Shown here one piece after another: positions 1-64,000 of a DNA stretch of 64,000 bases; within the stretch, counting starts at the first letter, position 1; every line of letters begins with the position of its first letter. Made by a program: the position numbers and the translations under genes. Source of the stretch: Pseudomonadota bacterium (lineage in GTDB: Bacteria > Desulfobacterota > Anaeroferrophillalia > Anaeroferrophillales > Tharpellaceae); the NCBI GenBank assembly GCA_011049115.1, contig DSCM01000096.1, forward strand, positions 17,158-81,157, given 5' to 3'. A model generated the notes under the pieces. The model had not been told where the DNA came from. It was given only the letters and a program-made list of their open reading frames with translations, and searched no databases.

Positions 1-210
1 CTGCACCGGCATTACCGGGGCATTGATATCGGTATCGGCGAGCAAGTCCGGATTTTTGATCAGAGCATGTACATAATTATCTCCGCCGGTGGTTTTTTTG
101 GGCACCAGCAGGCTGCCGACCAGGTCACTTTCCAACAGCCTGGTTAAAAACGCTTGAATCTCGCCATTAAAGGAGTCAGCAGACAGATCAATGACTGTCG
201 TTTTCATTAT
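1..210 (-). CDS. Partial CDS (N-terminal ~70 codons; gene continues past the window start). N-terminus MKTTVIDLSADSFNGEIQAFLTRLLESDLVGSLLVPKK...NPDLL weakly resembles FrhB/FdhB/AsrA-family Fe-S flavoproteins
   Basis: ATG at ~208-210 on the minus strand, found by hand translation of the reverse complement. It is co-oriented with and immediately downstream of mvhD in the Hdr operon. Family assignment rests on weak pattern similarity only. Confidence 0.3.
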   Translation of the reverse strand, partial: MMKTTVIDLSADSFNGEIQAFLTRLLESDLVGSLLVPKKTTGGDNYVHALIKNPDLLADTDINAPVMPVQ

Positions 211-319
211 CAATTTTCTCCAGATTTAATCATTTTTTGTAATCTACAGCCGCCTAACCCATCGCTTTTCCGCAAGGAAAACTCCGCGTCGACAACCAGC
301 CTGAAATTTTGCAAAAGAA

Positions 320-748
320 CTACAGATCCCATTCGGAAGCCAGCGGATTGGCTCCCTGATCCTGCAGGGCGGCATCGTATTGCCGAATCGTCTCCGCAAA
401 AAGGCGGCCCTCGCTGGCGCTGATCCAGCGCAGCCAGACCCGTTCCGGATCAAGGCCGACACTTTCCATAATCGTTCGCAGCAAGGCAATCCGGCGCCTG
501 GCCTTAAGATTACCGGTCTGGTAATGACAGTCACCGGGATGACAACCACCGATCAGAACCCCGTCGGCCCCGTCAAGCAGCGCTTTCAAAACATAAACAA
601 CATCAATCGCGCCGGAACACATCAGATGAATAATACGGATTCCGGCCGGATACTGCTGTCTGGTAGTGCCGGCCAGATCAGCCCCGGTATAGGTACACCA
701 GTGACAGAGAAAACCGACGATTCTTGGCTCAAAGTTAGGGTCTGCCAT
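320..748 (-). CDS. mvhD: MvhD/FlpD-like methyl-viologen-reducing hydrogenase delta subunit (Hdr-associated [2Fe-2S] protein)
   Basis: 142 aa with Cys pattern FLCHWCTY...HLMCSG...GGCHPGDCHY typical of MvhD. It directly follows the giant HdrA-like gene. Confidence 0.8.
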   Translation of the reverse strand: MADPNFEPRIVGFLCHWCTYTGADLAGTTRQQYPAGIRIIHLMCSGAIDVVYVLKALLDGADGVLIGGCHPGDCHYQTGNLKARRRIALLRTIMESVGLDPERVWLRWISASEGRLFAETIRQYDAALQDQGANPLASEWDL

Positions 749-840
749 ACTTTATTCCTGTATATTTACATTAAAATCAACTACTTAAAAGAAATACCTA
801 CAGTGAAACATGACTGTACGAAAGCATTCACTTCTAAATC

Positions 841-3800
841 TCAGCGCATCAGCTCGCGGCTGACGGCCATCACCTGCCCCTTGTCAAAACCAAGCTGCTG
901 GGTTGCGCCGTTGGGACAGACTGCGGCGCAGGCGCCGCAACCGTGACAAAGGTCGTAATAAACTTCAGCGATCATGGAGCTGAGGTTTATTTGCCGGGCC
1001 CCATAAGGGCAGGCTTCGACACAAAGGCCGCAGCCGCTACATAATCTATTACTGACCTGCACTGCATTTTTAGCGGGGCTCCTTTGCCTGCGGGCCAGAA
1101 CTGTCGCCGCCCGGGAAGCCGCCGCCCGGGAACGAATCAGGGTCTCCTTGATATGCAGCGGGGCCGAGGCCAGGCCGCAATGATAACGCCCCTCGCCGAC
1201 AAAATCAACCAGCGCGGCCTTGCTGTTGGCTTCGGCAAAAAAACCGTACTCATCACGCGGCAATGAAAAGATCTGAGCCAGATCAGCAAAATCCGAGGGC
1301 ACGATACCGGTACTCAAAATCAGCAGATCAGGCCGCAAAGTGACCTTATTTTTCAGAATAAGATCATTGTAACTCAGTTGCAGGGCTGAGCCGACCAGCT
1401 CGACCCGAGGTTTATCCAAAACTTCATAAGGGGTAAACAACACCCCTTGTTCCCGAGCCAGGCGATAATAATCCTCATACAGGCCGTAGGCCCTCAGGTC
1501 ACGATAAAGAACCGTAATCTCGATGGCGAAATCAAGTTCCTTGAGCTTTAAGGCATTTTTTAAAGCCTGTGTACAACAAACCCGGCTGCAATATTCAAGT
1601 TTCCCGGCTTCCCTGGAACCGACGCACTGAATCATAACAATCCGGCGGCTGGAGGCCAGGGTATCAGGCCTGGTCGCAATCCGTTCTTCCAGTTCACTCT
1701 GGGTCAAAACCCGCTCGTCCTGACCTCTAAGGTACTCGTCAGTTACAGCTTCATGGCCTCCGGGCGCCATAATCATGATTCCGTGTTTAATCAGGCGTTC
1801 ACTTTCCTGGCATTCAACCCGAGTGACATAACTCCCAACCCGCCCCTGATGCGCCAGCAAACGTGTATTAAGCAGCACTTCAATACGCGGTTCGGACTCA
1901 ACCCGAGCTCTCATGATAGCCAGTAGCTGCGACGGTTGGGAACCCTCAAGGGTGTAATAAGATTTACGCAAGCGCCCGCCCAGCTCCCCGGTTTTTTCCA
2001 CCAGGGTCACCTGATAGCCGCGACCGGCCAGGGAAAGGGCGCTATTCATCCCGGCAGCTCCACCTCCGACAACCAAGGCCCGTGCTTCCATCACCAGATT
2101 TTGCGTCGGAGCCGGCAAGGTCCGGTAAACCGTCGTGAGAGCGGCAGCAAGCAAGGCCCTGGATTTTTCAAATATAATTTCAGGGCTGCCGGCGTGAACA
2201 AAAAGATTTTGTTCACGCAAATTGGCCACGGCGAAAGCGTTGCGGTTAAAACCGATATCCTCGGCAAAGGCATCAAGTGAACGTTCCAGTTCACGCCCCG
2301 TGCAACCGCCGATGATGATCCGGTTCAAACCATGGGCTCCGATAAAACGGCGCAGACCAAGCAGACCTTCCGGGGCGCATAGATTATCAACTACTTCAAC
2401 GCAGGCCACGGCCGGACGTTTGACAAACTCTTCGGCAAGCGAAGACAGATTGAGCTCCTCCGTCATGGCGCCGTCACAGGCGCAGAGAAAAATTCCGATC
2501 TTCGGTTCTTCCAACCAGACTCCGGTAGGGCTCAAATTAAAGCCATCAAGCTCGGTCTCATTTTCCTCGCTTTCAGGTTCGGCCAGATCCACTGCCACCG
2601 CATCCGCCGCCGCCGCCGCCTCCATCACGGTTTCCGGAATATCCTTAGGACCACAAAAAGCTCCGGCGGCGTAAAGCCCCGGAATTGAGGTCTGCGTCGG
2701 AACGAACTCACCGGTTCGACAGAAACCGTAGTCATCCAGTTCAATTCCGGTCGCCGCGGCAAAATCAAGTTTGGGCGCATCAAAACCCAGGGAAAGAACC
2801 ACCAGGTCAACCTGATCTTCAGCAAAACCGCGACCATCATCGTAGACCAGACTTAAGCCGCCGGTGCGCGGATCTTCCTTGACTGTCGAGACTATCGAAC
2901 GTCGATATTCAATCGCCAATTCATCCTTGGCGCGGTTGAAATAACGCTCGTAATCCTTGCCCATGCCGCGCAGATCCATGTAGTAAACGACAACTTCGGT
3001 TTCAGGACTTCTTTCACGAACAAACATCGCCTGTTTGGTCGCATACATGCAACAAACTGCGGAACAATAGCCCCGGCCACAGGAAACATCGCGGGAACCG
3101 ACACATTGAATAAATGCGATGCGCTTGGGGATCGAACCATCCCGGGGAGAAATCGGGGTTCCCCGACTCGGACCGGAATAACTGATCATACGCTCAAACT
3201 GACGGCTGCTGACCACGTTCTGATAACGTCCGAAACCATACTCTTCTTTTAAAGCCCCATCGACCAGAGAAAAACCGGGGGTCAGAAGAACGGCATCGGC
3301 CTCAAGATCTTCTTCATAAGGGGTTACGGCTTCAAGGTCAATTGCCTGAGTCGGACAGATATTGACACAGGCTCCGCATTTAGTGCAGTTTTCCAGATCA
3401 ATCCTATAGCCCGCTTTGACCATCTTTGGATATTGTTTGTAAATCGCCTTGCGTTCTTCCAACCCGCCGCTGAATTCAAAGGGCACGCTAACCGGACAAA
3501 CCTCAACACAGCGACCGCAATCGATACAGTCTTCCTGGGAAACACCGTACGGCGTAACCGCCAAGCGCAGGACGAAATTGCCGGGCTCCCCCTGTAGGGC
3601 CACAGGCCGGCTGCCGATCCGAATCTCCAGATTTTCATGCAGACGGCACTCGACGAAAGGGCAGTAAGCCGGTTGCTTCGGAGAAAGAAAGCAGACTCCG
3701 CAAGAATTGGTGGGAAACGTATTGTCCAAAAGCGAAAAAAAACCACCAATCGCCGCCTCTTTTTCCACCAGGGTAACCGCAAACCCCTGTTCAGCCAGCT

Positions 3801-3897
3801 GCAGGGCTGCCGTCATACCGGCGAAACCGGCCCCGATCACCGCCACCTTTTTGCGTTTATCATTAATCTTTTTGCTATGTTCAGAGGCCATTTTCAA
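841..3897 (-). CDS. Giant 1018-aa fusion of HdrA-like flavoprotein, MvhD-like domain and a second HdrA-like flavoprotein (HdrL-like)
   Basis: Two Rossmann FAD motifs (VAVIGAGFAGMTAA and ALVVGGGAAGMNSA). Two HdrA signature cysteine clusters (IQCVGSRDVSCGRGYCSAVCCMY and IQCVGSREAGKLEYCSRVCC). Several CxxCxxCxxxCP ferredoxin motifs. A central MvhD-like segment IGIFLCACDG...IIGGCTG. Confidence 0.8.
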   Translation of the reverse strand: MKMASEHSKKINDKRKKVAVIGAGFAGMTAALQLAEQGFAVTLVEKEAAIGGFFSLLDNTFPTNSCGVCFLSPKQPAYCPFVECRLHENLEIRIGSRPVALQGEPGNFVLRLAVTPYGVSQEDCIDCGRCVEVCPVSVPFEFSGGLEERKAIYKQYPKMVKAGYRIDLENCTKCGACVNICPTQAIDLEAVTPYEEDLEADAVLLTPGFSLVDGALKEEYGFGRYQNVVSSRQFERMISYSGPSRGTPISPRDGSIPKRIAFIQCVGSRDVSCGRGYCSAVCCMYATKQAMFVRERSPETEVVVYYMDLRGMGKDYERYFNRAKDELAIEYRRSIVSTVKEDPRTGGLSLVYDDGRGFAEDQVDLVVLSLGFDAPKLDFAAATGIELDDYGFCRTGEFVPTQTSIPGLYAAGAFCGPKDIPETVMEAAAAADAVAVDLAEPESEENETELDGFNLSPTGVWLEEPKIGIFLCACDGAMTEELNLSSLAEEFVKRPAVACVEVVDNLCAPEGLLGLRRFIGAHGLNRIIIGGCTGRELERSLDAFAEDIGFNRNAFAVANLREQNLFVHAGSPEIIFEKSRALLAAALTTVYRTLPAPTQNLVMEARALVVGGGAAGMNSALSLAGRGYQVTLVEKTGELGGRLRKSYYTLEGSQPSQLLAIMRARVESEPRIEVLLNTRLLAHQGRVGSYVTRVECQESERLIKHGIMIMAPGGHEAVTDEYLRGQDERVLTQSELEERIATRPDTLASSRRIVMIQCVGSREAGKLEYCSRVCCTQALKNALKLKELDFAIEITVLYRDLRAYGLYEDYYRLAREQGVLFTPYEVLDKPRVELVGSALQLSYNDLILKNKVTLRPDLLILSTGIVPSDFADLAQIFSLPRDEYGFFAEANSKAALVDFVGEGRYHCGLASAPLHIKETLIRSRAAASRAATVLARRQRSPAKNAVQVSNRLCSGCGLCVEACPYGARQINLSSMIAEVYYDLCHGCGACAAVCPNGATQQLGFDKGQVMAVSRELMR

Positions 3898-3937
3898 CCC
3901 TTAGTTGTTCGCTGAAAGCCGTCGTCTTTTTCAGTCA

Positions 3938-4768
3938 TTACGCGAAAAGTTGCGCCGGATCGTTAAAATGTTTTTTCCACCAGCGTGCCCGGTCCCCGAT
4001 TTGAAAGGCCTCGGCCATCAGTTCAGTGAAATAGAGAATCGGCAGACGCTGTTGTCGAATATCGACATTGGCCTGACACAGAGCGCAGGAAGTCACCAGA
4101 CAGTCAGCCTTGGCGGCCACAGCGTAATCGGCTATCTTATTGACCAGTGCAGTGGTTTTATGGGCATCAATCAGCCCCAGATCGCCACCACAGCAGTCAA
4201 CCTTGCAGGACCAGTCAAGAACCTCGGCTCCGAGATCCGCCATCATGCGGTCTATCCGCCTGGGATTTTCACAGCTGTCGACTCCGGTTACCGCCGCCGG
4301 CCGGACAATGGCGCAACCATAATAACAAACCACCCTCAACCCTTTTAAAGGCTTTCGCACCAATTTTTTAACCGCGGGGCGCAGCTCCTCGCGGGCCAGC
4401 AAATCAACCAGGGAAAGCATGGTTACGCGCTCATCATATTTAAATCCGAATTTTTCTTCAAAAAGAGCTCGCTGGGCTAAATCATGCCGCAGAACATAGT
4501 CGGCCTGCGCCAGGTTACCATAGCAGCCGGCGCAAGGAATGACCAGGTCGCGCCCGCTTTTCTGCGCTTCGCCGACGTTGAAGGCGGAGAGCCCGAGAGC
4601 CAAGGACGACGAAAGGTTATGGGCCGAAGCGGCGCCGCAGCAGCACCAGTCATCCAGCTCCCGCAGTTCAATGCCGAGCGCCTTGATTACCGCCAGACTG
4701 GCTTCAATATACTCCATCGCGGTCGAATGCGAGGTGCATCCGGGATAATATGAATAGGTTTCACCCAT
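3938..4768 (-). CDS. hdrB: Heterodisulfide reductase subunit B-like protein (two CCG domains)
   Basis: 276 aa with YYPGCT, WCCCGA, VVCYYGC, CCGGDLG and TSCALCQ motifs. Confidence 0.85.
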   Translation of the reverse strand: MGETYSYYPGCTSHSTAMEYIEASLAVIKALGIELRELDDWCCCGAASAHNLSSSLALGLSAFNVGEAQKSGRDLVIPCAGCYGNLAQADYVLRHDLAQRALFEEKFGFKYDERVTMLSLVDLLAREELRPAVKKLVRKPLKGLRVVCYYGCAIVRPAAVTGVDSCENPRRIDRMMADLGAEVLDWSCKVDCCGGDLGLIDAHKTTALVNKIADYAVAAKADCLVTSCALCQANVDIRQQRLPILYFTELMAEAFQIGDRARWWKKHFNDPAQLFA

Positions 4769-4874
4769 CGTTTAACTGTGTCCTGATCCGAGATTACCGG
4801 AGAGATAAAAGTTTATGATATCAATGTCTTACCCAGCAAGATCTACAAATCGTCTTGATTTAAAGAACTCCGCC

Positions 4875-5399
4875 CTATTTGCCGGCCTCATTGAAAATCT
4901 TTTTTACGGTTGCGAGATTCTTGCTCTTTTTCGGCAAGATCGGAATTTTACCTCTGAGGAAAAGTTTCAGACCGACATCCAGATCCGAGGTCAGGTTTTT
5001 ACTTCTCAGTTTATAGCTCATCAACATGGTCGCCTCATGCACCCGACCGAATCTTTTGATGCTGTCAATAAACGAGGTGTGCAGGGCCACGGTTGCCGGC
5101 TCAGCCGGAGCAATCCCCTCGGCCAGGCACAAGGCCCGCAGGGAATCCATAACCGGGGCGAGTCTGATTTCATTGGGACAGCGACTGCCGCAAGTCTCAC
5201 AGGAGACACACATCCAGATCGACTTGCTGTTCAAAAGCTCGTCCTTCATGCCGAGCTGAATCATGCGAACCACCACGTTGGGAGCAAAATCAAACTCCTT
5301 GACCATGGGACAGCCAACGCTGCATTTACGGCATTGGTAACAGAGATTCAGCGGCTGACCGCTTTCAGTCATCACTTTTTGCAGAAGGGTTTCAGACAT
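4875..5399 (-). CDS. hdrC: Heterodisulfide reductase subunit C-like 2x[4Fe-4S] protein
   Basis: CYQCRKCSVGCP and CVSCETCGSRCP motifs. The start was moved to the internal ATG (MSETLL), 4 nt after the hdrA stop; the listed upstream start overlaps hdrA. Confidence 0.75.
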   Translation of the reverse strand: MSETLLQKVMTESGQPLNLCYQCRKCSVGCPMVKEFDFAPNVVVRMIQLGMKDELLNSKSIWMCVSCETCGSRCPNEIRLAPVMDSLRALCLAEGIAPAEPATVALHTSFIDSIKRFGRVHEATMLMSYKLRSKNLTSDLDVGLKLFLRGKIPILPKKSKNLATVKKIFNEAGK

Positions 5400-5403
5400 C
5401 TTT

Positions 5404-7386
5404 TTACACCGCCTCGGCTTTGCCGGCAAAATCGCCGATCATCCGGATAAATTGACGGGAAGTCGAATTAATCAACTCACAGGCCTTGTTGGGACAGGCG
5501 GCAATGCAGGCGCCGCAACCCTGGCATACCGCCTGGTTGACCTCGGAAATCCGAGTAAAATTGTTCATCAGGCGAGCTCCGTAAGGGCAGATCTCGATAC
5601 AGATGCCACAGCCGCTGCAGACATCATTTTTAACTTCGGCAATCAGGGGATCGGCAATCAGGGTTTTATTGGAAAACATAGTCTGGATCTTGCCGGCTGT
5701 AGCCAGGGCTTGCGAGACCGTGTCAGTGATATCCTTGGGAGATTGCCCGCACCCGGCGAGATAGACTCCTTTGGTCGAACTTTCCACCGGATAGAGCTTA
5801 ATATGGGTTTCCGAGAGAAAGGCATCGCCGTCAATCGTGACGTTCATCTTTTTGGCAAGATCGCGAATCCCGGTCTTAGGTTCCATGGCCATGGCCAGAA
5901 CCACCAAATCCGCCTCAATCTCCAGCTGGCGGCTACTTAACGTATCACTGGCAAACACCTTGAGCATCCCGTCTTCCGGAATCACCCTGGCAACCCGACC
6001 GCGCACATAAACCAGTTTTTCATCCTCCATGCCCCGCTGAACGAATTCTTCAAAATCACGGCTGTCGGAACGAATATCCATGTAAGAGATATAGGCCGTA
6101 CCGGTTTTAACCTGGCGGCGGTAAAGCCGCGCCTGTTTTGCCGTATACATGCAGCAGGCGCGGGAACAGTACGCTTTATGACGTTCCGGATCACGAGAAC
6201 CGGCACACTGAATAAAGACCACGCTTTCAGGAACCTTACCATTCGAAGGACACACAACCCTGCCGCCGGTAGGACCTTTGGGATCAAGCAGACGTTCAAA
6301 AGTCAAGGCGTCGATGACATCAGGTATGTCACCACCTCCGTATTCGGGGAGATTGGCCGGGTTGTAAAGGTCATAGCCGGTAGCCATGACGATCGCTCCG
6401 ACAAATTCTTTCTGCAAGGCGGGAATCGCCCCAAGATCTATCGCTTTCTCGAGGCAGGCATCACTACATAAAGTACAGGGCTCGACCTCATGGGAAGGGG
6501 CAAAATGTAAACAATCTACCTGGCGCAAAACCGGAATACGGGAAGATTCAAACTGGTTGTAACGAAAGATAGCCCCACGCCGGCTGAGTCCGCGATTAAA
6601 TTCATCGGGATTCGATACCGGACAAACTTCAATGCATTTGCCGCAGGCCGAGCAACGGGCGATGTCGACAAAAGCCGGCTGACTGCGAATGGTAACATTG
6701 AAATTACCAACGTAACCTTCCAGGTTCTCGACCTCTGAACTAGTATAAACTTTTATTTTATGATGGGCGACGACCTCGGCAATCTTCTGTTCCAACATTT
6801 CGGGAACGTTTTGGAAATAGGGAAAAGTCTGACTGATCTGAGCCATGTGGCCGCCGATGGCCGGTTCCTTTTCGATAATCACCACTTCATAGCCGGCATT
6901 GGCCAGGTCAAGCGCCGACATGATCCCGGCGATACCGCCACCGACGACACAAACGCGCTTGGTAAGATCAATCGTGATTGTCTCCAACGGCAGATTTTCT
7001 TTAACCTTGTCAAGCGTCCCGGCAATAATATTGACCGCCTTGGCCGTGGCCAAGGGTTTGTCATTCTGATGAACCCAGCTGCATTGCTCCCGAATATTGG
7101 CGATTTCCAGCAAATAAGAGTTCAAACCAACCAAACCCGCCGCCTTGCGAAAGGTATTTTCATGCATGCGGGGCGAACAACAGGCCACCACCACACCATC
7201 CAACCCCTTTTCCACGATCGTATCCTTGACCTTCTGCTGACCGGGATCGGAGCACATATACATGTAGTTTTCGGCATGCACCACGCCGTCCATTTTCAAG
7301 GTCTCAGCCACGGCCTTGTCCACATCGACACTGCTGGCGATGTTGGAACCGCACCAGCAGACAAAAACACCTAGTTTCTTTTCCAT
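5404..7386 (-). CDS. hdrA: Heterodisulfide reductase subunit A (canonical full-length HdrA)
   Basis: 660 aa. N-terminal Cys-rich domain (VCWCGSN), FAD motif VCVVGGGIAGIMSA, inserted ferredoxin, signature IQCAGSRDPERHKAYCSRACCMY, and C-terminal CSGCGICIEICP / CQGCGACIAACP. Confidence 0.85.
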   Translation of the reverse strand: MEKKLGVFVCWCGSNIASSVDVDKAVAETLKMDGVVHAENYMYMCSDPGQQKVKDTIVEKGLDGVVVACCSPRMHENTFRKAAGLVGLNSYLLEIANIREQCSWVHQNDKPLATAKAVNIIAGTLDKVKENLPLETITIDLTKRVCVVGGGIAGIMSALDLANAGYEVVIIEKEPAIGGHMAQISQTFPYFQNVPEMLEQKIAEVVAHHKIKVYTSSEVENLEGYVGNFNVTIRSQPAFVDIARCSACGKCIEVCPVSNPDEFNRGLSRRGAIFRYNQFESSRIPVLRQVDCLHFAPSHEVEPCTLCSDACLEKAIDLGAIPALQKEFVGAIVMATGYDLYNPANLPEYGGGDIPDVIDALTFERLLDPKGPTGGRVVCPSNGKVPESVVFIQCAGSRDPERHKAYCSRACCMYTAKQARLYRRQVKTGTAYISYMDIRSDSRDFEEFVQRGMEDEKLVYVRGRVARVIPEDGMLKVFASDTLSSRQLEIEADLVVLAMAMEPKTGIRDLAKKMNVTIDGDAFLSETHIKLYPVESSTKGVYLAGCGQSPKDITDTVSQALATAGKIQTMFSNKTLIADPLIAEVKNDVCSGCGICIEICPYGARLMNNFTRISEVNQAVCQGCGACIAACPNKACELINSTSRQFIRMIGDFAGKAEAV

Positions 7387-8807
7387 TAAACCGCTTCCTG
7401 CTGCTTATTACGTCGTACAGAAGAAAGAAAAACCTGAGCTTTGCTGGATGCGGCGCTGCCCTGAGCCGCTGAATCGGCAATATCCTTGGCTCCCAGACAG
7501 CAACCCGCCAGATAAATCCCAGGCCGGCCGCTCTCGACCGGCGAGAGCTTATAGTTTTCCTCGATGAAAAAACCGTCTTTATTGGACTGCAGACCCAGGA
7601 TTTCAGCCAGCTCCTGCGCTCCCTCATTGGGAACCATGGCCGCCGCCAGCACCACCAGGTCGGCTGCAATCTCTATTTTTCTACCACTCAGGGTATCGGC
7701 TCCCTGCACTATAACCTTATCTCCTTCGCGGTAAAGACGGGCGGCCCGGCCGCGAATATAGATGAGCTCTTCTTCCGCTACCGACTGCTGGATAAACTGC
7801 TCATAACCCTTTCCGGTTGACCGAATATCAATATAAAAAATATAGACCTGGCCGTCATGAACCTTATGTTTGTAAAGGCGGGCGTGCTTGGCGGTATACA
7901 TACAGCAGACCCGGGAACAATAGGATTTATGAAACTCAGGATTCCGTGAACCGACACACTGGATAAAAACAATCTCTTTCGGAGTTTTCCCGTCGGAAGG
8001 GCGAACCATGGCTCCGGCCGACGGCCCCGAGGCGGAAAGATAGCGCTCAAAGGTCAGACCGTCGATGACATCGGGAATCTCGCCACCTCCGAATTCAGGC
8101 ATCTTCTTTTTCCAGTCGTAAATATCGAAACCAGTGGCCACGATAATGGCTCCAACCTGAACCTCGAAGAAACTTTCCTGCTGCTCGTAATCAATCGCCC
8201 CGACCGGACAGACCTTGGCGCAAACCCCACATTTACCCCTGGTTAGGTAGCGGCAGCGTTCAGCATCGATCACCGGCTTGTTTGGCACCGCCTGCGGCGA
8301 CAGCGTATAAATCGCGGTCATTTTACCGGCATCCCGTTCAAACATGGCGATCCCATTGCTCGGACACTTCTGAATACAGGTACCGCACCCGGTGCATTTA
8401 TTCCAGTCAACATAAGTTTTTTTCTGTCTGACCCGAATCGTGAAATTACCCGGTTCGCCTGTCAGGGCCTCTACCTCGCAACTGGTTTTCAGGGTAACCT
8501 TGGGATGCTGCCCCGACTCAACCGTTCGTGGGGTCAAAGTACACTGGGCGCAATCAAGCGTCGGAAAAGTCTCGGAAAGTTGCAGCATCCGACCACCGAC
8601 CGACGGTAGCCTCTCAACCAAAAGTACCTGATAACCGGCATTCCCGAGGTCGATAGCAGAGGTAATACCGGTGATTCCGCCTCCGATAACCATTACCCGA
8701 CGATCAACCGGAACGCTTTCAAAGTCGCTCATACCCCCGAATACGCAGGCGCAGGAAAGCTGTTCGCCTTTTTGTTCGCCGCTCAGTTCAATTATTTCAG
8801 CCATCAA
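7386..8807 (-). CDS. Truncated HdrA-like flavoprotein lacking the N-terminal and C-terminal ferredoxin domains
   Basis: 473 aa. FAD motif VMVIGGGITGITSA and signature IQCVGSRNPEFHKSYCSRVCCMY. Inserted ferredoxin CTGCGTCIQKCP / CGVCAKVCP. Its stop forms a TAATG overlap with the next hdrA start. Confidence 0.75.
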   Translation of the reverse strand: MMAEIIELSGEQKGEQLSCACVFGGMSDFESVPVDRRVMVIGGGITGITSAIDLGNAGYQVLLVERLPSVGGRMLQLSETFPTLDCAQCTLTPRTVESGQHPKVTLKTSCEVEALTGEPGNFTIRVRQKKTYVDWNKCTGCGTCIQKCPSNGIAMFERDAGKMTAIYTLSPQAVPNKPVIDAERCRYLTRGKCGVCAKVCPVGAIDYEQQESFFEVQVGAIIVATGFDIYDWKKKMPEFGGGEIPDVIDGLTFERYLSASGPSAGAMVRPSDGKTPKEIVFIQCVGSRNPEFHKSYCSRVCCMYTAKHARLYKHKVHDGQVYIFYIDIRSTGKGYEQFIQQSVAEEELIYIRGRAARLYREGDKVIVQGADTLSGRKIEIAADLVVLAAAMVPNEGAQELAEILGLQSNKDGFFIEENYKLSPVESGRPGIYLAGCCLGAKDIADSAAQGSAASSKAQVFLSSVRRNKQQEAV

Positions 8808-8819
8808 TCAAACCTTATC

Positions 8820-9695
8820 TCAGGAAACCAGACCCTTGTCCCGCAACAGCGGAAGCGGATCAATCAGATTACGCTCAAAGCCCAGATCTTCAGCGGGCAG
8901 ATCGAGGGCAATCGCCAGCAACTGGGTAAAATAGACTACCGGAATGGTTTTAAAGGCCGCATCGCTTTGCACAATCTCAGCTTGCCGGTCATCAAGATTA
9001 AACTGACATAAAGGACAAGTGGTGATCACCAGATCGGCTCCGTTGCCGGAAGCATTCCGGAGAATGTCACGCGAGCAGCGAGTTGCCGTTGTCATCGAGT
9101 GAACCGTCTGAAAAGCACCGCAGCATTCGATCCGGTAAGGAAAGGGCACCGGTTCACCGCCTAGAGCCCGAACAAAATCTTCAAAAATAGTCGGGTTTTC
9201 CATGGCATCAAGAGCGATCTCCTTGACCGGACGCAGCAGCAGGCATCCATAATAACAGGCCACCTTGAGACCGGCCAGAGGTTTAACCACCGTATCCTGC
9301 AAGACTTTAAAACCGATTTCATCGCGCAATACCTGGAGATAATGCAGAACATCAACCTCTCCATGGTATTGACGTTCAATAAAATCGGTAATCTTGCTCC
9401 GCCGCTCCTCGTCGTTGCGCATGACGTTGTTGGTGCGCTTAAGCACATTGAAACAGACCGAACAAAGCGTTACCAGCTTATTATCGCCCCGATCTTTGGT
9501 ATCGGCCAGAATCCTGGTCGGCCCCGACATCGCGATATGATAATCGTTGGTCAACGGAAAGGTTGCACCGCAACAGGTCCAGTCGGGCAGTTCGTCAAGC
9601 TCAAAACCCAGCTTCCGGCTGCATTCGCGACCGGCGTCATCAAGTTTCTTGGCCTTGGTATAAAGGGTACATCCGGGAAAGTATGAATACTTCAT
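8820..9695 (-). CDS. hdrB: Heterodisulfide reductase subunit B-like protein (two CCG domains)
   Basis: 291 aa with FPGCT, WTCCGA, VACYYGC, ECCGAF and TTCPLCQ motifs. Confidence 0.85.
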   Translation of the reverse strand: MKYSYFPGCTLYTKAKKLDDAGRECSRKLGFELDELPDWTCCGATFPLTNDYHIAMSGPTRILADTKDRGDNKLVTLCSVCFNVLKRTNNVMRNDEERRSKITDFIERQYHGEVDVLHYLQVLRDEIGFKVLQDTVVKPLAGLKVACYYGCLLLRPVKEIALDAMENPTIFEDFVRALGGEPVPFPYRIECCGAFQTVHSMTTATRCSRDILRNASGNGADLVITTCPLCQFNLDDRQAEIVQSDAAFKTIPVVYFTQLLAIALDLPAEDLGFERNLIDPLPLLRDKGLVS

Positions 9696-9712
9696 CTTTT
9701 ACTCTTGAGAAT

Positions 9713-10129
9713 TTAGAGTGGAAGGAACTTCCGATAGCCGCTGATCATCGCGATCTGCGGGGCCCGGGCCAGATATTCTTTGGAAAAATCAGTAACATCA
9801 ATATGTGCCGTTCCGCCCACTTCGCGCAGACGCAAAACCCGCAGGGCCTCCATGATTTTAGAGATATCCACTCCCTTGGGACAGCGAGCCTGACACATCA
9901 TGCAGGCGGCGCAGACCCACATTGACTTACAGTCTTTAACTTCATTTTCCAGTCCAAGTTGCAGATAGCGCACCACCTGACTGGGCAGAAGGTCCATTTC
10001 ATCAACTGCGGGACAACCTGCCGAACAATTGCCGCATTGATAACAATTAAAGAAATTTTCGCCGCTGATCTCGGCGACCTTGTTGATGAAATCACTTTTT
10101 ACCTGGGAGCGGTAAATCCTGGTTTTCAT
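9713..10129 (-). CDS. hdrC: HdrC-like 2x[4Fe-4S] ferredoxin subunit
   Basis: 138 aa with CYQCGNCSAGCP and CAACMMCQARCP motifs. Confidence 0.8.
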   Translation of the reverse strand: MKTRIYRSQVKSDFINKVAEISGENFFNCYQCGNCSAGCPAVDEMDLLPSQVVRYLQLGLENEVKDCKSMWVCAACMMCQARCPKGVDISKIMEALRVLRLREVGGTAHIDVTDFSKEYLARAPQIAMISGYRKFLPL

Positions 10130-10142
10130 GGGTTATTATCCT

Positions 10143-10700
10143 TTATCTGATATAGGGCTTAACGCCCTGTTCATACAAATCGTTACCGTAGATGTCATTG
10201 ATCACAACCACCGGAAAATCCTCGACCTCAATCCGACGAATGGCTTCCGGACCCAGATCTTCATAGGCGACAACTTCAGCCTTTTTTATACGCTGGGCGA
10301 GTAGTGCCCCAGCCCCGCCGGTCGCAGCGAAATAAACCGCATGATATTTTTCGATCGCATCACGCACTTCCCGGCTGCGACCGCCCTTGCCGATCATGCC
10401 CTTTAGACCTTCAGCCAGCAGTCGGGAAGAATAGGAATCCATGCGATAACTAGTAGTCGGACCGGCGGAACCGATAACCTTGCCGGGTTTAGCCGGAGTC
10501 GGCCCAACAAAATAAATAATCTCACCCTGCAAGGGTATCGGCAACGATTCTCCCTTAGCCAGGAGATCGACAAGCCGCTTATGCGCGGCATCGCGGCCGG
10601 TATAAATCGTACCACTGAGCAACACCCGATCGCCCGCTTTCAGATCAGCCACCACTCCTTCACTCAGCGGCGGCGTCAGACGAATAACCCGATCCATCAT
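10143..10700 (-). CDS. Class I (Fe-S) fumarate hydratase / tartrate dehydratase beta subunit (Fumerase_C-type)
   Basis: LSGTIYTGRDAAHKRL and GPTTSYRMD motifs. Start set at MMDRV, whose ATG overlaps the alpha-subunit stop in an ATGA arrangement. Confidence 0.75.
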   Translation of the reverse strand: MMDRVIRLTPPLSEGVVADLKAGDRVLLSGTIYTGRDAAHKRLVDLLAKGESLPIPLQGEIIYFVGPTPAKPGKVIGSAGPTTSYRMDSYSSRLLAEGLKGMIGKGGRSREVRDAIEKYHAVYFAATGGAGALLAQRIKKAEVVAYEDLGPEAIRRIEVEDFPVVVINDIYGNDLYEQGVKPYIR

Positions 10701-11548
10701 AAAATCGCCTCCTGGTGCCGGGCTGCATGACATTGAATATTAATCGCCAACGGCAAACTGGCAATATGACAGGGTTGCATTTTGACATGAACGGCAAAAC
10801 TGGTGATGCGACCGCCGAGCCCCTGGGGTCCGACTCCTAAATTATTGATCGCGGTCAAAAGTTCGTCCTCAAGATTTTGCAGAGCCGGATCGGGATTGGG
10901 GCTGCCGACTTCACGCAAAAGCGCTTCTTTCGCCAACATGGCCGACCGCTCGAAATTACCACCGATACCAACGCCGACAATTGTCGGCGGACAGGGATTC
11001 CCCCCCGCCTGGCGCACCCAGGCAACAACCTGCTCCTTAATCCCGGCAACGCCATCGGCCGGTTTGAGCATGACCACCTTCGACATATTTTCACTGCCAC
11101 CCCCTTTGGGGGCCACAATGATGCTTAATTGCTCTCCGGGCACAAGGTTGTAATGTATAATTGCCGGAGTATTATCGCCGGTATTGGCCCTGGTAAAGGG
11201 ATGACAGGCTGATTTCCGCAGGAACCCGTCCTGGTATCCCCGTCGGACGCCGGCATTGATTGCGCCCTCAAGACTGCCGCCGACAATTCTGACGTCCTGT
11301 CCCAAAGTAACAAAAACCACGGCCAGACCGGTATCCTGGCAGATCGGCACTTGCTCTTTTGCCGCGATTGCCGCATTTTCCTGAAGCTGCCTGATAATAT
11401 CCCCGCCGGCCGGAGACTCTTCCCTGGCGGCTGCCAGGTCCAAGGCCCGTTTCATATCCGACCCGAGATTACAATTAGCCTCTATACATAAACGAGCTAC
11501 CGTTTTTTCGACCAGCGAAACATCAATTTCACGCATTTTAAGCACCAC
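10697..11548 (-). CDS. Class I (Fe-S) fumarate hydratase / tartrate dehydratase alpha subunit
   Basis: 283 aa. N-terminal catalytic domain with the conserved CQDTG region and the archaeal-type two-subunit FumA/TtdA architecture. Confidence 0.75.
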   Translation of the reverse strand: MVLKMREIDVSLVEKTVARLCIEANCNLGSDMKRALDLAAAREESPAGGDIIRQLQENAAIAAKEQVPICQDTGLAVVFVTLGQDVRIVGGSLEGAINAGVRRGYQDGFLRKSACHPFTRANTGDNTPAIIHYNLVPGEQLSIIVAPKGGGSENMSKVVMLKPADGVAGIKEQVVAWVRQAGGNPCPPTIVGVGIGGNFERSAMLAKEALLREVGSPNPDPALQNLEDELLTAINNLGVGPQGLGGRITSFAVHVKMQPCHIASLPLAINIQCHAARHQEAIL

Positions 11549-11583
11549 TTTTTAAATAGCAGCTTTAACCAAAGCCGGCTGTT

Positions 11584-11612
11584 TGTATACTGTATACCCC
11601 ATTGTTTGTCAA
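11584..11612 (-). promoter_or_regulatory. Putative sigma70-type promoter of the fumarase-Hdr operon; the -10 element lies within a tandem GTATAC motif
   Basis: Minus strand reads TTGACA-N17-TATACA about 35 nt upstream of the fumA start. The only plausible RBS (GGTG) is weak. Confidence 0.3.
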
Positions 11613-11839
11613 CTGCAATATAAAAAAAATTTATTTTTTTTTAACAGATCGTTTCATCTATAATTTCATAACGTTAACCTTTTGCAAGAGCAACCTGAGC
11701 TCAATTTTCGGACCATTTCACTCTCATCCAAACATAAATTCTTCATCGACGGGGGCACATCAAACAAATAGATTCTTTTCATCGACCGACAAGATCAAAA
11801 TGATGCCCGAGCATAGCGCACAATAATGACCATAGCACA

Positions 11840-11876
11840 AAACGAAAAAAGCCCCGACAAACAAGGCTGTCGGGGC
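11840..11876 (-). terminator. Rho-independent terminator after the 395-aa lyase gene
   Basis: Hairpin GCCCCGACA-loop-TGTCGGGGC followed on the minus strand by TTTTTTCGTTTTG. Confidence 0.55.
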
Positions 11877-11893
11877 TGAATAAACAATCAAAA

Positions 11894-13081
11894 TTAATTT
11901 TTAGACTGCAGTACCTCCGCTGGGACCACAGCTTCTACAGACCACTCCTCGGGAATAATCTGGCCAGGTTTTTCGCCATTTTTCTCCTTGATCTTAGACA
12001 ATTCAGGACGTTTAAAATCCTCCCGAACATGCTTTGGAATGCGGCCATTAAGAATCGATTCCGAACGCAGGCGACGACCAACCGTGCGTTCCATCATGGT
12101 GCCCAGCTGGAGAATCCGGTCAATGTCAATTCCGGTTTCGATTCCCATCTCGTCCATCATTACCAACATGTCTTCAAGAACGGAAAGACCAACCACATTA
12201 GGATCCTTGTAGTAGTAGTCTCCGGTCCCCAAACCCGGGACTCCGTCAACAAAATTAGCCGGCTGGCCACCAGTACCGCCGATGGTTGCTTCAAAGTTAG
12301 TGATTCCCGCCTGTAATGCCGCCAAAACATTGGCGTTGCCCCATCCCCGGGTGACATGAAAATGAGCGACATGAAGATCTGGATTGGGAAGAGCGTCCAG
12401 AATCATCGAGAAATAGCGATAGACTTTGTTCGGCGGAGCCGATCCATCATGGTCAGCATGCTCGATATCATCAGCCCCGATACTGAGCCAGCGACGAGTA
12501 AACTCAACCGCGTCCTCAAATTTAGTCGGCCCGGAAATCGGACTACCCCAAATCGTACTGACAGTTCCGCACATTTTGATTCCGACATCATGGCACTTTT
12601 TAATGCAGCGTTCGGCTTCACGCCAGTACTGCGGCAAGGTTGAACGGGAATTGGCGAAATGATGCTGTTCGTCAGTCGAAACCATCATCAGAATACGATC
12701 CGGGCCATAACCGCGCTTTTTCATCTCGATGGCCCGATCAACCGCACTTTCCCGAATGGTAATACAAGTCCATTCGATATCTTCATGTTTAATTCCACGC
12801 TTGGCCAAACGTTTCTTAAAAAGATCGTCATGCACGCTCTTCATTAACTCTTCGGCGTCTTCAAACTGAGGCATATTCCTGGGGTCGCCCAGATTGGTAA
12901 CCTCCATCCGTTTAATACCGGCAAATGCCATTTCCTGCAGATAAAAAATTTTGGCCCGGGTGGGAATAAAGTGTTCCTCATGCTGGAATCCGTCACGGAC
13001 AGTAATATCACCAATATTGACTTTTTTCGGCATTCTTTTAAAAACATCAAAAAGATCGTGGCTTGACATATTTTCCTCCAC
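11894..13081 (-). CDS. Divergent HMG-CoA lyase-like (DRE-TIM metallolyase family) protein with extra N- and C-terminal regions
   Basis: RDGFQ and HFHVTRGWGNANVLAALQAG motifs, parallel to the RDGxQN and HxHDTxG motifs of HMGL. 395 aa with a ~60-aa lysine-rich C-terminal tail. Confidence 0.55.
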   Translation of the reverse strand: MEENMSSHDLFDVFKRMPKKVNIGDITVRDGFQHEEHFIPTRAKIFYLQEMAFAGIKRMEVTNLGDPRNMPQFEDAEELMKSVHDDLFKKRLAKRGIKHEDIEWTCITIRESAVDRAIEMKKRGYGPDRILMMVSTDEQHHFANSRSTLPQYWREAERCIKKCHDVGIKMCGTVSTIWGSPISGPTKFEDAVEFTRRWLSIGADDIEHADHDGSAPPNKVYRYFSMILDALPNPDLHVAHFHVTRGWGNANVLAALQAGITNFEATIGGTGGQPANFVDGVPGLGTGDYYYKDPNVVGLSVLEDMLVMMDEMGIETGIDIDRILQLGTMMERTVGRRLRSESILNGRIPKHVREDFKRPELSKIKEKNGEKPGQIIPEEWSVEAVVPAEVLQSKN

Positions 13082-13268
13082 ACAATTATTCTTCTGATTA
13101 ATTTCCGGAAATCTTACCTACCCCCGCTGCTGATCTTTGGTATCTACCGATCAAGACCAACAAGAATACGGAACGGGCGCCTGCCACCCAAATCTTTCCG
13201 GATTAAAAGAACTCTGGCTCCGCCTGATCGATGTAATTCAGTCAATCTTAAGATAGGCGGGGCGTAAA

Positions 13269-14048
13269 CTATTCGCCAGTATAAACCGGCTCTCTTTTTT
13301 CCCTGAAAGCGGTCAGACCTTCAATGCGATCTTTAGTCGGGATGGTCACGGCATAGCAATTTGATTCGATAGCCAGGCCGCTACCTAAATCAACTTCACT
13401 GCCGTAGTTTATCGCGTACTTGGCCATTTCTAAGGCCACCGGGGCATTCTTCTTAATCTTTGCCGCCATATTCAAGGCGGCATCGAGAAGTTCACCTTGT
13501 GGCGCCACCTGATTAACAAGACCGATAGCCAGAGCTTCATCTGCCTTGGCCCGATGGGCGGTGAAAATCAACTCCTTAGCTTTGCCTTTACCGAGAAGAC
13601 GAGCCAGCCGCTGAGTTCCGCCGGCACCGGGAATAATTCCCAGGCTGGTTTCAGTCAGACCCATGGTCGCACTGGAGACCGCTATCCTGATATCACAAGC
13701 CAGGGCCAGCTCCGTTCCTCCTCCGAAAGCAAAACCATTGACCGCGGCGATCACAGGCTGGGGAAGATTTTCGACCATCGTGAAGGTGTTGCGAATCATC
13801 TGAATATACTGTTTAACCTCGATCGGGGTCATGGTCGCCCGTTCTTTGAGATCAGCGCCGGAGCAAAAAGATTTCTCCCCGGCACCGGTGATGATCACTA
13901 CCCTTACGGAACGATCAACACTGATCCCACTTACCAGTCTATTCAGGGCAGCGAGAAGCTCACGATTCAAAGAGTTCATGCTTTCGGGGCGATTTAAAGT
14001 TACAATCAAAACCCCGTCACGGTTTTCGCTTAAGATCACTTCAGACAT
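13269..14048 (-). CDS. Enoyl-CoA hydratase (crotonase family; methylglutaconyl-CoA hydratase-like)
   Basis: 259 aa with VIITGAGEKSFCSGADL and AVNGFAFGGGTELALACD crotonase motifs. Confidence 0.85.
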   Translation of the reverse strand: MSEVILSENRDGVLIVTLNRPESMNSLNRELLAALNRLVSGISVDRSVRVVIITGAGEKSFCSGADLKERATMTPIEVKQYIQMIRNTFTMVENLPQPVIAAVNGFAFGGGTELALACDIRIAVSSATMGLTETSLGIIPGAGGTQRLARLLGKGKAKELIFTAHRAKADEALAIGLVNQVAPQGELLDAALNMAAKIKKNAPVALEMAKYAINYGSEVDLGSGLAIESNCYAVTIPTKDRIEGLTAFREKREPVYTGE

Positions 14049-14152
14049 CCGTTCCCCCCAAAAAAAATCTTAATAACCCGACTAAAAGTTTAAGAACATA
14101 TAAATGTTTTTTTTCTTCTTTCGCAAACAAAAAAGATGATAAAAGTATTGTA

Positions 14153-15091
14153 TCATCTTTTTACACAGGCTCCGATAAATGATTGCATATGGCTATGCCC
14201 CCCATAGGTCAGCTGAGTTTGCCGAATTGCGACCTCTAAAAGAGCATGACTGTCAATTCCTGTCTCTATCCTCATCCCCTCAAGACAATAAAGCAGATCT
14301 TCGGTAGCCAGATTTCCAGCCGCACCGGGAGCATATGGGCAACCGCCCAGACCACTGGCGGCACTATCATAACGATCTATACCGGCCTGTAAACCGGCGA
14401 CCACGCAAGCCAAGGCCCGACCGCAACTATCGTGCAAATGAAGACCAAAATCCACTTCGGGCAGTTCTTCCTGCAGGCGAGAACAATGAGAATAAACCTG
14501 ATCCGGAGTAGCCACCCCGAGGGTATCGCACAGGGTTATTTCGTTAAAGCCAAGCGCGAACAAAGAGCCTACCAGAGAGCTGACCGCCGCATAGTCAACT
14601 TTCCCCTCATAGGGGCAGCCGAAGACATTGGAAAGAGACACCCTGCGAGCTCTGTCAAGCGGCATCATCTTAATCATCGCTTCAATCTCAGCCAGGGTTT
14701 CAGCTTGGGAACAACCCAGGTTTTTCTTATTATGCGTGTCGCTGGCCGAGATAAAAAAAACTATTTTCCCGGCCCCGGAAGCCAGCGCCGCCGTCAACCC
14801 CCGACGATTTGGCACCAGCACAGAAGTAACAAGGTCAGGGAATGAGTCAATGGCTTGCAATACCTCGGCCGCATCCCGCAGCTGAGGTATCGATTTAGGA
14901 TTGACAAAAGAAGTTACTTCGATTTCTTTAAATCCACAGGCCGCCAAACGATTAATAAGCTCGACCTTATTTTCAGTCGGGATAAAAATTTCCTGATTCT
15001 GCCAGCCGTCACGAGGGGACACCTCTACCAACCGGACCTTCTTCGGCATCAGGGAAAAACAGTCATCCATTTTTTTTAAACTCGTCTCCAC
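14153..15091 (-). CDS. Hydroxymethylglutaryl-CoA lyase
   Basis: 312 aa with VEVSPRDGWQN and GLHLHDSCG motifs. Confidence 0.8.
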   Translation of the reverse strand: METSLKKMDDCFSLMPKKVRLVEVSPRDGWQNQEIFIPTENKVELINRLAACGFKEIEVTSFVNPKSIPQLRDAAEVLQAIDSFPDLVTSVLVPNRRGLTAALASGAGKIVFFISASDTHNKKNLGCSQAETLAEIEAMIKMMPLDRARRVSLSNVFGCPYEGKVDYAAVSSLVGSLFALGFNEITLCDTLGVATPDQVYSHCSRLQEELPEVDFGLHLHDSCGRALACVVAGLQAGIDRYDSAASGLGGCPYAPGAAGNLATEDLLYCLEGMRIETGIDSHALLEVAIRQTQLTYGGHSHMQSFIGACVKR

Positions 15092-15218
15092 TATGGAACG
15101 AAATTAAAAACCCAACTTGCGAAAAATAGCCCCTCCCCTTGGACTAGAAGTCCCGGGAAAGTGCGAACCTCATTCCCAGGACTTCAAAAAAAATATCAGG
15201 CTACCTCAGGCAAAAAGC

Positions 15219-16370
15219 CTACATTAGAGATCTGGCAATCACCAGACGCTGCACTTCCGAGGTTCCTTCGCCGATTTCCAGCAATTTCTGATCCCGGTAA
15301 AAACGCTCTACATCATATTCCTGCATCAAACCATAACCACCATGGATCTGGACCGCATGGTCTACCACCCGACTCATTACTTCCGAACAGTAAAGCTTAC
15401 CCATAGCCGCTTCTTTGGAAAAAGGACGATTGTTTGAACGCAGCCAGCAAGCCTTATACAGAAGGTTGCGGGCTAATTCAATTTCCATCGCCATGTCGGC
15501 CAATTTAAACTGCGTGACCTGAAAATCAAACAAAGGACGGCTGAACTGGATTCTTTCCTGAGAATAACGCAAAGCCTTTTCAAAAGCCCCCTGGGCGCCT
15601 CCAAGTCCCATGGCTCCGATACTCAGACGACCACCATCAAGAGTGGCCAACATCTGATGAAACCCTTCACCACGTTTACCCAGAAGATTTTTGGCTGGAA
15701 CCCGACAATTGTCAAAATAGATTTCAGTCGTGTTGGATGCACGCCACATCATTTTGCCGTGCATCGGTCTGCACTCCATGCCATCCGTTCCCGACGGCAC
15801 CAGAATACAGCTCATTTCCGGACGACCATCAGCTCTTTTGCCGGTAACAGCCTGAACGATTACAACCCCGGTATTGGGGGCGGAAGCATTGGTGATAAAA
15901 ATTTTGGACCCATTAATCACCCACTCGTCGCCATCCAGAATGGCGTTAGTCTTGGAGTTGCCGGCATCTGAGCCGGCATTAGGTTCGGTCAGGCCAAATC
16001 CGGCCAGGATCTCGCCTGTGCAAAGTCTCGGCAACCATTCCTGCTTTTGTTCTTCACTTCCGTAATAATAGATCGGTCCGATCCCCAGGGAATTGCCCGC
16101 CGCGACGGTAGCTGCCTGAGAACCATCAACCCGGGCAATTTCTTCAACCGCAATAATATATGAAATATAATCCAGTCCGGATCCCCCGTACTCAGGGGAG
16201 ACAAACATCCCGAATAGTCCGAGATCACCCATTTTACGAGTCAGATCGAGAGAAAATTCTTCCTTCCGATCAAGCTCCTGGGCCACCGGGGCGATCTCTT
16301 TTTCAGCAAAACCGCGAACACTTTTACGTAGGATTTCCTGTTCTTCCGTCATATCAAAACTGAGTGCCAT
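15219..16370 (-). CDS. Acyl-CoA dehydrogenase (isovaleryl/short-branched-chain type)
   Basis: Motifs FDMTEEQ, LTEPNAGSDA and YRDQKLLEIGEGTSEVQR. Start set at the internal MALSF. Confidence 0.85.
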   Translation of the reverse strand: MALSFDMTEEQEILRKSVRGFAEKEIAPVAQELDRKEEFSLDLTRKMGDLGLFGMFVSPEYGGSGLDYISYIIAVEEIARVDGSQAATVAAGNSLGIGPIYYYGSEEQKQEWLPRLCTGEILAGFGLTEPNAGSDAGNSKTNAILDGDEWVINGSKIFITNASAPNTGVVIVQAVTGKRADGRPEMSCILVPSGTDGMECRPMHGKMMWRASNTTEIYFDNCRVPAKNLLGKRGEGFHQMLATLDGGRLSIGAMGLGGAQGAFEKALRYSQERIQFSRPLFDFQVTQFKLADMAMEIELARNLLYKACWLRSNNRPFSKEAAMGKLYCSEVMSRVVDHAVQIHGGYGLMQEYDVERFYRDQKLLEIGEGTSEVQRLVIARSLM

Positions 16371-16567
16371 AGGTCTACCCTTCCTTAAAATTCCCACCTT
16401 ACGTTAACTGTTAAACCAATCACCAAAAAAAAGGAACCCGACTTTATCTTTCCTTCGAGAGGGGTTGTAAATTATATTATTTCCGTAGGCTTGTCAACGA
16501 AAATCCCCAAACATAATTATGTTTTCATTGTAAGCAGCATAATCCTGCGCGAAAGTCACAATAAAGA

Positions 16568-16596
16568 TTGACAAAGGGTGAAAAAAACATTAAAAA
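16568..16596 (+). promoter_or_regulatory. Putative sigma70 promoter for tRNA-Met
   Basis: TTGACA-N17-TAAAAA about 35 nt upstream of the tRNA. Confidence 0.3.
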
Positions 16597-16631
16597 GCGC
16601 CTCGTATTAAGTTTGACAGTTGGAAAACCAA

Positions 16632-16708
16632 GGCGGTGTAGCTCAGATGGTTAGAGCATACGGCTCATATCCGTAGTGTCCGGGGTTCAATTCCCTGCAC
16701 CGCCACCA
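16632..16708 (+). tRNA. tRNA-Met (anticodon CAU), elongator-type
   Basis: 77-nt cloverleaf with a 7-bp acceptor stem GGCGGTG/CACCGCC, anticodon stem TACGG/CCGTA, loop CTCATAT, T-loop TTCAATT and an encoded CCA. Confidence 0.85.
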
Positions 16709-16913
16709 TTTCTCTTCATCCCATCTCAGCTATTCATTCAGCTTGTTCCATTTCAGTATCCGCCGGTCGTTCACACCTATTCTGTTTTTTCATCCGCGGT
16801 GGTAAAACGGTTGCAATCGCAAAGAGCAGCATGCTATTAGCTCGAAAACAAAAACAACCAACTTCAAATACGTTAGAGAGCACACTTACGCGCTTAGAAC
16901 AGGAACTCCATCC

Positions 16914-18221
16914 ATGCTGGCTTTTATTTTTGATCCTAACCTTGAATCGGCTGAGGAAATCGCCCGGGTTATTAGTCAAACAGGTCTCAAAACCCGCATA
17001 ATAAAATCATTGGCGGAATTCATCAGCTCTCTACAAGCGGAAATTCCCAAGCTTATCATCTGCGAAGCCATCGTCAGGGGCTACGATGACTTTATTCTGC
17101 TTGAGCATATCAAGAAGGATAGGCAGCTACACCAAATTCCGGTAATCATCACTACCAGCCAGGCCACGCGGGAGAATATTCTCCGCGCTCGCAAGCTGGG
17201 CGCAGACGGTTTCATCACCAAACCTTTCGACAAAGCTAACCTGATCAAACAAATCAAATTGGCCCTTAATATCCGCGACCTTAATAATACAGAATTTACT
17301 TCCGTCCAGATTGGCAAAAAGCTCGGAACCCAGCACAAGCTGTCCTTGAAAACCATCAACGATGAACGCCTGAAAAGCCAGCTTATGCAGAAAATCGAAG
17401 AGATTCCTTCCCTTCCGGCGATCGTCTACAAGATTATTGCGCTGGTTAACAGCGATAAATCAAACGCTTCCGACTTCGAAGCGATTCTCGCCCGGGACCA
17501 GGCCTTGACGGCGCGGATGCTGCGCATGGCCAACTCATCTTTTTACAGCTTGTCACGCAAGGTTTCCAGCATCAGCGAAGCCGTGGTATACCTGGGACAC
17601 AACACCATCCGCAGCCTGGTTCTCGGGGTATCAACTTCATCTATTTTTAAACACAGCCTGCCCGTCTACGACTACCAACGTGACGGCCTTTGGCAGCATG
17701 CCAACATCGTGGCCTCACTCTCAAAAAAAATCGCGGCGGCGGCCCATTTAACCTCGGAAGGAATCGAGAACTGCTATGTCTCCGGGCTTATGCACGATAT
17801 CGGCAAGCTCATTCTGGGGCCCTTTATTCAGAAAGAAAGTAAAAATCTGACCTTACTTCTCGAACAGGGGAAAACCCTAAGCGAAGCCGAACGTGAGCTT
17901 TTGGGCTTTTCACACGGTGAAATCGGACGTATTCTGCTGGACAAATGGAAACTGCCGAGAAATCTGGTCGAAACCGTCCATTACCATCACCAGCCGGAAG
18001 CCAGTACTTATTCACCGAGAGAAACGTTGACCGTCTATTTGGCCGATTCGATCAGCAACCAGTTCGGTTTTTCTCTGGAACGGGAAAAACCGAACGATGA
18101 TCCTGCCGCTTTCAGCCGCCGCCTGCAACGACTCGGCCTGGATCCGCAGTGGCCGGAACAACAAAGAGATGAAATTGTCGCCTTGGCTGAAAACGTGAAT
18201 GCCATACTGACTGAGCTCTAA
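16914..18221 (+). CDS. Response regulator with CheY-like receiver and HDOD output domain
   Basis: Receiver fold over residues 1-120 and HDOD segment IPSLPAIVYKII...HDIGKLIL. Glu sits at the phospho-acceptor position (see findings). Confidence 0.7.
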   Translation: MLAFIFDPNLESAEEIARVISQTGLKTRIIKSLAEFISSLQAEIPKLIICEAIVRGYDDFILLEHIKKDRQLHQIPVIITTSQATRENILRARKLGADGFITKPFDKANLIKQIKLALNIRDLNNTEFTSVQIGKKLGTQHKLSLKTINDERLKSQLMQKIEEIPSLPAIVYKIIALVNSDKSNASDFEAILARDQALTARMLRMANSSFYSLSRKVSSISEAVVYLGHNTIRSLVLGVSTSSIFKHSLPVYDYQRDGLWQHANIVASLSKKIAAAAHLTSEGIENCYVSGLMHDIGKLILGPFIQKESKNLTLLLEQGKTLSEAERELLGFSHGEIGRILLDKWKLPRNLVETVHYHHQPEASTYSPRETLTVYLADSISNQFGFSLEREKPNDDPAAFSRRLQRLGLDPQWPEQQRDEIVALAENVNAILTEL

Positions 18222-18531
18222 CGCGGGAATAATCCCACAACCCAAATGATTTTTCACGCCCCGTACCTAAAGGTATTTCCTTTGGTCACAAATAAGTACT
18301 CTTATCAGACCCAGCAGAGCTGGATAAGTTTCTTGTTTTTTATACTTGAAAAAAAGTTGAAAAAAAAACAAGAAAATAACCTGTAAGGCACTAATGCGGG
18401 GCGAGCCCGGCGACCCCAATTTGTTTGCGAATGCCCGCAATGTTAAGCGATCTCATCAGAATTTTTCTGTTTTTTTAAACGAAAACAATCTGTGAGATTT
18501 AAAGCTTTAATTTAGCTATCAAGGAAACCCC

Positions 18532-19524
18532 ATGATTCCGTTGCCGTCGAATCTGGTTAAGGCTATACTAGCCGTGCATCTGGCCATGGAAACGGAAGAA
18601 TTATTCGCCGCCTTCGGCGAATACATGAGCAAACTCTTTGACATTCACAGATTCTCATATTTTCTGTTCAATAACGAAACTCGCTGTTACAGCTTGGGCT
18701 ATTCCACCAACATTGATGCCGCCTACTGGGATGAAATTGTTTTTTCGGAAAATGAGGCACCGTTCACGATTCTTTTTGATCAGGATCCGCTTCTTTTTCC
18801 GACCCCGATGATATGGTTCGGCGTGCGTTTCGATATGTACTGGGCCCAGAGGCTGACCTATCACGACGAAACCGCGGCCGCGCTGGTTGTCCATGAGTTC
18901 CCCGAAAATTTTGAAGAGCATTTACTTTCAATACGTTTCCTCCTCCACCATGTCACAGCTGCCATGGTTCGCGCGACTATTTATAGTGAAATGAGAACCA
19001 ACAAAGAGCAACAAGCTGCGCGGTTGGAACTAATCAACGAAATTGGGGTTATGATCGGCAGTGAAAGCCTGGAACCATTATTGGCAACCATGATGGGCAT
19101 GGCTCTTAAAATAATGCATGCCGAAGTCGGATCGATTATGATCTATGATGCCGACGGGAGACTCAAGACCGAGATTGAATGGGGACTTAATGAAAAAGGC
19201 CTGCGCTCTCTGTATTTCATGGATGAAACCAACACTCCATACATAGAGAAAATCAGCGCCGGCAAGAAGATTTTTCTGGAAACCGACCTGCATCAAAACC
19301 AGGAAATCATGATGGCAAATAGTAGATACCGAATCAACTCAATCGCTTCTTTCCCCCTTTATACCCCTTATCAGCATTATGGTCTTCTGACCATTGTCAA
19401 TCTTGATTGCAGCCGGGAGATTGAAGAGCAGAAGCTGGAAACCCTGCGGACCATTTCCCAGCTCGCCGCAATCAAGATTGAAAATCATCAATTCAGAATG
19501 AAACTTGCCGACACCTTAAAATAA
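18532..19524 (+). CDS. GAF domain-containing protein
   Basis: GAF-like segment in the C-terminal half (LEPLLATMMGMALKIMHAEVGSIMIYD). Function unknown. Confidence 0.45.
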   Translation: MIPLPSNLVKAILAVHLAMETEELFAAFGEYMSKLFDIHRFSYFLFNNETRCYSLGYSTNIDAAYWDEIVFSENEAPFTILFDQDPLLFPTPMIWFGVRFDMYWAQRLTYHDETAAALVVHEFPENFEEHLLSIRFLLHHVTAAMVRATIYSEMRTNKEQQAARLELINEIGVMIGSESLEPLLATMMGMALKIMHAEVGSIMIYDADGRLKTEIEWGLNEKGLRSLYFMDETNTPYIEKISAGKKIFLETDLHQNQEIMMANSRYRINSIASFPLYTPYQHYGLLTIVNLDCSREIEEQKLETLRTISQLAAIKIENHQFRMKLADTLK

Positions 19525-19543
19525 ACCAATTTCCAAGGCCGCC

Positions 19544-19969
19544 ATGGAACGGATAAAAATCGAGCTTCCGGAACCGAATAAATTTATTTTCACAACCACT
19601 ATCATGCCGCGGATCAGTGATATCAATTATGGCAACCACCTGGGCCATGATCACCTGGTAAGCTTGCTGCATGAGGTCCGTCTGCGTTTTTTGACGAAAC
19701 ATGGTTTCAGCGAAAAAGATACCGGAGGTTGCGGCATAATTCTCGCTGATCTGGCAGTCATCTACAAGGCCGAGGTCTGCTACGGCGAAACCCTGACCGT
19801 CGATCTTGCCCTGCTCGACCCCTCACGCGTCGGCTGCACATTCATGTACTGGGTAAAAAGAAAGGGAGATGAAAAGGAAGTGGCCAGAGCCACTACCGGA
19901 ATCGTTTTTTTTAATTACACCACCCGCAAAGTATGCGGCCTTCCGGAAGTTTTCAGACGGCTGTTTTAA
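19544..19969 (+). CDS. Hotdog-fold acyl-CoA thioesterase (4HBT/YbgC-like)
   Basis: 141 aa; YGNHLGHDHLVSLLHEVR resembles the 4HBT catalytic region. Confidence 0.55.
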   Translation: MERIKIELPEPNKFIFTTTIMPRISDINYGNHLGHDHLVSLLHEVRLRFLTKHGFSEKDTGGCGIILADLAVIYKAEVCYGETLTVDLALLDPSRVGCTFMYWVKRKGDEKEVARATTGIVFFNYTTRKVCGLPEVFRRLF

Positions 19970-19976
19970 ACCCACG

Positions 19977-21890
19977 TCAGTTCTGGAGAAGGATTCTGGC
20001 TTCCCCCTTACGGGCCGTGACCTTGCGCTGGTCAAGATATTCAAAAAGAGGAATAATATATTTTCGGCTGAGATCAATCTGAGATTTAAATTCCTGCGTG
20101 GTCATACCGCCATGTGTATTGATAAAATTCACGACTAGGGAACGCATTTTTTCGTAAGACTCCGGTGTAATGAAAATGCCATCCCGAACCTTCAGCAGCC
20201 CGCCCTCTTTAATCAGCATGTTCAAGAGTGGTTTAATTTCAGATTCTTCCGCTCCGAGCACAACAGGCAATGAAGCATAGTCGGGAAAAGCCAAGCCGGC
20301 CCGCCGGTAGAGGTCCAGGAGACGGGCTTTCAATTTGTCAGTATCAACCTCCAACCTGACGCGATGACCCGGGGTGCGTAAAAGATCCTTATCGACTACC
20401 AGGCGATCGTTTTTAGTCAGACGCAACAACAAGGCATGAAACAAGGGGGCCGATAACTCCAGCCGGGATCTGACTTCTTCCTTGGCCATCCCATCACGTA
20501 AAGCTTCACGCCGATGATAATCCGCCACCAGAGAAACAATTTGCTCCTCCAGCCCAGTAAAATTTTCACCACCGATAAACAGCTGCTTTTCATTGTCGAA
20601 ACGCACCAACTCACGACGGGCAAGAAGCTCGTCGAGAACCTTGGTCAAAGCTTTTGCGGAAAGATTGAGACAAGCCTTGAGCCGGGCCAGGGGCAAACCT
20701 ACAACCCCAGCCTGCCTGACCAGCGTAGCCACCACGTCCGCGGGTTGCGCCGCCCGCAGACGTTCAAGATCGGGCAACAGCTGTAAATATTCCTTGAGCC
20801 GATGTTTCGCCGGGCAGGGATTGATGATTATCCCCCCTCCCACCGTTTCCCGGCGGGCAAAACTGCGCAAGACCATGCGATCGCCGTAAACCACAACCGC
20901 CGGCGTTTCCAGACGCACCTGCACATAACCGGAGGCTCCCGGCTCAATCTCGCGACCGTCCAGAACGACCACGGTTCCCATCAAGGCCGCAGTTCCGCAA
21001 TGAACCAGCATTTTAGTCCGGGCTGGCAGCGCGGCCGAAGCCCCGTCTAGATGACTATAATAAAGATCAACCATCGATGTCGACAGCACGGTTTGTGGTC
21101 GAGCCAAGACTTCGCCGCGTTCAATTTCTGATTTTTCCAAGCCCTGCAGGTTGATTGCCGCCCGTTCACCAGCAAAAACCTGTTCTCTCTCCTCGCCGTA
21201 AGCCTGAAGGCTGCGGACTCTGCTGTTTAAGCCGGCAGGTACAATTGTCACCATTTCTCCCAGGCCCAGAGACCCTGAAGCAACCGTTCCGGTGACAACG
21301 GTGCCAAATCCTTTGATCACAAAAGCCCGATCAACCGACAGACGAAAGGTTCCGGAATCAGGTTTTTCAATCACCGTGGCCGCAATCTCGTCAAGGGCCG
21401 CCAATAAATCTCCAAGACCGGCCCCGGTTAGCGCCGAGACCGGAATCACGGGAGCCTCTGCCAAAAAACTACCTGCCGTAAGCTCCGAAATCTCCTCCTT
21501 GACCAGATCAAGCAGCTCTTCCTCCACGGTATCACACTTGCTGATCACCACGAGGCCTCTGCTGATGCCAAGCAAGCGGCAGACATCAAAATGTTCACGG
21601 GTTTGCGGCATGACTCCTTCGTCGGCCGCCACCAACAACATAACCAGATCAATGCCACAGGCTCCGGCCACCATATTCTTGATAAAACGCTCATGCCCGG
21701 GAACATCTATCACACCCAGAAGCTGACCGCTGGGCAGGCGTAAATGAGCAAAACCCAGTTCGATGGTGATCCCGCGTTTTTTTTCCTCGGCAAGCCGATC
21801 GGTATCGGTCCCGGTCAAAGCTTTGACCAGGGTGGTTTTACCATGGTCAACATGACCCGCAGTTCCCAGAACAATATGCTTTTCTGCCAT
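19977..21890 (-). CDS. selB: Selenocysteine-specific translation elongation factor SelB
   Basis: GTPase motifs [16 protein letters not shown] and SKCD plus a long winged-helix C-terminal region. Start at MAEKH. Confidence 0.85.
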
Positions 21891-21930
21891 TTTATACCCT
21901 GATTTACCCCCGTCCATCAAATGCCATGGC

Positions 21931-22665
21931 TTAACATTTGGTCAGAAAAAGCAGATATTCGACGTTACCCTTCTGCCCGAGAATCGGCGAGGCAATCTTT
22001 TGCCGCAGCACAAAACCATGGTTTTCGGCAAAATCGACGACCCTATCCAGTGCCGCCAGGCGTTTTTTCTCATGCCGAACAATTCCACCCTTGCCGATCT
22101 CGCCCTTACCTACTTCAAACTGAGGTTTTAACAGGGCTACGACCGGAGCGGCGGCCGGCAACAACAAAGCGACCGTCGGCAAAACCTTGGTCAGGGAAAT
22201 AAAGGAAAGATCCAGTACCGCCAAGTCTAGAGACTCGGGAAAATCAGTCTTGACGCTGTGGCGGATATTGGTTCGCTCCATCACCACCACCCGCTCATCA
22301 CGGCGCAGCGACCAGTCAAGCTGTCCATAACCGACATCGACGGCATATACTCGCCGCGCTCCATGTTTCAGGAGGCAGTCGGTAAAGCCCCCCGTGGAAG
22401 CGCCGATATCGACCGCCGTCCTTCCGGCGACCTGTACGGGAAAGGCCTTCAGCGCCGCCTCCAGCTTCAATCCTCCGCGACCAACGAAAGGCAAGTCCTC
22501 GCCCTTAAGTCTGAGCTCGGCATCAAGCGCCACTCGCGTGCCGGCCTTATCAATCAGGCGCTCGTTGCAAACCACTTTACCGGCAAGAATCAAAGCCCGG
22601 GCCCGCTCCCGGCTGACGGTCAGACCGCGCTGAACCAACAGGGTATCGATACGTTCTTTAATCAC
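21931..22665 (-). CDS. tlyA: TlyA-family rRNA (cytidine-2'-O)-methyltransferase / hemolysin A
   Basis: N-terminal S4 domain and FtsJ-like fold with VDIGASTGGFTDCLL. Confidence 0.8.
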   Translation of the reverse strand: MIKERIDTLLVQRGLTVSRERARALILAGKVVCNERLIDKAGTRVALDAELRLKGEDLPFVGRGGLKLEAALKAFPVQVAGRTAVDIGASTGGFTDCLLKHGARRVYAVDVGYGQLDWSLRRDERVVVMERTNIRHSVKTDFPESLDLAVLDLSFISLTKVLPTVALLLPAAAPVVALLKPQFEVGKGEIGKGGIVRHEKKRLAALDRVVDFAENHGFVLRQKIASPILGQKGNVEYLLFLTKC

Positions 22666-22675
22666 AAATTAAGGT

Positions 22676-22873
22676 TTATTGGCCGATGGCCTGATTCATC
22701 TCGACCAATAAGGCTTCGACCTCAATTCCATGCGCCGCCGCGCCCTCGGCTACGGTTTCAAACATCGAGGCCGCGCAGCCTAGGCAGACCATTCCTTTGG
22801 CGGCGAACACTTCCGCTGCTTTCGGATATTTAGTTAATAAATCACGAATAGGTGTTTCAGCCGTAATACTCAT
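22676..22873 (-). CDS. Small DUF1858-type (hybrid-cluster-protein-associated redox disulfide) protein
   Basis: 65 aa with a CLGC motif. Confidence 0.5.
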   Translation of the reverse strand: MSITAETPIRDLLTKYPKAAEVFAAKGMVCLGCAASMFETVAEGAAAHGIEVEALLVEMNQAIGQ

Positions 22874-22976
22874 CCTGTCACTCCATAACTAGCAGGGACT
22901 TATTTCCCCGGCCCCAAATTATCAATCAGCAACCTTCCCCAGCCGGTCCGGAGAAAACCTAAAACGAAAATATCCT

Positions 22977-24503
22977 TTATATCCGGGCGATAATCTCATA
23001 TTCTTCCCACTGAAAATGATCAACCTTTTTCAAGGTAATTTTTTTGCGCATGGCATATTCCAGATTGTCCAGGGAAAGGCTCTCATTATCATAGATATAG
23101 TCCGCCAGTTCAGAATTAACCATAACTATCAGTTCTTTGACATCAAGGTCATAACCATAACTTTTGAGCTCGCGCACAATCTCATAGGTAACCGTCGATT
23201 TGGATTTGACGATGCCGCGCCCCTCACAATAGGGACAGGGGTCGCAGAGCATTCGTGAGATACTGTTCCTGACCCGCTCTCTGGTCATTTCCACCAGACC
23301 AAGCTCAGAAATCTTAAGGACATTGGATTTGGCCTTGTCCCGCTTCAAAGCTTCTTCCAAGGCGGCATTGACTCGTTCACGATGACTGCGATTCTCCATG
23401 TCAATGAAATCGATGATAATAATGCCGCCGATATTACGCAGGCGCAACTGAAAAGCAATTTCCTTGGCCGCTTCAAGATTGGTCTTGAGAATCGTATCCT
23501 CAAGATTTTTCTTGCCGACAAAGCGACCGGTGTTAACATCGATTGCGGTCAGAGCCTCGGTTGACTCAATGACAATGTAGCCCCCTGATTTCAACCAGAC
23601 TTTTTGTTCAAGCGATTTATTAACCTCTATTTCAATATCGTAGGCCTGAAAAATCGGCTGGATACCGGTGTAACGTTCAATTTCACAATGCAGATCAGGG
23701 AAATACACTGAGATAAACTCTTTAAGGTCATGATAGCATTCATCCGAATCAACCACCAGCCGGTCGATTTCGTCGGAATAAAGATCACGGATAATCCGTT
23801 GTACCAAACGCAGATCCTGATACACCAGATTAAGGGATTTGGTCTTTTCTTTTTTATGCTTGATATTGTCCCAGAGTCTGAGGAGAAAATTAAGATCATG
23901 CTGCAGGGCGGTTTCATCCTTGCCTTCGCTGACGGTTCTGACAATCAGCCCCATGCCTGCGGGTTTGATCCCAGCAACCAAATCCTTAAGCCGTTGCCGC
24001 TCGACATCATCCTCAATTTTCCTGGAGATACCGACATGGTCGACGGTCGGTAACAAGACCAGATAGCGACCCGGCAGCGAATTGTAGGTGGTGATCCGGG
24101 CCCCCTTGCTTCCCATGGGCTCTCGCGAAACCTGCACCAGGATGTCCTGCCCCTCCTGCAGCAAATCCTCAATCTGCGGCGCCGGCAAAGCTTCATCCAA
24201 TTCACCATCTCCCAGGGCGAATTCCTCGTCGACGACCACATTTTCATCTGCGGGAAGAAAGGTCGCGATATCCTCTTCACTGCGCACATCGGCAATATAG
24301 AGAAAAGCGGCCTTGTCAAGACCGATATCGACAAACGCAGCATCCATCCCCGGCAGGACTTTGACGACTCGACCGTTATAGATATTCCCCACGATTCCCA
24401 GACCACGATCGCGTTCATAAAAGAGTTCGGCCAGAGTCCCGTTTTCCAGCAAAGCGACCCTAACCTCTCCTTCGGTTACATTGACAATCAGTTCTGCCGA
24501 CAT
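22977..24503 (-). CDS. rng: Ribonuclease G (RNase E/G family)
   Basis: N-terminus MSAELIVNVT...GIVGNIYNGRVVKVLPGMDAAFVDIGLDKAAFL closely parallels E. coli Rng. Confidence 0.85.
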   Translation of the reverse strand: MSAELIVNVTEGEVRVALLENGTLAELFYERDRGLGIVGNIYNGRVVKVLPGMDAAFVDIGLDKAAFLYIADVRSEEDIATFLPADENVVVDEEFALGDGELDEALPAPQIEDLLQEGQDILVQVSREPMGSKGARITTYNSLPGRYLVLLPTVDHVGISRKIEDDVERQRLKDLVAGIKPAGMGLIVRTVSEGKDETALQHDLNFLLRLWDNIKHKKEKTKSLNLVYQDLRLVQRIIRDLYSDEIDRLVVDSDECYHDLKEFISVYFPDLHCEIERYTGIQPIFQAYDIEIEVNKSLEQKVWLKSGGYIVIESTEALTAIDVNTGRFVGKKNLEDTILKTNLEAAKEIAFQLRLRNIGGIIIIDFIDMENRSHRERVNAALEEALKRDKAKSNVLKISELGLVEMTRERVRNSISRMLCDPCPYCEGRGIVKSKSTVTYEIVRELKSYGYDLDVKELIVMVNSELADYIYDNESLSLDNLEYAMRKKITLKKVDHFQWEEYEIIARI

Positions 24504-24508
24504 GGTAA

Positions 24509-27070
24509 TCAACCATCCTCTTTCATCATACTGTTGACTTTTACAACCGCCAGACCACTTTCAGGCCGCTGATCAAACGCCGCAAGGCACTTCAGTATAT
24601 CAAAAATATTAGGATTACGTCCACCTAAAACAGCGATCTCGAGCTGTAAGCAATCATTCGCCCCGAATTTCACGGCAACCAGATGCGGTGCCAGGTCGAC
24701 AACCTGAACCTTGCCTTTCTTCGACCGTTCCAGAAGCAAGGCTTCGGAACCAGCGATAACCGCCGTGGCTTTCAGCGCCATCGTTGACAGTCGGGCCCGC
24801 CATAAATCATCCTGGGCCCCGACTTCATAAACACAGCCCTGCAATCGACGATCAACCGCCTCCTGACGTAAATCAAGGCTGGCGGCCGAAATAAACCCAA
24901 GCTCCGCCGGAAAAGCCGAATTCCAGGCTGGGCCCAAATTTTCATAATCAATGGGAGAAATGGTGCGAAATTCCATAACTTCATGCCGACTGGGCAGCCC
25001 CAGAGGCAGAGCATGGGCAAAAGAAAGCTTGGGATGAGGATGAAAACCATGCGAACAGGCCAAAGGCAAACCCAGACGCCGAAAACCACGGATAATCAAG
25101 GCCACCATTTCAAGGTGGGAAAGATAGGCGAGACGCACGGACCGGGCAAAATCAACTTGGTAACGCCATTCCTGACGTTGCCCGTCCGGAAACAGGATTT
25201 CCGGCAAAGGCTTGACCGGCGGCAATGCTGCGTTGACAATTTCACAAATCCCATTCTGCACCAGACTGGGACCCGGAACCGAACGGCAAACGCCACAACC
25301 CTGACAGCCGTCATAGCGACAATCACCGGTTGCTTCCTGACGAAAAGCCCTCTCCCGCTCCTTCTCCAGAAACTTTTCACTGACCCGGCAGTCAATATGG
25401 CTCCAGGGTAGATAGTCACCCGGCTGATACCGGAATGCGGCCAGTTCTTCAAGATCAAAACCTTCCGCACGAAAAGCTTCATTCCAGAGTGCGAAATCAA
25501 ATTTATCACTCCAGGCATCGAAGGCACAGCCAAGTTGACGGGCCTTTTGCAGAACCGGCCAGAGCCTACGATCTCCGCGGCTGAAAACCCCTTCCAGCAA
25601 ACTTACACGGCTGTCGTGCCATTTGAAATTTAGCCTGCTGCCCGGAGCAATCCGTTTTAATCCCTGACGAATAATTTCCTGCCGCCGCCTGGTCTCGGCC
25701 AATCCGATCTGAGCTTCCCACTGAAAAGGGGTATGGGGTTTGGGAATAAAGGTTGAAACCGAGACGTTGAGGCGCTGACGTTTATTTTTAGATCGGGCCA
25801 GAGCCTGACGACAAAGCTCAATGATACCCTCGAGATCGTCATCGGTTTCGGTGGGCAGGCCGATCATGAAATAAAGTTTGATCAGATCCCAGCCTCGGGC
25901 AAAAAGCAGGCTGACGGTCTCCAGAATCTGCGCTTCACTCAACCCCTTATTGATAACGTCACGAAGTCTCTGGGTTCCAGCCTCCGGAGCAATCGTAAAC
26001 CCTCCCTGACGGTTTTTCCGCAACGCCTCCAGTAGAGATTCATTCAGAACTCCGGCCCTGACCGAAGGCAGGGAAAGATCCAGACCGGGACAGTAAAGGG
26101 GTAAGTTCTCGACCAGCTCCTTGAGTCTGGAGTAATCCCCGACACTTAAAGAAAGCAGAGACAGTTCTTCCATGCCGGTGGCGGCGGATCCAGCCTTGGC
26201 CGCCGCAAACAAGCCGGCCGGAGGCTGTTCCCGCACCGGACGATAGGTCATCCCGGCCTGACAAAAACGACAGCCCCGGCTGCAACCCCGGGATATTTCC
26301 AGGGCCAGTCGATCATGGACAACCTGAATCAGAGGGACCGGTGGCGTATGCGGCGGAGGCTGCTGCGTAAAACCACTGAATACCCGGCGCCTGACCACCG
26401 GGCAAGTCTTGTTTTCAGGCTGCAAAAAATAACCATCGGGCCCATTCTTGGCCTGAAAGCAGGTCGGCACGTAAACCCCCTCAAGTTTCGCCAGGGAAGA
26501 AAGCAGTTCGGCTTTGCCCCAGGCTTCGGTTTTTGCCTTCAGCGCAAGCTCGCCGATCTCGACAAAGGCTTCTTCCCCGTCACCGACCAGAACCGCGTCA
26601 AACAAAGGGGCCACCGGTTCCGGATTGACCATACTCGGTCCGCCGGCAATCAGCAGGGGAAACTTCTCATTCCGGTCCAGCGCGGCCCAGGGAATCCGCG
26701 CCAGCTCAAGCATCAACAGAACGTTACTGTAAGCCATCTCATACGAAAGTGAAAACCCCAGGACATCAAAAGCGGAAAGCGGGGTTGAACTCTCCAGAGA
26801 AAAAAGGACGGTCTCCCGCCGGCGCAGATTATCGGCAAAATCAGCCGCCGGCGCAAAAACCCGCTCACAGTAAAAATCCTGACGACGGTTCAGAAGCTGA
26901 TAAAGAAGAAGAAAACCGTAATTGGACATTCCCAGCTCATAAAGATCGGGAAAGGCCAGGCAGATATGCAGAAGTCCCGGTTTGAGCTCTCTGTGGACGG
27001 CATTGAACTCATGGTTAAGATAGCGGCCCGGTTTTTCTACCCCGGTCAGAAGCTGGTAGTCAAATTCCAT
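24509..27070 (-). CDS. Large radical SAM protein (B12-binding-like N-terminal domain, radical SAM core, DUF2344-like C-terminus)
   Basis: CSRGCRFCQAG radical SAM motif in an 853-aa protein. This is the architecture commonly found next to rng. Confidence 0.7.
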   Translation of the reverse strand: MEFDYQLLTGVEKPGRYLNHEFNAVHRELKPGLLHICLAFPDLYELGMSNYGFLLLYQLLNRRQDFYCERVFAPAADFADNLRRRETVLFSLESSTPLSAFDVLGFSLSYEMAYSNVLLMLELARIPWAALDRNEKFPLLIAGGPSMVNPEPVAPLFDAVLVGDGEEAFVEIGELALKAKTEAWGKAELLSSLAKLEGVYVPTCFQAKNGPDGYFLQPENKTCPVVRRRVFSGFTQQPPPHTPPVPLIQVVHDRLALEISRGCSRGCRFCQAGMTYRPVREQPPAGLFAAAKAGSAATGMEELSLLSLSVGDYSRLKELVENLPLYCPGLDLSLPSVRAGVLNESLLEALRKNRQGGFTIAPEAGTQRLRDVINKGLSEAQILETVSLLFARGWDLIKLYFMIGLPTETDDDLEGIIELCRQALARSKNKRQRLNVSVSTFIPKPHTPFQWEAQIGLAETRRRQEIIRQGLKRIAPGSRLNFKWHDSRVSLLEGVFSRGDRRLWPVLQKARQLGCAFDAWSDKFDFALWNEAFRAEGFDLEELAAFRYQPGDYLPWSHIDCRVSEKFLEKERERAFRQEATGDCRYDGCQGCGVCRSVPGPSLVQNGICEIVNAALPPVKPLPEILFPDGQRQEWRYQVDFARSVRLAYLSHLEMVALIIRGFRRLGLPLACSHGFHPHPKLSFAHALPLGLPSRHEVMEFRTISPIDYENLGPAWNSAFPAELGFISAASLDLRQEAVDRRLQGCVYEVGAQDDLWRARLSTMALKATAVIAGSEALLLERSKKGKVQVVDLAPHLVAVKFGANDCLQLEIAVLGGRNPNIFDILKCLAAFDQRPESGLAVVKVNSMMKEDG

Positions 27071-27156
27071 AATTTTTCGATTCCGAAAATCCCCTTAAAG
27101 ATTGGCCCCGTCCCAACAAACAACAGGACCGAGAATTTTTGTGCTCCCAGCCGACT

Positions 27157-27945
27157 TCAGCCGACCAGGAAACCGTTATCTTTAAACCATTTGAGCCCAC
27201 GTTCAAGCTCACCGCGCTGATGCAGTTCAAAGGTGTGAACCAGGGCTTTGATACCATGGCTTGCAGCCAGGGCTTTGAGGGCCATGAAATTGATCAAGCC
27301 ATCCCCGGGAGCCAGGTGATCATCATAACGGCCCCGGTTATCGTGAAGATGAAAAGCCAGAATATGTTTTTTCAGCAATCCCAGCCACTCACTCAGATCC
27401 ATTTTGCCAAACAGATGCCAGTGACCGACATCAAAGCAACCCCCGAAGGCCGCTGAATCAATCTCGTCAAAAAGCATCCGCAGGCCGCCGGGAGTGGTCT
27501 CAAAAATATTTTCGAGAGTCAGCAGCAGGCCTTGGCTCTCGGCCTGCCGCACCAGCGGCCGCCAAAAGGCAAGACTCTGTTCCAGCCAAAAATTGACATT
27601 CAAGCTGAAACGCCAACGCTCGTAACCGGAATGAAGCACAATAACCCTGGGCCGAAAAATCCGGGCCAGCTCAAAAAGCTCCAGAAAGCGCGCCCGGGTC
27701 AGAGCCGCGATCCCGGGATCGGAAGCCGCCGGGGAAAGATCAAGAAAAGGACCATGGAAAGAACAGGGTAAATCATAATTTTGCAACCGGCCCGCTAAGT
27801 GCTCCAGGGTTTTCCGCTCGCCTCTGATGCTTTCCAGATGCTGGGCAGTAAAGTAGATTTCCGGAGCCAGCCGAAGCCTGCCTAAATTATCAATCGACTC
27901 ATCAAGATAAGGGAAAGGGGTGTGGACAAAAAGCTGATCAAACAT
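27157..27945 (-). CDS. Sugar phosphate isomerase/epimerase (xylose isomerase-like TIM barrel)
   Basis: 262 aa; fold-level similarity only. Confidence 0.55.
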   Translation of the reverse strand: MFDQLFVHTPFPYLDESIDNLGRLRLAPEIYFTAQHLESIRGERKTLEHLAGRLQNYDLPCSFHGPFLDLSPAASDPGIAALTRARFLELFELARIFRPRVIVLHSGYERWRFSLNVNFWLEQSLAFWRPLVRQAESQGLLLTLENIFETTPGGLRMLFDEIDSAAFGGCFDVGHWHLFGKMDLSEWLGLLKKHILAFHLHDNRGRYDDHLAPGDGLINFMALKALAASHGIKALVHTFELHQRGELERGLKWFKDNGFLVG

Positions 27946-28121
27946 GGCAATTCACCTTGACTGAAATAATAAATTTACCCCTCAATTCAACAAACCGGCC
28001 CGACCGTTTACGGTCCAGCGTCTGCCCTCCCCCCCCCGGACCAATAACAAAACCCGCAGCCGAGCGCAAGCGTTTGCGTATCGGTCGCGGGCTTATTTTT
28101 TCTTTTCTAATTCGCCTTTCC

Positions 28122-28688
28122 CTAATCGGCAAGCAGGGCGGCAATATCAGGGGTTTTCCTGAGCTGACAGTCGTAGGAGGCCAGAATAGCTCGTTCATGA
28201 AAATCAACCAGGCGGGTATTGAGCAGGATGTGGTCCCGAGCCTCGAGATAGGTCCCCAAAAGAACCATCCGGGCATCAAGTTCCTCGGCAACCCGGGAAA
28301 ATTCCCGGCTTAAAACAAACTCTCCGGAAGGGCTCTGATAAAAGATATTTTTCATCCTGGTTTCCCGCAGAACAAAACCATTACCGGCCAGTCGGCTCAA
28401 TAGTTGTTCCGCCAGCAGCAAACCAAAGCGACTGGTTTTAGAAAAATCGTCAAGGCGCACAAAACTGGTCACCACGATTACCGCCGGCCGTTTGATTTGG
28501 GGAGAAACCTTCTCGAGCAGACGCTCACTTATCAAACCAACCTTATAATCGCGCTCATACTCGTAATCATAATCGGCGGCAGGAGGTGCCGAACTGCATG
28601 CAAATCCGAAAAGAACACAGATAAGAAGCAACAGACAACCTGACGGTACAAGCTTGCCCTGAATCACAGCCCGGCTCATGGAACCCAA
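28122..28688 (-). CDS. Lipoprotein of unknown function (paralog 1)
   Basis: Signal peptide with a lipobox (FGFACSS). Shares a domain (VxxFVxLDDFxxTSxFGxLLxExLxSRL...LLGTY) with the neighbouring gene. Confidence 0.5.
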   Translation of the reverse strand: MGSMSRAVIQGKLVPSGCLLLLICVLFGFACSSAPPAADYDYEYERDYKVGLISERLLEKVSPQIKRPAVIVVTSFVRLDDFSKTSRFGLLLAEQLLSRLAGNGFVLRETRMKNIFYQSPSGEFVLSREFSRVAEELDARMVLLGTYLEARDHILLNTRLVDFHERAILASYDCQLRKTPDIAALLAD

Positions 28689-28712
28689 AATCCTCCGCTT
28701 TAAGAGACCCGA

Positions 28713-29408
28713 TTAATCAGCCGCGACCACCTTGACCGTCGGTTGCCGAAAATTCAGTAAATAATTGACCATCGGCGAACGCGGCAACCAGATGCCACTG
28801 GAGGCATAAATAACCTGTGAGGTATTGCCGATAACCCTGGCCATGACATAGACATGATGCGGAGTAATCGTATATGAACCGGTAATCATAAAGGTCGCCT
28901 GATGTTCATCGAAGAGTTTCAGCATATCCTGACTCATGGCCAGCATGCCGAATTTTTTATGAATCCGCATTGAACGACTAAGGCGCACTTCAATCACCTG
29001 GAGCCCGATATTCTGCATTCGGCTGGCCAGGGTATCACCGATCATCCGCCCGAAAGCCGTGGTCTGATCAAAATCATCCTCACCGACGAAAGCCGAAAAG
29101 AGAAATTTTGTTTCCGCCCTACGTTTACTGTCCCGAAGAAGTTCCTGGTCAAGGAAATTAGCCTGCAGATCACTCATCAAACGATTCATAAATTCTTCAA
29201 AAACTGCGGCCTCGTCGTGGTCAGCCATCTCGCGGTCATGACAAACAGGGGCATTTTCTGAGAGCGGTTCGGCCACCGCTTCGGTTTCAACCTCAGAGGC
29301 GACTTTACTTGTCGAACGGTTCCCGGCGCAGGCCGCCAGTAAAAACAGGGATATCCCCAGGAACAGAAAGATACATTTGTTTTTGCTATCCATAACCATC
29401 TCCACCAA
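28713..29408 (-). CDS. Lipoprotein of unknown function (paralog 2)
   Basis: Signal peptide with a lipobox (LLAACAG) and the same C-terminal domain. The start may be the internal MDSKNK. Confidence 0.5.
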   Translation of the reverse strand: MVEMVMDSKNKCIFLFLGISLFLLAACAGNRSTSKVASEVETEAVAEPLSENAPVCHDREMADHDEAAVFEEFMNRLMSDLQANFLDQELLRDSKRRAETKFLFSAFVGEDDFDQTTAFGRMIGDTLASRMQNIGLQVIEVRLSRSMRIHKKFGMLAMSQDMLKLFDEHQATFMITGSYTITPHHVYVMARVIGNTSQVIYASSGIWLPRSPMVNYLLNFRQPTVKVVAAD

Positions 29409-29434
29409 AAATCAGACCAGGTTGACCAACTTGC

Positions 29435-30307
29435 TTAAAAACTGCTGGCCTCGGCCAGCAGTCGCTCACGATTGCGCGCAACAAAAAGCTTGAGATCCCT
29501 CCGCCAGGGAAGCATCAGTAACAGGCCATCATGCTCGAGACGATGATTAAGCAAAAGTGAGTTCTCCGGCCTTCGGGCCGGAGTCGGATACTGGGCACTT
29601 AGGCAGGGAACAATGCGATGTTCCACCTCCATCATATCGAGAAAAGTACAGGCCACTTCATACCAGCTCGCCGAGCCTTCGGCAACGGCATGATAGAGAC
29701 CCCTTTTCCCGGCCCTGACTAACGACAGCAATTGTTGTGCCAGCCTCCAGCTCCAAGTCAGACAACCAAACTGGTCCGCCACCACCTGTCTTTCCCTTCG
29801 CGGCTCTGACAATACCAGGCGTAAAATGGTTTTGAGAAAATTATGCCCGTACCGGCCATAAAGCCAGGCCGTACGCACGACAAGGAAATCACAACCAGCA
29901 CCGGCCACAGCCTTCTCACCGGCCAGCTTACTGCGCCCATAAACCGAAACCGGGCCGACCGGGTCATCCTCGCGATAGCCCAAGGGCAGTGGCCGATCTC
30001 CAGCAAAAACATAGTCGGTCGAGATCTGAACCAGTAAAGCTCCCAGCTCCTTTGCCGCCAGCGCCAGACAAGCCGGAGCCTCGACATTAATCAGGCGAGC
30101 CGATTCCGGTTCATGCTCACAAGCATCAACCCGGGTATGGGCGGCGGCGTTGATAATCAGCTGCGGACGACAATGTAGTACCGCCTGCCCGATCTTTTCG
30201 GGATGAAGAAGATTGAGATCCGCAGAAGTAAAACCACAGACCTCATATTCGGAGGAAAAAACTTCCCGGCAATCTGAGCCTAGTTGTCCTCTGGCCCCCA
30301 GTAACAT
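29435..30307 (-). CDS. rfbD: dTDP-4-dehydrorhamnose reductase
   Basis: LLGARGQLG NAD(P) motif and STDYVFAGD catalytic motif. Start set at the internal MLLGA. Confidence 0.75.
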   Translation of the reverse strand: MLLGARGQLGSDCREVFSSEYEVCGFTSADLNLLHPEKIGQAVLHCRPQLIINAAAHTRVDACEHEPESARLINVEAPACLALAAKELGALLVQISTDYVFAGDRPLPLGYREDDPVGPVSVYGRSKLAGEKAVAGAGCDFLVVRTAWLYGRYGHNFLKTILRLVLSEPRRERQVVADQFGCLTWSWRLAQQLLSLVRAGKRGLYHAVAEGSASWYEVACTFLDMMEVEHRIVPCLSAQYPTPARRPENSLLLNHRLEHDGLLLMLPWRRDLKLFVARNRERLLAEASSF

Positions 30308-30482
30308 CAAGCGCGGTCGGTTTTTAGTTTTTGCAGAAATGAGCTTTTCCCGTGCCATCCTCTGCTCGCAAAATGTCATTTTTTTGACAAAAAAATGTCG
30401 GAGCGTCAACCCCAGAGCTGCCGCTCCGACCTGAATTGTTTGATAACGGTGGAGCCTTGCCAAAACCCGTTTTGGGAAACCT

Positions 30483-30884
30483 TTATCCCGCCAATAGCTT
30501 TACCACGTAGGAACGCTGTCTGGGACCGTCGAGCTCGACGAAAAAAATTCCCTGCCAGCCCCCCAGGACCAGCTTTCCCTGATCGACTGGCAACACCAGC
30601 GAGGTTCCGATTAACACGCTCAGAATATGGGCATCGGAATTTCCCTCAAGATGCCGGTAAGCATCACGTTCCGGCACTAGTTGCGCCAATCTCGTGAACA
30701 GATCCAGCGGCACGTCGGCGTCAGCGTTTTCATTAACCGTCACCGCCGCCGTCGTATGTTGAACAAAAACCATACAAATCCCGTTTCGGCAAGCGACCGC
30801 ATCAAGGTCAGCCTGCAGCTTTGCGGTAATGTCAATCATCTGCCGCCGATGGCGGCTGCGTAATTGGTGCGTGAAAAGCATCAA
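30483..30884 (-). CDS. yjbQ: YjbQ/UPF0047-family protein (secondary thiamine-phosphate synthase-like)
   Basis: 133 aa, resembling YjbQ. Confidence 0.6.
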   Translation of the reverse strand: MMLFTHQLRSRHRRQMIDITAKLQADLDAVACRNGICMVFVQHTTAAVTVNENADADVPLDLFTRLAQLVPERDAYRHLEGNSDAHILSVLIGTSLVLPVDQGKLVLGGWQGIFFVELDGPRQRSYVVKLLAG

Positions 30885-30899
30885 AAGGTCTGGTGAAGC

Positions 30900-31331
30900 T
30901 TAAATAGCGGCCAGAATTTTATCAACAAAGGACCCGACCTCCTGTTTGACCTTGGCCGCAACCGGAGTCTGTTTAACCTTGATCCCGTCTGCCAGCAGCC
31001 TCATCTCGTACAGGTTTTTCATGGTGTCCTCGACAATCGCAAGCGACTCCCCGCTCCAGCCAAATGAAGCAAAAGCGGCCCCTGGCTTACCCTTCAGATC
31101 AGCCTTTTCAAGTTTAAAGAGGACCTGTTTCATAGTATTTATCAGATCCTTATGGTAGGTCGGCCCACCCAGCAAGAGAACATCCGCCGCCCGCACATCC
31201 ACAAGCTCCATTTCTTTGGGCTTGAACGCCTTGACCTGGTGACCGGCGGCCTGAAAAAGCTCGCCCATAACCTCAACCACCCGCTGTGTGTTTCCCCGCA
31301 AGGAATCATAGACAATAACTACCTTCGCCAT
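30900..31331 (-). CDS. Flavodoxin-like protein
   Basis: MAKVVIVYDSLRGNTQ flavodoxin start. The listed ORF begins with an upstream TTG. Confidence 0.7.
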   Translation of the reverse strand: MAKVVIVYDSLRGNTQRVVEVMGELFQAAGHQVKAFKPKEMELVDVRAADVLLLGGPTYHKDLINTMKQVLFKLEKADLKGKPGAAFASFGWSGESLAIVEDTMKNLYEMRLLADGIKVKQTPVAAKVKQEVGSFVDKILAAI

Positions 31332-31454
31332 GATATCAATACTCCTCAATTCAGCCCGGCGATTATTAAATCGCTTCGCAGACCACCACAAAAACCAAGG
31401 TATATTAAAACGCGATTGAATTTTTTTCCAGATAATACCGTCCCACCGAGGTCC

Positions 31455-31616
31455 TCAATCGAACCTGCTGAAGCTTTCCTTATCGGCTCCGCACATCGGA
31501 CAGACCCAGTCTTCGGGCAGGTCGGCAAACGCAGTTCCAGGAGCGATGCCCCCATCAGGGTCACCAACCTCGGGGTCATAGACATAGCCGCACACATCAC
31601 ATACAAATTTATCCAT
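31455..31616 (-). CDS. rub: Rubredoxin (53 aa), missed by the ORF track because it is under 60 aa
   Basis: Hand translation gives [53 protein letters not shown] with the two canonical CxxCG knuckles. A GGAGG RBS lies 6 nt upstream. Confidence 0.85.
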
Positions 31617-31748
31617 CTCAACCTCCTATTCTAAATGCGGGAGCATTCTCCCGTAACCCAAAAACGGCTTTTATGAACAGCCAAGCCAGGATTCAGCTCA
31701 TTTTCCTGTTTTTTTTCAAACGGATAAGGAATTATAAGATCATAACGA

Positions 31749-32057
31749 CTACTGATCCTGTGCCGGGTCTGCTTTTCTGCCGCCGGGTCCGTCAAGAGCG
31801 AGGTTTTCTTTAATATATTTGAGTACCAACAAGCTATCGACCGCTGTAAACTGACTGCGGTCGTAAGCCACCATCCGCGCCACAATGTTTTCCCATTCTG
31901 ACTGATAGGCTTTCTTTTCCGTCACCAGATCATAATCATGACAAAGCGTACATTTTTTTTCCATCACGGCCGCCAGCGCTGACTGGGCAAAAACGCTCAA
32001 AGGGATGACGGCTACCAAAAGCATGAAAAGCAAACTGAAGAATATCAATCTCCCCAT
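31749..32057 (-). CDS. Small secreted protein with a single CxxCH motif (putative monoheme c-type cytochrome)
   Basis: Signal peptide followed by KKCTLCHD. Confidence 0.45.
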   Translation of the reverse strand: MGRLIFFSLLFMLLVAVIPLSVFAQSALAAVMEKKCTLCHDYDLVTEKKAYQSEWENIVARMVAYDRSQFTAVDSLLVLKYIKENLALDGPGGRKADPAQDQ

Positions 32058-32530
32058 ACGATTTCTCCCTTATTTTTAACATCATAAAGCTGATCCGAAA
32101 GAATCCGCGCATGCTGATCTTCCTCCCGGGCCATCTGTTCGAACATCGCAATCCCGTTCGGATCTTCGATCTCAGCCGCCAGATCACGATAAGCCTGGGC
32201 CGCGTTCTTCTCATTCTTGATCCCGTAATTTAGGATCTCAAGCAGATCTTTCCGCACCGCGTCATCAAGCTTGCTGCTGCCCTCGACTCCGACCGGCTCC
32301 AAGAGAGAACTTTCGTAGGTAATATAACATTGCTCACCTTCAAGAGAAGTTTTCAGGGCCTGCAAAGCTGCAAGGTGAGCGGCTTCAAACTCAGCCAACT
32401 GTGTAAAAAGAGCTTTCGCCGGCCCTGCACCGACCTTAAGCGCGGCCTCGGCATAGAACTCACTGGCTTGCCTCTCCGCTTCCATGCCCAGATCAATTGC
32501 GTCCAGAACGGTTTTGCTGCACTCAAACAT
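32045..32530 (-). CDS. Rubrerythrin/ferritin-like diiron protein (no rubredoxin domain)
   Basis: ExxH-type pairs (EAERQASEFY, EFEAAHL, EKNAAQAY, EEDQHARI). Start set at MFECS, which has a GGAGAA RBS. Confidence 0.65.
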   Translation of the reverse strand: MFECSKTVLDAIDLGMEAERQASEFYAEAALKVGAGPAKALFTQLAEFEAAHLAALQALKTSLEGEQCYITYESSLLEPVGVEGSSKLDDAVRKDLLEILNYGIKNEKNAAQAYRDLAAEIEDPNGIAMFEQMAREEDQHARILSDQLYDVKNKGEIVWGD

Positions 32531-32709
32531 TTCAGTTCTCCTTCCCACCCTGTTCTCAAGAGGAAACCCGAGAAATCAAAGATATAAAACCAAATCACAA
32601 ACAATACTAATTTAGTGTTGTCTTACAACATAATCTGCCTGTTTGCAATCAATTTTTTCTTTGCTCGGGATCAGAAACGACGGCCATTGATAATTCCGAC
32701 CGCCCTTGA

Positions 32710-33558
32710 TCACGGCCCTGACCCAATGGGGGCGTCCGCGACGATCAGCTTTTCGGCGCATTTCTGACCCAGAAAAACCAGCGACTCAATATCCAGATAG
32801 TCAAGCACGGTCTCATCAAAAAGGATCTTGACCTGGGGTGTAAAACCTTCCACCTGATCGCCATCCCAAAAAAACAGCCGAAAAGGAATGCGGGGTAGAG
32901 GATAAAAAAGGGCGACGACCTCGGCATTGCTGTCGAAGGCGGAAAAATCGGCCTTCAGAAAACGTAAAGCGGCCACCAGGGCCTGCGGTCGGCCGTTGAA
33001 AGATGAGGCGATTTTTTCCTCGCAACCGGCGAAAAAAGCCTTGCGCTTAGCCAGACTGCCGGGAAGACTCTCCATGGGAACCCAGTTGCCGCTTAAAGGA
33101 CGCCCACCGGCTTCAGCGACATAGTTATACAACAGAACATGTTCCCAAAGATCATGCTCTCCCTGATCCAGAGGTTCCACCTGTTTTTTATCCACCCGAT
33201 ACAGGCGCCCCAAAAGGTTAATTTCTAAGGCCTGGCCCGACTCATCCTCAAGTAAACGGGCGCCGATTTTATCCGCCACCCGCGCAAAATCACAATCCTT
33301 GATTTTTCCCTGAACAAATTTCCGGGCCGAAAAAAGATGATCTGGAAAAGCCGTTTCAGCCCCCTGATCACGCAGGGCCTGTTTGACAAAAACCAGATCT
33401 TCCGGTTTCCAGTAAGGGCATTTAGCGGGGTTTTCCCCCTCTCTGAGCACTTGCATGGCAAAAGCCATGCAGGTGGCATAACCACAAGCCCCGCAGTTGG
33501 TCCGAGGCAGTTTTTTTAATAAATCCAAAATTTTCAGCAAAGTTTTTTTTTCAGCCAT
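32710..33558 (-). CDS. Fe-S cluster domain protein (RnfB N-terminal-type putative [4Fe-4S] motif plus an uncharacterised domain)
   Basis: N-terminus LPRTNCGACGYATCMAFAMQV...CPYW. Confidence 0.45.
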   Translation of the reverse strand: MAEKKTLLKILDLLKKLPRTNCGACGYATCMAFAMQVLREGENPAKCPYWKPEDLVFVKQALRDQGAETAFPDHLFSARKFVQGKIKDCDFARVADKIGARLLEDESGQALEINLLGRLYRVDKKQVEPLDQGEHDLWEHVLLYNYVAEAGGRPLSGNWVPMESLPGSLAKRKAFFAGCEEKIASSFNGRPQALVAALRFLKADFSAFDSNAEVVALFYPLPRIPFRLFFWDGDQVEGFTPQVKILFDETVLDYLDIESLVFLGQKCAEKLIVADAPIGSGP

Positions 33559-34309
33559 CTGCGCCGCCGGTCTGCTTTACGGAATCGGAGAACTGCCGTT
33601 GCTGCCGATTGATTTCGGCATCGGAAGGCCGGATATAAAGTGGCTCTAAGTTCCGGCTGACGGCTCGCAAACCGATCCGCCGTTCGCCGGGTGAAAAAAC
33701 CGCATCCCTGGAGAACCAAGGCATTTCCAGCAATAAAGCCGGCTCCGGCAAAGCCCGGCGACCTTCATAAAATTCGCCTCCGGTCAAGTTCTCAGCTATT
33801 TTCCCCTTGTAAAGATCAACCCCGGAACCAGCCAACAGCAGCCCTTCGGCCGGCAACGCTGCGGCCATAACCTCCGGATCATCAACTCGATAGTGGGAGG
33901 ATCTTTTCAACGTTTTTCCGTCACTGTAATATAAAGCCCAATAAACCTGACCGCGCCGGGCGTCAGTCAAAACCGCCACCTGTCCCTTGCGTCGAATAAA
34001 TCTCCAGGCGATCAGATCATGTTCGACAAAGGTAAAAAGCGGGCACCCCAGAGCCTGGGAAAGACCCTGCATACTTGTCATGCCGATACGCAGCCCGCTG
34101 AAGGACCCCGGTCCACAACTGACCGCCAGCCGTCTCAAAGCACAGAGTTCAAAGCCGCTCAAGGTCAGCAGCTCATCCACCGCTGTCAGCAGGGTCTGCG
34201 AGTGAGACCGGGACGAATCCAGACGCAGGGCCGCCAGAACCCTGCCGTCCCGCAGCAGGGCAATCCGCAAATCCGTTGTACAGCTGTCCAGAACCAGGGT
34301 CAGAGGCAT
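33551..34309 (-). CDS. tsaB: tRNA threonylcarbamoyladenosine biosynthesis protein TsaB (YeaZ) with a C-terminal extension
   Basis: LVLDSCTTDLRIALL...SCGPGSFSGLRIG. Confidence 0.65.
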   Translation of the reverse strand: MPLTLVLDSCTTDLRIALLRDGRVLAALRLDSSRSHSQTLLTAVDELLTLSGFELCALRRLAVSCGPGSFSGLRIGMTSMQGLSQALGCPLFTFVEHDLIAWRFIRRKGQVAVLTDARRGQVYWALYYSDGKTLKRSSHYRVDDPEVMAAALPAEGLLLAGSGVDLYKGKIAENLTGGEFYEGRRALPEPALLLEMPWFSRDAVFSPGERRIGLRAVSRNLEPLYIRPSDAEINRQQRQFSDSVKQTGGADG

Positions 34310-34311
34310 GA

Positions 34312-35391
34312 TTATTTACTGAAAATTCGAGCAAGATCGTTGTAAAAAACAAAAATCATCAGGGAGACTAAAAGACAGAGCCCGATCTGCTGCGCAATCT
34401 CCATTTTTCGCATGCTTACCGGTCGGCCGAGAATGATCTCCATCGTGATGAAGAGGAGATGACCGCCGTCCAGAACCGGTATCGGCAGCAGATTAAGGAT
34501 ACCAAGATTGACGCTGATAATACCCATAAAATAAAGCAGGCTCAGAATTCCGGCCTTGGCATGCTGACCCGCCATCTGTGCGATCATGATCGGCCCGCCT
34601 AGTTCTTTGGCGGGAATCACCCGTTCGATCATCTTAACAAATCCGACGATGGTCAGATAAGCCACTTTCCAGGTTTCGTTCAAGCCCTGAAGCAGAGCCT
34701 GCGCGGGTTGATAATGACGAATTTCGGTTTCCCCGGAAGCCGTGATGCCGACAACATAATTGACCACATTCTCACCGAACATGTTTCGGGTCTCAATTCT
34801 CTGAGGCACAATCCGGGTTTCATCAAGAAGTTCACCACGCTGATAAACTATCCGCAATTCGCGGCCGCCACTGGCGCGGATCGTCGTTGAAAGCTGATCC
34901 CAGTCATCAATTTTTTGTTCATCAATGGAAATAATCCTGTCCCCCGGCCTGAGACCGGCGGCGTAAGCCGGCATTTCATGGTTTACCTCGCCGACCACGG
35001 GGCTAAGTAAAGGTACGCCAAAAAGATAGACTACAGAAAATACAAGACCCGCAAAAAGAATATTGGCCCCCGGTCCCGCGATAATAATCGCCAGGCGCTG
35101 CCAGGGGCTTTTATATTCATAGGAAAAAGGCTTTTCTTCGGCGCTTAACTCGCCAGTCTCGCTGCCCTTGCCTTCGCCCAGCATTTTGACGTAGCCACCG
35201 AGCGGAACCGCCGAAAGCAGATATTCAGTGTCCCCGTAACGCAGACCCAGAAGACGGGGACCAAACCCCATAGAAAAGGTTAAAACCCTGACTCCACAGA
35301 GCTTGGCCACCAGAAAATGGCCAAGTTCATGGACAAAGATAAGAATGCCGAGAACGACAATCGCCGAAACGATACTGTACATAAAAACCAA
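34312..35391 (-). CDS. rseP: RIP zinc metalloprotease RseP (site-2 protease)
   Basis: HELGHFLVAKLCGV HExxH motif, PDZ region and LDGG motif. Confidence 0.85.
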   Translation of the reverse strand: MVFMYSIVSAIVVLGILIFVHELGHFLVAKLCGVRVLTFSMGFGPRLLGLRYGDTEYLLSAVPLGGYVKMLGEGKGSETGELSAEEKPFSYEYKSPWQRLAIIIAGPGANILFAGLVFSVVYLFGVPLLSPVVGEVNHEMPAYAAGLRPGDRIISIDEQKIDDWDQLSTTIRASGGRELRIVYQRGELLDETRIVPQRIETRNMFGENVVNYVVGITASGETEIRHYQPAQALLQGLNETWKVAYLTIVGFVKMIERVIPAKELGGPIMIAQMAGQHAKAGILSLLYFMGIISVNLGILNLLPIPVLDGGHLLFITMEIILGRPVSMRKMEIAQQIGLCLLVSLMIFVFYNDLARIFSK

Positions 35392-35392
35392 C

Positions 35393-36595
35393 CTAGATTA
35401 TTGAATTACGCCCCTGAACATCCGCTCCAACCAGCGTTTCACGGACCTGGGCGTCATACGCCAGAACTTCGGCAAGAGTGGAAAAATTTTGCTGCACCAC
35501 CTTGTCAAGAACCTTGGCGACCGTTGCCACGATCTCCAGAAAACCAATCTTCCGCTGCCGGAAAAGTTCAACCGCAACTTCGTTGGCGGCATTAAAAGCG
35601 ATGGCGCCACTATCGCCGGAGGCCAAGGCCTCACGGACCAACCGCAAAGCCGGAAAACGATCACTGTCGGCCGGATGAAAATCAAGCTGTCCCAATCCGG
35701 CCAAATCAAGTTTAGGTAAGGCCAGAGGCAATCTCTCAGGATAACCCAGAGCATAGGCGATCGGCAGACGCATATCAGGCAAACCCAGCTGCGCGATTAC
35801 CGAACCATCCACATACTCAACCAGTGAATGAACGATACTTTGGGGGTGAACCAGCACCTCGATCCGGTCCGGATCAATCTCAAAAAGCCAGCGGGCCTCG
35901 ATAATTTCCAGAGCCTTATTCATCATCGTCGCCGAGTCGATGCTGATCTTCGGCCCCATCTCCCAACGAGGATGGCACAGGGCCTGTTCCAGGGTCACCG
36001 TCGCCATCGCGGAGCTGGAAAATTCGCGAAAGGGACCTCCCGATGCCGTAAGAATCAGTTTGGCCACCCCTTTTGGGGGAGCGCCTTGCAGAGCCTGCCA
36101 GATAGCGGAATGTTCGCTGTCCAAAGGCAGGATTCTGGCGCCGTGGGCGGCGGCGGTCTGGTTCAGAAGACGACCGGCCATAACCATCGACTCCTTATTG
36201 GCCAGGGCGACATCCTTACCGGCCGTCAGGGCGGCATGAACCGGTTCCAGACCAATCGCCCCCACCATCGCCGCCACCAGAAGATCTGATTCAGCCTGCC
36301 TGGCCACCGCCAAAGCCCCGTCCCGACCGACCAAAACCGGAATCGTGAGTCGCTTTTCCCGCAATTTTCGCTCTAAAAAAGCGGCCCCGGCCTTATCCTG
36401 AACCGCCAGAAGCCGGGGTTTGAAACGTTGCGCCTGAGAAAATAATTCAGCGACATTTTTCCCGCCGCCCAAAGCCACCACCTCAAAGTATTCAGGAAAA
36501 CGACTTATGACATCAAGGGCGCTGCGACCGATTGAACCGGTGGCTCCGAGTAACGCAATCTTCTTTTCCGGCCTGGACATTTTTACAGAATCCAC
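35393..36595 (-). CDS. dxr: 1-deoxy-D-xylulose 5-phosphate reductoisomerase
   Basis: IALLGATGSIGRSALDV NADPH motif in a 400-aa protein. Confidence 0.9.
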   Translation of the reverse strand: MDSVKMSRPEKKIALLGATGSIGRSALDVISRFPEYFEVVALGGGKNVAELFSQAQRFKPRLLAVQDKAGAAFLERKLREKRLTIPVLVGRDGALAVARQAESDLLVAAMVGAIGLEPVHAALTAGKDVALANKESMVMAGRLLNQTAAAHGARILPLDSEHSAIWQALQGAPPKGVAKLILTASGGPFREFSSSAMATVTLEQALCHPRWEMGPKISIDSATMMNKALEIIEARWLFEIDPDRIEVLVHPQSIVHSLVEYVDGSVIAQLGLPDMRLPIAYALGYPERLPLALPKLDLAGLGQLDFHPADSDRFPALRLVREALASGDSGAIAFNAANEVAVELFRQRKIGFLEIVATVAKVLDKVVQQNFSTLAEVLAYDAQVRETLVGADVQGRNSII

Positions 36596-37407
36596 AGGCT
36601 GTATCCGTAAAAGATAACCGGTGCGGCAAACAGCACACTGTCCAAACGATCCAGAATGCCACCGTGCCCGGGAATCAGAGAACCAGAGTCCTTAATCCCG
36701 CGGCTGCGTTTGAGAAACGATTCAAAAAGATCACCCATCTGTCCGACAAAGTTAGCGGCCAGGCCGAGAACTATAATTTCATTCCAGGCAATCGAAACAA
36801 AACCGAGGCCTTTAAAGAACAGCGCAAAGAATACGGCCCCGAAAAGCCCGGCCAGAAAGCCCTCAACCGTCTTGTTCGGGCTGATCAGCGGCGAAAGTTT
36901 ACGTTTTCCCCAATAGGTTCCACAGTAAAAGGAAAAGGCGTCCCCTCCCCAGGTTACCATCAGAATAAAGGCCACCAGACTGCGACCTTCAGGAAGATCC
37001 CAGATCAGGAGAAAATGGGCGAAAAAGAACGGCAGATAGATAATAAAAAGTAACACCATCGCCAAACGGGGCAAGGCCTCAGCTTCAAGCCCAGCCTCAA
37101 AAAGAAGCAGAACCAAGGTAAAAAAAGCGATGGCCAAGGCTCCGGAAAGACCGCTCACTCCCCGGAAATAGGCGGCAAAGAAAAGTAAAAAAACCAGAGC
37201 CCAGACCGGGCCTCGCAGGCGAAAGCCGCTGCGCTCACCCAAAAAAAGCGGCCAACTCTCTTGGATCAGCGCCCCCAGAACCGCTAAAAGAACCAGAAAG
37301 AAAAACCATTTTGGAGCAACCGCCAGAAAAAAAACGATCACCGGCAGAGTCACGGCTGCGGTTTTCACCCGGCGGCTGCCCAAAATTTCTCTCACGGTTT
37401 CATTCAT
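36583..37407 (-). CDS. cdsA: Phosphatidate cytidylyltransferase
   Basis: C-terminus KRSRGIKDSGSLIPGHGGILDRLDS. Start set at the internal MNETVRE. Confidence 0.8.
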   Translation of the reverse strand: MNETVREILGSRRVKTAAVTLPVIVFFLAVAPKWFFFLVLLAVLGALIQESWPLFLGERSGFRLRGPVWALVFLLFFAAYFRGVSGLSGALAIAFFTLVLLLFEAGLEAEALPRLAMVLLFIIYLPFFFAHFLLIWDLPEGRSLVAFILMVTWGGDAFSFYCGTYWGKRKLSPLISPNKTVEGFLAGLFGAVFFALFFKGLGFVSIAWNEIIVLGLAANFVGQMGDLFESFLKRSRGIKDSGSLIPGHGGILDRLDSVLFAAPVIFYGYSLWIL

Positions 37408-37438
37408 AAAAAAACCCCGTTGTCTGATTATAGCGGAC

Positions 37439-38170
37439 CTACTTGTTTTCCGGAACGCGCCCAAAGCGGCGCTCCCGACACTTAAAATCATCAATGATCC
37501 GCCCCAACTCTTCCGCTGAAAAATCCGGCCACAAGGTCTCCGTAAAATAAAGTTCGGTGTAGGCTGACTGCCAGAGAAGGAAATTACTGACTCTAAACTC
37601 ACCCCCGGTACGAATCATCATATCGGGATCCGGCAGACCGGCCGTATACAGATGACGGGACAGCAGCTCATCATTAATTTCATCACAGCGCAACTCGCCA
37701 TTTTGCACTTGACGACAGAGCTCCGCCGCCGCATCACAAAGTTCGTCCCGGCCACCGTAACTGATCGCCAGATTCAGGATCATACCGTTTCCGGATGACG
37801 TATCGAGGATGACACGCTCCAGTTCCCGGCGCAACCCCGGCTCCAGACGCTGGAGTCGACCAATCGCCCGAAGACGGATGTTATTTTTTTTGAGCCTTTT
37901 GTCTTCACGCCGCAGATAATGTCGTAAAAGGCTCATCAGCGCGCTGACTTCAAAGACCGGCCGTTGCCAGTTTTCCGAAGAAAAAGCGTAGAGTGTAAGG
38001 ACCTCGAGGCCGATTCCGGAACAGTAACTAACCATACGATCAACCGTTTTGGCTCCGGCTTCATGCCCTTTTACCCGGGGACGACCATGTTTCTCAGCCC
38101 AGCGACCGTTCCCATCCATAATCATGGCGATATGACGCAGGGTCGAAGGAAGAAGATTGCCTACATTCAT
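37439..38170 (-). CDS. uppS: Undecaprenyl diphosphate synthase
   Basis: HIAMIMDGNGRWA start and ENWQRP motif. Confidence 0.9.
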   Translation of the reverse strand: MNVGNLLPSTLRHIAMIMDGNGRWAEKHGRPRVKGHEAGAKTVDRMVSYCSGIGLEVLTLYAFSSENWQRPVFEVSALMSLLRHYLRREDKRLKKNNIRLRAIGRLQRLEPGLRRELERVILDTSSGNGMILNLAISYGGRDELCDAAAELCRQVQNGELRCDEINDELLSRHLYTAGLPDPDMMIRTGGEFRVSNFLLWQSAYTELYFTETLWPDFSAEELGRIIDDFKCRERRFGRVPENK

Positions 38171-38509
38171 TCCCAGATCTATTTTCTCTGTTGCGGGAAC
38201 AGCCTTTGAAAACGACGCCGTCCACTGGGCTTGAGATAATTTGCAGAAATAATCAAGAAAAACATCGTTGTCCCCTTCGCCGCAACTTCAAACTAACCCT
38301 TTAAAATCATAAAATAATTACTGGATTTACGTCATAAGGACTCGCCCGAGGGGCGGGGCTCGCTTTTTTAAAAAAGACGACCATCAGGATAAAGCGGAGA
38401 CCGCTTCAGAGACTGCGTCAGCAACACTCTTTTGGCAGAAATACCTTGCCGCGTGAAACTAAGTCAAGGAAAAGTTGAACCTTCAAACATAAAAGGTTAG
38501 AATAGAAAG

Positions 38510-39448
38510 ATGTTCATGGATAAAAAAATCATTCTGGCACCAATGGCCGGCTTAAGCGACCAACCCTTTCGCCGACTCTGCCGTTCTTTCGGTGCCGACC
38601 TTGCGGTCAGCGAAATGATCAGCGCTAAAGGTTTGCTTTATGGTGACCATAAAAGCCGGGAATTACTGATTCCCGGCCTCAGCGACCAACCGCACTGGGT
38701 TCAGCTTTTCGGCTCGGATCCGGAAATTATTCGGGCGGCGGCGGAACTTGCTATTGACGCGGGAGCCGACCTGATAGACATTAATATGGGCTGTCCGGTC
38801 AGAAAGGTAATCAAAACCGGAGCCGGGGCCGCGCTGTTACTGGCCCCGGATAAAGCCGAAGCCATTATGCGGGCACTTAACCGTCCGCCGGCCATCCCCT
38901 ATACCGTCAAAGTCAGAAGCGGCTGGGACAGTCGCGGGATCAACCTTGACCTTTTCATTGAACTGGCCGCCAAACACGGGGCCCGGGCTCTGACCTGTCA
39001 CCCACGGACAGCGGTCATGATGTTTTCCGGTCTGGCCGATTGGCAGCTGCTGCTGAAAGCTGCTAAAAAAAGCCCGCTGCCGATCATCGGCTCAGGCGAC
39101 TTATTTGAACCGGAAACCGCAATTGCCGCCCTGCAACAAAACAACCTCAGCGGCATCATGCTGGGTCGGGGAACCCTGGGACGCCCCTGGCTTTTTCGTG
39201 AGATCAAGGAAACTCTGAAAAACAACCCCCTTGCAAAACCTGGAGCTGAGGAAAAACGTCTGACGATTCTGACTCACAGCCGACTATTGCAGGAGGTTTA
39301 CGGGGAGAGGACCGGCCTGCTCCTCTATCGTAAACACCTGGCCTGGTATTCCCGCGGGATTTGCGGCGCGGCCGCCTTTCGCAAGGAACTGTTCAGCCTG
39401 ACAAGCATGACCGAGCTCAACCAAAAGGTCGAAAGCCTTTTTATCTGA
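38510..39448 (+). CDS. tRNA-dihydrouridine synthase
   Basis: ILAPMAGLSDQPFRRLCRSFGADLAVSEMISAKGLL and INMGCP motifs. Confidence 0.85.
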   Translation: MFMDKKIILAPMAGLSDQPFRRLCRSFGADLAVSEMISAKGLLYGDHKSRELLIPGLSDQPHWVQLFGSDPEIIRAAAELAIDAGADLIDINMGCPVRKVIKTGAGAALLLAPDKAEAIMRALNRPPAIPYTVKVRSGWDSRGINLDLFIELAAKHGARALTCHPRTAVMMFSGLADWQLLLKAAKKSPLPIIGSGDLFEPETAIAALQQNNLSGIMLGRGTLGRPWLFREIKETLKNNPLAKPGAEEKRLTILTHSRLLQEVYGERTGLLLYRKHLAWYSRGICGAAAFRKELFSLTSMTELNQKVESLFI

Positions 39449-39495
39449 AGGTAAAGCCCCGACCAAGATATCTCTTACGCAGAAAAAGGACAATT

Positions 39496-40950
39496 ATGCC
39501 TCTGTTCTTTCCCGAAGAGTATCGGCAAACCTCCTATCGAACCCTCTATGAAAGCCTCAGCCCGACAATCCGGCTTATGGTTCAACGGGAATTTGTCGGA
39601 GTCAGCTATCTGAGGCGTTTTCATCTCCTGAAAAAACAGCAGCAAGACGGAGGCTTCAGGAGAGAGCAGAAAAAAGCCGGTGCTTTTATCCATCGCAAGC
39701 TGACCATCAATCGCCTGCTCTGGCGCCGCCAGGAGCTGGTCAGAAGCCATCTCAAAATCATTTTCAGACATTATCTGTTCGGCTTTCTGGTGCAGCTTGC
39801 CGGTCGTAAGCGGGAACTCAGCCCGCCACCACATGATCCGGCTTGCCATAAAGACACTCCGATCAACCTGACCGTTCTCCGTTGGATGAACCGCCACCGA
39901 AATACCTGGGAACCCGCCCTGGCGCCGTTTCTGGAACAGGTAATCAACGAAAAAATCCGCCATCATTTCATCTACTGCCTGTTGGCGGGAACCCTGGCCG
40001 CCAGAATCTATAATCGGGACGAGATGGCTTCAGAGTGCTCCGCCGTCAAAGCCGGGCAAGTACCCGGTCGCACGCCAATCGGCCTGGAAATGGAATTCAG
40101 CAATCTCGGCCATCTGGCCATCTCCAGAAACTTAAGCACCGAAGAACTCTCCGAGGACCCTTTTCACAACATGGAATATTACAGCGCTTTTCAGCTTGAG
40201 GATGTCACCTGGCGACTGGGAGGCTACCTTGACTCGCACGAACACGGCCGTCGCCTTTTTTCACTTTCGCGCTACGGCGGATTCTTCGAATACTCTCTGG
40301 TCCGGGTCGACTATCCACGCCACTACTCACTACCTTTAACCACCGACCCCGGAATCGCCGGCCAGATGATCGACGAAACCGTCGACTTTATTCCGGAGAT
40401 CAAACCACACAGTCTGCACGTCAATCTTGAATTTCATGGTTGCGGCCAAATCGAACCCGACCTTGATGATTTTCTCTGTCTACTGCTGCTGGGTGGAGAT
40501 CTGGTTTGCGATAATTACGGCCAACTTCGGGAAAAACGCTTCGCAGACCAGGAACTGCATCGGTTCATCAAACGCCGACGCCATCTGTCCCTGCGCAGCG
40601 AGAGCAAAAAGGAGGTCATGGAATACGCCTTCCTTCGGCTCTGGCGGACAGGCCAGCGAAACTACAATTATCTGCCGGTGATCTTAGCTCTCAAAGGTTT
40701 TCAGACCGCCTATCGGTTAGCGGAAAACTGCCTAAAGTATCAGCCTCAACTTTTGGCTTGGGCAAACAAACCCTATCCCTTGCCCGATTCTTCCCTGCGT
40801 AGATTCATGGTCAACCTGGAAAATGGCCTGAGAAGCGAAGGGGTCTATGGAGAAAGATTTTTAACCGATTACGGCTCTCATCTCGTGCGCATCCTCGAAA
40901 GTCGCCGGCTGATGATCAACCGCCACTGCGGAAACACTATCCCAATGTAA
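39496..40950 (+). CDS. Hypothetical protein (~485 aa) with a possible GCS2-like carboxylate-amine ligase motif in its C-terminal half
   Basis: Start set at MPLFFPEE. TPIGLEMEF and HVNLEFHG resemble the G(I)E(L)E and H-x-H metal motifs of the YbdK/GCS2 family. The N-terminal ~230 aa are unassigned. Confidence 0.35.
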   Translation: MPLFFPEEYRQTSYRTLYESLSPTIRLMVQREFVGVSYLRRFHLLKKQQQDGGFRREQKKAGAFIHRKLTINRLLWRRQELVRSHLKIIFRHYLFGFLVQLAGRKRELSPPPHDPACHKDTPINLTVLRWMNRHRNTWEPALAPFLEQVINEKIRHHFIYCLLAGTLAARIYNRDEMASECSAVKAGQVPGRTPIGLEMEFSNLGHLAISRNLSTEELSEDPFHNMEYYSAFQLEDVTWRLGGYLDSHEHGRRLFSLSRYGGFFEYSLVRVDYPRHYSLPLTTDPGIAGQMIDETVDFIPEIKPHSLHVNLEFHGCGQIEPDLDDFLCLLLLGGDLVCDNYGQLREKRFADQELHRFIKRRRHLSLRSESKKEVMEYAFLRLWRTGQRNYNYLPVILALKGFQTAYRLAENCLKYQPQLLAWANKPYPLPDSSLRRFMVNLENGLRSEGVYGERFLTDYGSHLVRILESRRLMINRHCGNTIPM

Positions 40951-41674
40951 AGTTATCCCAGCGCTTACGACGATTACGACGACACTGTTCGGGATTTTTA
41001 CAGAATCTGGCGCAAGCGGAAGAGGCTGACCAGCGGGCATAGAGCTCTTCATTCAGGCACAACACCGGGTCGATATGGACATGTTGCGGTTGCGGCCGTT
41101 CTCTTAACCTTTTAAAAAGATTACGCAAAAAGCCGCTTTTTTTAACTGGAGGCTGCTCACTGAGAAGCTTCCAGTTACCGCAGGAGACAAAGAATTGTTT
41201 TTTATTTTCCGGAGCCAGATGTTCCAGTGGATAAGTGTAAACCCAGGCTTCGTGCTCGATAAACACCTTGTTGCCTGAGTCATCCAGCCCCTCGGCAATA
41301 ACCGGCAGCTTTCGCCGCAAATAAACACTTCGCCGCGAGTCATCCGGATAATAGTTTTCAAGCAGGTCGAGAACCCGCATGATTCTGGCGGGATGGCTGA
41401 ACGTCATGAGCTCACCGACAACCAGATCCTGGCACCCATCCAAAGTTATCAGGCCAGGGAAACCGATAGGCAGCTGATAAAGAAAACCCTGGCAATAGGC
41501 CGGTTGAATAGTTTTAACCTTTCGCAAAAGAAAACGGTTAAAATTTTTATAGCGCTCCATGAGGCTGCCGTAAAAGAAGAAATATGGGGTTTCCAGCGCG
41601 GCTTCCCGACGCATTTGCAGCAATTTCCCCCATCGACTATTTTTAACTATAACCGTTCTCCCGACAAGCAGCAC
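40937..41674 (-). CDS. Gamma-glutamyl cyclotransferase-like (AIG2/GGCT fold) protein with a Cys-rich basic C-terminal tail
   Basis: YFFFYGSLM motif, then a C-terminus CLNEELYARWSASSACARFCKNPEQCRRNRRKRWDNF. The start may be the internal MRREAALE. Confidence 0.5.
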   Translation of the reverse strand: MLLVGRTVIVKNSRWGKLLQMRREAALETPYFFFYGSLMERYKNFNRFLLRKVKTIQPAYCQGFLYQLPIGFPGLITLDGCQDLVVGELMTFSHPARIMRVLDLLENYYPDDSRRSVYLRRKLPVIAEGLDDSGNKVFIEHEAWVYTYPLEHLAPENKKQFFVSCGNWKLLSEQPPVKKSGFLRNLFKRLRERPQPQHVHIDPVLCLNEELYARWSASSACARFCKNPEQCRRNRRKRWDNFTLG

Positions 41675-41687
41675 CGGCTGCTCCGCA

Positions 41688-42821
41688 CTAAGGTTTTTGG
41701 CGCCGAGCCACCTTGATTATTATTTCGGCCGCCTTTTCCGGCATACTGAAAACATCTTCCCGTTCGACATAGCGCAAAGCATTCCGGGACCAGGCATTTC
41801 GGTGGCGGGACAACAGCATTCGCGCCAGAAGAAGATTTAATCTTTCCTGCACAAACGGTGAGGTTAAAACCAACCCAGCCTGGGCTTGACGAATATGCCC
41901 GCTGTAACCGCAGACATCGGTGGCCAGGACCGGCAACCCGGCGGCCAAGGCTTCAATCAACACGGTACCGGTATTCTCTTTATAAGCCGGATGAATCAGA
42001 AGATCCGCCGCCACCAGAAAACGAGTAATATCGTCACGCCCGGGAAAGAAAATCACTCTGCCGGCAATTCCAAGACTTTTCGCCAAGCGTGCAAAAGGTG
42101 AAAAATTATCCTTACCGATCACGACCAGAAAACAATTTTCCCGAATTTCTTCCGGTAAAGAGGCCACGGCCAGCAAGGCGCGATCAACTCCTTTGGTCTT
42201 GAATCCGGAGCCCACCAGCAAAACCAGATAGCTGTCAGCCCCAACCCCGAGCTCGGCTCTCAATCCGGCGCCGAGGGCGGCGGCGTCAAGCGGGCGCAAA
42301 CGATCTCGGGAAATTCCCGGTGGCAAAAGAAATAAGCGTTCTTCCGGAGTCTGATAATAATGCTGATAAAGATGTTTTTCTGCCTCCGACAGCATCAGCA
42401 CTACACTTGGCGAAGCTGCGGAGAAAACCGCTTTTTCCAGAAAGGAATAGACCCGATAGCGGCCGCTGAGACGGTAGAAAATATTTCGTTTTTCATTTTT
42501 TGCGGCATAACAGCTGTCCGCCGCGAAATAAACATCCAGACCCGGCATCTTGCTGAAACCGACGGTTGCGGCATACTCTCCAGTGGAGGTCATGCGGGAC
42601 AGTTCCAGCGCAAGCGCCAGACGGCGCGCATGATTGGTTACGCACCGGACGCGAACCAGCCGCAAGGTCAACCACTCGGGAACCGGACCGACCCAGTCAA
42701 GAGTAATAACCTCGATCCGGTACCCGGAACGATGACAGATCTCGGCAATCCTAAGAAAGTCCCTCTGCAATCCCCCGTAAGGGAAATATTTGATCAGACA
42801 GAATGCCAGCTTCAAACTCAC
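41688..42821 (-). CDS. Glycosyltransferase family 4 (GT-B) protein
   Basis: 377 aa with the GT1/GT4 C-terminal E-x7-E region. Confidence 0.7.
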   Translation of the reverse strand: MSLKLAFCLIKYFPYGGLQRDFLRIAEICHRSGYRIEVITLDWVGPVPEWLTLRLVRVRCVTNHARRLALALELSRMTSTGEYAATVGFSKMPGLDVYFAADSCYAAKNEKRNIFYRLSGRYRVYSFLEKAVFSAASPSVVLMLSEAEKHLYQHYYQTPEERLFLLPPGISRDRLRPLDAAALGAGLRAELGVGADSYLVLLVGSGFKTKGVDRALLAVASLPEEIRENCFLVVIGKDNFSPFARLAKSLGIAGRVIFFPGRDDITRFLVAADLLIHPAYKENTGTVLIEALAAGLPVLATDVCGYSGHIRQAQAGLVLTSPFVQERLNLLLARMLLSRHRNAWSRNALRYVEREDVFSMPEKAAEIIIKVARRQKP

Positions 42822-42950
42822 GTTTTTTACCGTACCCCGTAATCCTGAAAAGCAAGACTTTTACCTGGACGAATTATCCCTGTCATCAAGGGCAATGTCG
42901 AAGCTTCGGTTTTTACCCTTATTGCCATTGCCGCCCAAGCCACCGCCTCT

Positions 42951-43922
42951 TCATTGTTTTTCAGGTTTGACAAAAATGATATTTATTTCATCACCACGCC
43001 CGGAATCAAGCCCGGCCGCGACAACGTAAACCCGGGCCAGCAGCCGCCGCAGCCGGCGTTTACGCGAAGGTTTTCCCCGATTGCCGGAAACATAATCCCA
43101 ACTGTTAAGGATAGCCTTAGGTGATGATTCGGTAAACCACCGTTTCGGAATAAAACCCTGCTCCTGCGCCAGGCGGCGCAGATTCGCCGGAGAATAAAGC
43201 ATCAGATGACGCGGAGCGTCATTAGGATACCATTTCGGTCCAAACCAGTTGCGCGCCAGGGCCCGGCTGTTCGGGGTTTTTAAAACCAGCCAACCGCCGG
43301 GCTGTAAAATACGAAAAATCTCCGCGACGAAGGCTTTAGGTTCGGCAATATGCTCCAAAACATGACGGGCCGTGACGACAGCAAAAGTTTCATCGGCAAA
43401 ACCCGCCTGGGCCAGTTCCCCGGCAAAAACCCGCAGACCCGCTTGACGACAAGTCTGTGCGGCACCGTCATTAAATTCAACCCCGTCAACCTCCCAGCCC
43501 AAGTTACGCATGCTCTGCAGATAGCGTCCTGAACCGCAACCAACATCCAGGAGACGGTGATTGCCCAAAAAGTGGACCGCATCCCGCAGCACCAAGGGGG
43601 CCAGACACCATGAAAGCCACCCAGGGACGGAACTGTCAAGATGCCGATAACCGTATTTATCCCTGAGCACCGCTTTTTCGAACCGATTTTTATTTTTTAA
43701 CGAAGTCGGCCGATAGGGATCGTACTGCTCCGGATAAAACGAGGCAATTTTTTCCGGACTCGGCAATGGCATCTGATAAATCAACCCACAAATCCGACAT
43801 TCAACATACTCATAACGGCCTGGTAATCCATGGAGAAGATCGGTGCCGACAAAAGCAGGTCGCCGCTGGGATGAAGCGCATAAAGGACACAAATCATTTT
43901 CAGATAAGAAAGATTTATTCAT
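42951..43922 (-). CDS. Class I SAM-dependent methyltransferase with an N-terminal zinc-ribbon
   Basis: CPLC...CRICG zinc-ribbon followed by LLDVGCGSGRYL motif I. Confidence 0.7.
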   Translation of the reverse strand: MNKSFLSENDLCPLCASSQRRPAFVGTDLLHGLPGRYEYVECRICGLIYQMPLPSPEKIASFYPEQYDPYRPTSLKNKNRFEKAVLRDKYGYRHLDSSVPGWLSWCLAPLVLRDAVHFLGNHRLLDVGCGSGRYLQSMRNLGWEVDGVEFNDGAAQTCRQAGLRVFAGELAQAGFADETFAVVTARHVLEHIAEPKAFVAEIFRILQPGGWLVLKTPNSRALARNWFGPKWYPNDAPRHLMLYSPANLRRLAQEQGFIPKRWFTESSPKAILNSWDYVSGNRGKPSRKRRLRRLLARVYVVAAGLDSGRGDEINIIFVKPEKQ

Positions 43923-43924
43923 AA

Positions 43925-44929
43925 TCAGCTTTGCTCAGGACTAAAATCGCTTTCCAGAGAACCCATAATTTTCGCAAAGACCACCGGCCCGCTGTAATTT
44001 TTCAAAAAAATTTCCCGGCCGGCCTCTCCCATTGCACGACGCATTTTCCGGTTCCGAGCCAAACGTACAATCGCCGCCTGCCACTGTTCAGGATTATGCG
44101 CCAAAAAACCACTGACACCATCTGCGACTACCTCGCGATTGACACCGGAGGCGGACGATACCACCGGCAGCCCGGCAGCCATGTACTGAATTATCTTTAA
44201 AGCGCATTTTCCTCTGGTAAAAGGATTATCCGGCAACGGGGCGAGCCCGATATCGGCCGAAACCAGATCGTAAGCCTCGTGCGCTTTCGACCAGGGCACG
44301 GCTAAAACATCAAGGTGCTGCGCCGACAGACTGAAATCGGCGATAATCTTCAAGCGCAAACCGGGAACCGCCAAAGCCGTTTCTTCAAGTACCGGCATGA
44401 TGGTCAGAAGGTGTTTACGGGTGGAACGACTGCCGATCCAGACCAGATCGACAAAAGAGTCTGACCGGTCAACCTTTATTTTTTCATAGGCTTCAGGGAA
44501 AACCGAGGTCGGAATCACCCTGACCCGGCGCTGGTAGGGCTCGGCGGCGGCGGCCAGATAACGGTTGCCGGCCCAGATCTGATCGCAGCACGAAACCATC
44601 CGCGCAAAACCTTTCTGCCGGCGTCTGGAGACGGCGCCTGAACTCTTGCAGAAAATCGCGTCATCGAAATCAAAAATCAGATACCCGGCAAAATAGCGCA
44701 ACAGCCACAAGAAAGGATAACTGTAGGTTCTGCGGGAAACCACCAGCACCTCGGCGGTTTTAGCGGCCTTCAGCACCGCCAGCCGCTCGAACCAGGAACC
44801 GCGTTCAGCCAGACAACTGATTTGCCAGCCGTGACGTATAAAAAGAGCTTCATACTGCAGAATCCGATAACGGGTTGCCGGATCTTCCAGCCCCTTACAG
44901 ACAAAAACGATTCGGCGCGGCCTCACCAC
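43925..44929 (-). CDS. Glycosyltransferase family 1/4 protein
   Basis: 334 aa GT-B protein with the motif AAGLPVVSSASGVNREVV. Confidence 0.65.
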   Translation of the reverse strand: MVRPRRIVFVCKGLEDPATRYRILQYEALFIRHGWQISCLAERGSWFERLAVLKAAKTAEVLVVSRRTYSYPFLWLLRYFAGYLIFDFDDAIFCKSSGAVSRRRQKGFARMVSCCDQIWAGNRYLAAAAEPYQRRVRVIPTSVFPEAYEKIKVDRSDSFVDLVWIGSRSTRKHLLTIMPVLEETALAVPGLRLKIIADFSLSAQHLDVLAVPWSKAHEAYDLVSADIGLAPLPDNPFTRGKCALKIIQYMAAGLPVVSSASGVNREVVADGVSGFLAHNPEQWQAAIVRLARNRKMRRAMGEAGREIFLKNYSGPVVFAKIMGSLESDFSPEQS

Positions 44930-44965
44930 GGCGAAAACTCCTTTTGCAAAACCACATCTCCTAAC

Positions 44966-46624
44966 CTAGCCGGCGTCATAGATTATAACCCGATCGTGTC
45001 GACGATTGCTGAAAACTTTAACCGGTTCCCGCTCAAGTTCGCGGGAGATCTCAGCCGTACTCCCAGGAAAATGGCGGCTCACCCACAGGGCAATGTAAGC
45101 TTTGTCCGGCCAGGGTTTTTCCTGTAAAAGAGCGGCCGAGAACTTAAGCCGCAAAGGTCTTTTTTCCCAATAACCATCCATGCGACCGCTGTAGTAATAA
45201 AGTTTGGGGTTGTTGCTGTACAGTGATTCATGGGGCGGAAGATTGTCCTTCAGCCATAAACCGGCTTCTTTGATAAAATAGTCCGAGTTTCCAGGCCAGC
45301 TCAGAAAACCACCCAGGGACTGAATCACCAGAAAAACCGCGGCCGGATAAAGAAGCCAGCGTTTAAGCGGTAAAATTCTTTTACCGCTCCGCCATAACAA
45401 AAAATACGCATCAAAAATAAAAGGCAATAAGAGCAAAAGAGTGATCCCCAGAGGATAAGCAAACCGCCTCTGCAGGTAATACTCGGCAAAAACAAAAACC
45501 AGGAGAATAGCAGCATTGAGGAGCATCGTCCAGATCAGGACAATTAACAGATCATGGTTAAGACGACGCAGGTAACGCCAGGGGCGACAACCGAGCACCC
45601 CGACATAAACCGGGGTCAGGGTGGCCAACAGTTTATGTAGAAAAATTACCAGCGGAATCAGTATCAGAACGGCCCCCGCGTAGTTCTGAGAATACGGATA
45701 AAGAACCTTTTCGAGCATCTCGCTTCTTTGCGCCAGCCCGCCGTTCAGAGCTCTATAAAATTTTTCCCCGAGCGCCAGAGCATCCCCCAAACGACCCCAC
45801 TCCAACAATTTGGCTCCGGGATTTTTTGTCGACTGCAAAAAAATCATCGCGCTTACAAAAAAGATCAGGTTGATCAGTTGCGTTTTGGCAAAAAAATACC
45901 ATCGCTGAGGGCTGGGTCTTCTCTGCCAGAGCATCGACAGCGGCAGCAAAAGCATAAACAACAAACCTTCGACACGAAACATGGTGGCCAGGAGCATGCT
46001 CCCCCACCAACCCAGAACCTCGCGCCAACGACCACTATGAGAAAAGCGCAGGATAAAAAAAAGCGCCAGAAGATAAAATCCCCAATAGCCATGATCACGA
46101 ATGATTTCGCAGCGGTCCTCCATTAAAACCGGATGAAAGACAATGATCAGAGCCGCCCATAAAAGTACTCGCTCTGAATTTTCGAAGAGACGGACACACG
46201 CCAGAAAAGCGTAGGTTAGCAGGGCTGAAAAAAAAGCCGTCAGCAGAAAGGCCGCAGTTTCCAGAGCAAACCCGGTAAGCTGGCTGATTCCGGCGATGCA
46301 GAGAGGATAGAAAAACCAGTTATAAAGTTCCGCCGCTGACCCGAAATTCCCCTGCTGCAGGCGCTCGGCCACGCTGATATAAAGAATACCGTCAAGGTTG
46401 ATCGTGCCGCCGGTAAAAGAGGTCCATAAAGACAGTATAACACTGATCGAAACCGCTATTAAAACGATAGAATCGGCAGCTGGAAACTTGGTTTTTATCT
46501 GTCTGCGGACACCACGGTCAGGGTTGCTTGCGATTTTCTCACTCCTCCTGAAACTGCATATTGTACAATTTGGTATATTCACCAGCGGCTGCCAGCAGCT
46601 CCTTATGGGTGCCTTCCTCGACAA
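44966..46624 (-). CDS. Polytopic membrane glycosyltransferase (ArnT/PMT GT39/83-like)
   Basis: More than 10 predicted TM helices. The listed start overlaps the msbA 3' end by 86 nt, so the true start is probably an internal alternative codon. Confidence 0.55.
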   Translation of the reverse strand: MSRKAPIRSCWQPLVNIPNCTICSFRRSEKIASNPDRGVRRQIKTKFPAADSIVLIAVSISVILSLWTSFTGGTINLDGILYISVAERLQQGNFGSAAELYNWFFYPLCIAGISQLTGFALETAAFLLTAFFSALLTYAFLACVRLFENSERVLLWAALIIVFHPVLMEDRCEIIRDHGYWGFYLLALFFILRFSHSGRWREVLGWWGSMLLATMFRVEGLLFMLLLPLSMLWQRRPSPQRWYFFAKTQLINLIFFVSAMIFLQSTKNPGAKLLEWGRLGDALALGEKFYRALNGGLAQRSEMLEKVLYPYSQNYAGAVLILIPLVIFLHKLLATLTPVYVGVLGCRPWRYLRRLNHDLLIVLIWTMLLNAAILLVFVFAEYYLQRRFAYPLGITLLLLLPFIFDAYFLLWRSGKRILPLKRWLLYPAAVFLVIQSLGGFLSWPGNSDYFIKEAGLWLKDNLPPHESLYSNNPKLYYYSGRMDGYWEKRPLRLKFSAALLQEKPWPDKAYIALWVSRHFPGSTAEISRELEREPVKVFSNRRHDRVIIYDAG

Positions 46625-48263
46625 TCTCCCCTTTATCCAGAACTACAATCCGATCGGCGTTGACTATCGTCGACAGACGATGGGCCACCACCAGCGAAGT
46701 TCGGCTCTCCATCAAACGATCAATGGCTTCCTGAACCGCTCTTTCCGACTCGGTGTCCAGGGAAGAAGTCGCCTCATCAAGCAGAAGAATCGGGGAATTT
46801 TTCAGTAAAGCCCGGGCAATTGAAAGCCGCTGTTGTTGCCCGCCGGAAAGCCTGACCCCGTTTTCCCCGATGATCGTATCGTATTGCTCCGGCAGTTCTT
46901 CGATAAAGGTATGGGCATTGGCGGAACGGGCGGCATTTATAATATCGTCAAGACTTAGATCGGTTCGACCATAGGCAATGTTATTACGAACTGTATCATT
47001 AAAAAGGACGGTCTGCTGCGAGACAATCGCTATCGCCGCCCGCAGAGACTGCTGGGTCAGGTCTCGAATATCCAGATCGTCGATCATGATCCGCCCGCTT
47101 TTAACGTCATAAAAACGAGGCAGCAGATTAAGGATGGTGCTTTTGCCTCCACCGCTGCGGCCGACCAGGGCCACGGTTTCACCCTTGCGCAGTGACAAAG
47201 AGACCCCGCGCAGCACGTCGTTTTCGTTATCGTAGGCGAAAACGACATGCTCAAAACGAATCCCGTTTCTAATCGGAGGCAGTTCGACCGCTCCGGGACG
47301 ATCAATGATTTCAGGCTCCAGGTCAAGAATTTCAAAAACCCGTTTGCCGGCGGCCAGGGCTTCCTGAATCTGGTTGTTGCTGCGGTTAAGGCTGCGAATC
47401 GGCCCATAGAGCATAAAAAGAGCCGTCATGAAGGAAAAGAAATTACCCGGAGTGGAATGTCCCTGCACCACCTGACTGCCACCGTACCAGATCACAGCAG
47501 CGGCCGCCAGACCGCCGGCGGTCTCGGAAATCGGCACCGTCAGAGATTTGATTTTCAGCTGACGCAGAACCAGACCCAGCAGTTTTTCATTGATCGTCCG
47601 AAATTCCCTCTGATTATAGGACTCCATCTGAAAGGCCTTGATAATCCTGATACCGGTAAAACTCTCTTGCAGAAAAGATGTGATTCCCGCAACCTGAACC
47701 TGACTTTTTTTACTGAAGCGCCGCATTTTGCGACTGTATTTGAAAATCGGGAAAAAGAATAAAGGAAAAACCACCAGGACAATCAGGGACAGCTGCCAGT
47801 CCCGATAAATGATAACGCCGACCAGCCCCAAAGCCGTGACCATATCCTTGAGTAGACCGGAGATAACATTGGAAACCGCCCGCTGGATCATGGACACATC
47901 ATAGATAATACGCGAAGTCAGAACCCCGCTGGCGGTCGCGGTAAAAAAGGAGAGGGAGAGCTTCTGAATATGAAAATAAACCTCTTCCCTGATCGTCGTG
48001 ACGATCCGACTCCCGACATACCCGGTGTAGTAGGTCTGGAAATAATTGGCGACCCCTTTCAAAGCGAAAAGCAGAATCAGGACCAAGGGCAGAGACTTGA
48101 GCTTGACAGCATCCTTATTGATAAAGATATCGTCAAGCGCGGGCTTCACGAGAAAAGCGACTGCCGAGGTCAGCAGTGAGAACGCCACCATACAAAAAAT
48201 TGATAGCAGCAACGGCCACCACAGGGGGCGGAGATAATTTAGCAGGCGACGATAATTCTGCAT
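46539..48263 (-). CDS. msbA: ABC transporter permease/ATPase, MsbA-like lipid exporter
   Basis: Six-TM domain followed by Walker A GRSGGGKST, signature LSGGQQQR and Walker B ILLLDEATS. Confidence 0.8.
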   Translation of the reverse strand: MQNYRRLLNYLRPLWWPLLLSIFCMVAFSLLTSAVAFLVKPALDDIFINKDAVKLKSLPLVLILLFALKGVANYFQTYYTGYVGSRIVTTIREEVYFHIQKLSLSFFTATASGVLTSRIIYDVSMIQRAVSNVISGLLKDMVTALGLVGVIIYRDWQLSLIVLVVFPLFFFPIFKYSRKMRRFSKKSQVQVAGITSFLQESFTGIRIIKAFQMESYNQREFRTINEKLLGLVLRQLKIKSLTVPISETAGGLAAAAVIWYGGSQVVQGHSTPGNFFSFMTALFMLYGPIRSLNRSNNQIQEALAAGKRVFEILDLEPEIIDRPGAVELPPIRNGIRFEHVVFAYDNENDVLRGVSLSLRKGETVALVGRSGGGKSTILNLLPRFYDVKSGRIMIDDLDIRDLTQQSLRAAIAIVSQQTVLFNDTVRNNIAYGRTDLSLDDIINAARSANAHTFIEELPEQYDTIIGENGVRLSGGQQQRLSIARALLKNSPILLLDEATSSLDTESERAVQEAIDRLMESRTSLVVAHRLSTIVNADRIVVLDKGEIVEEGTHKELLAAAGEYTKLYNMQFQEE

Positions 48264-48309
48264 TACAGATCGATACGGAAAGTTTTATGAATACCATAAG
48301 GGAAAATCA

Positions 48310-49545
48310 TCACCGGGCCATGGCCTCAACAATCAACTGCGCGAAAGTACTGCAAGTGACCTCCTCGCCGCCCTCCATCTGCCGAGCCAGATCATAGGTT
48401 ACCCGCCGCCCCAGAATTGCTTTCCGCAAAGCCGTTTCGACTAGGCTGCCGGCCTCTTTCCAACCCATAAAATCAAGCATCATCTTACCCGAAAGAATCA
48501 GCGATCCGGGGTTGACCTTGTCCTGGCCGGCATACTTGGGAGCCGTGCCATGGGTGGCCTCAAAGATAGCGATTCCGTCGCCGACATTGGCTCCTGGAGC
48601 AATCCCAAGTCCACCGACCTGGGCGGCACAGGCATCGGAAAGATAATCTCCGTTAAGATTGGGAGTGGCCAGCACGTCATATTCGGCCGGACGCAGCAGC
48701 AACTGCTGAAACATCGCATCCGCGATCCGATCATTGAGCAGGATCTTTTCCGCCGGCAGTTCGCCCTGATAATGAGTCAAAAGTTCATTTTCCGTAACGA
48801 CCCGATCAGAGAATTCAGCCCGGGCTATTTCATATCCCCACTGACAAAAAGCACCTTCGGTAAATTTCATAATATTACCCTTGTGCACCATGGTCACTAC
48901 CCGGCGCTGATTTTCAAGGGCAAAGATAATCGCCTTACGGATCAGACGTTTGCTGCCCGCAGGACTCATCGGTTTGATTCCCAGGGCCGATCCTTGAGGG
49001 ACTTTGGCTCCCAGTTTATCCCGTAGATAGGCCCCCAGCTCTTCGGCTTCAACCGAGCCCGAGGGCCATTCCAGCCCAGCATAGACATCCTCCGTGTTTT
49101 CGCGAAAAATAACCACATCAAGATCCCCCGGCCGCTTCATCGGATTGGGCACCCCATCATAATAACGCACCGGTCGAATACAGGCATAAAGATCAAAATA
49201 ATGGCGCAACGCAACATTCAGACTACGAATGCCCCCTCCGGTCGGGGTTGAAAGCGGACCTTTAATGGCGATCCGCTGTTTGCGGATGGCATCCAGGGTT
49301 GTTTGCGGCAAATATGAACCGGTTTCAGCAAAAGCCGTTTCTCCGGCGGCCAGGGGCTGCCAGCAGACCAGCCTGCGCCCGGCGTAAGCCTTATCGATGG
49401 CCGCGTCAAGAACCTTTCGCGTGGCCTCCCAGATATCTGGTCCGATGCCGTCTCCGGCCAGAGCTCCGATAATCGGGTTATCCGGAACCCGATAGACCCC
49501 GTTTTCAAAATCAATATACTGACCCGGTTGCCGTGTCGCTGTCAT
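48310..49545 (-). CDS. icd: Isocitrate dehydrogenase (NADP), homodimeric type
   Basis: 411 aa with [15 protein letters not shown] and GSLILSG motifs. Confidence 0.9.
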
Positions 49546-49565
49546 GCGCTCCTCCTGTAAATCAA

Positions 49566-51353
49566 TTATGCAATTTTTATCGCCAGATCCCGCAGTTGCC
49601 GTGGGCTGACAGTATTCGGCGCCCCGCTCAACAGACAGGTCGCTTTCTGGGTTTTGGGAAAAGCGATCACTTCGCGAATCGACTGACGCCCCAACAGAAG
49701 CATCATCAGGCGATCAAGCCCAAAAGCGATACCACCATGTGGAGGAGCGCCGAAACTCAAAGCATCCAGGAGGAAACCAAACTTTTCCCGAGCCTCCTCA
49801 TCGGTGATCTTGAGAAGCCGAAAAACCTTGGCCTGAGTTTCACTGTCATGAATTCTGATACTGCCGCCGCCAACCTCGACCCCATTCAGAACCAGATCAT
49901 AAGCCTTGGCTTTGACCTGTAACGGATTACTCTCAAGCCTGGCGAGGTCCTCATCCAGCGGAGCCGTAAAGGGATGATGAATCGCCACATAGCGTTTTTC
50001 CGACTCATCCCAGGCGAACATGGGAAAATCGACAACCCAGCAAAAAGCCAGTTTGGTTTGATCAATCAGGCCCATTTTCTCACCTAAGTGCAAACGCAAA
50101 CGACCGAGAGCCTCATTGGCGACTTCAGCCCGATCGGCCACAAACAACAGCAAGTCGCCGGTTTCCGCCTCCATACGCTGACCCAGTGCGGTTTTTTCAG
50201 GTTCACTGAAAAATTTCACGATCGGCGACTGCCAGCCATCGTCATTAACCTTGATCCAAGCCAGCCCCTTGGCCCCATAAATCTGAACTACGGCCAGCAA
50301 ATCATCGATTTCCTTTCGCGAAAGCGCCGCCCCACCTTTTAGATTAATCCCTTTTATCAGTCCCTTACCATCCAGAACCGAACGAAAAACCTTAAATTCA
50401 GTCCCCGCGAAAACCCCGCAGAGATCGACCAGATGCATGTCAAAACGCAGATCCGGGGCATCCAGACCATACATATCCAAGGCTGCGCTATAAGTCAGCC
50501 GCGGGTAAGGTGGACAGCTGTCAAAGCCTTTCACAGTTTTAAAAATCATGGCTATCATGCCTTCAACCAGCCCCATCACGTCATCCCGCTCGACGAAGGA
50601 GAGTTCCATATCAATCTGAGTAAATTCCGGCTGCCGGTCGGCTCGCAGATCTTCATCCCGAAAACACTTGACAATCTGGAAGTAACGATCGAAGCCGGCG
50701 ACCATGAGAAGCTGCTTGAAAAGTTGCGGCGACTGCGGCAAGGCAAAAAATGACCCCGGATTGGTGCGGCTCGGAACCAGATAATCACGGGCTCCTTCAG
50801 GAGTACTTTTTGTCAGGACCGGCGTCTCGATTTCCAGAAAATCATGTTCATCGAGATAATCCCTGACGATTTTACTTACCTTGTGACGAGTAATTAGGGC
50901 CTCCTGTAAAGCTTGCCGGCGCAAATCCAGATAACGATATTGAAGCCGTACATTCTCGCCGATTTCACTGGTTTCATCAATCATGAAAGGCGGGGTTTGA
51001 GATTTATTTAAGATTCTGACCTGATCAGCCAGAATTTCAATTTCCCCGGTTGCCATATTGGCATTGATCGTACCCTTCGGACGACAAACCACCCCGCCTT
51101 CAACCTGCAGGACAAATTCTCCCCGCAGAAGATGAGCCTGAGCATGAGCCTCGGGTGCATTTTCAGGATTAAAAACCACCTGGGTCAAGCCATAACGATC
51201 CCGCAAATCGATAAAAATCACGCCTCCGTGATCGCGCCAGTTCTGCACCCAACCCGACAGTTTGACTCTTTTACCGATATCCGCAGCCCGTAATTCTCCA
51301 CAAACATGACTCCGGTAAGCGACGGCTCTTGTCTTAATACTGCTCTGTTCCAT
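49566..51353 (-). CDS. aspS: Aspartate--tRNA ligase
   Basis: 595 aa with FIDLRDRYG and [19 protein letters not shown] (class II motif 3). Confidence 0.9.
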
Positions 51354-51541
51354 ATTGATATCCCATCAGATTTTAAAAAGACCACCCTCGGTCGTTGCCT
51401 AAAGACCAGTGAACCTGCGCCTTTTGCCATCTTTAACCAACCTAGTCAAGCCCTTTCTGGCGAACTTCAATTGACCCTTCCCGGCATTTTCCTCTTGACT
51501 TTAGAGAGTCAATCCATTAGAAGCCTCGCAACAATTTCAGG

Positions 51542-51618
51542 CGGGATGTGGCTCAGCCCGGTAGAGCACTGCGTTCGGGACGCAGGGGTCGGAGGTTCAA
51601 ATCCTCTCATCCCGACCA
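51542..51618 (+). tRNA. tRNA-Pro (anticodon CGG)
   Basis: Acceptor stem CGGGATG/CATCCCG, anticodon stem CTGCG/CGCAG, loop TTCGGGA, T-loop GGTTCAAATCC, discriminator A and an encoded CCA. Confidence 0.85.
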
Positions 51619-51620
51619 TG

Positions 51621-51662
51621 AAAAAATCAAAAAAGGGACAGCTCGCAGCTGTCCCTTTTTTA
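51621..51662. terminator. Bidirectional rho-independent terminator (after tRNA-Pro on the plus strand, after ahcY on the minus strand)
   Basis: AAAAAATCAAAAAA GGGACAGCT-CGC-AGCTGTCCC TTTTTT. Confidence 0.65.
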
Positions 51663-51689
51663 GTTTTAACGGTTGCGGAAGCTTTCGTC

Positions 51690-53114
51690 CTAATAGCGAT
51701 AATGCTCGGGTTTATAGGGGCCGTTAATCGATATGCCCAGATAATCCGCCTGCACCTGATTAAGAACCGTCAATTTAGCCCCGAGTTTCTCAATATGATA
51801 ACGGGCGACCTCTTCATCCAGAATCTTAGGCAACCGATAAACCCCGATTTCATAACGGTTTTTCCACAAATCAAGCTGAGCCAGGGTCTGATTGGCAAAC
51901 GAGGCCGACATCACAAACGAAGGATGTCCGGTAGCACATCCCAGATTTACCAGACGACCCTCCGCCAGGACAAAAACCTGGTGCTTATCCGGAAAAGTGT
52001 AACGATCAACCTGGGGTTTAATCTTTTCCCTGACAATACCGGGCCATTTATTGAGGCGCGCGATCTGAATTTCACTGTCAAAATGACCGATATTACAAAC
52101 GATCGCCTGGTTTTTCATTCCCGCAATATGTTCGGCCGTGATAACATCACGATTTCCGGTCGTGGTCACGTAAATATCACCCTCGACCAACGCCTCTTCC
52201 ATTGTCGTCACCTCAAACCCTTCCATCAGGGCCTGCAAGGCACAAATCGGATCGATCTCGGTAACTATCACTCGAGCGCCGAAACCGCGCATGGACTGAG
52301 CGCAGCCTTTCCCAACATCACCATAACCACAGATCACCACATTTTTACCGGCGACCATAACGTCGGTCGCCCGCTTGATCCCATCCGCCAACGACTCGCG
52401 ACAACCATAGAGATTGTCAAACTTTGACTTGGTCACGGAATCATTGACATTAAATGCCGGGAACTTGAGCTCGCCCTTTTCCATCATCTGATAGAGACGA
52501 TGAACTCCGGTCGTTGTCTCCTCCGAGACTCCGCGGCAATTATCAACCCAGTCTTGAAAGTTACTCACTTTACGACGCTGGATTTCCCGCAGCAGGGCAA
52601 CCAGTTCGATTTCGTCTTCCGATTGAAAGTCTCCCTCAAGCAATGAAGGGTCCTTTTCGGATCGCGCTCCCAGATGCATCATCAGCGTGGCATCCCCTCC
52701 ATCATCGACGATCAGATCCGGACCGCCCCCCCCAGGAAAAGAGAGCGCCTGGTAGGTGCAGGCCCAATAGTCGGCCAAGGTCTCACCTTTCCAGGCAAAA
52801 ACAGGAATCCCTGCGGCCGCGATCGCAGCCGCGGCATGATCCTGGGTAGAAAAAATATTACAGGAAGCCCAGCGCACCTCTGCGCCTAAAGCGACCAGGG
52901 TTTCAATCAGGACCGCCGTCTGAATCGTCATATGCAATGAACCGGTGATCCTGGCCCCCTTCAGAGGCTGATCGGCCAGATACTTTTCCCGGATCGCCAT
53001 CAAGCCCGGCATTTCGTGTTCAGCAACCTCAATTTCTTTACGCCCCCATGCAGCCAGACCGGAATCAGCGATCAAACAGGTCAGCTCGGCAAAAGGATCA
53101 ATTTTTGTACTCAT
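51690..53114 (-). CDS. ahcY: Adenosylhomocysteinase
   Basis: 474 aa with [11 protein letters not shown] and the NAD motif [12 protein letters not shown]. Confidence 0.9.
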
Positions 53115-53242
53115 CCGTAAATTTCCTATTCGTTAAGTTACACAATAAGCCCATCCCGACAAGGCGAGCTGAACTATAAACAACAGAGGGCACCTCAAAA
53201 AGAGTGCCCTCAAATAAAACAACGTCACAACCCAGGCCAGAC

Positions 53243-53899
53243 CTAAACGTAACCTTTATCGAGCGCGTATTTAATCAGATCGGCAACCGAGCGGAATTTC
53301 ATTTTGCGCATGATGTTAGCTCGATGATGTTCAACCGTACGCAAGCTGATATACAAAAGATCGCCAATTTCACGGCTGGTATTGCCTTCCGCCACCATTT
53401 TCAAGATTTCACGTTCACGATTGGTCAGGTGCTCAAAAGGAAGTTTCTTGTTTTTGCGATAAAACTTCATCAAGTCTTCAGAAAAATCCGCCGCCAAGGT
53501 TGGTGAAATATAGGTCTCCCCATGCATGACCTGGTCAATAGCGGCTAAAAGTTCGTCATCGCTGTTTTCTTTAAGCAGATAACCATCAGCTCCGGCGGAA
53601 ATTGCGGCATACAGATACTCTTTATTATTGTGCATGGTCAGCATCAAAACCTTGACCCCCGGCTGAGCCCGCCGGACTTCGGTAATCGCTTCGATTCCAC
53701 GCACATTGGGCATCGAAATATCAAGCAGCACGAGATTGACACGATTTTTATTTAAAAACTCAATCAGTTCAAGACCATCACTAACCTCGCCGACAACTTC
53801 AAGATTATTTTCTTCCTCGATTATCTTCTTGATACCCTGACGCAACATCGCATGATCATCAGCCAGAACGATCTTACATTTGCCATCATCTCTAAACAT
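53243..53899 (-). CDS. LuxR/NarL-family response regulator
   Basis: Receiver (IVLADDH...LLDISMP) plus a C-terminal LuxR helix-turn-helix. Confidence 0.8.
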   Translation of the reverse strand: MFRDDGKCKIVLADDHAMLRQGIKKIIEEENNLEVVGEVSDGLELIEFLNKNRVNLVLLDISMPNVRGIEAITEVRRAQPGVKVLMLTMHNNKEYLYAAISAGADGYLLKENSDDELLAAIDQVMHGETYISPTLAADFSEDLMKFYRKNKKLPFEHLTNREREILKMVAEGNTSREIGDLLYISLRTVEHHRANIMRKMKFRSVADLIKYALDKGYV

Positions 53900-54171
53900 C
53901 AGACAACTCCTTGATTTTACGTATCTTATAACTTTATATCACAACGACGCTATCAGCCGAACGAATATCTCTCACAAACCTAACCGTCGCAATATATCAG
54001 ATAGATAAACTATTTACAAGCAAATCAGCTTGAAGTGGCAATAAAAGCTGACTTTTTTACAAACAACCTTACGCAATGACTTCCTTTTCAGAAACCAAAC
54101 AGAAAACGCCTCCCTCCTCTTAGCGCAAAAAAATGCCTTTCATCGATAAACTTATCGGCAAAACATCATCT

Positions 54172-55833
54172 CTACCGTTTTTTAGGAATCAGAAACTTCA
54201 CCTCAGTGCCCTTGCCTGGCTGGCTCAGAATCTGAAGGGTCCCCTCCAACAACCGAACCCGCTGGGCCATACTGGCCAGACCCAACCCGGCCCGCGAGGG
54301 AGTTTTGCTGACCTGATCCACAACAAAACCGATGCCGTCATCCTTGATTGAAAAGGAGACCTCATCATCCATAACCTTAACTTCAAACAACACTAGTGAC
54401 GCATTCGCGTGTTTTTCTACGTTATTTAGGGTTTCCTGCACGATCCGGTAAATATGACGAGACGCATCCCGGGGAAAAAACTCATCTAGGTCAGGAATTG
54501 AAATGGACACTTTCATGCCTTTAAGGGCAGCGAAGTTATTGATCATCTGTGCCAGGGCGTCGCCCAGACCAAGATCATCCAGAACCACCGGACTCAAATC
54601 GTGGGACAAACGTCTTGTATCTTCAATAATCTGCGCTATGAATTGCCGTATTTTAAGGCATTCACCTTTAAGGTCAGGAAGTTCAAGACGCTTTTCAACT
54701 CTGGCGACCTGCATCTTGAGGGCGGCCAGGGATTGACAGAGACCATCATGCAATTCATTCGCCAACAACCTTCTTTCGTTATCCTGAACCCGGAAAAGCT
54801 CACTGGACAGCTCTCTCAGCTGCTCCTGAACCTGTATTGGGTTAAGGGTTTGCGATTGGTTTCGACAAGACGCTTCCACTACCCCCCAAAAATAACCCTT
54901 GCCGGCAATAAAAGCATGAAACCAGATAACCGAAAGTAAGGTTTGCCGAGACTCATCACCATACCAGGCAAACTCGCTGGGCTCGGCAAACATTTGGTCG
55001 AAAATATCGGATGAAACTTCCGGCATGGCGGACGAGAAAGAACGCAACTCTTTGATCAAGGCTGGATCTCGACAATATCGCTCAAATTTACCGGATAACA
55101 CCTGATCATGATCCAACCCTAAAAGCCTTTTACCGGCTCGATTAATTAGTTTTATATCAAGGTTTTCATCCAACAGCACACCGGCTCCGGGCAGTGCGGC
55201 CAGCAAGCCTTGAAAGAAAAGCGATCTTTCCCGTTCTCGGTGGGATTGCTTTTTCATCTCTAAAAAGAGAACCCCGATACCGGCGCTCACCAGAGCAAGA
55301 AAAAAAACCAGTCCGACCGTCCCCCAAAAAGCCGCGCGGATTTTATTGCGGGCGACCACTTCTCGAAACACCATGGTCTGGACCAGACTTTCCGCTTTCT
55401 TTTCAAAAATCGTCCCTAATGAGATATCAGACGAGGTTCCCGGAACGGCATTTCCCCGGGCCTGTTTCAAGCTGATCATAGATTCTATCAGGAAAACGAT
55501 TTCTTTATTATTCATCGCGGAAAGCTTTACTCCGGCAAACATCCCTCCCCGGCGCAGAAGGCCAAGGGCGGCTACCGCGTTCCATTCCTGAGGCAGACCG
55601 GCTTCATCCGCATTCAGGCCTCCAAGCGACTCTCGCCTGGAGAGCCCTTCTGAACAATCCAGAATTTTTCGCGCCAACAACGCCTGACAGGCAGCCTGTT
55701 CGTTCTGCCGGACCTGCCAGGCAAGAAAAGCCAGACTCAACAGAAGCAGAATATAAACCGTCAAAAAGCCGCCGAACAGAAGCGATGGTCTTGTGGGTCG
55801 GAAAAACATAATTTTGCTCCTGGCTGATAGCAC
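54172..55833 (-). CDS. Sensor histidine kinase (HisKA_3/NarX-type) with N-terminal TM and sensing regions
   Basis: LANELHDGLCQSLAAL H-box and a HATPase_c C-terminus. Confidence 0.75.
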   Translation of the reverse strand: MLSARSKIMFFRPTRPSLLFGGFLTVYILLLLSLAFLAWQVRQNEQAACQALLARKILDCSEGLSRRESLGGLNADEAGLPQEWNAVAALGLLRRGGMFAGVKLSAMNNKEIVFLIESMISLKQARGNAVPGTSSDISLGTIFEKKAESLVQTMVFREVVARNKIRAAFWGTVGLVFFLALVSAGIGVLFLEMKKQSHRERERSLFFQGLLAALPGAGVLLDENLDIKLINRAGKRLLGLDHDQVLSGKFERYCRDPALIKELRSFSSAMPEVSSDIFDQMFAEPSEFAWYGDESRQTLLSVIWFHAFIAGKGYFWGVVEASCRNQSQTLNPIQVQEQLRELSSELFRVQDNERRLLANELHDGLCQSLAALKMQVARVEKRLELPDLKGECLKIRQFIAQIIEDTRRLSHDLSPVVLDDLGLGDALAQMINNFAALKGMKVSISIPDLDEFFPRDASRHIYRIVQETLNNVEKHANASLVLFEVKVMDDEVSFSIKDDGIGFVVDQVSKTPSRAGLGLASMAQRVRLLEGTLQILSQPGKGTEVKFLIPKKR

Positions 55834-55875
55834 CCCAATGTCGCCGCCGAAAACATCCGGCTGAATTACTCGGCC

Positions 55876-58503
55876 TTAATCCTGAGAAATAAAAGCTGCA
55901 GCGCGACTGACAAGCTCACCGCCGCTCATAATCTGAAACTCAGCCTCCGGAAGAACTGCAAGCAGGCGTGATCCGTAACTTTTTTCAACCAGCCGTCGAT
56001 CACAAATCACGATAACGCCGCGATCCTTGCGACTGCGAATCAGGCGGCCGACCCCCTGCTTCAATTTGAGGGCGGTCTGCGGCAAGGTATAATCGTAAAA
56101 AGGATTCCCTCCACAAGCCGCCACATATTCCAGACGGGCGGCCAGGACCGGTTCAGTAGGGACCTTGAACGGTAAACGCACCACCACCAGGCACTCTAGA
56201 GCCCGTCCTTTGACGTCAACCCCCTCCCAAAAACTGTCCGTGGCAAACAGAACCGTACCTGAATTGTTTTTCAATTCATTGAGCAGCCATTGCCGCTGCC
56301 CTTCTCCTTGAAGCAACATCCTGACCCCGCGCCGAAGCAAGGAATCCCGGCAACCATAAGCAACCTCGCGCATGGTCCGATATGAAGTAAAAAGAACCAT
56401 CGTCCGTCCCCCGAGACGGGCAATCAAGGTGTCAAGAAAGAGTGACAAGGCCGGCACATAAGACTTTTCATTAGGCAGCGGCAGATCATTGGGCACCGCG
56501 ATCAGGGCGTGACGCCGATAGTCAAACGGGCTGGCCAGAATCATTGTCTGTAAAAAACCCTTTCGCGAGCGCTCGGCAAGCCCGACCCGACCGGTAAAAA
56601 AGGCAAAGGAACGATCCACCGCCAAGGTCGCCGAGACCATGATCATGCAGTTTAAGCGCTGATAAAGCAGCTTCTCGAGCAAGGAACCAACTTCCAGTGG
56701 AGCCAGAACGAGACGGCAATTACGGCGCCGCCCGGAACTCACCTCAACCCAGGCGATAGTCCCGGCCTCAACCTCTGTTTTTAGAAAAAATCCACTGATA
56801 AAATCAACCTGGCTACGAAAACGATTCAGGGCCACGAGAAATTCCTGATACCAGGCAGCAAAAAAATCTTCCGGCAAAAACTTGTCCTGCAAACCATATT
56901 CGATCTTGCGCCCGAGCCGCAACAAAGTCTTCACAACACTTGCGGCCTCATCAAGAAAGGCGGTGACGCTTGCGGCCAGATCCGTCCGCCAGAAAACATG
57001 GTTCCGTTCCCGAGCGGTAATCCGCAACTTAAACGATCCTTCTAAATCTCCCCCTTCTATGGCCTCGAAAGCCTCTTTCAGAAGATCGCGCCAGGTTGCA
57101 AAATAATCGTGCAAATCATGACTGAACATCAAGACGGCGGGCTCGGCCTCAGTTTCGAGCAAGGCGGTCAAGGCAGCATACAACTCAAGCTCCAGTTCCA
57201 TCCGGCGCCGGTCCGCAAGCCTTTTCCCGGAAGACGACAGCCCCTGACCAAGATGGCGGCGCAGGCGCCGCAGCAAACCCAGTTCGCGCCGCTGCCGATG
57301 AGCCAGGCGGTTAAGCTGCATCAGCAGCCCGATTTCAGAGATATTTTCTCCCAGATAACCGGTGGCCGCGTCCTCAAGATGATGGGCCTCGTCCATGATC
57401 AAAGCCTCGTAACGCGGCAGGATTCCTACCCCCTCCGGCAGTTGCAGATCGGCCATCAAAAGATGGTGATTGACCACGAGAAGCTGAGCCTGGGCCGCCT
57501 GCCGCCTGGCATTGTAAAAAAAACAGTTGGGAAACTCGGGACAGCGTGAAACGGGACAGGCATCCGCCTCGCTGGCAACCAGCTCCCAGGCCTCCGCACT
57601 GGGCAAACCAGGAAAATCGGCCCGGCTGCCACCTATGGTAGTCTGCCCCCACCTCACCAGGGCTTTGAGCTCATCATCCTGCGGTTCTTTCAGCTCCGCG
57701 ATTTCCCGCGCCAGTTCCTGAAGCCGTCGCCGGCAAAGATAATTCGCCCGGCCTTTGACCAGGACGGCTTTGACCGGTAGGGCAAGGTCCCGAATCAACA
57801 CCGGCAAATCCTTATCCAGCAGTTGTTCCTGAAGATTGATTGTATTGGTCGAAATAACGACTCGCTGCTGCCTGCGAATAGCCCAGAGCGCCGCCGGAAT
57901 CAGATAGGCCAGGCTTTTTCCAACTCCGGTTCCCGCTTCCGCAAGCAAAAAACCGTGATCGTTAAATACCTGCAGAACTTCTCGGGCCAATTCGGCCTGC
58001 TCCGCCCGAAATTCATAACCGGGCAGATTGACGGCCAGTTCCCCCGCGGGGGAAAAATACCTTTCCACCAAGTCAGGCGACAGCGCTTCTCCTGCGGAGT
58101 TGACCATCGGTTCGACGACCCCGTAAATCAGACTTACCGTATTATCAACGATCAGGAATGCAATATCATCTGCCGCCAGAAGTGACGCCACGCGAAGGTC
58201 GGCGTCCGAAGGAGAGAGATTACCGGAAGGATGGTTGTGAATGACGGCCTCACCGGGCCGCAGACTGCGGGACAAAGCCGGAGTCATATCCTGATTGCCG
58301 CGCGCCAAGACTCTTGCTTCAACTACTTTCGCGGAAATCAGGCGTGCCTGAAAAAAAACCTCATTGCCCCCAGCCAACTCGATCTCACGACGCATGAAAG
58401 TGATAACTTCTGGCTGCAGACAGGAGGCCGCGTCGCGACCGCTTGGTCGTGATAACCGAGCTGACTGAGTCCCCGCCGAGAAAGGCTGCCTTAAATATAC
58501 CAT
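55876..58503 (-). CDS. DinG-family ATP-dependent DNA helicase with an N-terminal RadC-like JAB/MPN domain
   Basis: N-terminal HNHPSGNLSPSDAD (JAMM motif), then an Fe-S helicase core with DEAH box IMDEAHHLED. The real start may be the internal MRREIEL. Confidence 0.7.
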   Translation of the reverse strand: MVYLRQPFSAGTQSARLSRPSGRDAASCLQPEVITFMRREIELAGGNEVFFQARLISAKVVEARVLARGNQDMTPALSRSLRPGEAVIHNHPSGNLSPSDADLRVASLLAADDIAFLIVDNTVSLIYGVVEPMVNSAGEALSPDLVERYFSPAGELAVNLPGYEFRAEQAELAREVLQVFNDHGFLLAEAGTGVGKSLAYLIPAALWAIRRQQRVVISTNTINLQEQLLDKDLPVLIRDLALPVKAVLVKGRANYLCRRRLQELAREIAELKEPQDDELKALVRWGQTTIGGSRADFPGLPSAEAWELVASEADACPVSRCPEFPNCFFYNARRQAAQAQLLVVNHHLLMADLQLPEGVGILPRYEALIMDEAHHLEDAATGYLGENISEIGLLMQLNRLAHRQRRELGLLRRLRRHLGQGLSSSGKRLADRRRMELELELYAALTALLETEAEPAVLMFSHDLHDYFATWRDLLKEAFEAIEGGDLEGSFKLRITARERNHVFWRTDLAASVTAFLDEAASVVKTLLRLGRKIEYGLQDKFLPEDFFAAWYQEFLVALNRFRSQVDFISGFFLKTEVEAGTIAWVEVSSGRRRNCRLVLAPLEVGSLLEKLLYQRLNCMIMVSATLAVDRSFAFFTGRVGLAERSRKGFLQTMILASPFDYRRHALIAVPNDLPLPNEKSYVPALSLFLDTLIARLGGRTMVLFTSYRTMREVAYGCRDSLLRRGVRMLLQGEGQRQWLLNELKNNSGTVLFATDSFWEGVDVKGRALECLVVVRLPFKVPTEPVLAARLEYVAACGGNPFYDYTLPQTALKLKQGVGRLIRSRKDRGVIVICDRRLVEKSYGSRLLAVLPEAEFQIMSGGELVSRAAAFISQD

Positions 58504-58657
58504 CGGCCGCCCCCTAACGCTGCCCGAAAATCGGGTTGTCTCATTTCCAGGTAAATCGGCCGCAGACGACTACATTTCGACAAGGATGAATTTTTCAGAT
58601 ATAAATCAGCGCGAATTAAATTAAAAACCGCCTTCGTAACGATCCCGGTTTACGGGT

Positions 58658-58954
58658 TTACGATACCTCATAAGATACTCGAAAATCATCAAAACCAGCA
58701 TCAGGTTCAGACCAGTAGCTTTCCAGCCCCACCACGCGAGCCCCAGGCGGGCCCTGAGCGCACCAGATCAAAAAGCCCTGCAATGCGGACCCCGAGCCCT
58801 CAGCCACGATCTCAACCTTGCCGTCCACACGGTTCCAGACCCGGCCGGAAAGACCCAGTTGCTGAGCCCGGCTGCAGGCCGAAGCCCGATACCAGACGCC
58901 CTGAACCTGACCGCTGACCACAACCCGCAGCTGTTTCCTTTTAACGTCAGACAT
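58658..58954 (-). CDS. acyP: Acylphosphatase
   Basis: 98 aa with VSGQVQGVWYR. Confidence 0.8.
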   Translation of the reverse strand: MSDVKRKQLRVVVSGQVQGVWYRASACSRAQQLGLSGRVWNRVDGKVEIVAEGSGSALQGFLIWCAQGPPGARVVGLESYWSEPDAGFDDFRVSYEVS

Positions 58955-59192
58955 GCCTACGAATCACGTTTGCAAAAGCCAAACCGGCTCAAAAAATCCC
59001 GGCCCGAGGTTTGCTGGTTTTATTCCCCTTCAACCTTCACGGCCCAGGCCGGACGCGTGTCTCTGCGAGACACTTCTATGTCCACCACAGCCCCCAGGTT
59101 TCGGGTGGCTTACATTCGAAGCCGTTTTCGAAGCCGTTGCGGTGTCATCCGGTTTTTTGCGAGGTTCAAGAGTGGTTACAAGTTTATCAGAT

Positions 59193-59792
59193 TTAAACTT
59201 TTTTGCTGAGCAAAGCAAAATCCTGATCAAGTTCATAAAGTAGGGGCTGAGCGGTGCCCACTTCAACCTGCTCGATTTTATCCGCATCAAGCTTTTCAAT
59301 CATCATGACCAAGGAACGCAGAACATTTCCATGCGCCACCAGCAGAACATTCCCGCCCAGGCGCAGATCCTCGCCCACCACCTGGCGCACGAAAGGCTGC
59401 ACCCGCAAACCTAAAGCTTCAAGACTTTCTCCACCCGGTGGGGCAATGTTATAACTGCGATGCCAGAGATTATAAATCCCCGTTCCATACAATTCCTTGA
59501 CCCGTTCCTTACTCAACCCCTGAAGAATACCATAATTTCTTTCCACCAGGCAAGGCTCGGGAATCAGCGGTGCCGCAGAACCCAGGGCCTTCAGGAAAAG
59601 TTCGGCGGTTTCCCGGGCCCGGGTCAGAGGCGAACAATAAGCCGCCGCAAATTCGAAACCGGCAAAGGATGCCGCCGCCGCCACCGCCGCCGAGCGCCCG
59701 GCATCAGTCAAAGGCACATCCACCGAACCGGCGAAACGATCATCCCGATTCCAGATTGATTCACCATGTCTCATTAAAACCAATACCGCCAT
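59193..59792 (-). CDS. Histidine phosphatase family protein (phosphoglycerate mutase-like)
   Basis: LMRHGESIWN RHG motif in a 199-aa protein. Confidence 0.7.
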   Translation of the reverse strand: MAVLVLMRHGESIWNRDDRFAGSVDVPLTDAGRSAAVAAAASFAGFEFAAAYCSPLTRARETAELFLKALGSAAPLIPEPCLVERNYGILQGLSKERVKELYGTGIYNLWHRSYNIAPPGGESLEALGLRVQPFVRQVVGEDLRLGGNVLLVAHGNVLRSLVMMIEKLDADKIEQVEVGTAQPLLYELDQDFALLSKKV

Positions 59793-59948
59793 TAACCCAT
59801 CCTGCTTCCTGTAAATTATCCTTACCCCTGCCGTTTGCTCCGGCTTTTCGTCGTTAATCAGGCCGACGGGGTGTCGTTATTGAGCAATCATGAATCGCGC
59901 AAGTTGTTACGAGCCCAGCAAACAAAGCCGCTGAGAGATATCCCTGAT

Positions 59949-60665
59949 TTAAAGTTTACCCTGAAGCTTCAGCTCCTCAGTAAAATCCTGCCATACCCTC
60001 TTGCTGTTCAGGGCTCCAACCGGACAGACCGCTGCGCAGGCCAGACAATCCTGGCAAGCGCTCGTTGCCGGATCGATATCACTGCCGAAAAAAGAGACCA
60101 CCGTATCAATCCCCCGCTTAGCAAAATCCAGCTTATATCCTTTTTCCAGTTTTCCGCAGACATAAACACAGCGACCACAGAGCACACACTTTTTGGACTC
60201 ATAGACCAGGTAAGGGTGTTCCGTGATAAGTTCTGGGTAATTGCGCTCTATATGCCGCAGGCGTTTGGTTCGTAGTGGTTGGTGCAGGAACTTGGCAATC
60301 CGCTGAAGCTCGCAGCTATGATTAGCCAGACAGAGATGACAACGCCCATCGTTGGTCGAGACCAGCAGGCGAAACGCGGTTTGCCGCAGTTGCAATAATG
60401 CCTCACTATCGGTACGGACCACCATCCCATCCTTGACCAGATAGCGACAGGAGGCAACGGGGAAATTTTCGCCCACCACCTCAACCAAACAGAGGCGACA
60501 GGAGGCCGGGGGGTCCTCCATCCCTTCGAGAAAGCAGAGGTGGGGAATATAGATATTATTTTCAAGACAAACCGAAAGCAGGTTGCGGCCTGCACAAGCT
60601 TCAATCTTTCGCTCGTCTACGGTTATAGTTACGGTTACCGGAATATCTTCAACGGCTTGCATCAC
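59949..60665 (-). CDS. [2Fe-2S] ferredoxin plus NuoG-N-terminal-type [4Fe-4S] domain protein
   Basis: CAGRNLLSVC...C...C plant-type 2Fe-2S motif, followed by CxxCxxCxxxC and HxxxC clusters. Confidence 0.65.
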   Translation of the reverse strand: MMQAVEDIPVTVTITVDERKIEACAGRNLLSVCLENNIYIPHLCFLEGMEDPPASCRLCLVEVVGENFPVASCRYLVKDGMVVRTDSEALLQLRQTAFRLLVSTNDGRCHLCLANHSCELQRIAKFLHQPLRTKRLRHIERNYPELITEHPYLVYESKKCVLCGRCVYVCGKLEKGYKLDFAKRGIDTVVSFFGSDIDPATSACQDCLACAAVCPVGALNSKRVWQDFTEELKLQGKL

Positions 60666-62602
60666 TTTTCCTCTTTTTCTTCCTCGATCAAGGGCTTTAC
60701 TCCCTGATCGGGAATCAGACTGGGCGGTGAAATTCGCCGTACCGCGTCATATTCCGGCGGGCAGGCATAAACACATTCGCCGCATTTGACACACTTTTCC
60801 TGATCAATCGCCTTTTTACGGTTACTGGTCGTAAAAATCGCCTCGGTCGGACAGCAGGCAACGCAGGCATCACAACCCCGGGCACAAGCTTCCAGATCGA
60901 TATAGAAAGCGATCAGGCTCCGGCACATGCGCGCCGGGCAACGTCTTTCCGCAAAATGAGCCTCATATTCGCCCCGAAAAAAACGCAGGGTCGTCAGCAC
61001 CGGATTAGGAGCCGTTTTACCCAGACTACAGAGCGAGCCTTTAACAATCATCTCGCTGAGTTCCTGCAGGGTCTGAAGATCTTCCGCAGACCCTACACCC
61101 TTTGTCAGATCCTCAAGAATATCGCGTAAATGACGGGTGCCAAGCCGACAAAAGGTACACTTACCACAGGATTCACCCTGAGTAAAATCCGTAAAATAAC
61201 GCGCCAGTTCAACCATGCAGGTATCTTCGTTCATAACGACCAAGCCGCCCGACCCCATCATCGCCCCGGATTCCTTCAGGGAGTCGAAATCGATTTTGGT
61301 CTGCAGCAGGGACGCCGGCAGACAGCCGCCGGAAGGACCGCCGATCTGAACGGCTTTCAGGGTTTTGCCGTTTTTCACTCCGCCGCAAACATCCACCACC
61401 AGATGTTCGAGCGTAACCCCCATCGGCACCTCGACCAGCCCGGGATATTCGACCTCTCCGACCACGGAGAAAATTGCCGTCCCGGGGCTGCCCGGGGTCC
61501 CAATCGCCGTAAACCAGGAAGCGCCGTTACGGATGATAGAGGGCACGGTCGACAAGGTTTTGACATTGTTGATTATCGTCGGTTTCCCCTGAAACCCGGA
61601 TACGGCCGGGTATGGCGGCCGCGGTTGGGGCATACCCCGGCGGCCGGCCAAAGACTCGATCAGAGCGGTTTCTTCTCCGCAGACAAAAGCTCCGGAACCT
61701 TGAAAAACCGAGACCTCCAGAGAAAAATCACTACCTAGGATTTTAGAACCCAGAAGGTTTTTCTGCCGCGCCTGAGCAATCGCCCGTTCAACAATTTCAA
61801 CCGCCAGGGGATATTCGGTCCGAATATAAAGCAGCGCCCGCCCGGCGCCCACCGCCAGAGCCGCCAAAGCCAGCCCTTCGAGCACCTGATGCGGATTACT
61901 CTCCAGCAGGGTTCGATCCATGTAGGCCCCGGGATCACCCTCATCCCCATTGCAGATCACCAGTTTCTCGAAAACTTTGACATTGCGGGCAATTTCCCAT
62001 TTCCGCCCGGCCGGAAAGCCGGCGCCCCCCCGACCCCGCAGATTGGCGGCCTTGATCTCTTCCAGAACCCGGACCCCGCCTTCTTCCAGCCCCTGGGCCA
62101 AAGCCGAATAGCCACCAACCGCGAGATAATGATCCACATCCTCAGGATCAATCAGGCCGCAGTGTTCCATAATTACCCGGTTTTCAAAAAGATAACGCGG
62201 ATAATCCATCAGGGTCGGAAAATTATCATCCGCCTCCAGAGCCCCGAGCAAGTATTCATAACAGGGATCGCTGCCATCCTTAAGGAAGGAACGAACCAGA
62301 ATTCCAGCTTCACCCACTCCGATTTTCTGATAGAGCAGCGGAGGAAATCCGGGATTCTGAATAATCACCAGAGGCTCGGCATAACAGTGTCCGAGACAAC
62401 CGACTTTTCGAATAATCGCCTCGATTCCGTTGGCAACCAGAGCCTCGTTAAATCCGGCAATCGTGTCCATGGCTCCAGCAGCCCGGCCGCAGGTGGCGCA
62501 ACCGACATAAATCACCGGCACCGAAGCGTTTTTAAGTTCCGCAAGTTTGGCAGCGGCCGCCGTGACCAGCTCGGCCAAAAAAGCTCTCGGACTATTATTC
62601 AT
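60662..62602 (-). CDS. NuoF-like NAD(H)-binding FMN/Fe-S flavoprotein with an N-terminal thioredoxin-like [2Fe-2S] domain and a C-terminal 2x[4Fe-4S] ferredoxin (HydB/HndC-type)
   Basis: GRGGAGFPAGRKWE FMN/NADH motif; C-terminal CARGCDACVACCP and CVKCGECVYACPP. The start overlaps nuoE by 8 nt. Confidence 0.8.
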   Translation of the reverse strand: MNNSPRAFLAELVTAAAAKLAELKNASVPVIYVGCATCGRAAGAMDTIAGFNEALVANGIEAIIRKVGCLGHCYAEPLVIIQNPGFPPLLYQKIGVGEAGILVRSFLKDGSDPCYEYLLGALEADDNFPTLMDYPRYLFENRVIMEHCGLIDPEDVDHYLAVGGYSALAQGLEEGGVRVLEEIKAANLRGRGGAGFPAGRKWEIARNVKVFEKLVICNGDEGDPGAYMDRTLLESNPHQVLEGLALAALAVGAGRALLYIRTEYPLAVEIVERAIAQARQKNLLGSKILGSDFSLEVSVFQGSGAFVCGEETALIESLAGRRGMPQPRPPYPAVSGFQGKPTIINNVKTLSTVPSIIRNGASWFTAIGTPGSPGTAIFSVVGEVEYPGLVEVPMGVTLEHLVVDVCGGVKNGKTLKAVQIGGPSGGCLPASLLQTKIDFDSLKESGAMMGSGGLVVMNEDTCMVELARYFTDFTQGESCGKCTFCRLGTRHLRDILEDLTKGVGSAEDLQTLQELSEMIVKGSLCSLGKTAPNPVLTTLRFFRGEYEAHFAERRCPARMCRSLIAFYIDLEACARGCDACVACCPTEAIFTTSNRKKAIDQEKCVKCGECVYACPPEYDAVRRISPPSLIPDQGVKPLIEEEKEEK

Positions 62603-63176
62603 TGGTGGATGCTGCGGTTTCATTTCTCTGCTGCTCCCGGGCTGCCATCTCTTTGCGAACCTCAATTTCAGTAATAATCCCCTCGACCTTGCTGGGAGTG
62701 ACGTAAGCTTCAACCTTCTCGCCAATCACCACTGCCGGGGCCAGGGCGCAACAACCAATGCAGGCCACCCGTTCGAGGCTGTATTCGCGATCGGCGCTGG
62801 TTTCACCCTCCCTGATCTGCAGACGACGCTCAAAATTTTCCAGAATTATTTCGCCACCCTTGACATGACAGGCGGTTCCCAGACAAACCTTGATCGGATT
62901 ACGACCGGGAGGATTAAAACGAAACTGGTTATAGAATGTGGCGACGCCATAGATTCTGGCGATGGTTACCTGAAGATGGTCTGCCACCAGTCGCAAAACA
63001 AGTTTCGGCAGATAACCGTGTTTTTTCTGAATTGACTGCAGGACCGGGATCAATTGAGAAGGTGTTCGGGAAAACTCCGGAAGTTCATCTGCAACCGCCT
63101 TCAGAACCGCCAGTTCCTCCTTGTCAAGCACCGCCATTTCTTCATCGCTCAAAGCACCCGAAAAATGGTCAAGCAT
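62595..63176 (-). CDS. NuoE-like thioredoxin-fold [2Fe-2S] protein (HydC/HndA-type)
   Basis: CLGTACHVKG...CIGCCALAP. Confidence 0.75.
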   Translation of the reverse strand: MLDHFSGALSDEEMAVLDKEELAVLKAVADELPEFSRTPSQLIPVLQSIQKKHGYLPKLVLRLVADHLQVTIARIYGVATFYNQFRFNPPGRNPIKVCLGTACHVKGGEIILENFERRLQIREGETSADREYSLERVACIGCCALAPAVVIGEKVEAYVTPSKVEGIITEIEVRKEMAAREQQRNETAASTNE

Positions 63177-63264
63177 CTTTTACTTCTCCTTGCCGTAGAG
63201 CCGGAACTAACTGGATTATCGATTTCCCAAAACTCTCCCCCAAAATGAACGGCTCCAACTTTTA

Positions 63265-63996
63265 TCAAAAGATTTCAGGAACAGCGCCCTGAACTTGAGT
63301 TTGTCGCTGAAAATATTCGTAGAGTGACACGGCCGCGTGACGGTCGATAAACCGCCGACACAAGCGCGCCAGAGTCAAAATATTTCGTTTTACGCCGACC
63401 ATGGTTTCCGCCACGGCTTTGGGCTGATCATAACTGATTACCGCCATGCTTCGGTAGATAAACAAGAAATCGTGCTCTGGACCGATCAGATTTTCCCTAC
63501 CGGCCGCGACTTTCAGCAGATCCTCTCGAATCGGAGGACAGATGAAATTGAGACAAAGCGGGCCTTTGAGTTCTCCCAGCCCACAGCCATCGGCCGCAAA
63601 ATAACGGCAGTGCGCCCCACTTAACCAGGCTCCATCGCGCTGCCGTCGATAACGATAAAAACCACCGGTTGCCGCCTCAAACTGAGCCAACCTGACCCGC
63701 CGCCGCTTCTGCAGTTCGGTTATTATTTCCGGAGCCAGCCGGGAACGTTCGCAAGGTTCCCCTTCAAGACGAAAGATATCCCCGGCACCACGATGACAAC
63801 AACCTGGATAAACCCCTTCAACGATGTCGATGGTCTCCGCGTCTGCCTCCGGTAAACGAGCTGTGACCTTTTGACAATTGCGACAATACGCGCTGATAAA
63901 TTCAGCAAAAAAAGGTTTCAGTGCGAGGCTCAGATCTCGATAGGCGACAAAACGCATGCCGCCTGCGGCTGCCGTTTTACAAGATTCCACGGTCAT
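63265..63996 (-). CDS. Cys-rich hypothetical protein upstream of the NuoEF-like module
   Basis: 243 aa with CRNC...PGCCHRGAGD...C and further Cys pairs; no family recognised. Confidence 0.4.
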   Translation of the reverse strand: MTVESCKTAAAGGMRFVAYRDLSLALKPFFAEFISAYCRNCQKVTARLPEADAETIDIVEGVYPGCCHRGAGDIFRLEGEPCERSRLAPEIITELQKRRRVRLAQFEAATGGFYRYRRQRDGAWLSGAHCRYFAADGCGLGELKGPLCLNFICPPIREDLLKVAAGRENLIGPEHDFLFIYRSMAVISYDQPKAVAETMVGVKRNILTLARLCRRFIDRHAAVSLYEYFQRQTQVQGAVPEIF

Positions 63997-64000
63997 GCTA

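Follow-up and report, generated by a model that had tools for sequence, protein, structure and literature searches.

The 64,000-nt stretch of DNA analysed here (the window), from an uncultured Desulfobacterota-like bacterium, carries a candidate operon in which genes for C4-dicarboxylate conversion stand on both sides of a block of heterodisulfide-reductase-type (Hdr) genes. On balance, the operon probably encodes an Hdr machine that would use the reduction of fumarate to drive that of ferredoxin through flavin-based bifurcation, as part of the branch from oxaloacetate to succinyl-CoA. Bifurcation itself we infer only from homology to HdrA.

Layout and conservation of the locus

The candidate operon occupies positions 1-11548 of the window, with 10 complete genes and a partial 11th, all on the minus strand (Table 1). 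The 11 co-directional genes claimed in the earlier note were all found where it had placed them. The partial gene that it saw leaving the window is indeed the start of another gene, but the operon does not stop there and runs on past position 1. Next on the source contig come genes for an FdhB-like protein, an FrdB-like 2Fe-2S/2x[4Fe-4S] protein, an FrdA-like flavoprotein and then SucCD, giving the order fumA-fumB-hdrC1-hdrB1-hdrA(short)-hdrA(full)-hdrC2-hdrB2-hdrA(tandem)-mvhD-fdhB-like-frdB-like-frdA-like-sucC-sucD. The distances between called genes were -4, 13, 17, 15, -1, 4, 106, 46, 92 and 112 nt; the upper limit of 106 nt given earlier is therefore exceeded once, by 6 nt.

A terminator-like hairpin followed by a T-run (11877-11850), the top-scoring site of the scan, sits after the upstream HMGL-like gene. 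It closes the upstream ACAD/HMGL/ECH/HMGL genes and marks the upstream limit of the operon. A promoter-like site (11644-11617) falls within the 345-nt gap that precedes fumA, and fumA really is the first gene of the operon. Its start was placed at 11536 by the gene caller. The upstream genes in the window are of acyl-CoA type, including HMG-CoA-lyase-like and enoyl-CoA hydratase genes, and are not syntenic with the operon in related loci.

Table 1. Features of the candidate operon and its upstream boundary (window positions unless marked L002).
Feature	Position	Strand	Description
terminator-like hairpin	11850..11877	-	11-pair stem, 7 G-C pairs, 6-nt loop, then TTTTTTCGTTT
promoter-like site	11617..11644	-	TTAAAA-16-TATATT, 9/12 matches; consensus match only
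fumA	10697-11548	-	alpha subunit, two-subunit class I Fe-S fumarate hydratase; Pfam Fumerase 5e-111
fumB	10143-10700	-	fumarate hydratase beta subunit; Fumerase_C 5.5e-60; overlap with fumA is ATGA
hdrC1	9713-10129	-	Fer4_8/Fer4_17 matches; two CxxCxxCxxxC motifs, i.e. two [4Fe-4S] motifs
hdrB1	8820-9695	-	two CCG domains; CCG residues 41, 191; CxxC 78, 227
short hdrA	7386-8807	-	473 aa; residues 30-463 match positions 134-562 of HdrA2 model
full hdrA	5404-7386	-	660 aa; residues 4-654 match HdrA2 positions 1-641; 665 bits, cut-off 1100
hdrC2	4875-5399	-	two CxxCxxCxxxC motifs
hdrB2	3938-4768	-	two CCG domains
tandem hdrA	841-3897	-	1018 aa; short-HdrA-like ~1-440; HdrA N-terminal domain ~460-600; core and C-terminal ferredoxin ~600-1018
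mvhD	320-748	-	FlpD family [2Fe-2S] electron-transfer adaptor; FlpD 1.6e-48
fdhB-like	1..207 (first 69 codons); remainder L002 10542-11690	-	FdhB/FrhB-like iron-sulfur flavoprotein, 382 aa
frdB-like	L002 11752-12528 (off-window)		FrdB-like Fe-S protein, 258 aa, 2Fe-2S/2x[4Fe-4S]
frdA-like	L002 12720-14399 (off-window)		FrdA/SdhA/TfrA-like flavoprotein, 559 aa
sucC	L002 14497-15660 (off-window)		succinyl-CoA synthetase; downstream of frdA-like
sucD	L002 15750-16622 (off-window)		succinyl-CoA synthetase

The order of the window genes was kept in 17/17 related loci holding both FumA and the flavoprotein (tandem HdrA identity 45-74%), so that the check on neighbourhood conservation found the fum and hdr block in the same order in every informative locus. 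Among 40 loci with a tandem HdrA identity below 43%, FumA or the flavoprotein was found in none. The idea that the Hdr and fumarase genes form one conserved unit for C4-dicarboxylate conversion is thus borne out, with the FrdB-like, FrdA-like and SucCD genes completing the set.

Directly upstream of fumA lie mdh in L013 and L014, and NuoF-like and 2Fe-2S genes in L005; a NuoE/NuoF/2Fe-2S trio directly follows sucD in L087. A sister architecture (L084, L085, L088) has the order mdh-fumAB-hdrCBA-mvhD-Flx-like-frdBA-like-sucCD-ferredoxin-korABG, in which Flx-type genes replace the extra HdrA genes and a ferredoxin and a 2-oxoacid:ferredoxin oxidoreductase are added. In these sister loci a separate canonical SdhABE, whose SdhA keeps the FAD-linking histidine, adjoins the Hdr-linked enzyme. 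In L051 a tandem HdrA homologous to this one (39% identity) stands, together with HdrC, HdrB and MvhD, beside a methylene-THF reductase (MTHFR), and the module therefore attaches to different reductases. An in-frame stop, which may encode selenocysteine, apparently breaks the MvhD of L051.

The encoded proteins

Both fumarase subunits scored above fumarate hydratase equivalog cut-offs, FumA with 406 bits against NF004885 (cut-off 276) and FumB with 283.6 bits against NF005310 (cut-off 238), in agreement with the family named in the earlier note; the TtdA model gave FumA 156 bits (cut-off 365). SucCD scored above the succinate-CoA ligase cut-offs.

The Hdr genes fall into two paralogous modules. 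In each, HdrC and HdrB are joined by a short HdrA and a full HdrA, which are separate genes in one module and a single fused gene in the other. No Hdr-type protein reached the curated cut-off set for a true CoB-CoM heterodisulfide reductase (HdrC1, 70 bits against TIGR03290, cut-off 160; HdrB1, 176.6 bits against TIGR03288, cut-off 345). The short HdrA has an FAD/thioredoxin-reductase-like core with an inserted ferredoxin domain and the motifs GGGITG and CVGSR...CSRVCC; it has neither the N-terminal domain nor the ferredoxin domain at the C-terminus. Its stop codon is overlapped by the start codon of the full hdrA, in which the HdrA motifs are present.

The 1018-aa protein had been described as an HdrA-MvhD-HdrA fusion. 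Its middle part is related to the 660-aa HdrA, whose N-terminal domain it matched at 26% identity (E 1e-16); the comparison with MvhD gave E 1.3, which is no match, and PF02662 occurred in 0/120 homologues. The MvhD assignment was consequently rejected, and the protein is a fusion of a short and a full HdrA, the fused counterpart of the split gene pair. In a Foldseek search its AlphaFold2 model (pLDDT 82.6, pTM 0.84) aligned with full HdrA (8rvy_A) over 651 columns; the match to the HdrA core of 8rvu_a spanned 431 columns at 37% identity, with a target TM of 0.90. The locus thus has the four HdrA-type units that had been counted before, each with GxGxxG and C-x-G-S-R...C-S-x-x-C-C, but the CVGSR form ascribed to all four is found in three, the other having CAGSR. 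The resemblance to sHdr clusters extends to gene order only, as the flanks are C4 enzymes without sulfur carriers.

The nearest solved structures to the FdhB-like protein were FdhB subunits of Fdh-Hdr complexes (9t1s_M, 2e-31; 7bkb_E; 8rvu_E), the kind of protein that docks on MvhD-HdrA in the methanogen complexes. For the off-window flavoprotein the top NCBIfam match was TfrA (323 bits, cut-off 718); it scored under every curated cut-off, with the TfrA and SdhA models ranking above NadB (255 bits). The nearest solved relatives of the flavoprotein were SdhA of M. smegmatis Sdh1 (1.5e-66) and E. coli FrdA/SdhA, and the structural neighbours of its model were 1kf6_A (FrdA) and 7d6v_A. All dicarboxylate-binding and catalytic residues were present in the alignment (the HPTG histidine, T-E, the RDV arginine, the PTLHY histidine and the NRL arginine), with Asn at the position of the SdhA FAD-linking histidine. 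The site residues and this substitution are conserved in 119-120/120 family members (119/120 for the change of histidine to Asn). The protein has a 95-aa N-terminal extension, and the Succ_DH_flav_C domain was not detected in it. This flavoprotein is the predicted catalytic subunit; it has the FrdA/SdhA fold, a fumarate/succinate site that is complete, and non-covalent FAD. None of the subunits has a hydrophobic stretch typical of a membrane helix, and all parts of the system are soluble proteins.

Proposed function and alternative readings

The operon would cover three consecutive C4 steps, from malate through fumarate and succinate to succinyl-CoA, with the redox machinery for the second encoded between the fumarase and SucCD genes. 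In a single cytoplasmic complex, fumarate (E0' +33 mV) supplied by fumarate hydratase would stand where CoM-S-S-CoB stands in the methanogen systems. Electrons would come from a mid-potential two-electron donor that enters via the FdhB-like/MvhD side. The operon's own genes include no obvious primary dehydrogenase, and a NuoEF-like module is encoded 48 kb away; the donor would most likely be NADH via such a module, with F420H2 or formate as alternatives. An HdrA flavin would split the electron pair. One electron would flow downhill by way of HdrC/HdrB and then the FrdB-like clusters until it reached the FrdA-like FAD and fumarate, and its partner would be driven uphill to ferredoxin. Succinate would move on towards succinyl-CoA via SucCD. 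With NADH (-320 mV) and ferredoxin (~-450 mV) we calculate an overall release of ~43 kJ/mol from standard potentials. The non-cubane clusters of HdrB normally handle a disulfide, so a thiol cofactor may be involved in place of direct wiring; action of HdrB on the C4 substrate, as proposed earlier, is needless given a flavoprotein with a complete site for it.

Run oxidatively, the complex would confurcate high-potential electrons from succinate and low-potential ones from ferredoxin to reduce NAD+ or a similar carrier, which we regard as unlikely. SucCD would then make the succinate from succinyl-CoA, in the methylmalonyl-CoA pathway or while fumarate is regenerated for hydrocarbon activation, and the complex would take over from the reverse electron transport that in known syntrophs is membrane-bound and depends on menaquinone. 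The C4 enzymes are all reversible, and the same enzymes could run in this direction in fatty-acid or hydrocarbon oxidisers; the closest named relatives, Ca. Tharpella, are predicted to be such organisms and are so described (PMC9213671). Many tier-2 loci carry a Syntrophaceae label. The acyl-CoA genes upstream in the window also fit, but are cut off by the terminator-like hairpin and lack synteny in relatives; a methylmalonyl-CoA mutase gene adjoins the operon in L087 and gives no direction. Against oxidation stands the Asn throughout the flavoprotein family, as covalent FAD (the topic of PMC5969107) is held to be necessary for succinate oxidation. The sister loci, moreover, keep a histidine-bearing SdhABE beside the Hdr-linked enzyme, the mdh, ferredoxin and kor (2-oxoacid:ferredoxin oxidoreductase) neighbours suit the reductive branch, and the reverse reaction with NADH and ferredoxin would by our calculation cost ~43 kJ/mol under standard conditions. 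Succinate oxidation in syntrophs, which the earlier note had in mind, is thus disfavoured.

It is likewise improbable that the enzyme is a soluble fumarate reductase without bifurcation or ferredoxin reduction, bringing fumarate electrons from NAD(P)H, F420H2 or a thiol, with the Hdr-type proteins as an electron wire or a thiol/disulfide relay like methanogen Tfr plus Hdr. The split set of FrdB-like protein and HdrB/HdrC has the domain content of TfrB (PMC2754724), and for certain homologues of HdrA, sHdrA (6tjr) among them, bifurcation is not known. The arrangement would resemble the enzyme of Hydrogenobacter, an NADH-fumarate reductase that is soluble and has five subunits, and a soluble NADH-dependent fumarate reductase is on record, as cited in PMC13147460. 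However, four HdrA flavin units with full cluster motifs, a C-terminal ferredoxin domain and MvhD would be heavy for a simple wire, and in the sister operon sucCD is followed at once by genes for a small ferredoxin and for a 2-oxoacid oxidoreductase that depends on ferredoxin.

We give little credence to other substrates for the flavoprotein and hydro-lyase, namely L-aspartate (NadB-like), mesaconate/citramalate/methylsuccinate or another enoate. The sub-threshold flavoprotein scores (NadB included), the absence of Succ_DH_flav_C, the N-terminal extension and the HMG-CoA-lyase-like and enoyl-CoA hydratase genes upstream would allow for these, and class I fumarases are able to hydrate mesaconate. 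The above-cut-off scores of FumA, FumB and SucCD, the syntenic mdh in relatives, the ranking of TfrA and SdhA above NadB and the lack of conservation of the upstream genes with the operon all argue the other way. Mere adjacency of independent Hdr and C4 genes, for which the 92-191 nt gaps inside the cluster might speak, is most improbable given C4 genes on both sides of the Hdr block in identical order in all informative loci down to 45% identity, the same in a second architecture whose electrons enter through another kind of module, and an analogous operon that is co-regulated in P. thermosuccinogenes (PMC7282089).

Relation to known systems

To our knowledge, an electron-bifurcating fumarate reductase has been proposed but never purified. 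The earlier claim that the arrangement is not a described one does not hold: Pseudoclostridium thermosuccinogenes has a co-regulated 'succinate operon' of fumarate hydratase, Flx-Hdr and fumarate reductase (PMC7282089), and in tubeworm symbionts and Thioflavicoccus tfrAB is interleaved with flxABCD-hdrABC and korABCD (PMC6315080). Since fumarase-(Flx)Hdr-fumarate reductase operons have been described, a bifurcating complex is a reasonable reading but not a new concept. What is new is the double tandem-HdrA/FdhB-like form, an undescribed variant set apart from the Pseudoclostridium operon by description, not by sequence.

Like that operon, the present one unites fumarate hydratase and Hdr-type proteins with a soluble fumarate reductase of two subunits; there too NADH is proposed to drive a reduction of fumarate that is coupled to that of ferredoxin, and the Flx-type sister operons share its design. 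The window differs in lacking FlxABC NADH-dehydrogenase genes. It has in addition another HdrCB pair, the FdhB-like protein and, of HdrA, three extra units (one short, one tandem); SucCD is also included here. The rTCA clusters of the tubeworm symbionts and Thioflavicoccus mobilis similarly place a soluble TfrA-like fumarate reductase among Hdr and reductive-TCA genes, and a bifurcating complex feeding it and a ferredoxin-dependent 2-oxoglutarate synthase has been proposed there (PMC6315080; PMC13147460). These are Gammaproteobacteria with Flx-type input and without the fumarase-first order, tandem HdrA or FdhB-like protein.

Methanogen TfrAB shares the soluble fumarate reductase module, CCG-domain (HdrB-type) chemistry and the reductive C4 branch (PMC2754724), but TfrB unites the Fe-S part with its two CCG domains in a single protein whereas they are separate proteins here, the scores lie far below the Tfr cut-offs (323 against 718 for TfrA, 27 against 385 for TfrB), and Tfr uses free CoM-SH and CoB-SH with Hdr as a separate enzyme. 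The methanogen Mvh-Hdr and Fdh-Hdr complexes (5odc, 7bkb, 8rvu, 9t1s), the nearest solved relatives, have HdrA, HdrB, HdrC, MvhD and FdhB-like proteins in common with the operon, and an exergonic acceptor likewise drives ferredoxin reduction. The operon lacks a hydrogenase or FdhA catalytic subunit, its predicted acceptor is fumarate via the FrdAB-like module rather than the heterodisulfide, and its HdrA occurs as short/full pairs, one fused, rather than as a homodimer, with scores below the CoB-CoM Hdr cut-offs. With Complex II (SdhABCD/FrdABCD, type E SdhABEF) it shares the FrdA/SdhA fold, the catalytic residues and a 2Fe-2S plus two-cluster partner, type E also using a CCG-domain subunit; it differs in having no membrane anchor, covalent-FAD histidine or Succ_DH_flav_C, in the 95-aa N-terminal extra and in implying no quinone. 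Finally, the Hdr-linked cluster of L051 has a single Hdr module and MTHFR rather than an FrdAB-like partner, but it too sets tandem HdrA, HdrC, HdrB and MvhD beside a reductase with a comparatively positive substrate potential.

Gene content and limits of the operon

Genes in the window were identified by ORF listing, profile searches and motif scans (see table), and the results bear out the minus-strand gene list that the earlier note had read from the sequence alone. Its assignment of the first two genes to a fumarate hydratase also held, as FumA and FumB both score above the curated fumarate hydratase equivalog cut-offs, and the tartrate dehydratase models are far under theirs (156 vs 365 and 97 vs 264). 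The motif scan placed the fumarate hydratase cysteines at positions 70 (CQDTG), 186 (CPP) and 273, which we take to be putative ligands of the catalytic [4Fe-4S] cluster. All four HdrA units carry the GxGxxG motif and the HdrA four-cysteine motif (CxGxRD...CSxxCC), and each HdrB has two CCG/CxxC sets. The curated cut-offs for CoB-CoM heterodisulfide reductase were reached by none of the operon's Hdr-type proteins: HdrB1 and HdrB2 gave 176.6 and 114 bits (HdrB equivalog cut-off 345), HdrC1 and HdrC2 70 and 68.7 bits (cut-off 160) and the HdrA units 469-665 bits (cut-off 1100). Because of these scores the proteins are called Hdr-like and are not demonstrably CoM-S-S-CoB reductases.

The window was matched exactly on the 156-kb metagenome contig ENA ERZ27245514 k141_181232, and a locus that extends past its edge supplied the 3' genes of the operon. 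The gene cut by the edge encodes a 382-aa protein for which the most similar solved structures are FdhB subunits from the Fdh-Hdr complexes of methanogens (9t1s_M, 2e-31; 7bkb_E; 8rvu_E), the alignment with 9t1s FdhB covering almost the full length. It is followed by genes for a 258-aa FrdB-like Fe-S protein, a 559-aa FrdA-like flavoprotein, SucC and SucD. One conserved, co-directional cluster thus contains the genes for fumarate hydratase and for a soluble fumarate-reductase-like enzyme of two subunits, together with Hdr-type genes. No subunit has a membrane-helix-type hydrophobic stretch, and the operon encodes no hydrophobic subunit. The NCBI copies of the proteins (HDS16580.1 to HDS16592.1) are labelled 'Proteobacteria bacterium', and cluster mates at >=90% identity carry the label Candidatus Tharpella sp., a deep-branching Desulfobacterota-related lineage described from MAGs only (PMC9213671).

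Features of the window and of the adjoining 3' part of the operon
Feature	Position (nt)	Strand	Evidence or description
FumA	10697-11548	minus	Fumerase 5e-111; NF004885 'fumarate hydratase' equivalog, 406.3 bits vs cut-off 276
FumB	10143-10700	minus	Fumerase_C; NF005310, 283.6 bits vs cut-off 238
HdrC1	9713-10129	minus	two CxxCxxCxxxC motifs
HdrB1	8820-9695	minus	two CCG domains
Short HdrA	7386-8807	minus	473 aa
Full HdrA	5404-7386	minus	660 aa
HdrC2	4875-5399	minus	two CxxCxxCxxxC motifs
HdrB2	3938-4768	minus	two CCG domains
Tandem HdrA	841-3897	minus	1018 aa
MvhD	320-748	minus	FlpD family, 1.6e-48
Partial gene	1-207	minus	5' part of next gene
258-aa protein	off-window		weak 2Fe-2S signature; two [4Fe-4S] motifs
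559-aa flavoprotein	off-window		FAD_binding_2
SucC	off-window		583 bits vs cut-off 370
SucD	off-window		472 bits vs cut-off 336
Upstream gene set	11894-16397	minus	acyl-CoA dehydrogenase, HMG-CoA lyase, enoyl-CoA hydratase, 395-aa HMGL-like protein
NuoE/NuoF-type trio	59949-63176	minus	238-aa 2Fe-2S/4Fe-4S, 687-aa NuoF-like and 193-aa NuoE-like proteins; 48 kb from operon
tRNA genes	16632-16705 and 51542-51615	plus	only Rfam matches in window

A strong terminator-like hairpin (11877-11850, minus strand; 11-bp stem and T-run) lies directly 3' of the upstream HMG-CoA-lyase-like gene and is followed by a promoter-like site (11644-11617, minus strand), which together indicate that fumA is the first gene and that the acyl-CoA genes form a separate unit. 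The latter were considered as operon members and rejected, on account of the hairpin and because none was syntenic in related loci. The upstream acyl-CoA dehydrogenase has acryloyl-CoA reductase AcrC as its top model, although under the cut-off; the HMG-CoA lyase is over its cut-off (330 bits), and the unusual 395-aa HMGL-like protein is under its own (146 bits). Apart from the two tRNAs, an Rfam scan of the whole window gave no match, and so no riboswitch or leader 5' of fumA. Elsewhere in the window, Pfam domains identify the selenocysteine-specific elongation factor SelB (19977-21920, minus), so the organism makes selenoproteins; the operon genes within the window contain no in-frame TGA. 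No Pfam domain was matched at E <= 1e-6 by two long ORFs of 529 and 552 aa (39361-40950, plus; 44966-46624, minus); the latter has glycosyltransferase, methyltransferase and ABC-exporter genes around it. An isocitrate/isopropylmalate dehydrogenase family gene (48310-49545, minus) may encode a TCA-branch enzyme, and is on the same contig without being linked to the operon.

Two Hdr-type modules and a flavoprotein without the FAD-linking histidine

The earlier note had placed an MvhD domain in the middle of the 1018-aa protein. This did not stand up: the MvhD match has an E value of only 1.3, and the FlpD domain (PF02662) was found in none of the 120 best homologues. Instead, the central domain matches the N-terminal region of full HdrA, the 660-aa protein (26% identity, E 1e-16), and for that reason we read the protein as a short, core-only HdrA fused to a full HdrA. 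An AlphaFold2 model built with 52 homologues was confident (pLDDT 82.6, pTM 0.84), and its best structural matches were full-length HdrA (8rvy_A, 5odc_A, 7bkd_A) and HdrA core chains, of which 8rvu_a is 37% identical with a target TM of 0.90. The tandem HdrA is therefore the fused equivalent of the pair of genes encoding the 473-aa and 660-aa proteins, in which the stop codon of the first overlaps the start codon of the second, and the operon consists of two paralogous modules, each HdrC-HdrB-(short HdrA/full HdrA). As methanogen HdrA acts as a homodimer (5odc structure), each short/full pair would by analogy constitute a built-in asymmetric dimer.

For the flavoprotein the top curated match was TfrA (NF004900; 323.5 bits vs cut-off 718, over model positions 5-405 of 546 only), ahead of SdhA/FrdA and then NadB. 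Alignment with the solved chains 1nek_A and 7d6v_A showed that the HPTG histidine, the Thr-Glu pair, the proton-shuttle arginine, the second histidine and the second arginine are all present, but that an asparagine stands where solved SdhA has the histidine covalently linked to FAD (8-alpha-FAD). There are at least 120 clusters of the flavoprotein above 64% identity, every one metagenomic. In the 120 homologues listed, all above that identity, QYHPTG, PT[LV]HYQNGG and NRLMGNSL are invariant; LITEK.RG.G and the asparagine at the FAD-link position each occur in 119. A canonical SdhA encoded next to a sister operon retains the FAD-linking histidine. The flavoprotein has no match to Succ_DH_flav_C (PF02910), and its AlphaFold2 model (pLDDT 75.8, pTM 0.81) is nearest to E. 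coli FrdA and the SdhA of M. smegmatis Sdh1.

Conservation and a sister architecture

A scan with the tandem HdrA, taking one genome per species, gave 80 loci in which ORFs were called and each was assigned to its best-matching operon protein. The gene order of the window recurred exactly in all 17 loci having both FumA and the flavoprotein, so the neighbourhood of fumAB and the Hdr genes that the earlier note had proposed to check is conserved. These 17 loci, labelled Thermodesulfobacteriota, 'Deltaproteobacteria' or Syntrophaceae, form two tiers by tandem HdrA identity (63-74% and about 45%), and neither FumAB nor the flavoprotein was found in any of the 40 loci below 43%. In one Syntrophaceae MAG (L014, 2378-3331) a UbiA-family prenyltransferase gene lies between fumB and hdrC1 in the same orientation, the sole membrane-protein gene seen within any copy of the operon.

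Some of the related loci carry additional genes at their flanks. A malate dehydrogenase gene is directly 5' of fumA in L013 and L014, and NuoF-like and 2Fe-2S genes hold that position in L005; in L087 a NuoE/NuoF/2Fe-2S trio is directly 3' of sucD, with methylmalonyl-CoA mutase nearby on the opposite strand. The window has its own trio of this type, whose NuoF-like FMN protein carries extra ferredoxin motifs and next to which we saw no catalytic gene for a hydrogenase or formate dehydrogenase; this trio is a candidate for the part of the complex that takes in NADH.

Three loci (L084, L085 and L088), with flavoprotein homologues 67-68% identical, have a sister architecture, in the order mdh-fumA-fumB-hdrC-hdrB-hdrA-mvhD, three Fe-S or unknown proteins, a FlxA-like protein, frdB-like-frdA-like-sucC-sucD-ferredoxin-korA-korB-korG and then canonical sdhA-sdhB-sdhE. 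Across the two designs, therefore, what stays the same is the catalytic FrdBA-like pair together with HdrCB and the C4 enzymes, and what can be exchanged is the part for electron input.

Tandem-HdrA loci at greater distance were suspected to be BamCDEF (benzoyl-CoA reductase) clusters, but the one checked, L051 from a Desulfobacteraceae MAG, adjoins methylene-THF reductase instead. Its homologous tandem HdrA, HdrCB and MvhD are attached to that enzyme, which again shows the module serving different reductases. The L051 MvhD homologue that follows the tandem HdrA (12442-13590) is split by an in-frame stop, possibly selenocysteine, and is followed by the methylene-tetrahydrofolate reductase and an FrhB-family protein. 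An Anaerolineales MAG (L012, 4264-15767) has both Hdr modules, MvhD and the FdhB-like gene in window order, with FtsK and a LysE transporter upstream in place of fumAB and an extra short-HdrA-like gene 3' of the FdhB-like gene before the contig end; thus the double module also occurs outside a C4 context, or the C4 genes are elsewhere. A Chloroflexota MAG (L028, 2462-9931) has a tandem HdrA/MvhD/FdhB-like cluster preceded by an FAD_binding_2 flavoprotein, a RACo-type reductive activase, malic enzyme and a fused HdrC+HdrB (HdrD-like) protein. That flavoprotein was rejected as a distant member of the system, having no detectable BLAST similarity to the 559-aa protein, and the L028 neighbourhood was accordingly left out of the supporting evidence.

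Proposed function and comparison with known systems

Fumarate reduction usually conserves energy via a membrane-bound, quinone-dependent enzyme. We infer that the operon products associate in a cytoplasmic complex for which fumarate would be the exergonic acceptor of an HdrA-type bifurcation. Several constant features point this way: an FrdAB-like enzyme that is soluble and binds its FAD non-covalently, HdrB and HdrC, HdrA flavins accompanied by ferredoxin domains, MvhD, and neighbouring genes whose products make fumarate and consume succinate. The sister form adds ferredoxin and a ferredoxin-dependent 2-oxoacid oxidoreductase. Ferredoxin has a potential of about -450 mV. With standard potentials of +33 mV for fumarate and -320 mV for NADH (PMC5861303), the reaction of 2 NADH, fumarate and oxidised ferredoxin, with NADH as the presumed donor, is calculated to release about 43 kJ/mol. 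Succinate oxidation by confurcation, the reverse reaction, would be correspondingly unfavourable, and the lack of a covalent FAD link in the flavoprotein also speaks against it; that direction is disfavoured, and fumarate reduction is the likelier one in vivo. The architecture described in the earlier note was confirmed and extended, and its interpretation, a bifurcating or confurcating complex of C4 metabolism, is partly supported.

The reason for two modules might be that two bifurcations take place one after the other, as a cascade. At the first, electrons from the donor would be shared out between ferredoxin and an internal site of mid potential, either in HdrB or on a bound thiol/disulfide; at the second, the electrons on that site would be divided between fumarate and a further low-potential acceptor. 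The complex would in this way draw two times on the unusually wide potential span from NADH to fumarate and reduce as many as two ferredoxins per fumarate; for 3 NADH + 2 Fd + fumarate we calculate that about 18 kJ/mol would still be released. Such a cascade would explain the strict conservation of both modules, but we know of no flavin-based bifurcating enzyme that works in two stages and consider the idea improbable. An sHdr reading was rejected, the likeness being only the C-B-A...C-B order and a match to sHdrA (6tjr); no lipoate-binding, TusA or DsrE genes were found in the 30 kb examined.

If bifurcation to fumarate is correct, a soluble complex making reduced ferredoxin from the free energy of fumarate would be a different route of energy conservation, and the ferredoxin could drive CO2-fixing reactions that depend on it, that of 2-oxoglutarate synthase among them. 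This idea has so far been raised from gene order only, for one clostridium and for sulfur-oxidising symbionts. The association of fumarase, Hdr and fumarate reductase is widespread in uncultured Desulfobacterota-like lineages and comes in at least two interchangeable electron-input designs. The nearly invariant loss of the covalent-FAD histidine provides a simple sequence marker for the flavoprotein family, and the subunit set is now concrete, with SucCD and 13 subunits of redox or hydratase type. This large, uncharacterised and strictly conserved family offers a direct route to a test of fumarate-driven ferredoxin reduction.

The earlier note had taken a fumarase within an Hdr operon to be undescribed, which does not hold. 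In Pseudoclostridium thermosuccinogenes, a 'succinate operon' whose transcription was measured contains genes for fumarate hydratase, Flx-Hdr and fumarate reductase, and its proposed role is to link the formation of succinate with the reduction of ferredoxin (PMC7282089). In tubeworm symbionts and Thioflavicoccus, tfrAB is interleaved with flxABCD-hdrABC and korABCD (PMC6315080, PMC13147460). The sister operons belong to this described kind and have its FlxABCD NADH-dehydrogenase module, but the window operon lacks a FlxA-like protein (NAD_binding_1/DHODB_Fe-S_bind), MvhD alone being FlxD-like. No description was found in the literature of two HdrCB sets with split and fused short/full HdrA pairs, FdhB-like protein and SucCD without Flx, and the Tharpellota paper (PMC9213671) mentions neither Hdr nor fumarate.

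In the thiol:fumarate reductase of methanogens, CCG-domain chemistry is linked with a fumarate reductase module (PMC2754724). The flavoprotein does not reach the TfrA equivalog level (323.5 vs 718), and unlike TfrB, which fuses SdhB-like clusters to two CCG domains, the 258-aa Fe-S protein has no CCG domain (TfrB model 27 vs 385), these domains being in the separate HdrB1 and HdrB2. With CoB-CoM HdrABC the operon shares the domain and motif layout of HdrA, HdrB and HdrC but not equivalog-level scores. The flavoprotein shares its dicarboxylate-binding and catalytic residues with SdhA/FrdA of complex II, but the operon enzyme lacks the covalent-FAD histidine, Succ_DH_flav_C and a membrane anchor. 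The MvhD adaptor and an FdhB/FrhB-type subunit are also found in the Fdh-Hdr/Mvh-Hdr supercomplexes; neither the operon nor its 20-kb loci L001 and L002 contain a hydrogenase (MvhAG) or FdhA catalytic subunit. With its four HdrA flavin units in a double-module form that has no described counterpart, the window operon is a variant within a kind known from genome inference.

Follow-up and report, generated by a model that had tools for sequence, protein, structure and literature searches.

The gene at positions 841 to 3897 on the minus strand of the window (the whole stretch of DNA analysed, 64,000 nt in length) encodes, to judge from its sequence, a type II (fused) HdrA, a single chain equivalent to an asymmetric HdrA heterodimer. 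This two-module architecture is already published for type II HdrA, ANME HdrA3/4, the HdrA of Sporomusa and Moorella, and BamE; its publication dates back to 2022 at the latest, and the novelty implied by an earlier note on this DNA does not hold. The gene context is less ordinary than the architecture, as the gene lies in a conserved operon alongside genes for a predicted soluble fumarate reductase. We propose that the fused HdrA forms the core of a complex that bifurcates electrons, with fumarate probably serving as high-potential acceptor, a role of fumarate that we infer from the conserved gene context. Taken jointly, the reading of a type II HdrA pseudo-heterodimer within the operon of a soluble bifurcating fumarate reductase is the best one and appears reasonably likely; if it is true, the operon would be a soluble electron-bifurcating fumarate reductase placed between fumarase and succinyl-CoA synthetase. 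The observation made in the earlier note is partly confirmed, and its interpretation is partly supported.

The fused hdrA gene

The open reading frame comprises 1018 codons from a TTG at 3897, with its stop codon at 841-843. The frame described in the earlier note, in which the strand was unstated, is thereby borne out; the probable start is the ATG at 3891 (codon 3), which is preceded by an AAGGG ribosome-binding site and yields the 1016-aa form used by gene callers. Residues are numbered here from the TTG, and the 1016 numbering, from the ATG, is lower by 2. Against the NCBIfam HdrA2 model the whole protein scores at E = 1e-198, in three stretches, and the separate halves at 1.5e-111 (N-half) and 1.5e-87 (C-half), a signal far above chance; every piece scores as HdrA when searched alone. 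In a phmmer search of the PDB, residues 16-441 match HdrA residues 152-568, residues 462-644 match 1-183 and residues 847-1006 match 477-639. The earlier proposal that two HdrA-type FAD modules are joined covalently in a single-chain HdrA 'dimer' is upheld, both halves scoring as HdrA. The same is true of the assignment of the second half to HdrA and not to GltD/NfnB as in HdrL, its GltD-type similarity being limited to the Rossmann fold, with no GltD domain.

It is extremely improbable that the frame arose from adjacent hdrA genes joined by a frameshift, or that the protein is an HdrL composed of HdrA and an NfnB/GltD half. Such gene pairs do exist in this genome, as the adjoining split pair (472 and 660 aa, with a 1-nt overlap) illustrates. 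However, two or more contigs assembled independently of each other (ENA and Logan) encode the identical 1016-aa protein, and full-length collinear relatives of ~1000 aa in one frame occur at 76 species-level loci, all from MAGs, so that the gene is no frameshift artefact. The orthologues checked for frame are each continuous, and the protein's length and collinearity recur in more than 100 clusters formed at 50% identity. A frameshift or assembly artefact and an HdrL are both refuted by the independent contigs, the continuous orthologues and the HdrA-scoring second half. In total, 80 genomic loci were retrieved for the subfamily, every one from uncultured organisms, and many carriers bear the label Syntrophaceae, Syntrophorhabdus or Syntrophobacterales in their MAG records.

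Two complementary modules

Module 1 is a TrxR-like FAD domain (2578..3897, minus strand; residues 1-440) that aligns to residues 152-568 of HdrA (5ODC), and in this alignment neither the N-terminal domain nor the C-terminal ferredoxin domain is represented in it. It carries GAGFAG at residue 22, the FAD motif GPKDIPE, E235 and K288 (equivalent to HdrA K409), the CxxC pair C66/C69 (HdrA Cys194/197), an additional Cys pair C79/C84, and CVGSRD...YCSAVCC at 265-283, which provides a [4Fe-4S] site (C265/278/282/283). Inserted in it is a ferredoxin domain (3313..3561, minus; residues ~113-195) with two CxxCxxCxxxCP motifs (C124-C134 and C171-C181). An acidic linker (2515..2577, minus; residues 441-461), unaligned to HdrA and with a pLDDT below 50 over 440-458 (1016 numbering) in the AlphaFold model, leads to module 2, which spans residues 462-1018. 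Module 2 begins with an HdrA N-terminal-type [4Fe-4S] domain (2098..2514, minus; residues 462-600) that aligns to 5ODC residues 1-131 and has four invariant Cys (C472, C474, C507 and C532). The second TrxR-like FAD domain (1078..2097, minus; residues 601-940; HdrA2 model E = 1.4e-48) follows, with GGGAAG at residue 611, CVGSRE...YCSRVCC at 758-775, the [4Fe-4S] site C758/770/774/775, and K780. In a five-way alignment with 5ODC it is devoid of both the CxxC and an inserted ferredoxin domain, and its FAD motif reads APLHIKE, a diverged form with APLHI where module 1 has GPKDI. The C-terminal ferredoxin domain (844..1077, minus; residues 941-1018), with two CxxCxxCxxxCP motifs at 953 and 984, aligns to 5ODC 568-639, and the cofactor total by motif count is two FAD and seven [4Fe-4S].

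The Rossmann motif and the CVGSR(D/E)...YCS.VCC cluster reported earlier are therefore found in each half. The four ferredoxin motifs are present as well, but the pairs at 124/171 (module 1 only) and 953/984 (module 2 only) belong to different HdrA domains and are non-equivalent; the modules are therefore complementary. The description 'two complete HdrA modules' does not fit, each being devoid of parts held by the other, including the CxxC of module 1. Residues 462-600, previously taken for an internal MvhD-like domain and a built-in MvhD electron entry, are HdrA's own N-terminal domain: they match positions 1-131 of the NCBIfam HdrA models (E = 3.8e-16), with no Pfam FlpD match even at E ≤ 1 and no match to the VhuD/MvhD model or to the MvhD part of the HdrA2 model. 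The HdrA N-terminal domain is named 'MvhD-like' in the literature by virtue of its fold (PMC9430772), and in HdrA and BamE this [4Fe-4S] domain lies on the low-potential exit path to the inserted ferredoxin. The AlphaFold model (pLDDT 85.1, pTM 0.86) has HdrA chains as its best Foldseek matches, with TM 0.78-0.90 for both halves, and the pTM, together with analogy, suggests a pseudo-dimer geometry for the two FAD domains.

Conservation and asymmetry of the modules

No variation is seen across 60 homologues (43-74% identity) in the two GxGxxG motifs, in C64/C67 and K778 (1016 numbering), or in any of the 28 cluster Cys, among them all eight of the inserted ferredoxin domain and those of the C-terminal ferredoxin domain; E235 and the extra pair C79/C84 are likewise invariant, and K286 (1016 numbering; K288) is conserved in at least 90%. 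The two flavin sites differ over a wider range. Among 106 diverse fused HdrA representatives, the module 1 signature is kept almost throughout (Lys 105/106, Glu 104/106), whereas in module 2 Lys is found in 67/106 and Glu in 76/106, with Q, R, E or A as replacements. All 60 sequences of its own subfamily have K780, and 90% or more of them retain the Glu that pairs with it, so that the second FAD may still have a catalytic role. The idea of two hard-wired bifurcating FADs, put forward in the earlier note, is nevertheless not supported, given these module 2 counts and the fact that only the module 1 FAD bifurcates in BamE.

A conserved operon with a Tfr-like fumarate reductase

The standalone mvhD announced downstream is indeed there (320..748, minus; 142 aa; Pfam FlpD E = 1.6e-48), 92 nt from the fused hdrA; it encodes a [2Fe-2S] adaptor and lies directly downstream of the fused gene in 65/65 loci. 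It is followed by the 5' end of an fdhB-like gene (1..207, minus), which is cut by the window edge and encodes 382 aa in the full contig. Among solved structures, its product is closest to FdhB subunits from Hdr-Fdh complexes, namely 9t1s_M (2e-31), 7bkb_E and 8rvu_E, and the gene is present in 55/58 loci; conceivable substrates of the FdhB-like subunit are NAD(P)H, F420H2 or ferredoxin. On the other side of the fused hdrA lie hdrB2 (3938..4768, minus; 276 aa; Pfam CCG), found in 64/67 loci and matching the NCBIfam SdhE-like (6.5e-38) and HdrB (7.5e-33) models, in each case under the model cut-off, and hdrC2 (4875..5399, minus; 174 aa; two [4Fe-4S]), found in 61/63. The module hdrC-hdrB-fused hdrA-mvhD-fdhB-like is near-invariant. 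Further upstream are a type I hdrA (5404..7386, minus; 660 aa) and a short hdrA' (7386..8804, minus; 472 aa), which combines an FAD domain with the inserted ferredoxin domain and a CxxC but is devoid of N- and C-terminal domains; these two genes, overlapping by 1 nt, are the split counterpart of the fused HdrA. They are preceded by hdrB1 (8820-9695, minus) and hdrC1 (9713-10129, minus), and both HdrB1 and HdrB2 retain two complete CCG motifs. The co-directional cluster starts with a class I fumarase, beta and alpha subunits (10143..11536, minus; Pfam Fumerase_C and Fumerase), which is upstream in 35/50 loci.

All 15 genes of the cluster are co-directional, with intergenic gaps of -4 to 191 nt. 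Its flanks hold fumarase and succinyl-CoA synthetase, as well as malate dehydrogenase in one locus (L004), and genes for an HMG-CoA-lyase-like protein, an enoyl-CoA hydratase and an acyl-CoA dehydrogenase lie upstream. The split HdrA pair, the fumarase and a Tfr-like fumarate reductase accompany the module in 34/45 loci with enough flank: the type I hdrA' pair occurs together with the tfrA-like gene in 34, neither is found alone in any, and both are absent from 11. These 11 loci have the fused module without any Frd, and fumarate is therefore no general partner of this HdrA clade.

The flavoprotein of the operon has TfrA as its best family match and contains the motifs HPTG, RGxG, HYxxGG and NRLxGNSL, with a score of 323 bits that is well under the curated TfrA cut-off of 718 bits; the FeS subunit carries a TfrB-type set of clusters, [2Fe-2S] and two [4Fe-4S]. 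In the Frd/Sdh family, loss of the covalent FAD abolishes succinate oxidation while fumarate reduction is retained. The position of the covalent-FAD His is occupied by Asn in 47/47 orthologues, which therefore favours fumarate reduction over succinate oxidation. The docking site of the Frd cannot be read from gene order because its genes are placed on the operon's donor side, where they adjoin the fdhB-like gene and not hdrB.

Proposed mechanism and alternatives

[quoted passage not shown] The high-potential electron would leave through the module 1 cluster to HdrC2/HdrB2. The low-potential electron would travel by way of the CxxC, then the N-domain cluster, as far as the inserted ferredoxin domain, from which either ferredoxin or the adjoining type I HdrA'/HdrA-HdrB1C1 module would take it up. 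Module 2 would mainly be a scaffold, in the role of the second HdrA protomer of methanogens. Fumarate would be reduced by a split Tfr-type enzyme consisting of the TfrA-like flavoprotein, the [2Fe-2S]+2[4Fe-4S] subunit and a CCG-type HdrB.

It could instead be hypothesised that both flavins bifurcate, with two tandem flavin-based bifurcations in a single polypeptide. The conservation of K780 and its Glu within the subfamily is in line with this; PMC12054007 uses the same K409/E356 criterion to argue the case for the type II HdrA of archaea, an earlier proposal of this kind for BamE is cited in a passage of PMC9430772, and the second, type I HdrA pair in the operon would make multi-stage bifurcation conceivable. 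We nonetheless consider it unlikely, as the second FAD of BamE lies off the branch point and is non-bifurcating (10.64898/2026.04.10.717634), the module 2 Lys is dispensable across the superfamily, and module 2, with its diverged FAD motif, would have no low-potential exit of its own without the CxxC and the inserted ferredoxin. The complex might also work oxidatively, as a succinate dehydrogenase that confurcates, with succinate and reduced ferredoxin feeding a mid-potential carrier; this would ease the difficult succinate oxidation in the methylmalonyl-CoA pathway of syntrophic or sulfate-reducing propionate oxidisers. The position between fumarase and succinyl-CoA synthetase, the acyl-CoA-related genes upstream, the syntroph-type labels of many carriers and the reversibility in principle of HdrA systems (PMC12054007) are compatible with it, but the Asn in place of the covalent-FAD His and an estimate that the reaction is uphill at standard conditions make this direction rather improbable.

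It is similarly doubtful that there is no Hdr-Frd supercomplex, and that the Tfr-like enzyme with one HdrB/HdrC pair reduces fumarate with a dithiol, the disulfide being re-reduced by the fused HdrA-HdrBC-MvhD-FdhB-like assembly with bifurcation to ferredoxin, in a bacterial version of the methanogen-type Tfr/Hdr cycle. The CCG motifs of each HdrB constitute intact disulfide-reducing sites by motif, a passage of PMC11223495 describes Methanothermobacter TfrB as an FrdB-like and CCG fusion that oxidises CoM-SH and CoB-SH, and the fused module occurs without Frd in the 11 loci mentioned above. However, no candidate gene for a thiol carrier was found in the operon, the HdrB-like site of BamD binds no heterodisulfide and hands electrons to a protein partner, and the 34/0/0/11 co-occurrence and the tight operon suit a single assembly at least equally. 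That the protein is an orthologue of BamE or of the HdrA of MetFV-HdrABC-MvhD is highly improbable and is contradicted by gene context. The domain order and motif-based cofactor count are those of BamE, and P0185, a fused HdrA in an hdrCB-MTHFR-hdrA-mvhD-metV-metF cluster, is collinear at 36% identity; yet within ±10 kb there is no AOR-type bamB/bamC, long Sec-containing BamF, fused BamD or adjacent BamGHI, nor any MTHFR or MetV, and P0185 has a degenerate inserted ferredoxin domain and is devoid of the extra Cys pair.

Comparison with known systems

Archaeal type II HdrA and BamE are compared with the fused HdrA through their published descriptions. The former, from methane- and alkane-metabolising archaea (PMC12054007), is equivalent to the fused HdrA3/4 of ANME (PMC9012536) and is a fusion of two type I classes, A6-like (without N- and C-terminal domains) and A12 (PMC12054007). 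It shares with the protein studied here two TrxR-like FAD domains in one chain, a complementary distribution of the N-terminal domain and Cys197, K409/E356 equivalents in both halves, and clustering with hdrBC, mvhD and fdhB, in some cases with an extra type I hdrA. It differs in that the present protein is bacterial (candidate phylum Tharpellota and Desulfobacterota-like MAGs), that the ANME proteins begin with the module bearing the N-terminal domain (PMC9012536), here preceded by the module without it, and that the archaeal clusters encode a non-catalytic molybdopterin protein where the operon described here has the FrdB-like FeS protein and the TfrA-like flavoprotein. BamE, a fused HdrA dimer of ~1000 aa in the Geobacter metallireducens class II benzoyl-CoA reductase, has a bifurcating TrxR1 FAD (Lys280), a non-bifurcating TrxR2 FAD (Gln768), a Cys59-Cys62 pair beside cluster E3, and seven clusters (cryo-EM preprint 10.64898/2026.04.10.717634). 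The likeness extends to the N-terminal TrxR1 with its Lys (280 in BamE, 288 here) and CxxC (59/62 and 66/69), the inserted ferredoxin, the N-domain-type cluster, TrxR2 with its cluster, the C-terminal ferredoxin, the seven [4Fe-4S] and two FAD, and an MvhD-type adaptor encoded adjacently. Gln768 would be replaced by K780 here if the positions correspond, and the Bam partners, with the tungsten AOR BamBC among them, are absent within the ±10 kb given above.

The HdrA of the MetFV-HdrABC-MvhD methylene-THF reductase, 942 aa in Sporomusa ovata and 1487 aa in Moorella thermoacetica (PMC9430772), shares the succession of an extra TrxR, an MvhD-like domain, a TrxR without inserted ferredoxin and a C-terminal ferredoxin, and the gene order hdrC-hdrB-hdrA-mvhD, with P0185 as a collinear MAG homologue. 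The S. ovata protein has five predicted clusters and the E/K signature at one flavin only, whereas seven clusters and both signatures are present here; the inserted ferredoxin domain is intact, the C79/C84 pair is invariant, and the partner is a fumarate reductase-like enzyme in place of MetFV. Canonical type I HdrA (5ODC; 7BKB, 8RVU) offers a counterpart for every domain, with 27-37% identity and the TM range given above, and the formate-dependent Fdh-Hdr complexes (7BKB, 8RVU) have MvhD and FdhB-like partners of the same kind. Canonical HdrA is, however, a symmetric homodimer of 650-aa chains with six clusters and one FAD each, whereas one chain forms here a predicted asymmetric pseudo-dimer with a single copy of each accessory domain. 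In sulfur-oxidising Gammaproteobacteria, tfrAB is interspersed with flxABCD-hdrABC in rTCA clusters, and direct electron delivery has been proposed (PMC6315080). What the two cases share is a TCA-related cluster that couples genes for a Tfr-type fumarate reductase to those for an Hdr-type bifurcating module. The gammaproteobacterial system is described with FlxABCD (NADH) and ordinary hdrABC (PMC6315080), whereas the operon described here has the fused HdrA with MvhD and an FdhB-like protein, a second HdrA'A-HdrBC set, and a TfrB split into FeS and CCG proteins.

Architecture of the fused HdrA

The open reading frame at window 841-3897 exists as the earlier note described it and lies on the minus strand, which had been left unstated. 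It opens with TTG; two codons on, behind an AAGGG ribosome-binding site, stands an ATG that yields a protein of 1016 aa, the form found in the public gene calls (residues are numbered here on the 1018-aa frame, with an offset of 2, unless the 1016 numbering is stated). A joining of two genes by a frameshift, or an artefact of assembly, is ruled out by the presence of the exact 1016-aa protein on two or more contigs that were assembled independently (an ENA contig and a Logan contig) and by relatives that carry the gene in a single frame. The contig itself occurs, in exact form, in samples ERZ27245514 and SRR7787262. The scan of species-representative genomes gave 101 relatives, from which 80 loci were retained, 76 of the 80 with a full-length copy. 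The copies that seem split or over-long (loci L030, L061, L069, L071 and L074) are paralogue matches joined by the tool, and their genes are single-frame. All the motifs listed in the earlier note were found, namely the Rossmann motifs GAGFAG (residue 22) and GGGAAG (residue 611), the HdrA cluster motifs CVGSRD...YCSAVCC (265-283) and CVGSRE...YCSRVCC (758-775), and CxxCxxCxxxCP at residues 124, 171, 953 and 984. The standalone mvhD is likewise present at 320-748, 92 nt downstream of the fused hdrA (Pfam FlpD, E = 1.6e-48). The sequence observation of the earlier note is largely right; what needs correcting is the strand, which domains are equivalent, and what the internal domain is.

The correction of the domain equivalence concerns the claim of two complete HdrA modules. 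In phmmer searches against solved structures, residues 16-441 correspond to positions 152-568 of the canonical HdrA of M. thermolithotrophicus (5ODC), which form the TrxR-like FAD domain with its inserted ferredoxin domain; residues 462-644 correspond to 5ODC 1-183, the N-terminal domain and the start of the FAD domain, and residues 847-1006 to 5ODC 477-639, the end of the FAD domain together with the C-terminal ferredoxin domain. In a five-way alignment that includes 5ODC and both neighbouring HdrAs, the accessory parts are complementary between module 1 (residues 1-440) and module 2 (residues 462-1018). Module 1 holds the CxxC equivalent to Cys194/197 (C66/C69) and the inserted ferredoxin domain with its eight Cys, and is devoid of the N-terminal domain as well as the C-terminal ferredoxin domain. 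Module 2 possesses both of these (N-terminal Cys C472/474/507/532), its inserted ferredoxin domain is deleted, and 'SQPSQ' takes the place of the CxxC. The two modules share the TrxR [4Fe-4S] site (HdrA C386/399/403/404; C265/278/282/283 in module 1, C758/770/774/775 in module 2) and the equivalents of K409 (K288 and K780) and of E356 (E235 and a Glu within the TQSELEE segment); the FAD motif reads GPKDIPE in module 1 and, in a diverged form, APLHIKE in module 2.

The internal domain, which had been taken for a built-in MvhD entry point, matches positions 1-131 of the HdrA model (E = 3.8e-16); it gives no match with VhuD, with the region of the HdrA2 model that corresponds to MvhD (where the standalone MvhD does match) or, even at E <= 1, with Pfam FlpD. 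A true MvhD is thereby ruled out at the sequence level, and the feature alignment and the HdrA match identify this region as the ordinary N-terminal HdrA domain of module 2. An HdrL-type protein with a GltD/NfnB second half is also ruled out, in keeping with the earlier assignment of that half to HdrA: the best families for the C-terminal half alone are HdrA models (E = 1.5e-87 with HdrA2), and the match of GltD-type models to it is restricted to about 40 residues of the Rossmann fold.

By motif count, the fused chain carries two FAD and seven [4Fe-4S] clusters. Among 60 homologues of 43-74% identity, all 28 cluster Cys, both GxGxxG motifs, the CxxC (C64/C67 in the 1016 numbering), E235 and K780 (K778) are invariant, and K288 (K286) and the module 2 Glu are retained in at least 90%. 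Identity between the two halves is no more than 26-28%, which is in line with an ancient joining of distinct HdrA types rather than a recent duplication; the N-terminal half is 32% identical to each neighbouring type I HdrA. The AlphaFold2 model built with a homologue alignment has a pLDDT of 85.1 and a pTM of 0.86, with low confidence at residues 1-11, in the loop preceding the CxxC (51-63) and in the inter-module linker (440-458 in the 1016 numbering). Foldseek retrieved HdrA chains for both halves (8rvy_A, TM 0.78; 8rvu_a, TM 0.90).

Just past the CxxC, a six-residue insertion relative to 5ODC holds a further Cys pair, C79/C84, giving a C-x2-C-x9-C-x4-C pattern over residues 66-84 (window 3646-3702, minus strand). 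All of the 60 closest homologues keep the pair, whereas it is missing in the MetF-type representative P0185; across the wider superfamily C77 is found in 65/106 and C82 in 21/106 (1016 numbering). It could form an extra metal site or a second redox-active disulfide.

A bacterial member of a known architecture

The idea of a single-chain HdrA dimer is right in outline and already in print, and it is not a discovery. Fused HdrA3/4 and tandem HdrA pairs have been described in ANME, and the same was noted for Moorella HdrA (Chadwick et al, 2022; PMC9012536). The 942-aa HdrA of Sporomusa ovata has an extra TrxR, an 'MvhD-like domain', a TrxR without inserted ferredoxin and a C-terminal ferredoxin domain, and Moorella has a 1487-aa form with an added GltD domain (PMC9430772, 2022). 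The name 'type II HdrA' was given in 2025 to a fusion of two different type I classes, with K409 and E356 in both halves and clustering with hdrBC, mvhD and fdhB (PMC12054007). Finally, a 2026 cryo-EM preprint (PDB entries 29QY, 29RC and 29RN) shows BamE, from class II benzoyl-CoA reductase, to be 'a fused HdrA dimer' that holds clusters E1-E7; the bifurcating FAD lies in TrxR1 (Lys280), the TrxR2 FAD (Gln768) is non-bifurcating and mainly structural, and a Cys59-Cys62 pair approaches cluster E3.

The protein is an uncharacterised bacterial member of the type II fused-HdrA architecture. It has two TrxR-like FAD domains in one chain, each with a four-Cys [4Fe-4S] site, and both halves match HdrA models separately, as they do with Foldseek. 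The accessories are complementary in the type II manner (N-terminal FeS domain in module 2, Cys197 equivalent in module 1), the K409 and E356 equivalents stand in both modules, and the gene clusters with hdrB, hdrC, mvhD and fdhB (64/67, 61/63, 65/65 and 55/58 loci, respectively). A molybdopterin-family gene, which in a non-catalytic form is part of the archaeal consensus cluster, was not found within +/-10 kb in the contig of the window (L001) or in the relative loci L003, L004 and L005; yet this neighbour is published for only 14% of archaeal type II genes, and the feature is not strictly defining. A canonical type I protein would be a homodimer of chains of about 650 aa, each with one TrxR and with N-terminal, inserted and C-terminal FeS domains, as against two TrxR domains in 1016 aa here, and the scores with three HdrA models (662, 517 and 493 bits) stay under the curated cut-offs of 1100-1400.

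The likeness to BamE, known to us by description only, extends to the seven [4Fe-4S] clusters and two FAD and to the order TrxR1 with inserted ferredoxin, N-type cluster, TrxR2 and C-terminal ferredoxin. The surroundings differ: the tungsten AOR-type bamB/bamC, the fused HdrD-like bamD, the long Sec-containing bamF and bamGHI were not found within +/-10 kb in L001, L003, L004 and L005, MvhD is a 142-aa protein with Cys, and hdrB and hdrC are separate genes. Module 2 has Lys (K780) at the K409 position, to which Gln768 at the second FAD of BamE may correspond. The acetogen arrangement MetFV-HdrABC-MvhD, with metF and metV adjoining hdrCBA-mvhD, is not seen either, and no MTHFR/MetV domain lies within +/-10 kb of the fused hdrA in L001; the relative locus L087 is a contrasting case.

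The fused architecture is common, since a library search at E <= 1e-30 gave 1813 representatives (50% identity), among the best 150 of which most are collinear and about 950-1100 aa long, with some of 1300-1530 aa. Both bacteria and archaea are represented, Desulfosarcinaceae and Asgard archaea among them. Their contexts vary: P0185, collinear at 36% identity, belongs to an hdrCB-MTHFR-hdrA-mvhD-metV-metF cluster of the acetogen type, P0278 neighbours TusA, HdrCB-like and two-component genes, P0250 has an HdrD-like neighbour, and P0140 has an HdrD-like gene and more HdrA-like genes. About 30 of the best 150 (P0123, P0126 and P0129 among them) are 1200-1530 aa long, with an N-terminal extension of 300-670 aa, and match the query from about residue 120-200 through to the end. 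These long forms are probably of the Moorella type, with an added ferredoxin/GltD/TrxR part (PMC9430772). The protein adds a bacterial subfamily to an architecture already described and structurally solved; what deserves following is the connection, within the operon, to a Tfr-like fumarate reductase and a second, split HdrA pair.

Which flavin bifurcates

The Lys/Glu signature was followed in 106 diverse fused HdrAs. Module 1 retains the K409 equivalent in 105/106, the E356 equivalent in 104/106 and the TrxR [4Fe-4S] site in 106/106; the first and second Cys of its CxxC are present in 97/106 and 99/106. In module 2 the TrxR site (104/106) and the nearly invariant Rossmann motif persist, the Lys is found in 67/106 (otherwise Q, R, E or A) and the Glu in 76/106. 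The proposal of two bifurcating FADs in one polypeptide does not sit well with a second module whose Lys and Glu are so loosely kept and which is devoid of the CxxC and the inserted ferredoxin domain. Because this asymmetry and these deletions fit the BamE picture, we infer that module 1 would be the bifurcating site and module 2 a scaffold with an N-terminal-type cluster and a C-terminal entry domain. At the level of the subfamily, the second FAD might also be catalytic, since K780 is invariant among the 60 sequences and at least 90% of them retain the Glu partner. This subfamily, in which both flavins retain the bifurcation signature and the inserted ferredoxin domain is intact, is a good test case for second-FAD catalysis.

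A conserved operon with split and fused HdrA

The same co-directional row of genes is found in L001 and in three relatives (69%, 45% and 43% identity). It begins with fumarase alpha and beta, hdrC1, hdrB1, hdrA' (about 440-472 aa) and hdrA (about 650-660 aa), continues with hdrC2, hdrB2, the fused hdrA, mvhD and an FdhB-like gene (372-383 aa), and ends with an FeS protein (246-259 aa), a flavoprotein (552-559 aa) and often succinyl-CoA synthetase. Intergenic gaps in L001 range from -4 to 191 nt. Presence was counted over 76 species-level loci, each denominator being the loci with enough flank: mvhD occurs in 65/65, hdrB2 in 64/67, hdrC2 in 61/63, the fdhB-like gene in 55/58 and the tfrA-like flavoprotein in 39/50. 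The flavoprotein and the type I hdrA' pair are both present in 34 loci and both absent in 11, with no mixed locus. The 11 loci devoid of the flavoprotein carry labels such as Spirochaetota, Anaerolineae, Fibrobacterota and Planctomycetota, and several have two or three paralogous fused-hdrA modules in tandem.

Five loci labelled Spirochaetota or 'Thermotogae' (L045, L052, L062, L068 and L083) have three paralogous fused hdrA genes each, two of which have an mvhD and an frhB/fdhB-like gene of their own downstream, and no fumarate reductase was found in these loci. L062, the one examined, also holds a NuoE/F-like pair, a 1224-aa NuoG-HdrA fusion, a true FrhB and an FNR-like protein, a set reminiscent of the HydBC-plus-Hdr scheme in benzoyl-CoA reductase.

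Within one operon, the asymmetric HdrA heterodimer is present twice, once split and once fused. The split pair lies just upstream at 5404-8804 (minus strand), with a 472-aa hdrA' that has the CxxC and no N- or C-terminal domains, and a 660-aa hdrA that has the N-terminal domain, a C-terminal ferredoxin domain and no CxxC; the two genes overlap by 1 nt, and their own hdrC1/hdrB1 are at 8820-10129. The pair was rejected as the direct unfused parent, because its identity to the fused halves is just about 30% and the 660-aa protein retains an inserted ferredoxin domain. The two forms, side by side, offer a natural comparison for why fusion happens. Of the genes in the operon, it is the fused hdrA that evolves fastest when L003-L085 are compared with L001: close relatives show 63-73% identity, against about 75-92% for nearly all neighbours, and distant ones about 45%, against 55-75% for hdrA', mvhD and tfrA. 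The faster rate is common to hdrC2, hdrB2 and the fdhB-like gene.

Fumarate reductase partners and proposed function

Downstream of mvhD, at 13685-17542 of the contig and reaching beyond window position 1, follow the FdhB-like gene, the TfrB-like FeS protein, the TfrA-like flavoprotein, sucC and sucD. The nearest solved relatives of the FdhB-like protein are 9t1s_M (2e-31), 7bkb_E and 8rvu_E, FdhB subunits that link formate dehydrogenase via MvhD to HdrA. The best family of the flavoprotein is TfrA (323 bits, under the curated cut-off of 718 bits); it carries the Frd/Sdh catalytic motifs, and the position of the covalent-FAD His is Asn in 47/47 orthologues. By established Frd/Sdh biochemistry, non-covalent FAD argues for the reductive direction. 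In TfrAB, TfrA is a flavoprotein with the fumarate-site residues and TfrB unites [2Fe-2S], two [4Fe-4S] and CCG in one protein. Here the FeS protein has a [2Fe-2S] motif and two CxxCxxCxxxCP, the same clusters that TfrB has in its FrdB-like part, whereas the CCG part is on separate HdrB proteins; HdrB2 scores slightly higher with the SdhE model than with the HdrB model.

Flavin-based electron bifurcation is the function that we propose, from sequence, for the Hdr complex. Its strict association with a Tfr-like enzyme with non-covalent FAD, fumarase and succinyl-CoA synthetase suggests a possible electron-bifurcating fumarate reductase. In such an enzyme, a mid-potential donor would be oxidised at, or passed through, the FdhB-like subunit. 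The high-potential electron could then travel from the C265-type cluster through HdrC2/HdrB2 and the TfrB-like/TfrA-like pair to fumarate, and the low-potential electron could reach the inserted ferredoxin domain by way of C66/C69 and the N-domain cluster, and go on to ferredoxin or the second Hdr module. Taking E0' as about +30 mV (fumarate), -320 to -340 mV (NAD(P)H or F420H2) and -450 to -500 mV (ferredoxin), we estimate that bifurcating fumarate reduction is exergonic.

A more far-reaching reading, which we hold to be rather unlikely, would make the conserved 13-gene operon (fumarase, HdrC1B1, HdrA'/HdrA, HdrC2B2, fused HdrA, MvhD, FdhB-like, TfrB-like FeS and TfrA-like) an undescribed soluble supercomplex in which the split and fused HdrA modules, in series, couple fumarate reduction to very low-potential electrons. 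It would serve as the bifurcating fumarate reductase of the reductive TCA or methylmalonyl-CoA branch in uncultured Desulfobacterota-like bacteria, and the second FAD, with its invariant Lys, would perhaps be catalytic too. A bifurcating fumarate reductase, if true, would alter the energy balance of the reductive TCA branch and of propionate/succinate metabolism in widespread uncultured anaerobes. Our literature search for this Hdr-fumarate reductase operon found partial precedents and no description of it. In the flx-hdr-tfrAB arrangement, tfrAB is genomically coupled to an Hdr module in gammaproteobacterial rTCA clusters (PMC6315080), and SdhA lies near HdrA2B2C2 in Culexarchaeia; the Sdh/Frd clusters of Syntrophobacter are unrelated, and the Tharpella paper does not mention Hdr or fumarate.

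Host organisms and neighbouring genes

All 80 retained loci are MAGs. The closest full-length relatives (63-74% identity) come from MAGs that bear the labels Candidatus Tharpella, Thermodesulfobacteriota, Deltaproteobacteria and Pseudomonadota, with a single one under Spirochaetales; across the first 368 residues, a fragment from Candidatus Tharpella is 82% identical, and the 45% tier carries labels such as Syntrophaceae, Syntrophorhabdus, Syntrophobacterales and Anaerolineae.

The selenocysteine-specific elongation factor gene selB is at 19977-21920 (minus strand; TIGR00475, E = 7.5e-109), and the organism therefore makes selenoproteins. The MvhD and HdrA proteins of the operon have Cys, with no in-frame TGA, where some relatives have Sec. 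At 59949-62725 (minus strand), a NuoF-family flavoprotein (687 aa) and an FeS protein resembling HoxU and the N-terminus of NuoG (238 aa) form a module similar to HydB and the N-terminal part of HydA, akin to NADH modules. In L003 a paralogous NuoF/HoxU-like pair, 48% identical, lies directly upstream of fumarase; as a part of the operon in the window, the module was ruled out, the pair being about 56 kb away and only 48% identical to that of L003. Upstream of fumarase, at 11894-16397 (minus strand), lie genes for two HMG-CoA-lyase-like proteins, an enoyl-CoA hydratase and an acyl-CoA dehydrogenase, which hint at a pathway for branched-chain acyl-CoA or organic acids beside the Hdr-Frd operon.

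Follow-up and report, generated by a model that had tools for sequence, protein, structure and literature searches.

A short hdrA gene and the full-length hdrA gene directly downstream of it, found in a 64,000-nt stretch of bacterial DNA (the window), probably encode the two unlike subunits of an obligate asymmetric heterodimer. We give this reading a probability of about 0.68, the physical pairing being deduced from sequence comparison. In methanogen HdrABC, the two HdrA subunits are identical and each serves the other: the terminal domains of HdrA form a mobile arm that serves the FAD' of HdrA' across Cys202'/205' (PMC13580544), and the low-potential electron leaves via the "shuttle" cluster of the N-terminal domain to the inserted ferredoxin of the partner. 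In the window these two roles would be divided between paralogues. The proposal draws on the observed architecture, complementary conservation, synteny, co-divergence and purifying selection of the pair; our literature search found no experimental demonstration of a short:long heterodimer.

Architecture of the two HdrA paralogues

The two genes and their diagnostic sites are:

7386..8804, minus strand: short hdrA, 472 aa from the ATG at 8804 (473 aa if started at the TTG at 8807)
8541..8567, minus strand: FPTLDCAQC codons, residues 80-88 of short HdrA
7384..7388, minus strand: TAATG junction, short hdrA stop and long hdrA start with one base in common
5404..7386, minus strand: long hdrA, 660 aa, full-length architecture without the Cys pair
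6988..7386, minus strand: N-terminal domain of long HdrA, approximately residues 1-133, one half of the mobile arm (PMC13580544)
6796..6825, minus strand: degenerate Cys-pair site of long HdrA (FPYFQNVPEM)
5404..5664, minus strand: C-terminal 2x[4Fe-4S] ferredoxin of long HdrA, approximately residues 575-660, the other half of the arm

The open reading frame list gives the short gene as 7386..8807 on the minus strand (473 aa, TTG start). The ATG at 8804 is the more likely start, with a Shine-Dalgarno-like AAGG 8 nt upstream of it, and the resulting 472-aa protein is identical to the NCBI-annotated 472-aa protein P0001. The TAATG overlap reported in an earlier note on this DNA is readily seen in the sequence: the TAA of the short gene occupies 7388-7386 and the ATG of the long gene 7386-7384, an overlap of 1 nt, with AGGAAG 7 nt upstream of that ATG. 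The same overlap, on which the note's suggestion of translational coupling is based, is present in five related loci (L006, L007, L009, L015 and L091), but in the remaining relatives the two genes are separated by approximately 15 to 460 nt and the overlap is therefore not a conserved feature.

The domain content that had been ascribed to the short protein (FAD core, inserted ferredoxin and signature cluster, with both terminal domains absent) was borne out by phmmer, motifs and a structural model. Residues 28-462 match M. thermolithotrophicus HdrA (5odc_A) from residue 136 to 566 (E 3.6e-122), a stretch that comprises the thioredoxin-reductase-like core and the inserted ferredoxin, and Pfam matches to Pyr_redox_2, NAD_binding_8 and FAD_oxidored mark the FAD-binding core, which is characterised by GxGxxG and a C-terminal GxYxAG...D motif. 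With the alignment beginning only at residue 136 of 5odc_A, the N-terminal domain and its shuttle [4Fe-4S] cluster are absent; over the first 30 residues of the short protein, orthologues vary or lack the segment, and the model has a pLDDT below 50. The C-terminal 2x[4Fe-4S] ferredoxin is absent as well, the protein stopping about 10 residues past the core (5odc_A residue 566). The AlphaFold2 model (pLDDT 76.7, pTM 0.81) resembles methanogen HdrA with a TM of about 0.8 (Foldseek 0.80-0.81) at 43-45% identity, and superposes on HdrA chains modelled without terminal domains (8rwn_A, 428 residues, TM 0.81/0.89).

The core [4Fe-4S] motif CxGxRDx6-8CSx2CC occurs in short HdrA as CVGSRNPEFHKSYCSRVCC, that is CVGSRNx8CSRVCC with the D replaced by N, and its four cysteines are kept in 11/11 orthologues. 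The same holds for the eight cysteines (137, 140, 143, 147, 184, 192, 195 and 199) of the inserted ferredoxin, a two-[4Fe-4S]-cluster domain with Fer4 matches at 132-205. FPTLDCAQC aligns with FPTNDCSIC of 5odc_A, which places Cys85/Cys88 at the positions of Cys194/Cys197 in M. thermolithotrophicus HdrA and of Cys202/205 in the M. marburgensis protein. Short HdrA scores far below the NCBIfam cut-offs for CoB-CoM HdrA (NF040770, 468.9 vs 1100 bits; NF041778, 386 vs 1400). In a neighbour-joining tree based on about 420 columns only, it falls among canonical full-length HdrAs and can thus be described as a full-length HdrA minus both terminal domains. The short gene is real and codes only for the rigid part of a HdrA flavoprotein of the methanogen type.

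Long HdrA matches 5odc_A over residues 3-646 (phmmer, E 5e-163) and comprises an N-terminal domain, the core, the inserted ferredoxin and a C-terminal ferredoxin. Among 11 orthologues, the N-domain cysteines 10, 12, 45 and 70 are kept in all and Cys102 in 10; the eight cysteines of the C-terminal ferredoxin, of which the short protein has none, are likewise kept in all. The positions of Cys194 and Cys197 are occupied by Asn193 and Glu196. Since this pair is lost, long HdrA is not an ordinary methanogen-type HdrA, contrary to the initial description of it as the bifurcating methanogen form; it also falls far below the NCBIfam cut-off for true CoB-CoM HdrA (665 bits, cut-off 1100).

The operon and its relatives

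The paralogues are embedded in a larger operon in the order fumAB-hdrC1B1-A-A'-hdrC2B2-hdrL-mvhD-FeS..., the other parts of which are:

11617..11877, minus strand: terminator-like hairpin (11877-11850) and promoter-like site (11644-11617), by consensus scan only
10143..11548, minus strand: first genes of the operon, fumarate hydratase class I alpha (10697-11548) and beta (10143-10733)
9713..10129, minus strand: hdrC1, 138 aa, 2x[4Fe-4S]
8820..9695, minus strand: hdrB1, 291 aa, both CCG motifs complete, nearest match methanogen HdrB (E 1e-44)
4875..5399, minus strand: hdrC2, 174 aa from an internal ATG (the mechanical ORF begins at TTG 5429)
3938..4768, minus strand: hdrB2, 276 aa, two CCG motifs
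841..3897, minus strand: hdrL, 1018 aa, a fusion of two HdrA-like modules
320..748, minus strand: mvhD/flpD homologue, 142 aa
1..207, minus strand: 5' end of a gene for a 382-aa Fe-S protein

The hairpin (an 11-bp stem followed by a T run) lies after an upstream HMGL-like gene and the promoter-like site precedes fumA; together they probably mark the operon boundary. At the other end the gene at 1..207 is incomplete, and the operon therefore runs past the window edge; over its first 69 residues the encoded protein shares 96% identity with the homologue in L007. The next genes in relatives encode an Fe-S protein of 264 aa and a TfrA-like flavoprotein, the latter closing the operon; the fumarase genes are kept upstream of hdrC1, and malate dehydrogenase is often found in front. 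Both HdrB and both HdrC proteins are methanogen-like, with HdrB2 30% identical to HdrB1 and HdrC2 36% identical to HdrC1.

The short/long pair is kept in more than 25 related loci, mostly from Desulfobacterota metagenome assemblies, and two Chloroflexota loci have it too. Look-ups started from short homologues and from long homologues, as well as genome and metagenome scans, always returned the pair, and a short-type gene lies immediately upstream of each long-type gene sampled. Across these loci the Cys pair and the arm show opposite patterns of retention. FPTLDCAQC is invariant in 15/15 short orthologues and in 120/120 of the closest cluster representatives (at least 60% identity), 53 of which still carry a decaying N-terminal domain and 119 of which lack the C-terminal ferredoxin, the exception being one odd 551-aa sequence. 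In long orthologues Cys194 is found in 0/14 and Cys197 in 2/14 (0/120 and 16/120, respectively, among the 120 closest cluster representatives). Cys197 of the long partner survives only where the short partner retains its N-terminal domain (2/4 such loci vs 0/10 with a truncated short partner).

Loss of the Cys pair is confined to long paralogues adjoining a short one. Single-copy full-length HdrAs, about 65 in number and drawn from many phyla, retain the pair, with TFPT[LM]DCxxC in about 55 loci and about 11 further proteins that appear as 194+460-aa split ORFs, which we read as selenocysteine at position 197 (checked in the sequence of one locus, L021). The neighbour-joining trees of short, long and HdrL-module-1 proteins are congruent, each with bootstrap 100 for an 11-member clade of the window and Desulfobacterota-type loci; the short clade has bootstrap 82 when the two Chloroflexota loci are included.

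HdrL combines comparable halves in a single polypeptide. Module 1 (residues 13-435) is short-like, with a Cys pair (FPTNSCGVC), an inserted ferredoxin and no terminal domains, and module 2 (residues 464-1018) is long-like, with an N-terminal domain and C-terminal ferredoxin and no Cys pair. As HdrL fuses the two module types in the same order as the separate genes, short and long HdrA probably bind each other ("Rosetta-stone" reasoning). Module 1 is only 32-33% identical to short or long HdrA, which points to the fusion and the split pair as independent solutions.

A proposed HdrA heterodimer and competing readings

Solved structures give the proposal its mechanistic basis. What counts against it is that recent ones differ on the role of the methanogen Cys pair, which has been described as a cluster ligand, with Cys197 serving the N-domain cluster of the partner (PMC9012536), as a selenylsulfide relay through Sec197 (PMC13518236), or as the binder of an unidentified ligand (PMC13580544). 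In the proposed heterodimer, the long subunit, which has lost the Cys pair, brings the arm (the N-domain cluster plus the C-terminal ferredoxin, on the side where MvhD docks). The short subunit has lost the arm and brings the FAD core with its Cys pair, together with the inserted ferredoxin and the core cluster leading to HdrC. The predicted complex is (HdrB1C1-HdrA_short)(HdrA_long-HdrB2C2) plus MvhD, in which each half would carry its own HdrBC, and a single arm would serve a single flavin, that of the short subunit. This flavin is presumably the bifurcating one, although both this assignment and the substrates are predictions. Long HdrA retains FAD motifs, core cluster, inserted ferredoxin and its own HdrBC, so its flavin is probably not idle and a picture of one active site is perhaps too simple. 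Strong comparative support for the heteromeric HdrA-HdrA' core that the earlier note had suggested comes from the reciprocal losses, strict adjacency and co-divergence of the two paralogues and from the fused HdrL analogue.

An alternative that we consider unlikely is that the operon encodes two independent homodimers whose gene sets are merely neighbours. (HdrA_short-HdrB1C1)2 would then be a non-bifurcating sHdr-type enzyme or a simple flavoprotein disulfide reductase, and (HdrA_long-HdrB2C2)2 would work with MvhD and HdrL as in known HdrABC/HdrL clusters. Each HdrA is adjoined by its own HdrBC pair, the two pairs being as divergent as noted above, and crystals of sHdrA contain a homodimer that lacks terminal domains. 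Simpler clusters also exist, namely fumAB-hdrC1B1-hdrA-mvhD with a single complete HdrA in L071 and hdrABC/hdrL in S. fumaroxidans, which suggests that the operon arose by the joining of two units. An extra N-domain cysteine (Cys69, in ACCSP) found in 8/11 long orthologues might replace Cys197' as a ligand and so complete the cluster, making the long subunit self-sufficient. However, a long homodimer would have two arms and zero Cys pairs to serve, and a short homodimer, though provided with Cys pairs, would lack an arm, an MvhD docking site and a shuttle cluster. Both sets of features are nevertheless strictly conserved, the Cys pair is lost only beside an adjacent short partner, a short-type gene precedes all sampled long-type genes, and HdrL has the two module types working together in one chain.

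It is also conceivable, but in our judgement about as unlikely, that the tandem genes encode parts of one machine without being direct dimer partners, for example with long HdrA paired with HdrL module 1, or short HdrA docked on HdrL, in a four-core assembly. Module 1 of HdrL is likewise arm-less and its Cys pair is invariant (12/12), and against four HdrA-like cores the operon encodes just two HdrBC pairs. In the lineage in which the short partner keeps its N-terminal domain, HdrL module 2 loses the N-domain cysteines, as if arms were exchangeable, which hints at other pairings such as short HdrA with HdrL. Against this, in the lineage of the window HdrL is internally complementary, module 2 supplying the arm for module 1; the short and long genes are always adjacent and sometimes overlapping, with hdrL set apart by hdrC2B2; and in L091 they are followed by a shorter, divergent HdrL-like ORF (39% identity), with hdrC2B2 absent.

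That the short gene is a frameshift artefact, a possibility raised in the earlier note, or else an assembly artefact or a decaying pseudogene piece of a longer hdrA, has nothing but its unusual length in its favour and is ruled out by two complete FAD cores of 44% identity encoded as separate genes in all related loci examined, by the independent annotation of the identical protein, by the near-uniform absence of the C-terminal ferredoxin from its relatives, by about 140 invariant alignment columns, and by purifying selection on both genes (dN/dS <= 0.09 each, with dS saturated).

Comparison with known Hdr systems

The closest precedent for the proposed heterodimer is found in the tandem HdrA5/6 and HdrA12/13 of the methane-oxidising ANME archaea, for which a symmetry-breaking heterodimer has been inferred (Chadwick et al. 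2022, PLoS Biol, PMC9012536). There too two hdrA genes are adjacent, and one product has the N-terminal domain and C-terminal ferredoxin and is without Cys197; by gene architecture the window pair is alike, its genes being adjacent and the C-terminal ferredoxin complementary. For both kinds of pair the heterodimer is a proposal, reached by the same logic. The ANME pairs are archaeal, whereas the window-type pair is bacterial; a distinct hdrCB pair lies on either side of it, and its operon also encodes fumarase, HdrL, MvhD and, in relatives, the TfrA-like protein.

With the HdrA of the methanogen MvhAGD/Fdh/Elp-HdrABC complexes (5odc, 7bkb, 8rvu; PMC13580544, PMC13518236), short HdrA shares the fold of the core, the FAD and core [4Fe-4S] motifs, the inserted ferredoxin and the Cys pair, and long HdrA matches it over the whole length. 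Methanogen HdrA is a homodimer with arm and Cys pair on every subunit, whereas each window paralogue has one of the two and comes from a bacterial host. Fused double HdrAs include the HdrL of Desulfobacterium and Syntrophobacter (PMC2702500, PMC5947623), ANME HdrA3/4 and the HdrA of Moorella MetFV-HdrABC-MvhD, and the same complementarity has been described in fused HdrAs (Chadwick et al., PMC9012536). The HdrL of the operon is the covalent counterpart of short plus long HdrA, here two separate polypeptides; the ANME fusions have their modules in the opposite order.

The link to sulfur-oxidising sHdr complexes that had been drawn from the length of the short protein does not hold, and an sHdr-type identity was rejected because methanogen HdrA is by far the better match. 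The sHdrA 6tjr_A aligns by sequence only to residues 218-464 (E 6.6e-46) and by structure at 25% identity and TMq 0.66; it is a homodimer of about 349-aa subunits without the inserted ferredoxin, which is complete in the 472-aa short HdrA. sHdr clusters carry LbpA, DsrE and TusA genes and shdrH, whereas no lipoate-binding protein, DsrE, TusA or shdrH gene was found among the ORFs scanned over 1-34 kb of the window and in related loci; the neighbouring genes here are fumarase, HMGL-like, ECH, ACAD, HdrL and MvhD. The only real resemblance is the gene order, C1B1-A-x-C2B2 in the type I cluster shdrC1B1AHC2B2 (6tjr; PMC11094781) and hdrC1-hdrB1-hdrA(short)-hdrA(long)-hdrC2-hdrB2 here, together with the existence there of a single HdrA dimer that bears two different HdrBC modules (PMC11094781).

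The relatives' operons also recall the thiol:fumarate reductase TfrAB. Their TfrA-like protein (561 aa, encoded beyond this window) has TfrA as its best NCBIfam match (E 1.6e-99), under the family cut-off at 334 vs 718 bits. TfrB is absent from the operon, the CCG domains coming instead from separate HdrB proteins, and the function is a prediction. Given fumarase, the TfrA-like flavoprotein and malate dehydrogenase in these operons, we hypothesise that fumarate/succinate may be the linked high-potential couple. A link between Hdr and thiol:fumarate reductase was proposed earlier, and for the rTCA cluster of the Riftia symbiont fumarate reduction fed by Hdr-Flx has been put forward (PMC11636981).

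Operon layout and anatomy of the two HdrA proteins

The two adjacent hdrA genes, coding for a 472-aa protein (short HdrA) and, next downstream, a 660-aa protein (long HdrA), belong to a minus-strand operon with two hdrC-hdrB gene pairs, a large hdrA-like gene (hdrL) and an mvhD/flpD homologue.

Features of the operon and its upstream flank (window positions)
11877-11850, minus strand: terminator-like hairpin (consensus match only)
11644-11617, minus strand: promoter-like site (consensus match only)
11548-10143, minus strand: class I fumarate hydratase alpha and beta, first genes of the operon
10129-9713, minus strand: hdrC1
9695-8820, minus strand: hdrB1
8804/8807-7386, minus strand: short hdrA (472 aa from the ATG at 8804)
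7386-5404, minus strand: long hdrA (660 aa)
5399-4875, minus strand: hdrC2
4768-3938, minus strand: hdrB2
3897-841, minus strand: hdrL (1018 aa)
748-320, minus strand: mvhD/flpD homologue
207-1, minus strand: gene of a 382-aa Fe-S protein, first 69 codons only, continuing beyond the window

The hairpin and the promoter-like site, both retrieved by a consensus scan only, suggest fumA as the putative operon start. The short gene likely begins at the ATG at 8804, and the resulting 472-aa product is identical to an independently annotated protein of a metagenome assembly. The last base of its TAA stop codon (7388-7386) is the first base of the long-gene ATG, with AGGAAG 7 nt upstream. A programmed frameshift fusing the two proteins at this TAATG junction was considered and rejected, as no canonical slippery heptamer is present and a gap separates the two genes in most relatives. 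HdrB1 and HdrB2 share 30% identity, and HdrC1 and HdrC2 36%, with complete motifs in all four. The remaining scanned part of the window (~19-34 kb) revealed housekeeping genes and no functional clue.

Short HdrA matches residues 136-566 of the M. thermolithotrophicus HdrA (5odc_A; E = 3.6e-122), that is, the thioredoxin-reductase-like FAD core with the inserted ferredoxin domain, and long HdrA matches residues 3-646 of the same chain (E = 5e-163). The short protein contains the core cluster motif CVGSRNx8CSRVCC, 8/8 Cys of the inserted ferredoxin, and an FPTLDCAQC site whose cysteines (Cys85 and Cys88; the Cys pair) are equivalent to Cys194 and Cys197 of the M. thermolithotrophicus protein. 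An AlphaFold2 model of short HdrA (50 homologues in the alignment; pLDDT 76.7, pTM 0.81) superposed best on methanogen HdrA in Foldseek, fitting especially well to cryo-EM chains whose models omit the terminal domains (8rwn_A: 428 residues, TM 0.81/0.89, 43% identity). The alignment, the Cys motifs and the model superposition thus agree with the earlier note, which had described this protein as a truncated HdrA. A "CAC" at the N-terminus of the short protein was examined as a functional vestige of the CxC of the N-terminal domain and rejected, since only 5/11 orthologues have it and several lack this region altogether.

The proposal in that note that the truncation links the protein to the sulfur-oxidizing sHdr complexes fails. 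sHdrA lacks the inserted ferredoxin and is distant in both sequence and structure (the sHdrA structure 6tjr ranks 12th against our model, with 25% identity and TMq 0.66), and the LbpA, DsrE and TusA genes that accompany sHdrA are absent here. The likeness lies elsewhere, in the type I shdr gene order C1B1-A-H-C2B2 and in a predicted stoichiometry of one HdrA dimer with two different HdrBC modules (PMC11094781).

A single longer hdrA split by a frameshift is ruled out: the two paralogues share 44% identity, possess a complete FAD core each and are encoded separately in every related locus. Both genes are under purifying selection (dN/dS ≤ 0.09, with dS saturated), and we regard an artefact or pseudogene as practically excluded.

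Complementary conservation in related loci

The block (fumAB)-hdrC1B1-short-long-hdrC2B2-hdrL-mvhD was recovered in more than 25 loci, most of them in metagenome assemblies of Desulfobacterota or "Deltaproteobacteria"; Chloroflexota have partial versions. The short:long pair is common in sediment Desulfobacterota. We searched for the block in four ways, from short homologues, from long homologues, by a scan of species-representative genomes and by an MvhD-anchored metagenome scan, and obtained the same block each time. Neighbour-joining trees of short HdrA, long HdrA and the first HdrL module were congruent, with a bootstrap of 100 for each 11-member clade (Desulfobacterota-type loci plus the window), and both HdrA clades were nested among canonical full-length HdrAs. 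These trees were built from numpy distances with 100 bootstraps and without sHdrA, which was placed by bit scores and Foldseek.

The two lineages conserve different parts of HdrA. In the short lineage the Cys pair is present in 15/15 orthologues and 120/120 of the closest cluster representatives, and the C-terminal ferredoxin is absent from 119/120 representatives. In the long lineage Cys194 is found in 0/14 orthologues and Cys197 in 2/14 (0/120 and 16/120, respectively, among the 120 closest cluster representatives), while the N-terminal-domain Cys are kept in 10-11/11 and the eight Cys of the C-terminal ferredoxin in 11/11. As a control, the same data set contains ~65 full-length HdrAs that occur as single copies, in many phyla, and retain the pair: ~55 as TFPT[LM]DCxxC, and the other ~11 as split ORFs of 194 and 460 aa, which we read as containing selenocysteine at position 197 (sequence inspected in locus L021 only). 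Loss of the pair is therefore confined to HdrAs that adjoin a short partner. About half of the short lineage (53/120) retains an N-terminal domain, in which one conserved Cys is missing, and Cys197 of the long partner survives only where short HdrA keeps this domain (2/4 loci, versus 0/10 with a truncated short HdrA). This looks like a stepwise reciprocal decay of the two HdrAs, of which the 472-aa form in the window would be the end state.

Several observations accompany this survey. Just one close relative of short HdrA has a C-terminal ferredoxin, a 551-aa database protein from a 3-kb JGI contig (P0036); after CSRVCC its sequence changes to a different HdrA-like C-terminal half, and it may represent a chimeric assembly or a recombinant. 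The split-ORF loci (L021, L040, L043, L050, L053, L058, L061, L065, L074, L077 and L081) come from Bacillota (Pelotomaculum, Syntrophomonadaceae, Desulfofundulus), and mechanical ORF lists could take their 194- and 460-aa ORFs for short HdrAs. In L021 an in-frame TGA occupies the Cys197 position (FPTLDCSA*I), presumably encoding selenocysteine as in Methanococcus. The organism studied here probably makes selenoproteins as well, as the window carries a bacterial SelB gene (19977-21920, minus strand); despite this, its two HdrAs and HdrL either use Cys or have lost the position. A simpler arrangement, fumAB-hdrC1B1-hdrA-mvhD, was seen in a Proteobacteria metagenome assembly (L071, 4868-6841), with one complete HdrA bearing the N-terminal domain, the Cys pair and the C-terminal ferredoxin; parts of it resemble the short lineage by eye, and it may reflect the state before two units were joined. 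In two loci (L004, 11346-13372; L005, 6499-8525) nucleotidyltransferase/HepT-type toxin-antitoxin gene pairs are inserted within the operon, in the long hdrA/hdrC2 and hdrC2/hdrB2 intervals.

HdrL, encoded in the same operon, repeats the division in one polypeptide. Module 1 (residues 13-435) resembles short HdrA: it lacks the terminal domains but carries the inserted ferredoxin and a Cys pair, FPTNSCGVC, which is unchanged in 12/12 orthologues. Module 2 (residues 464-1018) resembles long HdrA: besides an N-terminal domain and a C-terminal ferredoxin it has the core cluster motif, but the pair position holds no Cys and an inserted ferredoxin is apparently missing. HdrL is therefore not simply an HdrA plus a GltD-like NAD-binding domain but a fusion of two complementary HdrA modules, in the same order as the tandem genes. 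Module 1 shares just 32-33% identity with each of the two HdrAs, which makes HdrL an independent instance of the same design. The fusion speaks for joint action of a module without an arm and a module without the pair, the arm being the N-terminal domain plus the C-terminal ferredoxin.

A proposed short:long heterodimer and competing pairings

In the crystal structure discussed by Chadwick et al (PMC9012536), Cys197 of one HdrA joins the N-terminal-domain cluster of the other subunit, making the dimer obligate; complementarity in the N-domain/Cys197 and the C-terminal ferredoxin led these authors to suggest that the tandem HdrAs of ANME archaea form heterodimers. A 2026 cryo-EM study (PMC13580544) describes the MvhD [2Fe-2S] cluster as feeding FAD' of HdrA', the partner subunit, with the Cys202'/205' pair lying between the two, and the semiquinone electron as leaving through the N-domain "shuttle" cluster HA3 to HA5'/HA6' of the partner's inserted ferredoxin; another (PMC13518236) suggests that Sec197 may act as a selenylsulfide relay in M. 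maripaludis.

Mapped onto the window, long HdrA holds exactly the arm, and short HdrA exactly its targets: FAD and Cys pair, inserted ferredoxin, and the core cluster leading to HdrC. Because the arm is retained in one protein and the arm-served parts in the other, we favor an obligate heterodimer of short and long HdrA that has a single arm and, served by it, a single flavin, presumably the bifurcating one (probability about 0.68); both the heterodimerization and the identity of the bifurcating flavin are inferences. Each half would bear its own HdrBC module. The heteromeric HdrA-HdrA' core anticipated in the earlier note is thus well supported by the complementary conservation and the HdrL fusion. 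Long HdrA is unlikely to be a mere scaffold, since it keeps the FAD motifs, the core cluster, the inserted ferredoxin and HdrBC.

The alternative that the two proteins form two independent homodimers appears unlikely, as it leaves both conserved feature sets without partners. Slightly less likely still are other pairings within a larger assembly. These gain some weight from four loci in which short HdrA retains its N-terminal domain (L011, L086, L087 and L088), where module 2 of HdrL has lost its N-domain Cys; each cluster there thus keeps ~2 N-domains with Cys, and arms may be shared between units. A main partnership between long HdrA and HdrL is made less likely by HdrL having its own arm and its own Cys pair.

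Most long orthologues carry a double Cys (ACCSP; residues 69-70, window 7177-7182, minus strand) where canonical HdrAs have a single one (AACSP). The extra Cys69, seen in 8/11 orthologues, could be a replacement ligand for the lost Cys197.

The heterodimer idea was already proposed for ANME archaea in 2022 and is not a new principle; what is gained is a well-documented bacterial case and its mechanistic mapping. Bifurcation by HdrA is difficult to take apart experimentally, since in the homodimer two identical sites are cross-wired and the arm moves. These roles would be parted in a natural heterodimer, with the arm alone in one subunit and the arm-served flavin and Cys pair alone in the other, so that the functions of the pair, of the shuttle cluster and of either HdrBC branch, on which current structural papers disagree, could be tested separately.

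Fumarate-associated genes and possible function

The long-hdrC2B2-hdrL-mvhD-FeS half of the operon resembles the HdrABC/HdrL cluster of Syntrophobacter fumaroxidans, which is abundant under sulfate-reducing conditions (PMC5947623). A paper on Seep-SRB1g (PMC10553843) also mentions two adjacent HdrABC sets but does not interpret them.

In relatives, including the closest (L006-L009), mvhD is followed by genes for a 382-aa Fe-S protein, a 264-aa Fe-S protein and a 561-aa flavoprotein. In NCBIfam this flavoprotein matches TfrA, a subunit of thiol:fumarate reductase, best (E = 1.6e-99), with a score under the cut-off. Often found upstream are a LacI-type regulator, malate dehydrogenase, and malic enzyme or a carboxyltransferase. 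Together with the fumarase at the head of the operon, the TfrA-like flavoprotein and the malate enzymes point to fumarate/succinate as the associated high-potential couple, an assignment that we make tentatively. A comparable link from Hdr to Tfr has been suggested for the Riftia symbiont, in its rTCA cluster (PMC11636981).

It is possible, although doubtful, that the whole forms a "half-of-sites" bifurcating or confurcating machine, in which a heterodimer with a single arm and a single bifurcating flavin would combine with two different HdrBC modules, HdrL and the TfrA-like flavoprotein, with fumarate/succinate as the high-potential couple. The self-complementary, fused HdrL would then be the NAD(P)H-side module. 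If true, Desulfobacterota and other anaerobes would possess a soluble, Hdr-linked fumarate reductase or succinate dehydrogenase. Given its links to fumarase, malate dehydrogenase and a TfrA-like flavoprotein, the operon may mark an uncharacterized route by which sulfate reducers and syntrophs couple the energetically difficult succinate/fumarate step to ferredoxin and NAD(P)H.

The continuation after mvhD was seen in L099 (10546-14353), L006-L009, L011, L012, L089, L100 and others. The pair of 264-aa Fe-S protein and TfrA-like flavoprotein also follows single-HdrA/MvhD clusters in loci of Planctomycetota, Clostridia, Acidobacteriota, Aminicenantes and Thermococci. In the more distant relatives L086-L090 the genes preceding fumAB include a LacI-type regulator, malate dehydrogenase, malic enzyme (L087) and an HMGL-like/PYC_OADA carboxyltransferase (L089, L090), a set of enzymes leading from pyruvate/oxaloacetate to fumarate beside the Hdr genes; in L089 and L090 a UbiA prenyltransferase gene lies between fumB and hdrC1. 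In the window, a separate transcription unit upstream of the operon (11894-16397, minus strand) codes for an atypical 395-aa HMGL-like protein, enoyl-CoA hydratase, HMG-CoA lyase and acyl-CoA dehydrogenase, and the 395-aa HMGL-like gene adjoins fumA also in the closest relatives (L001-L003).
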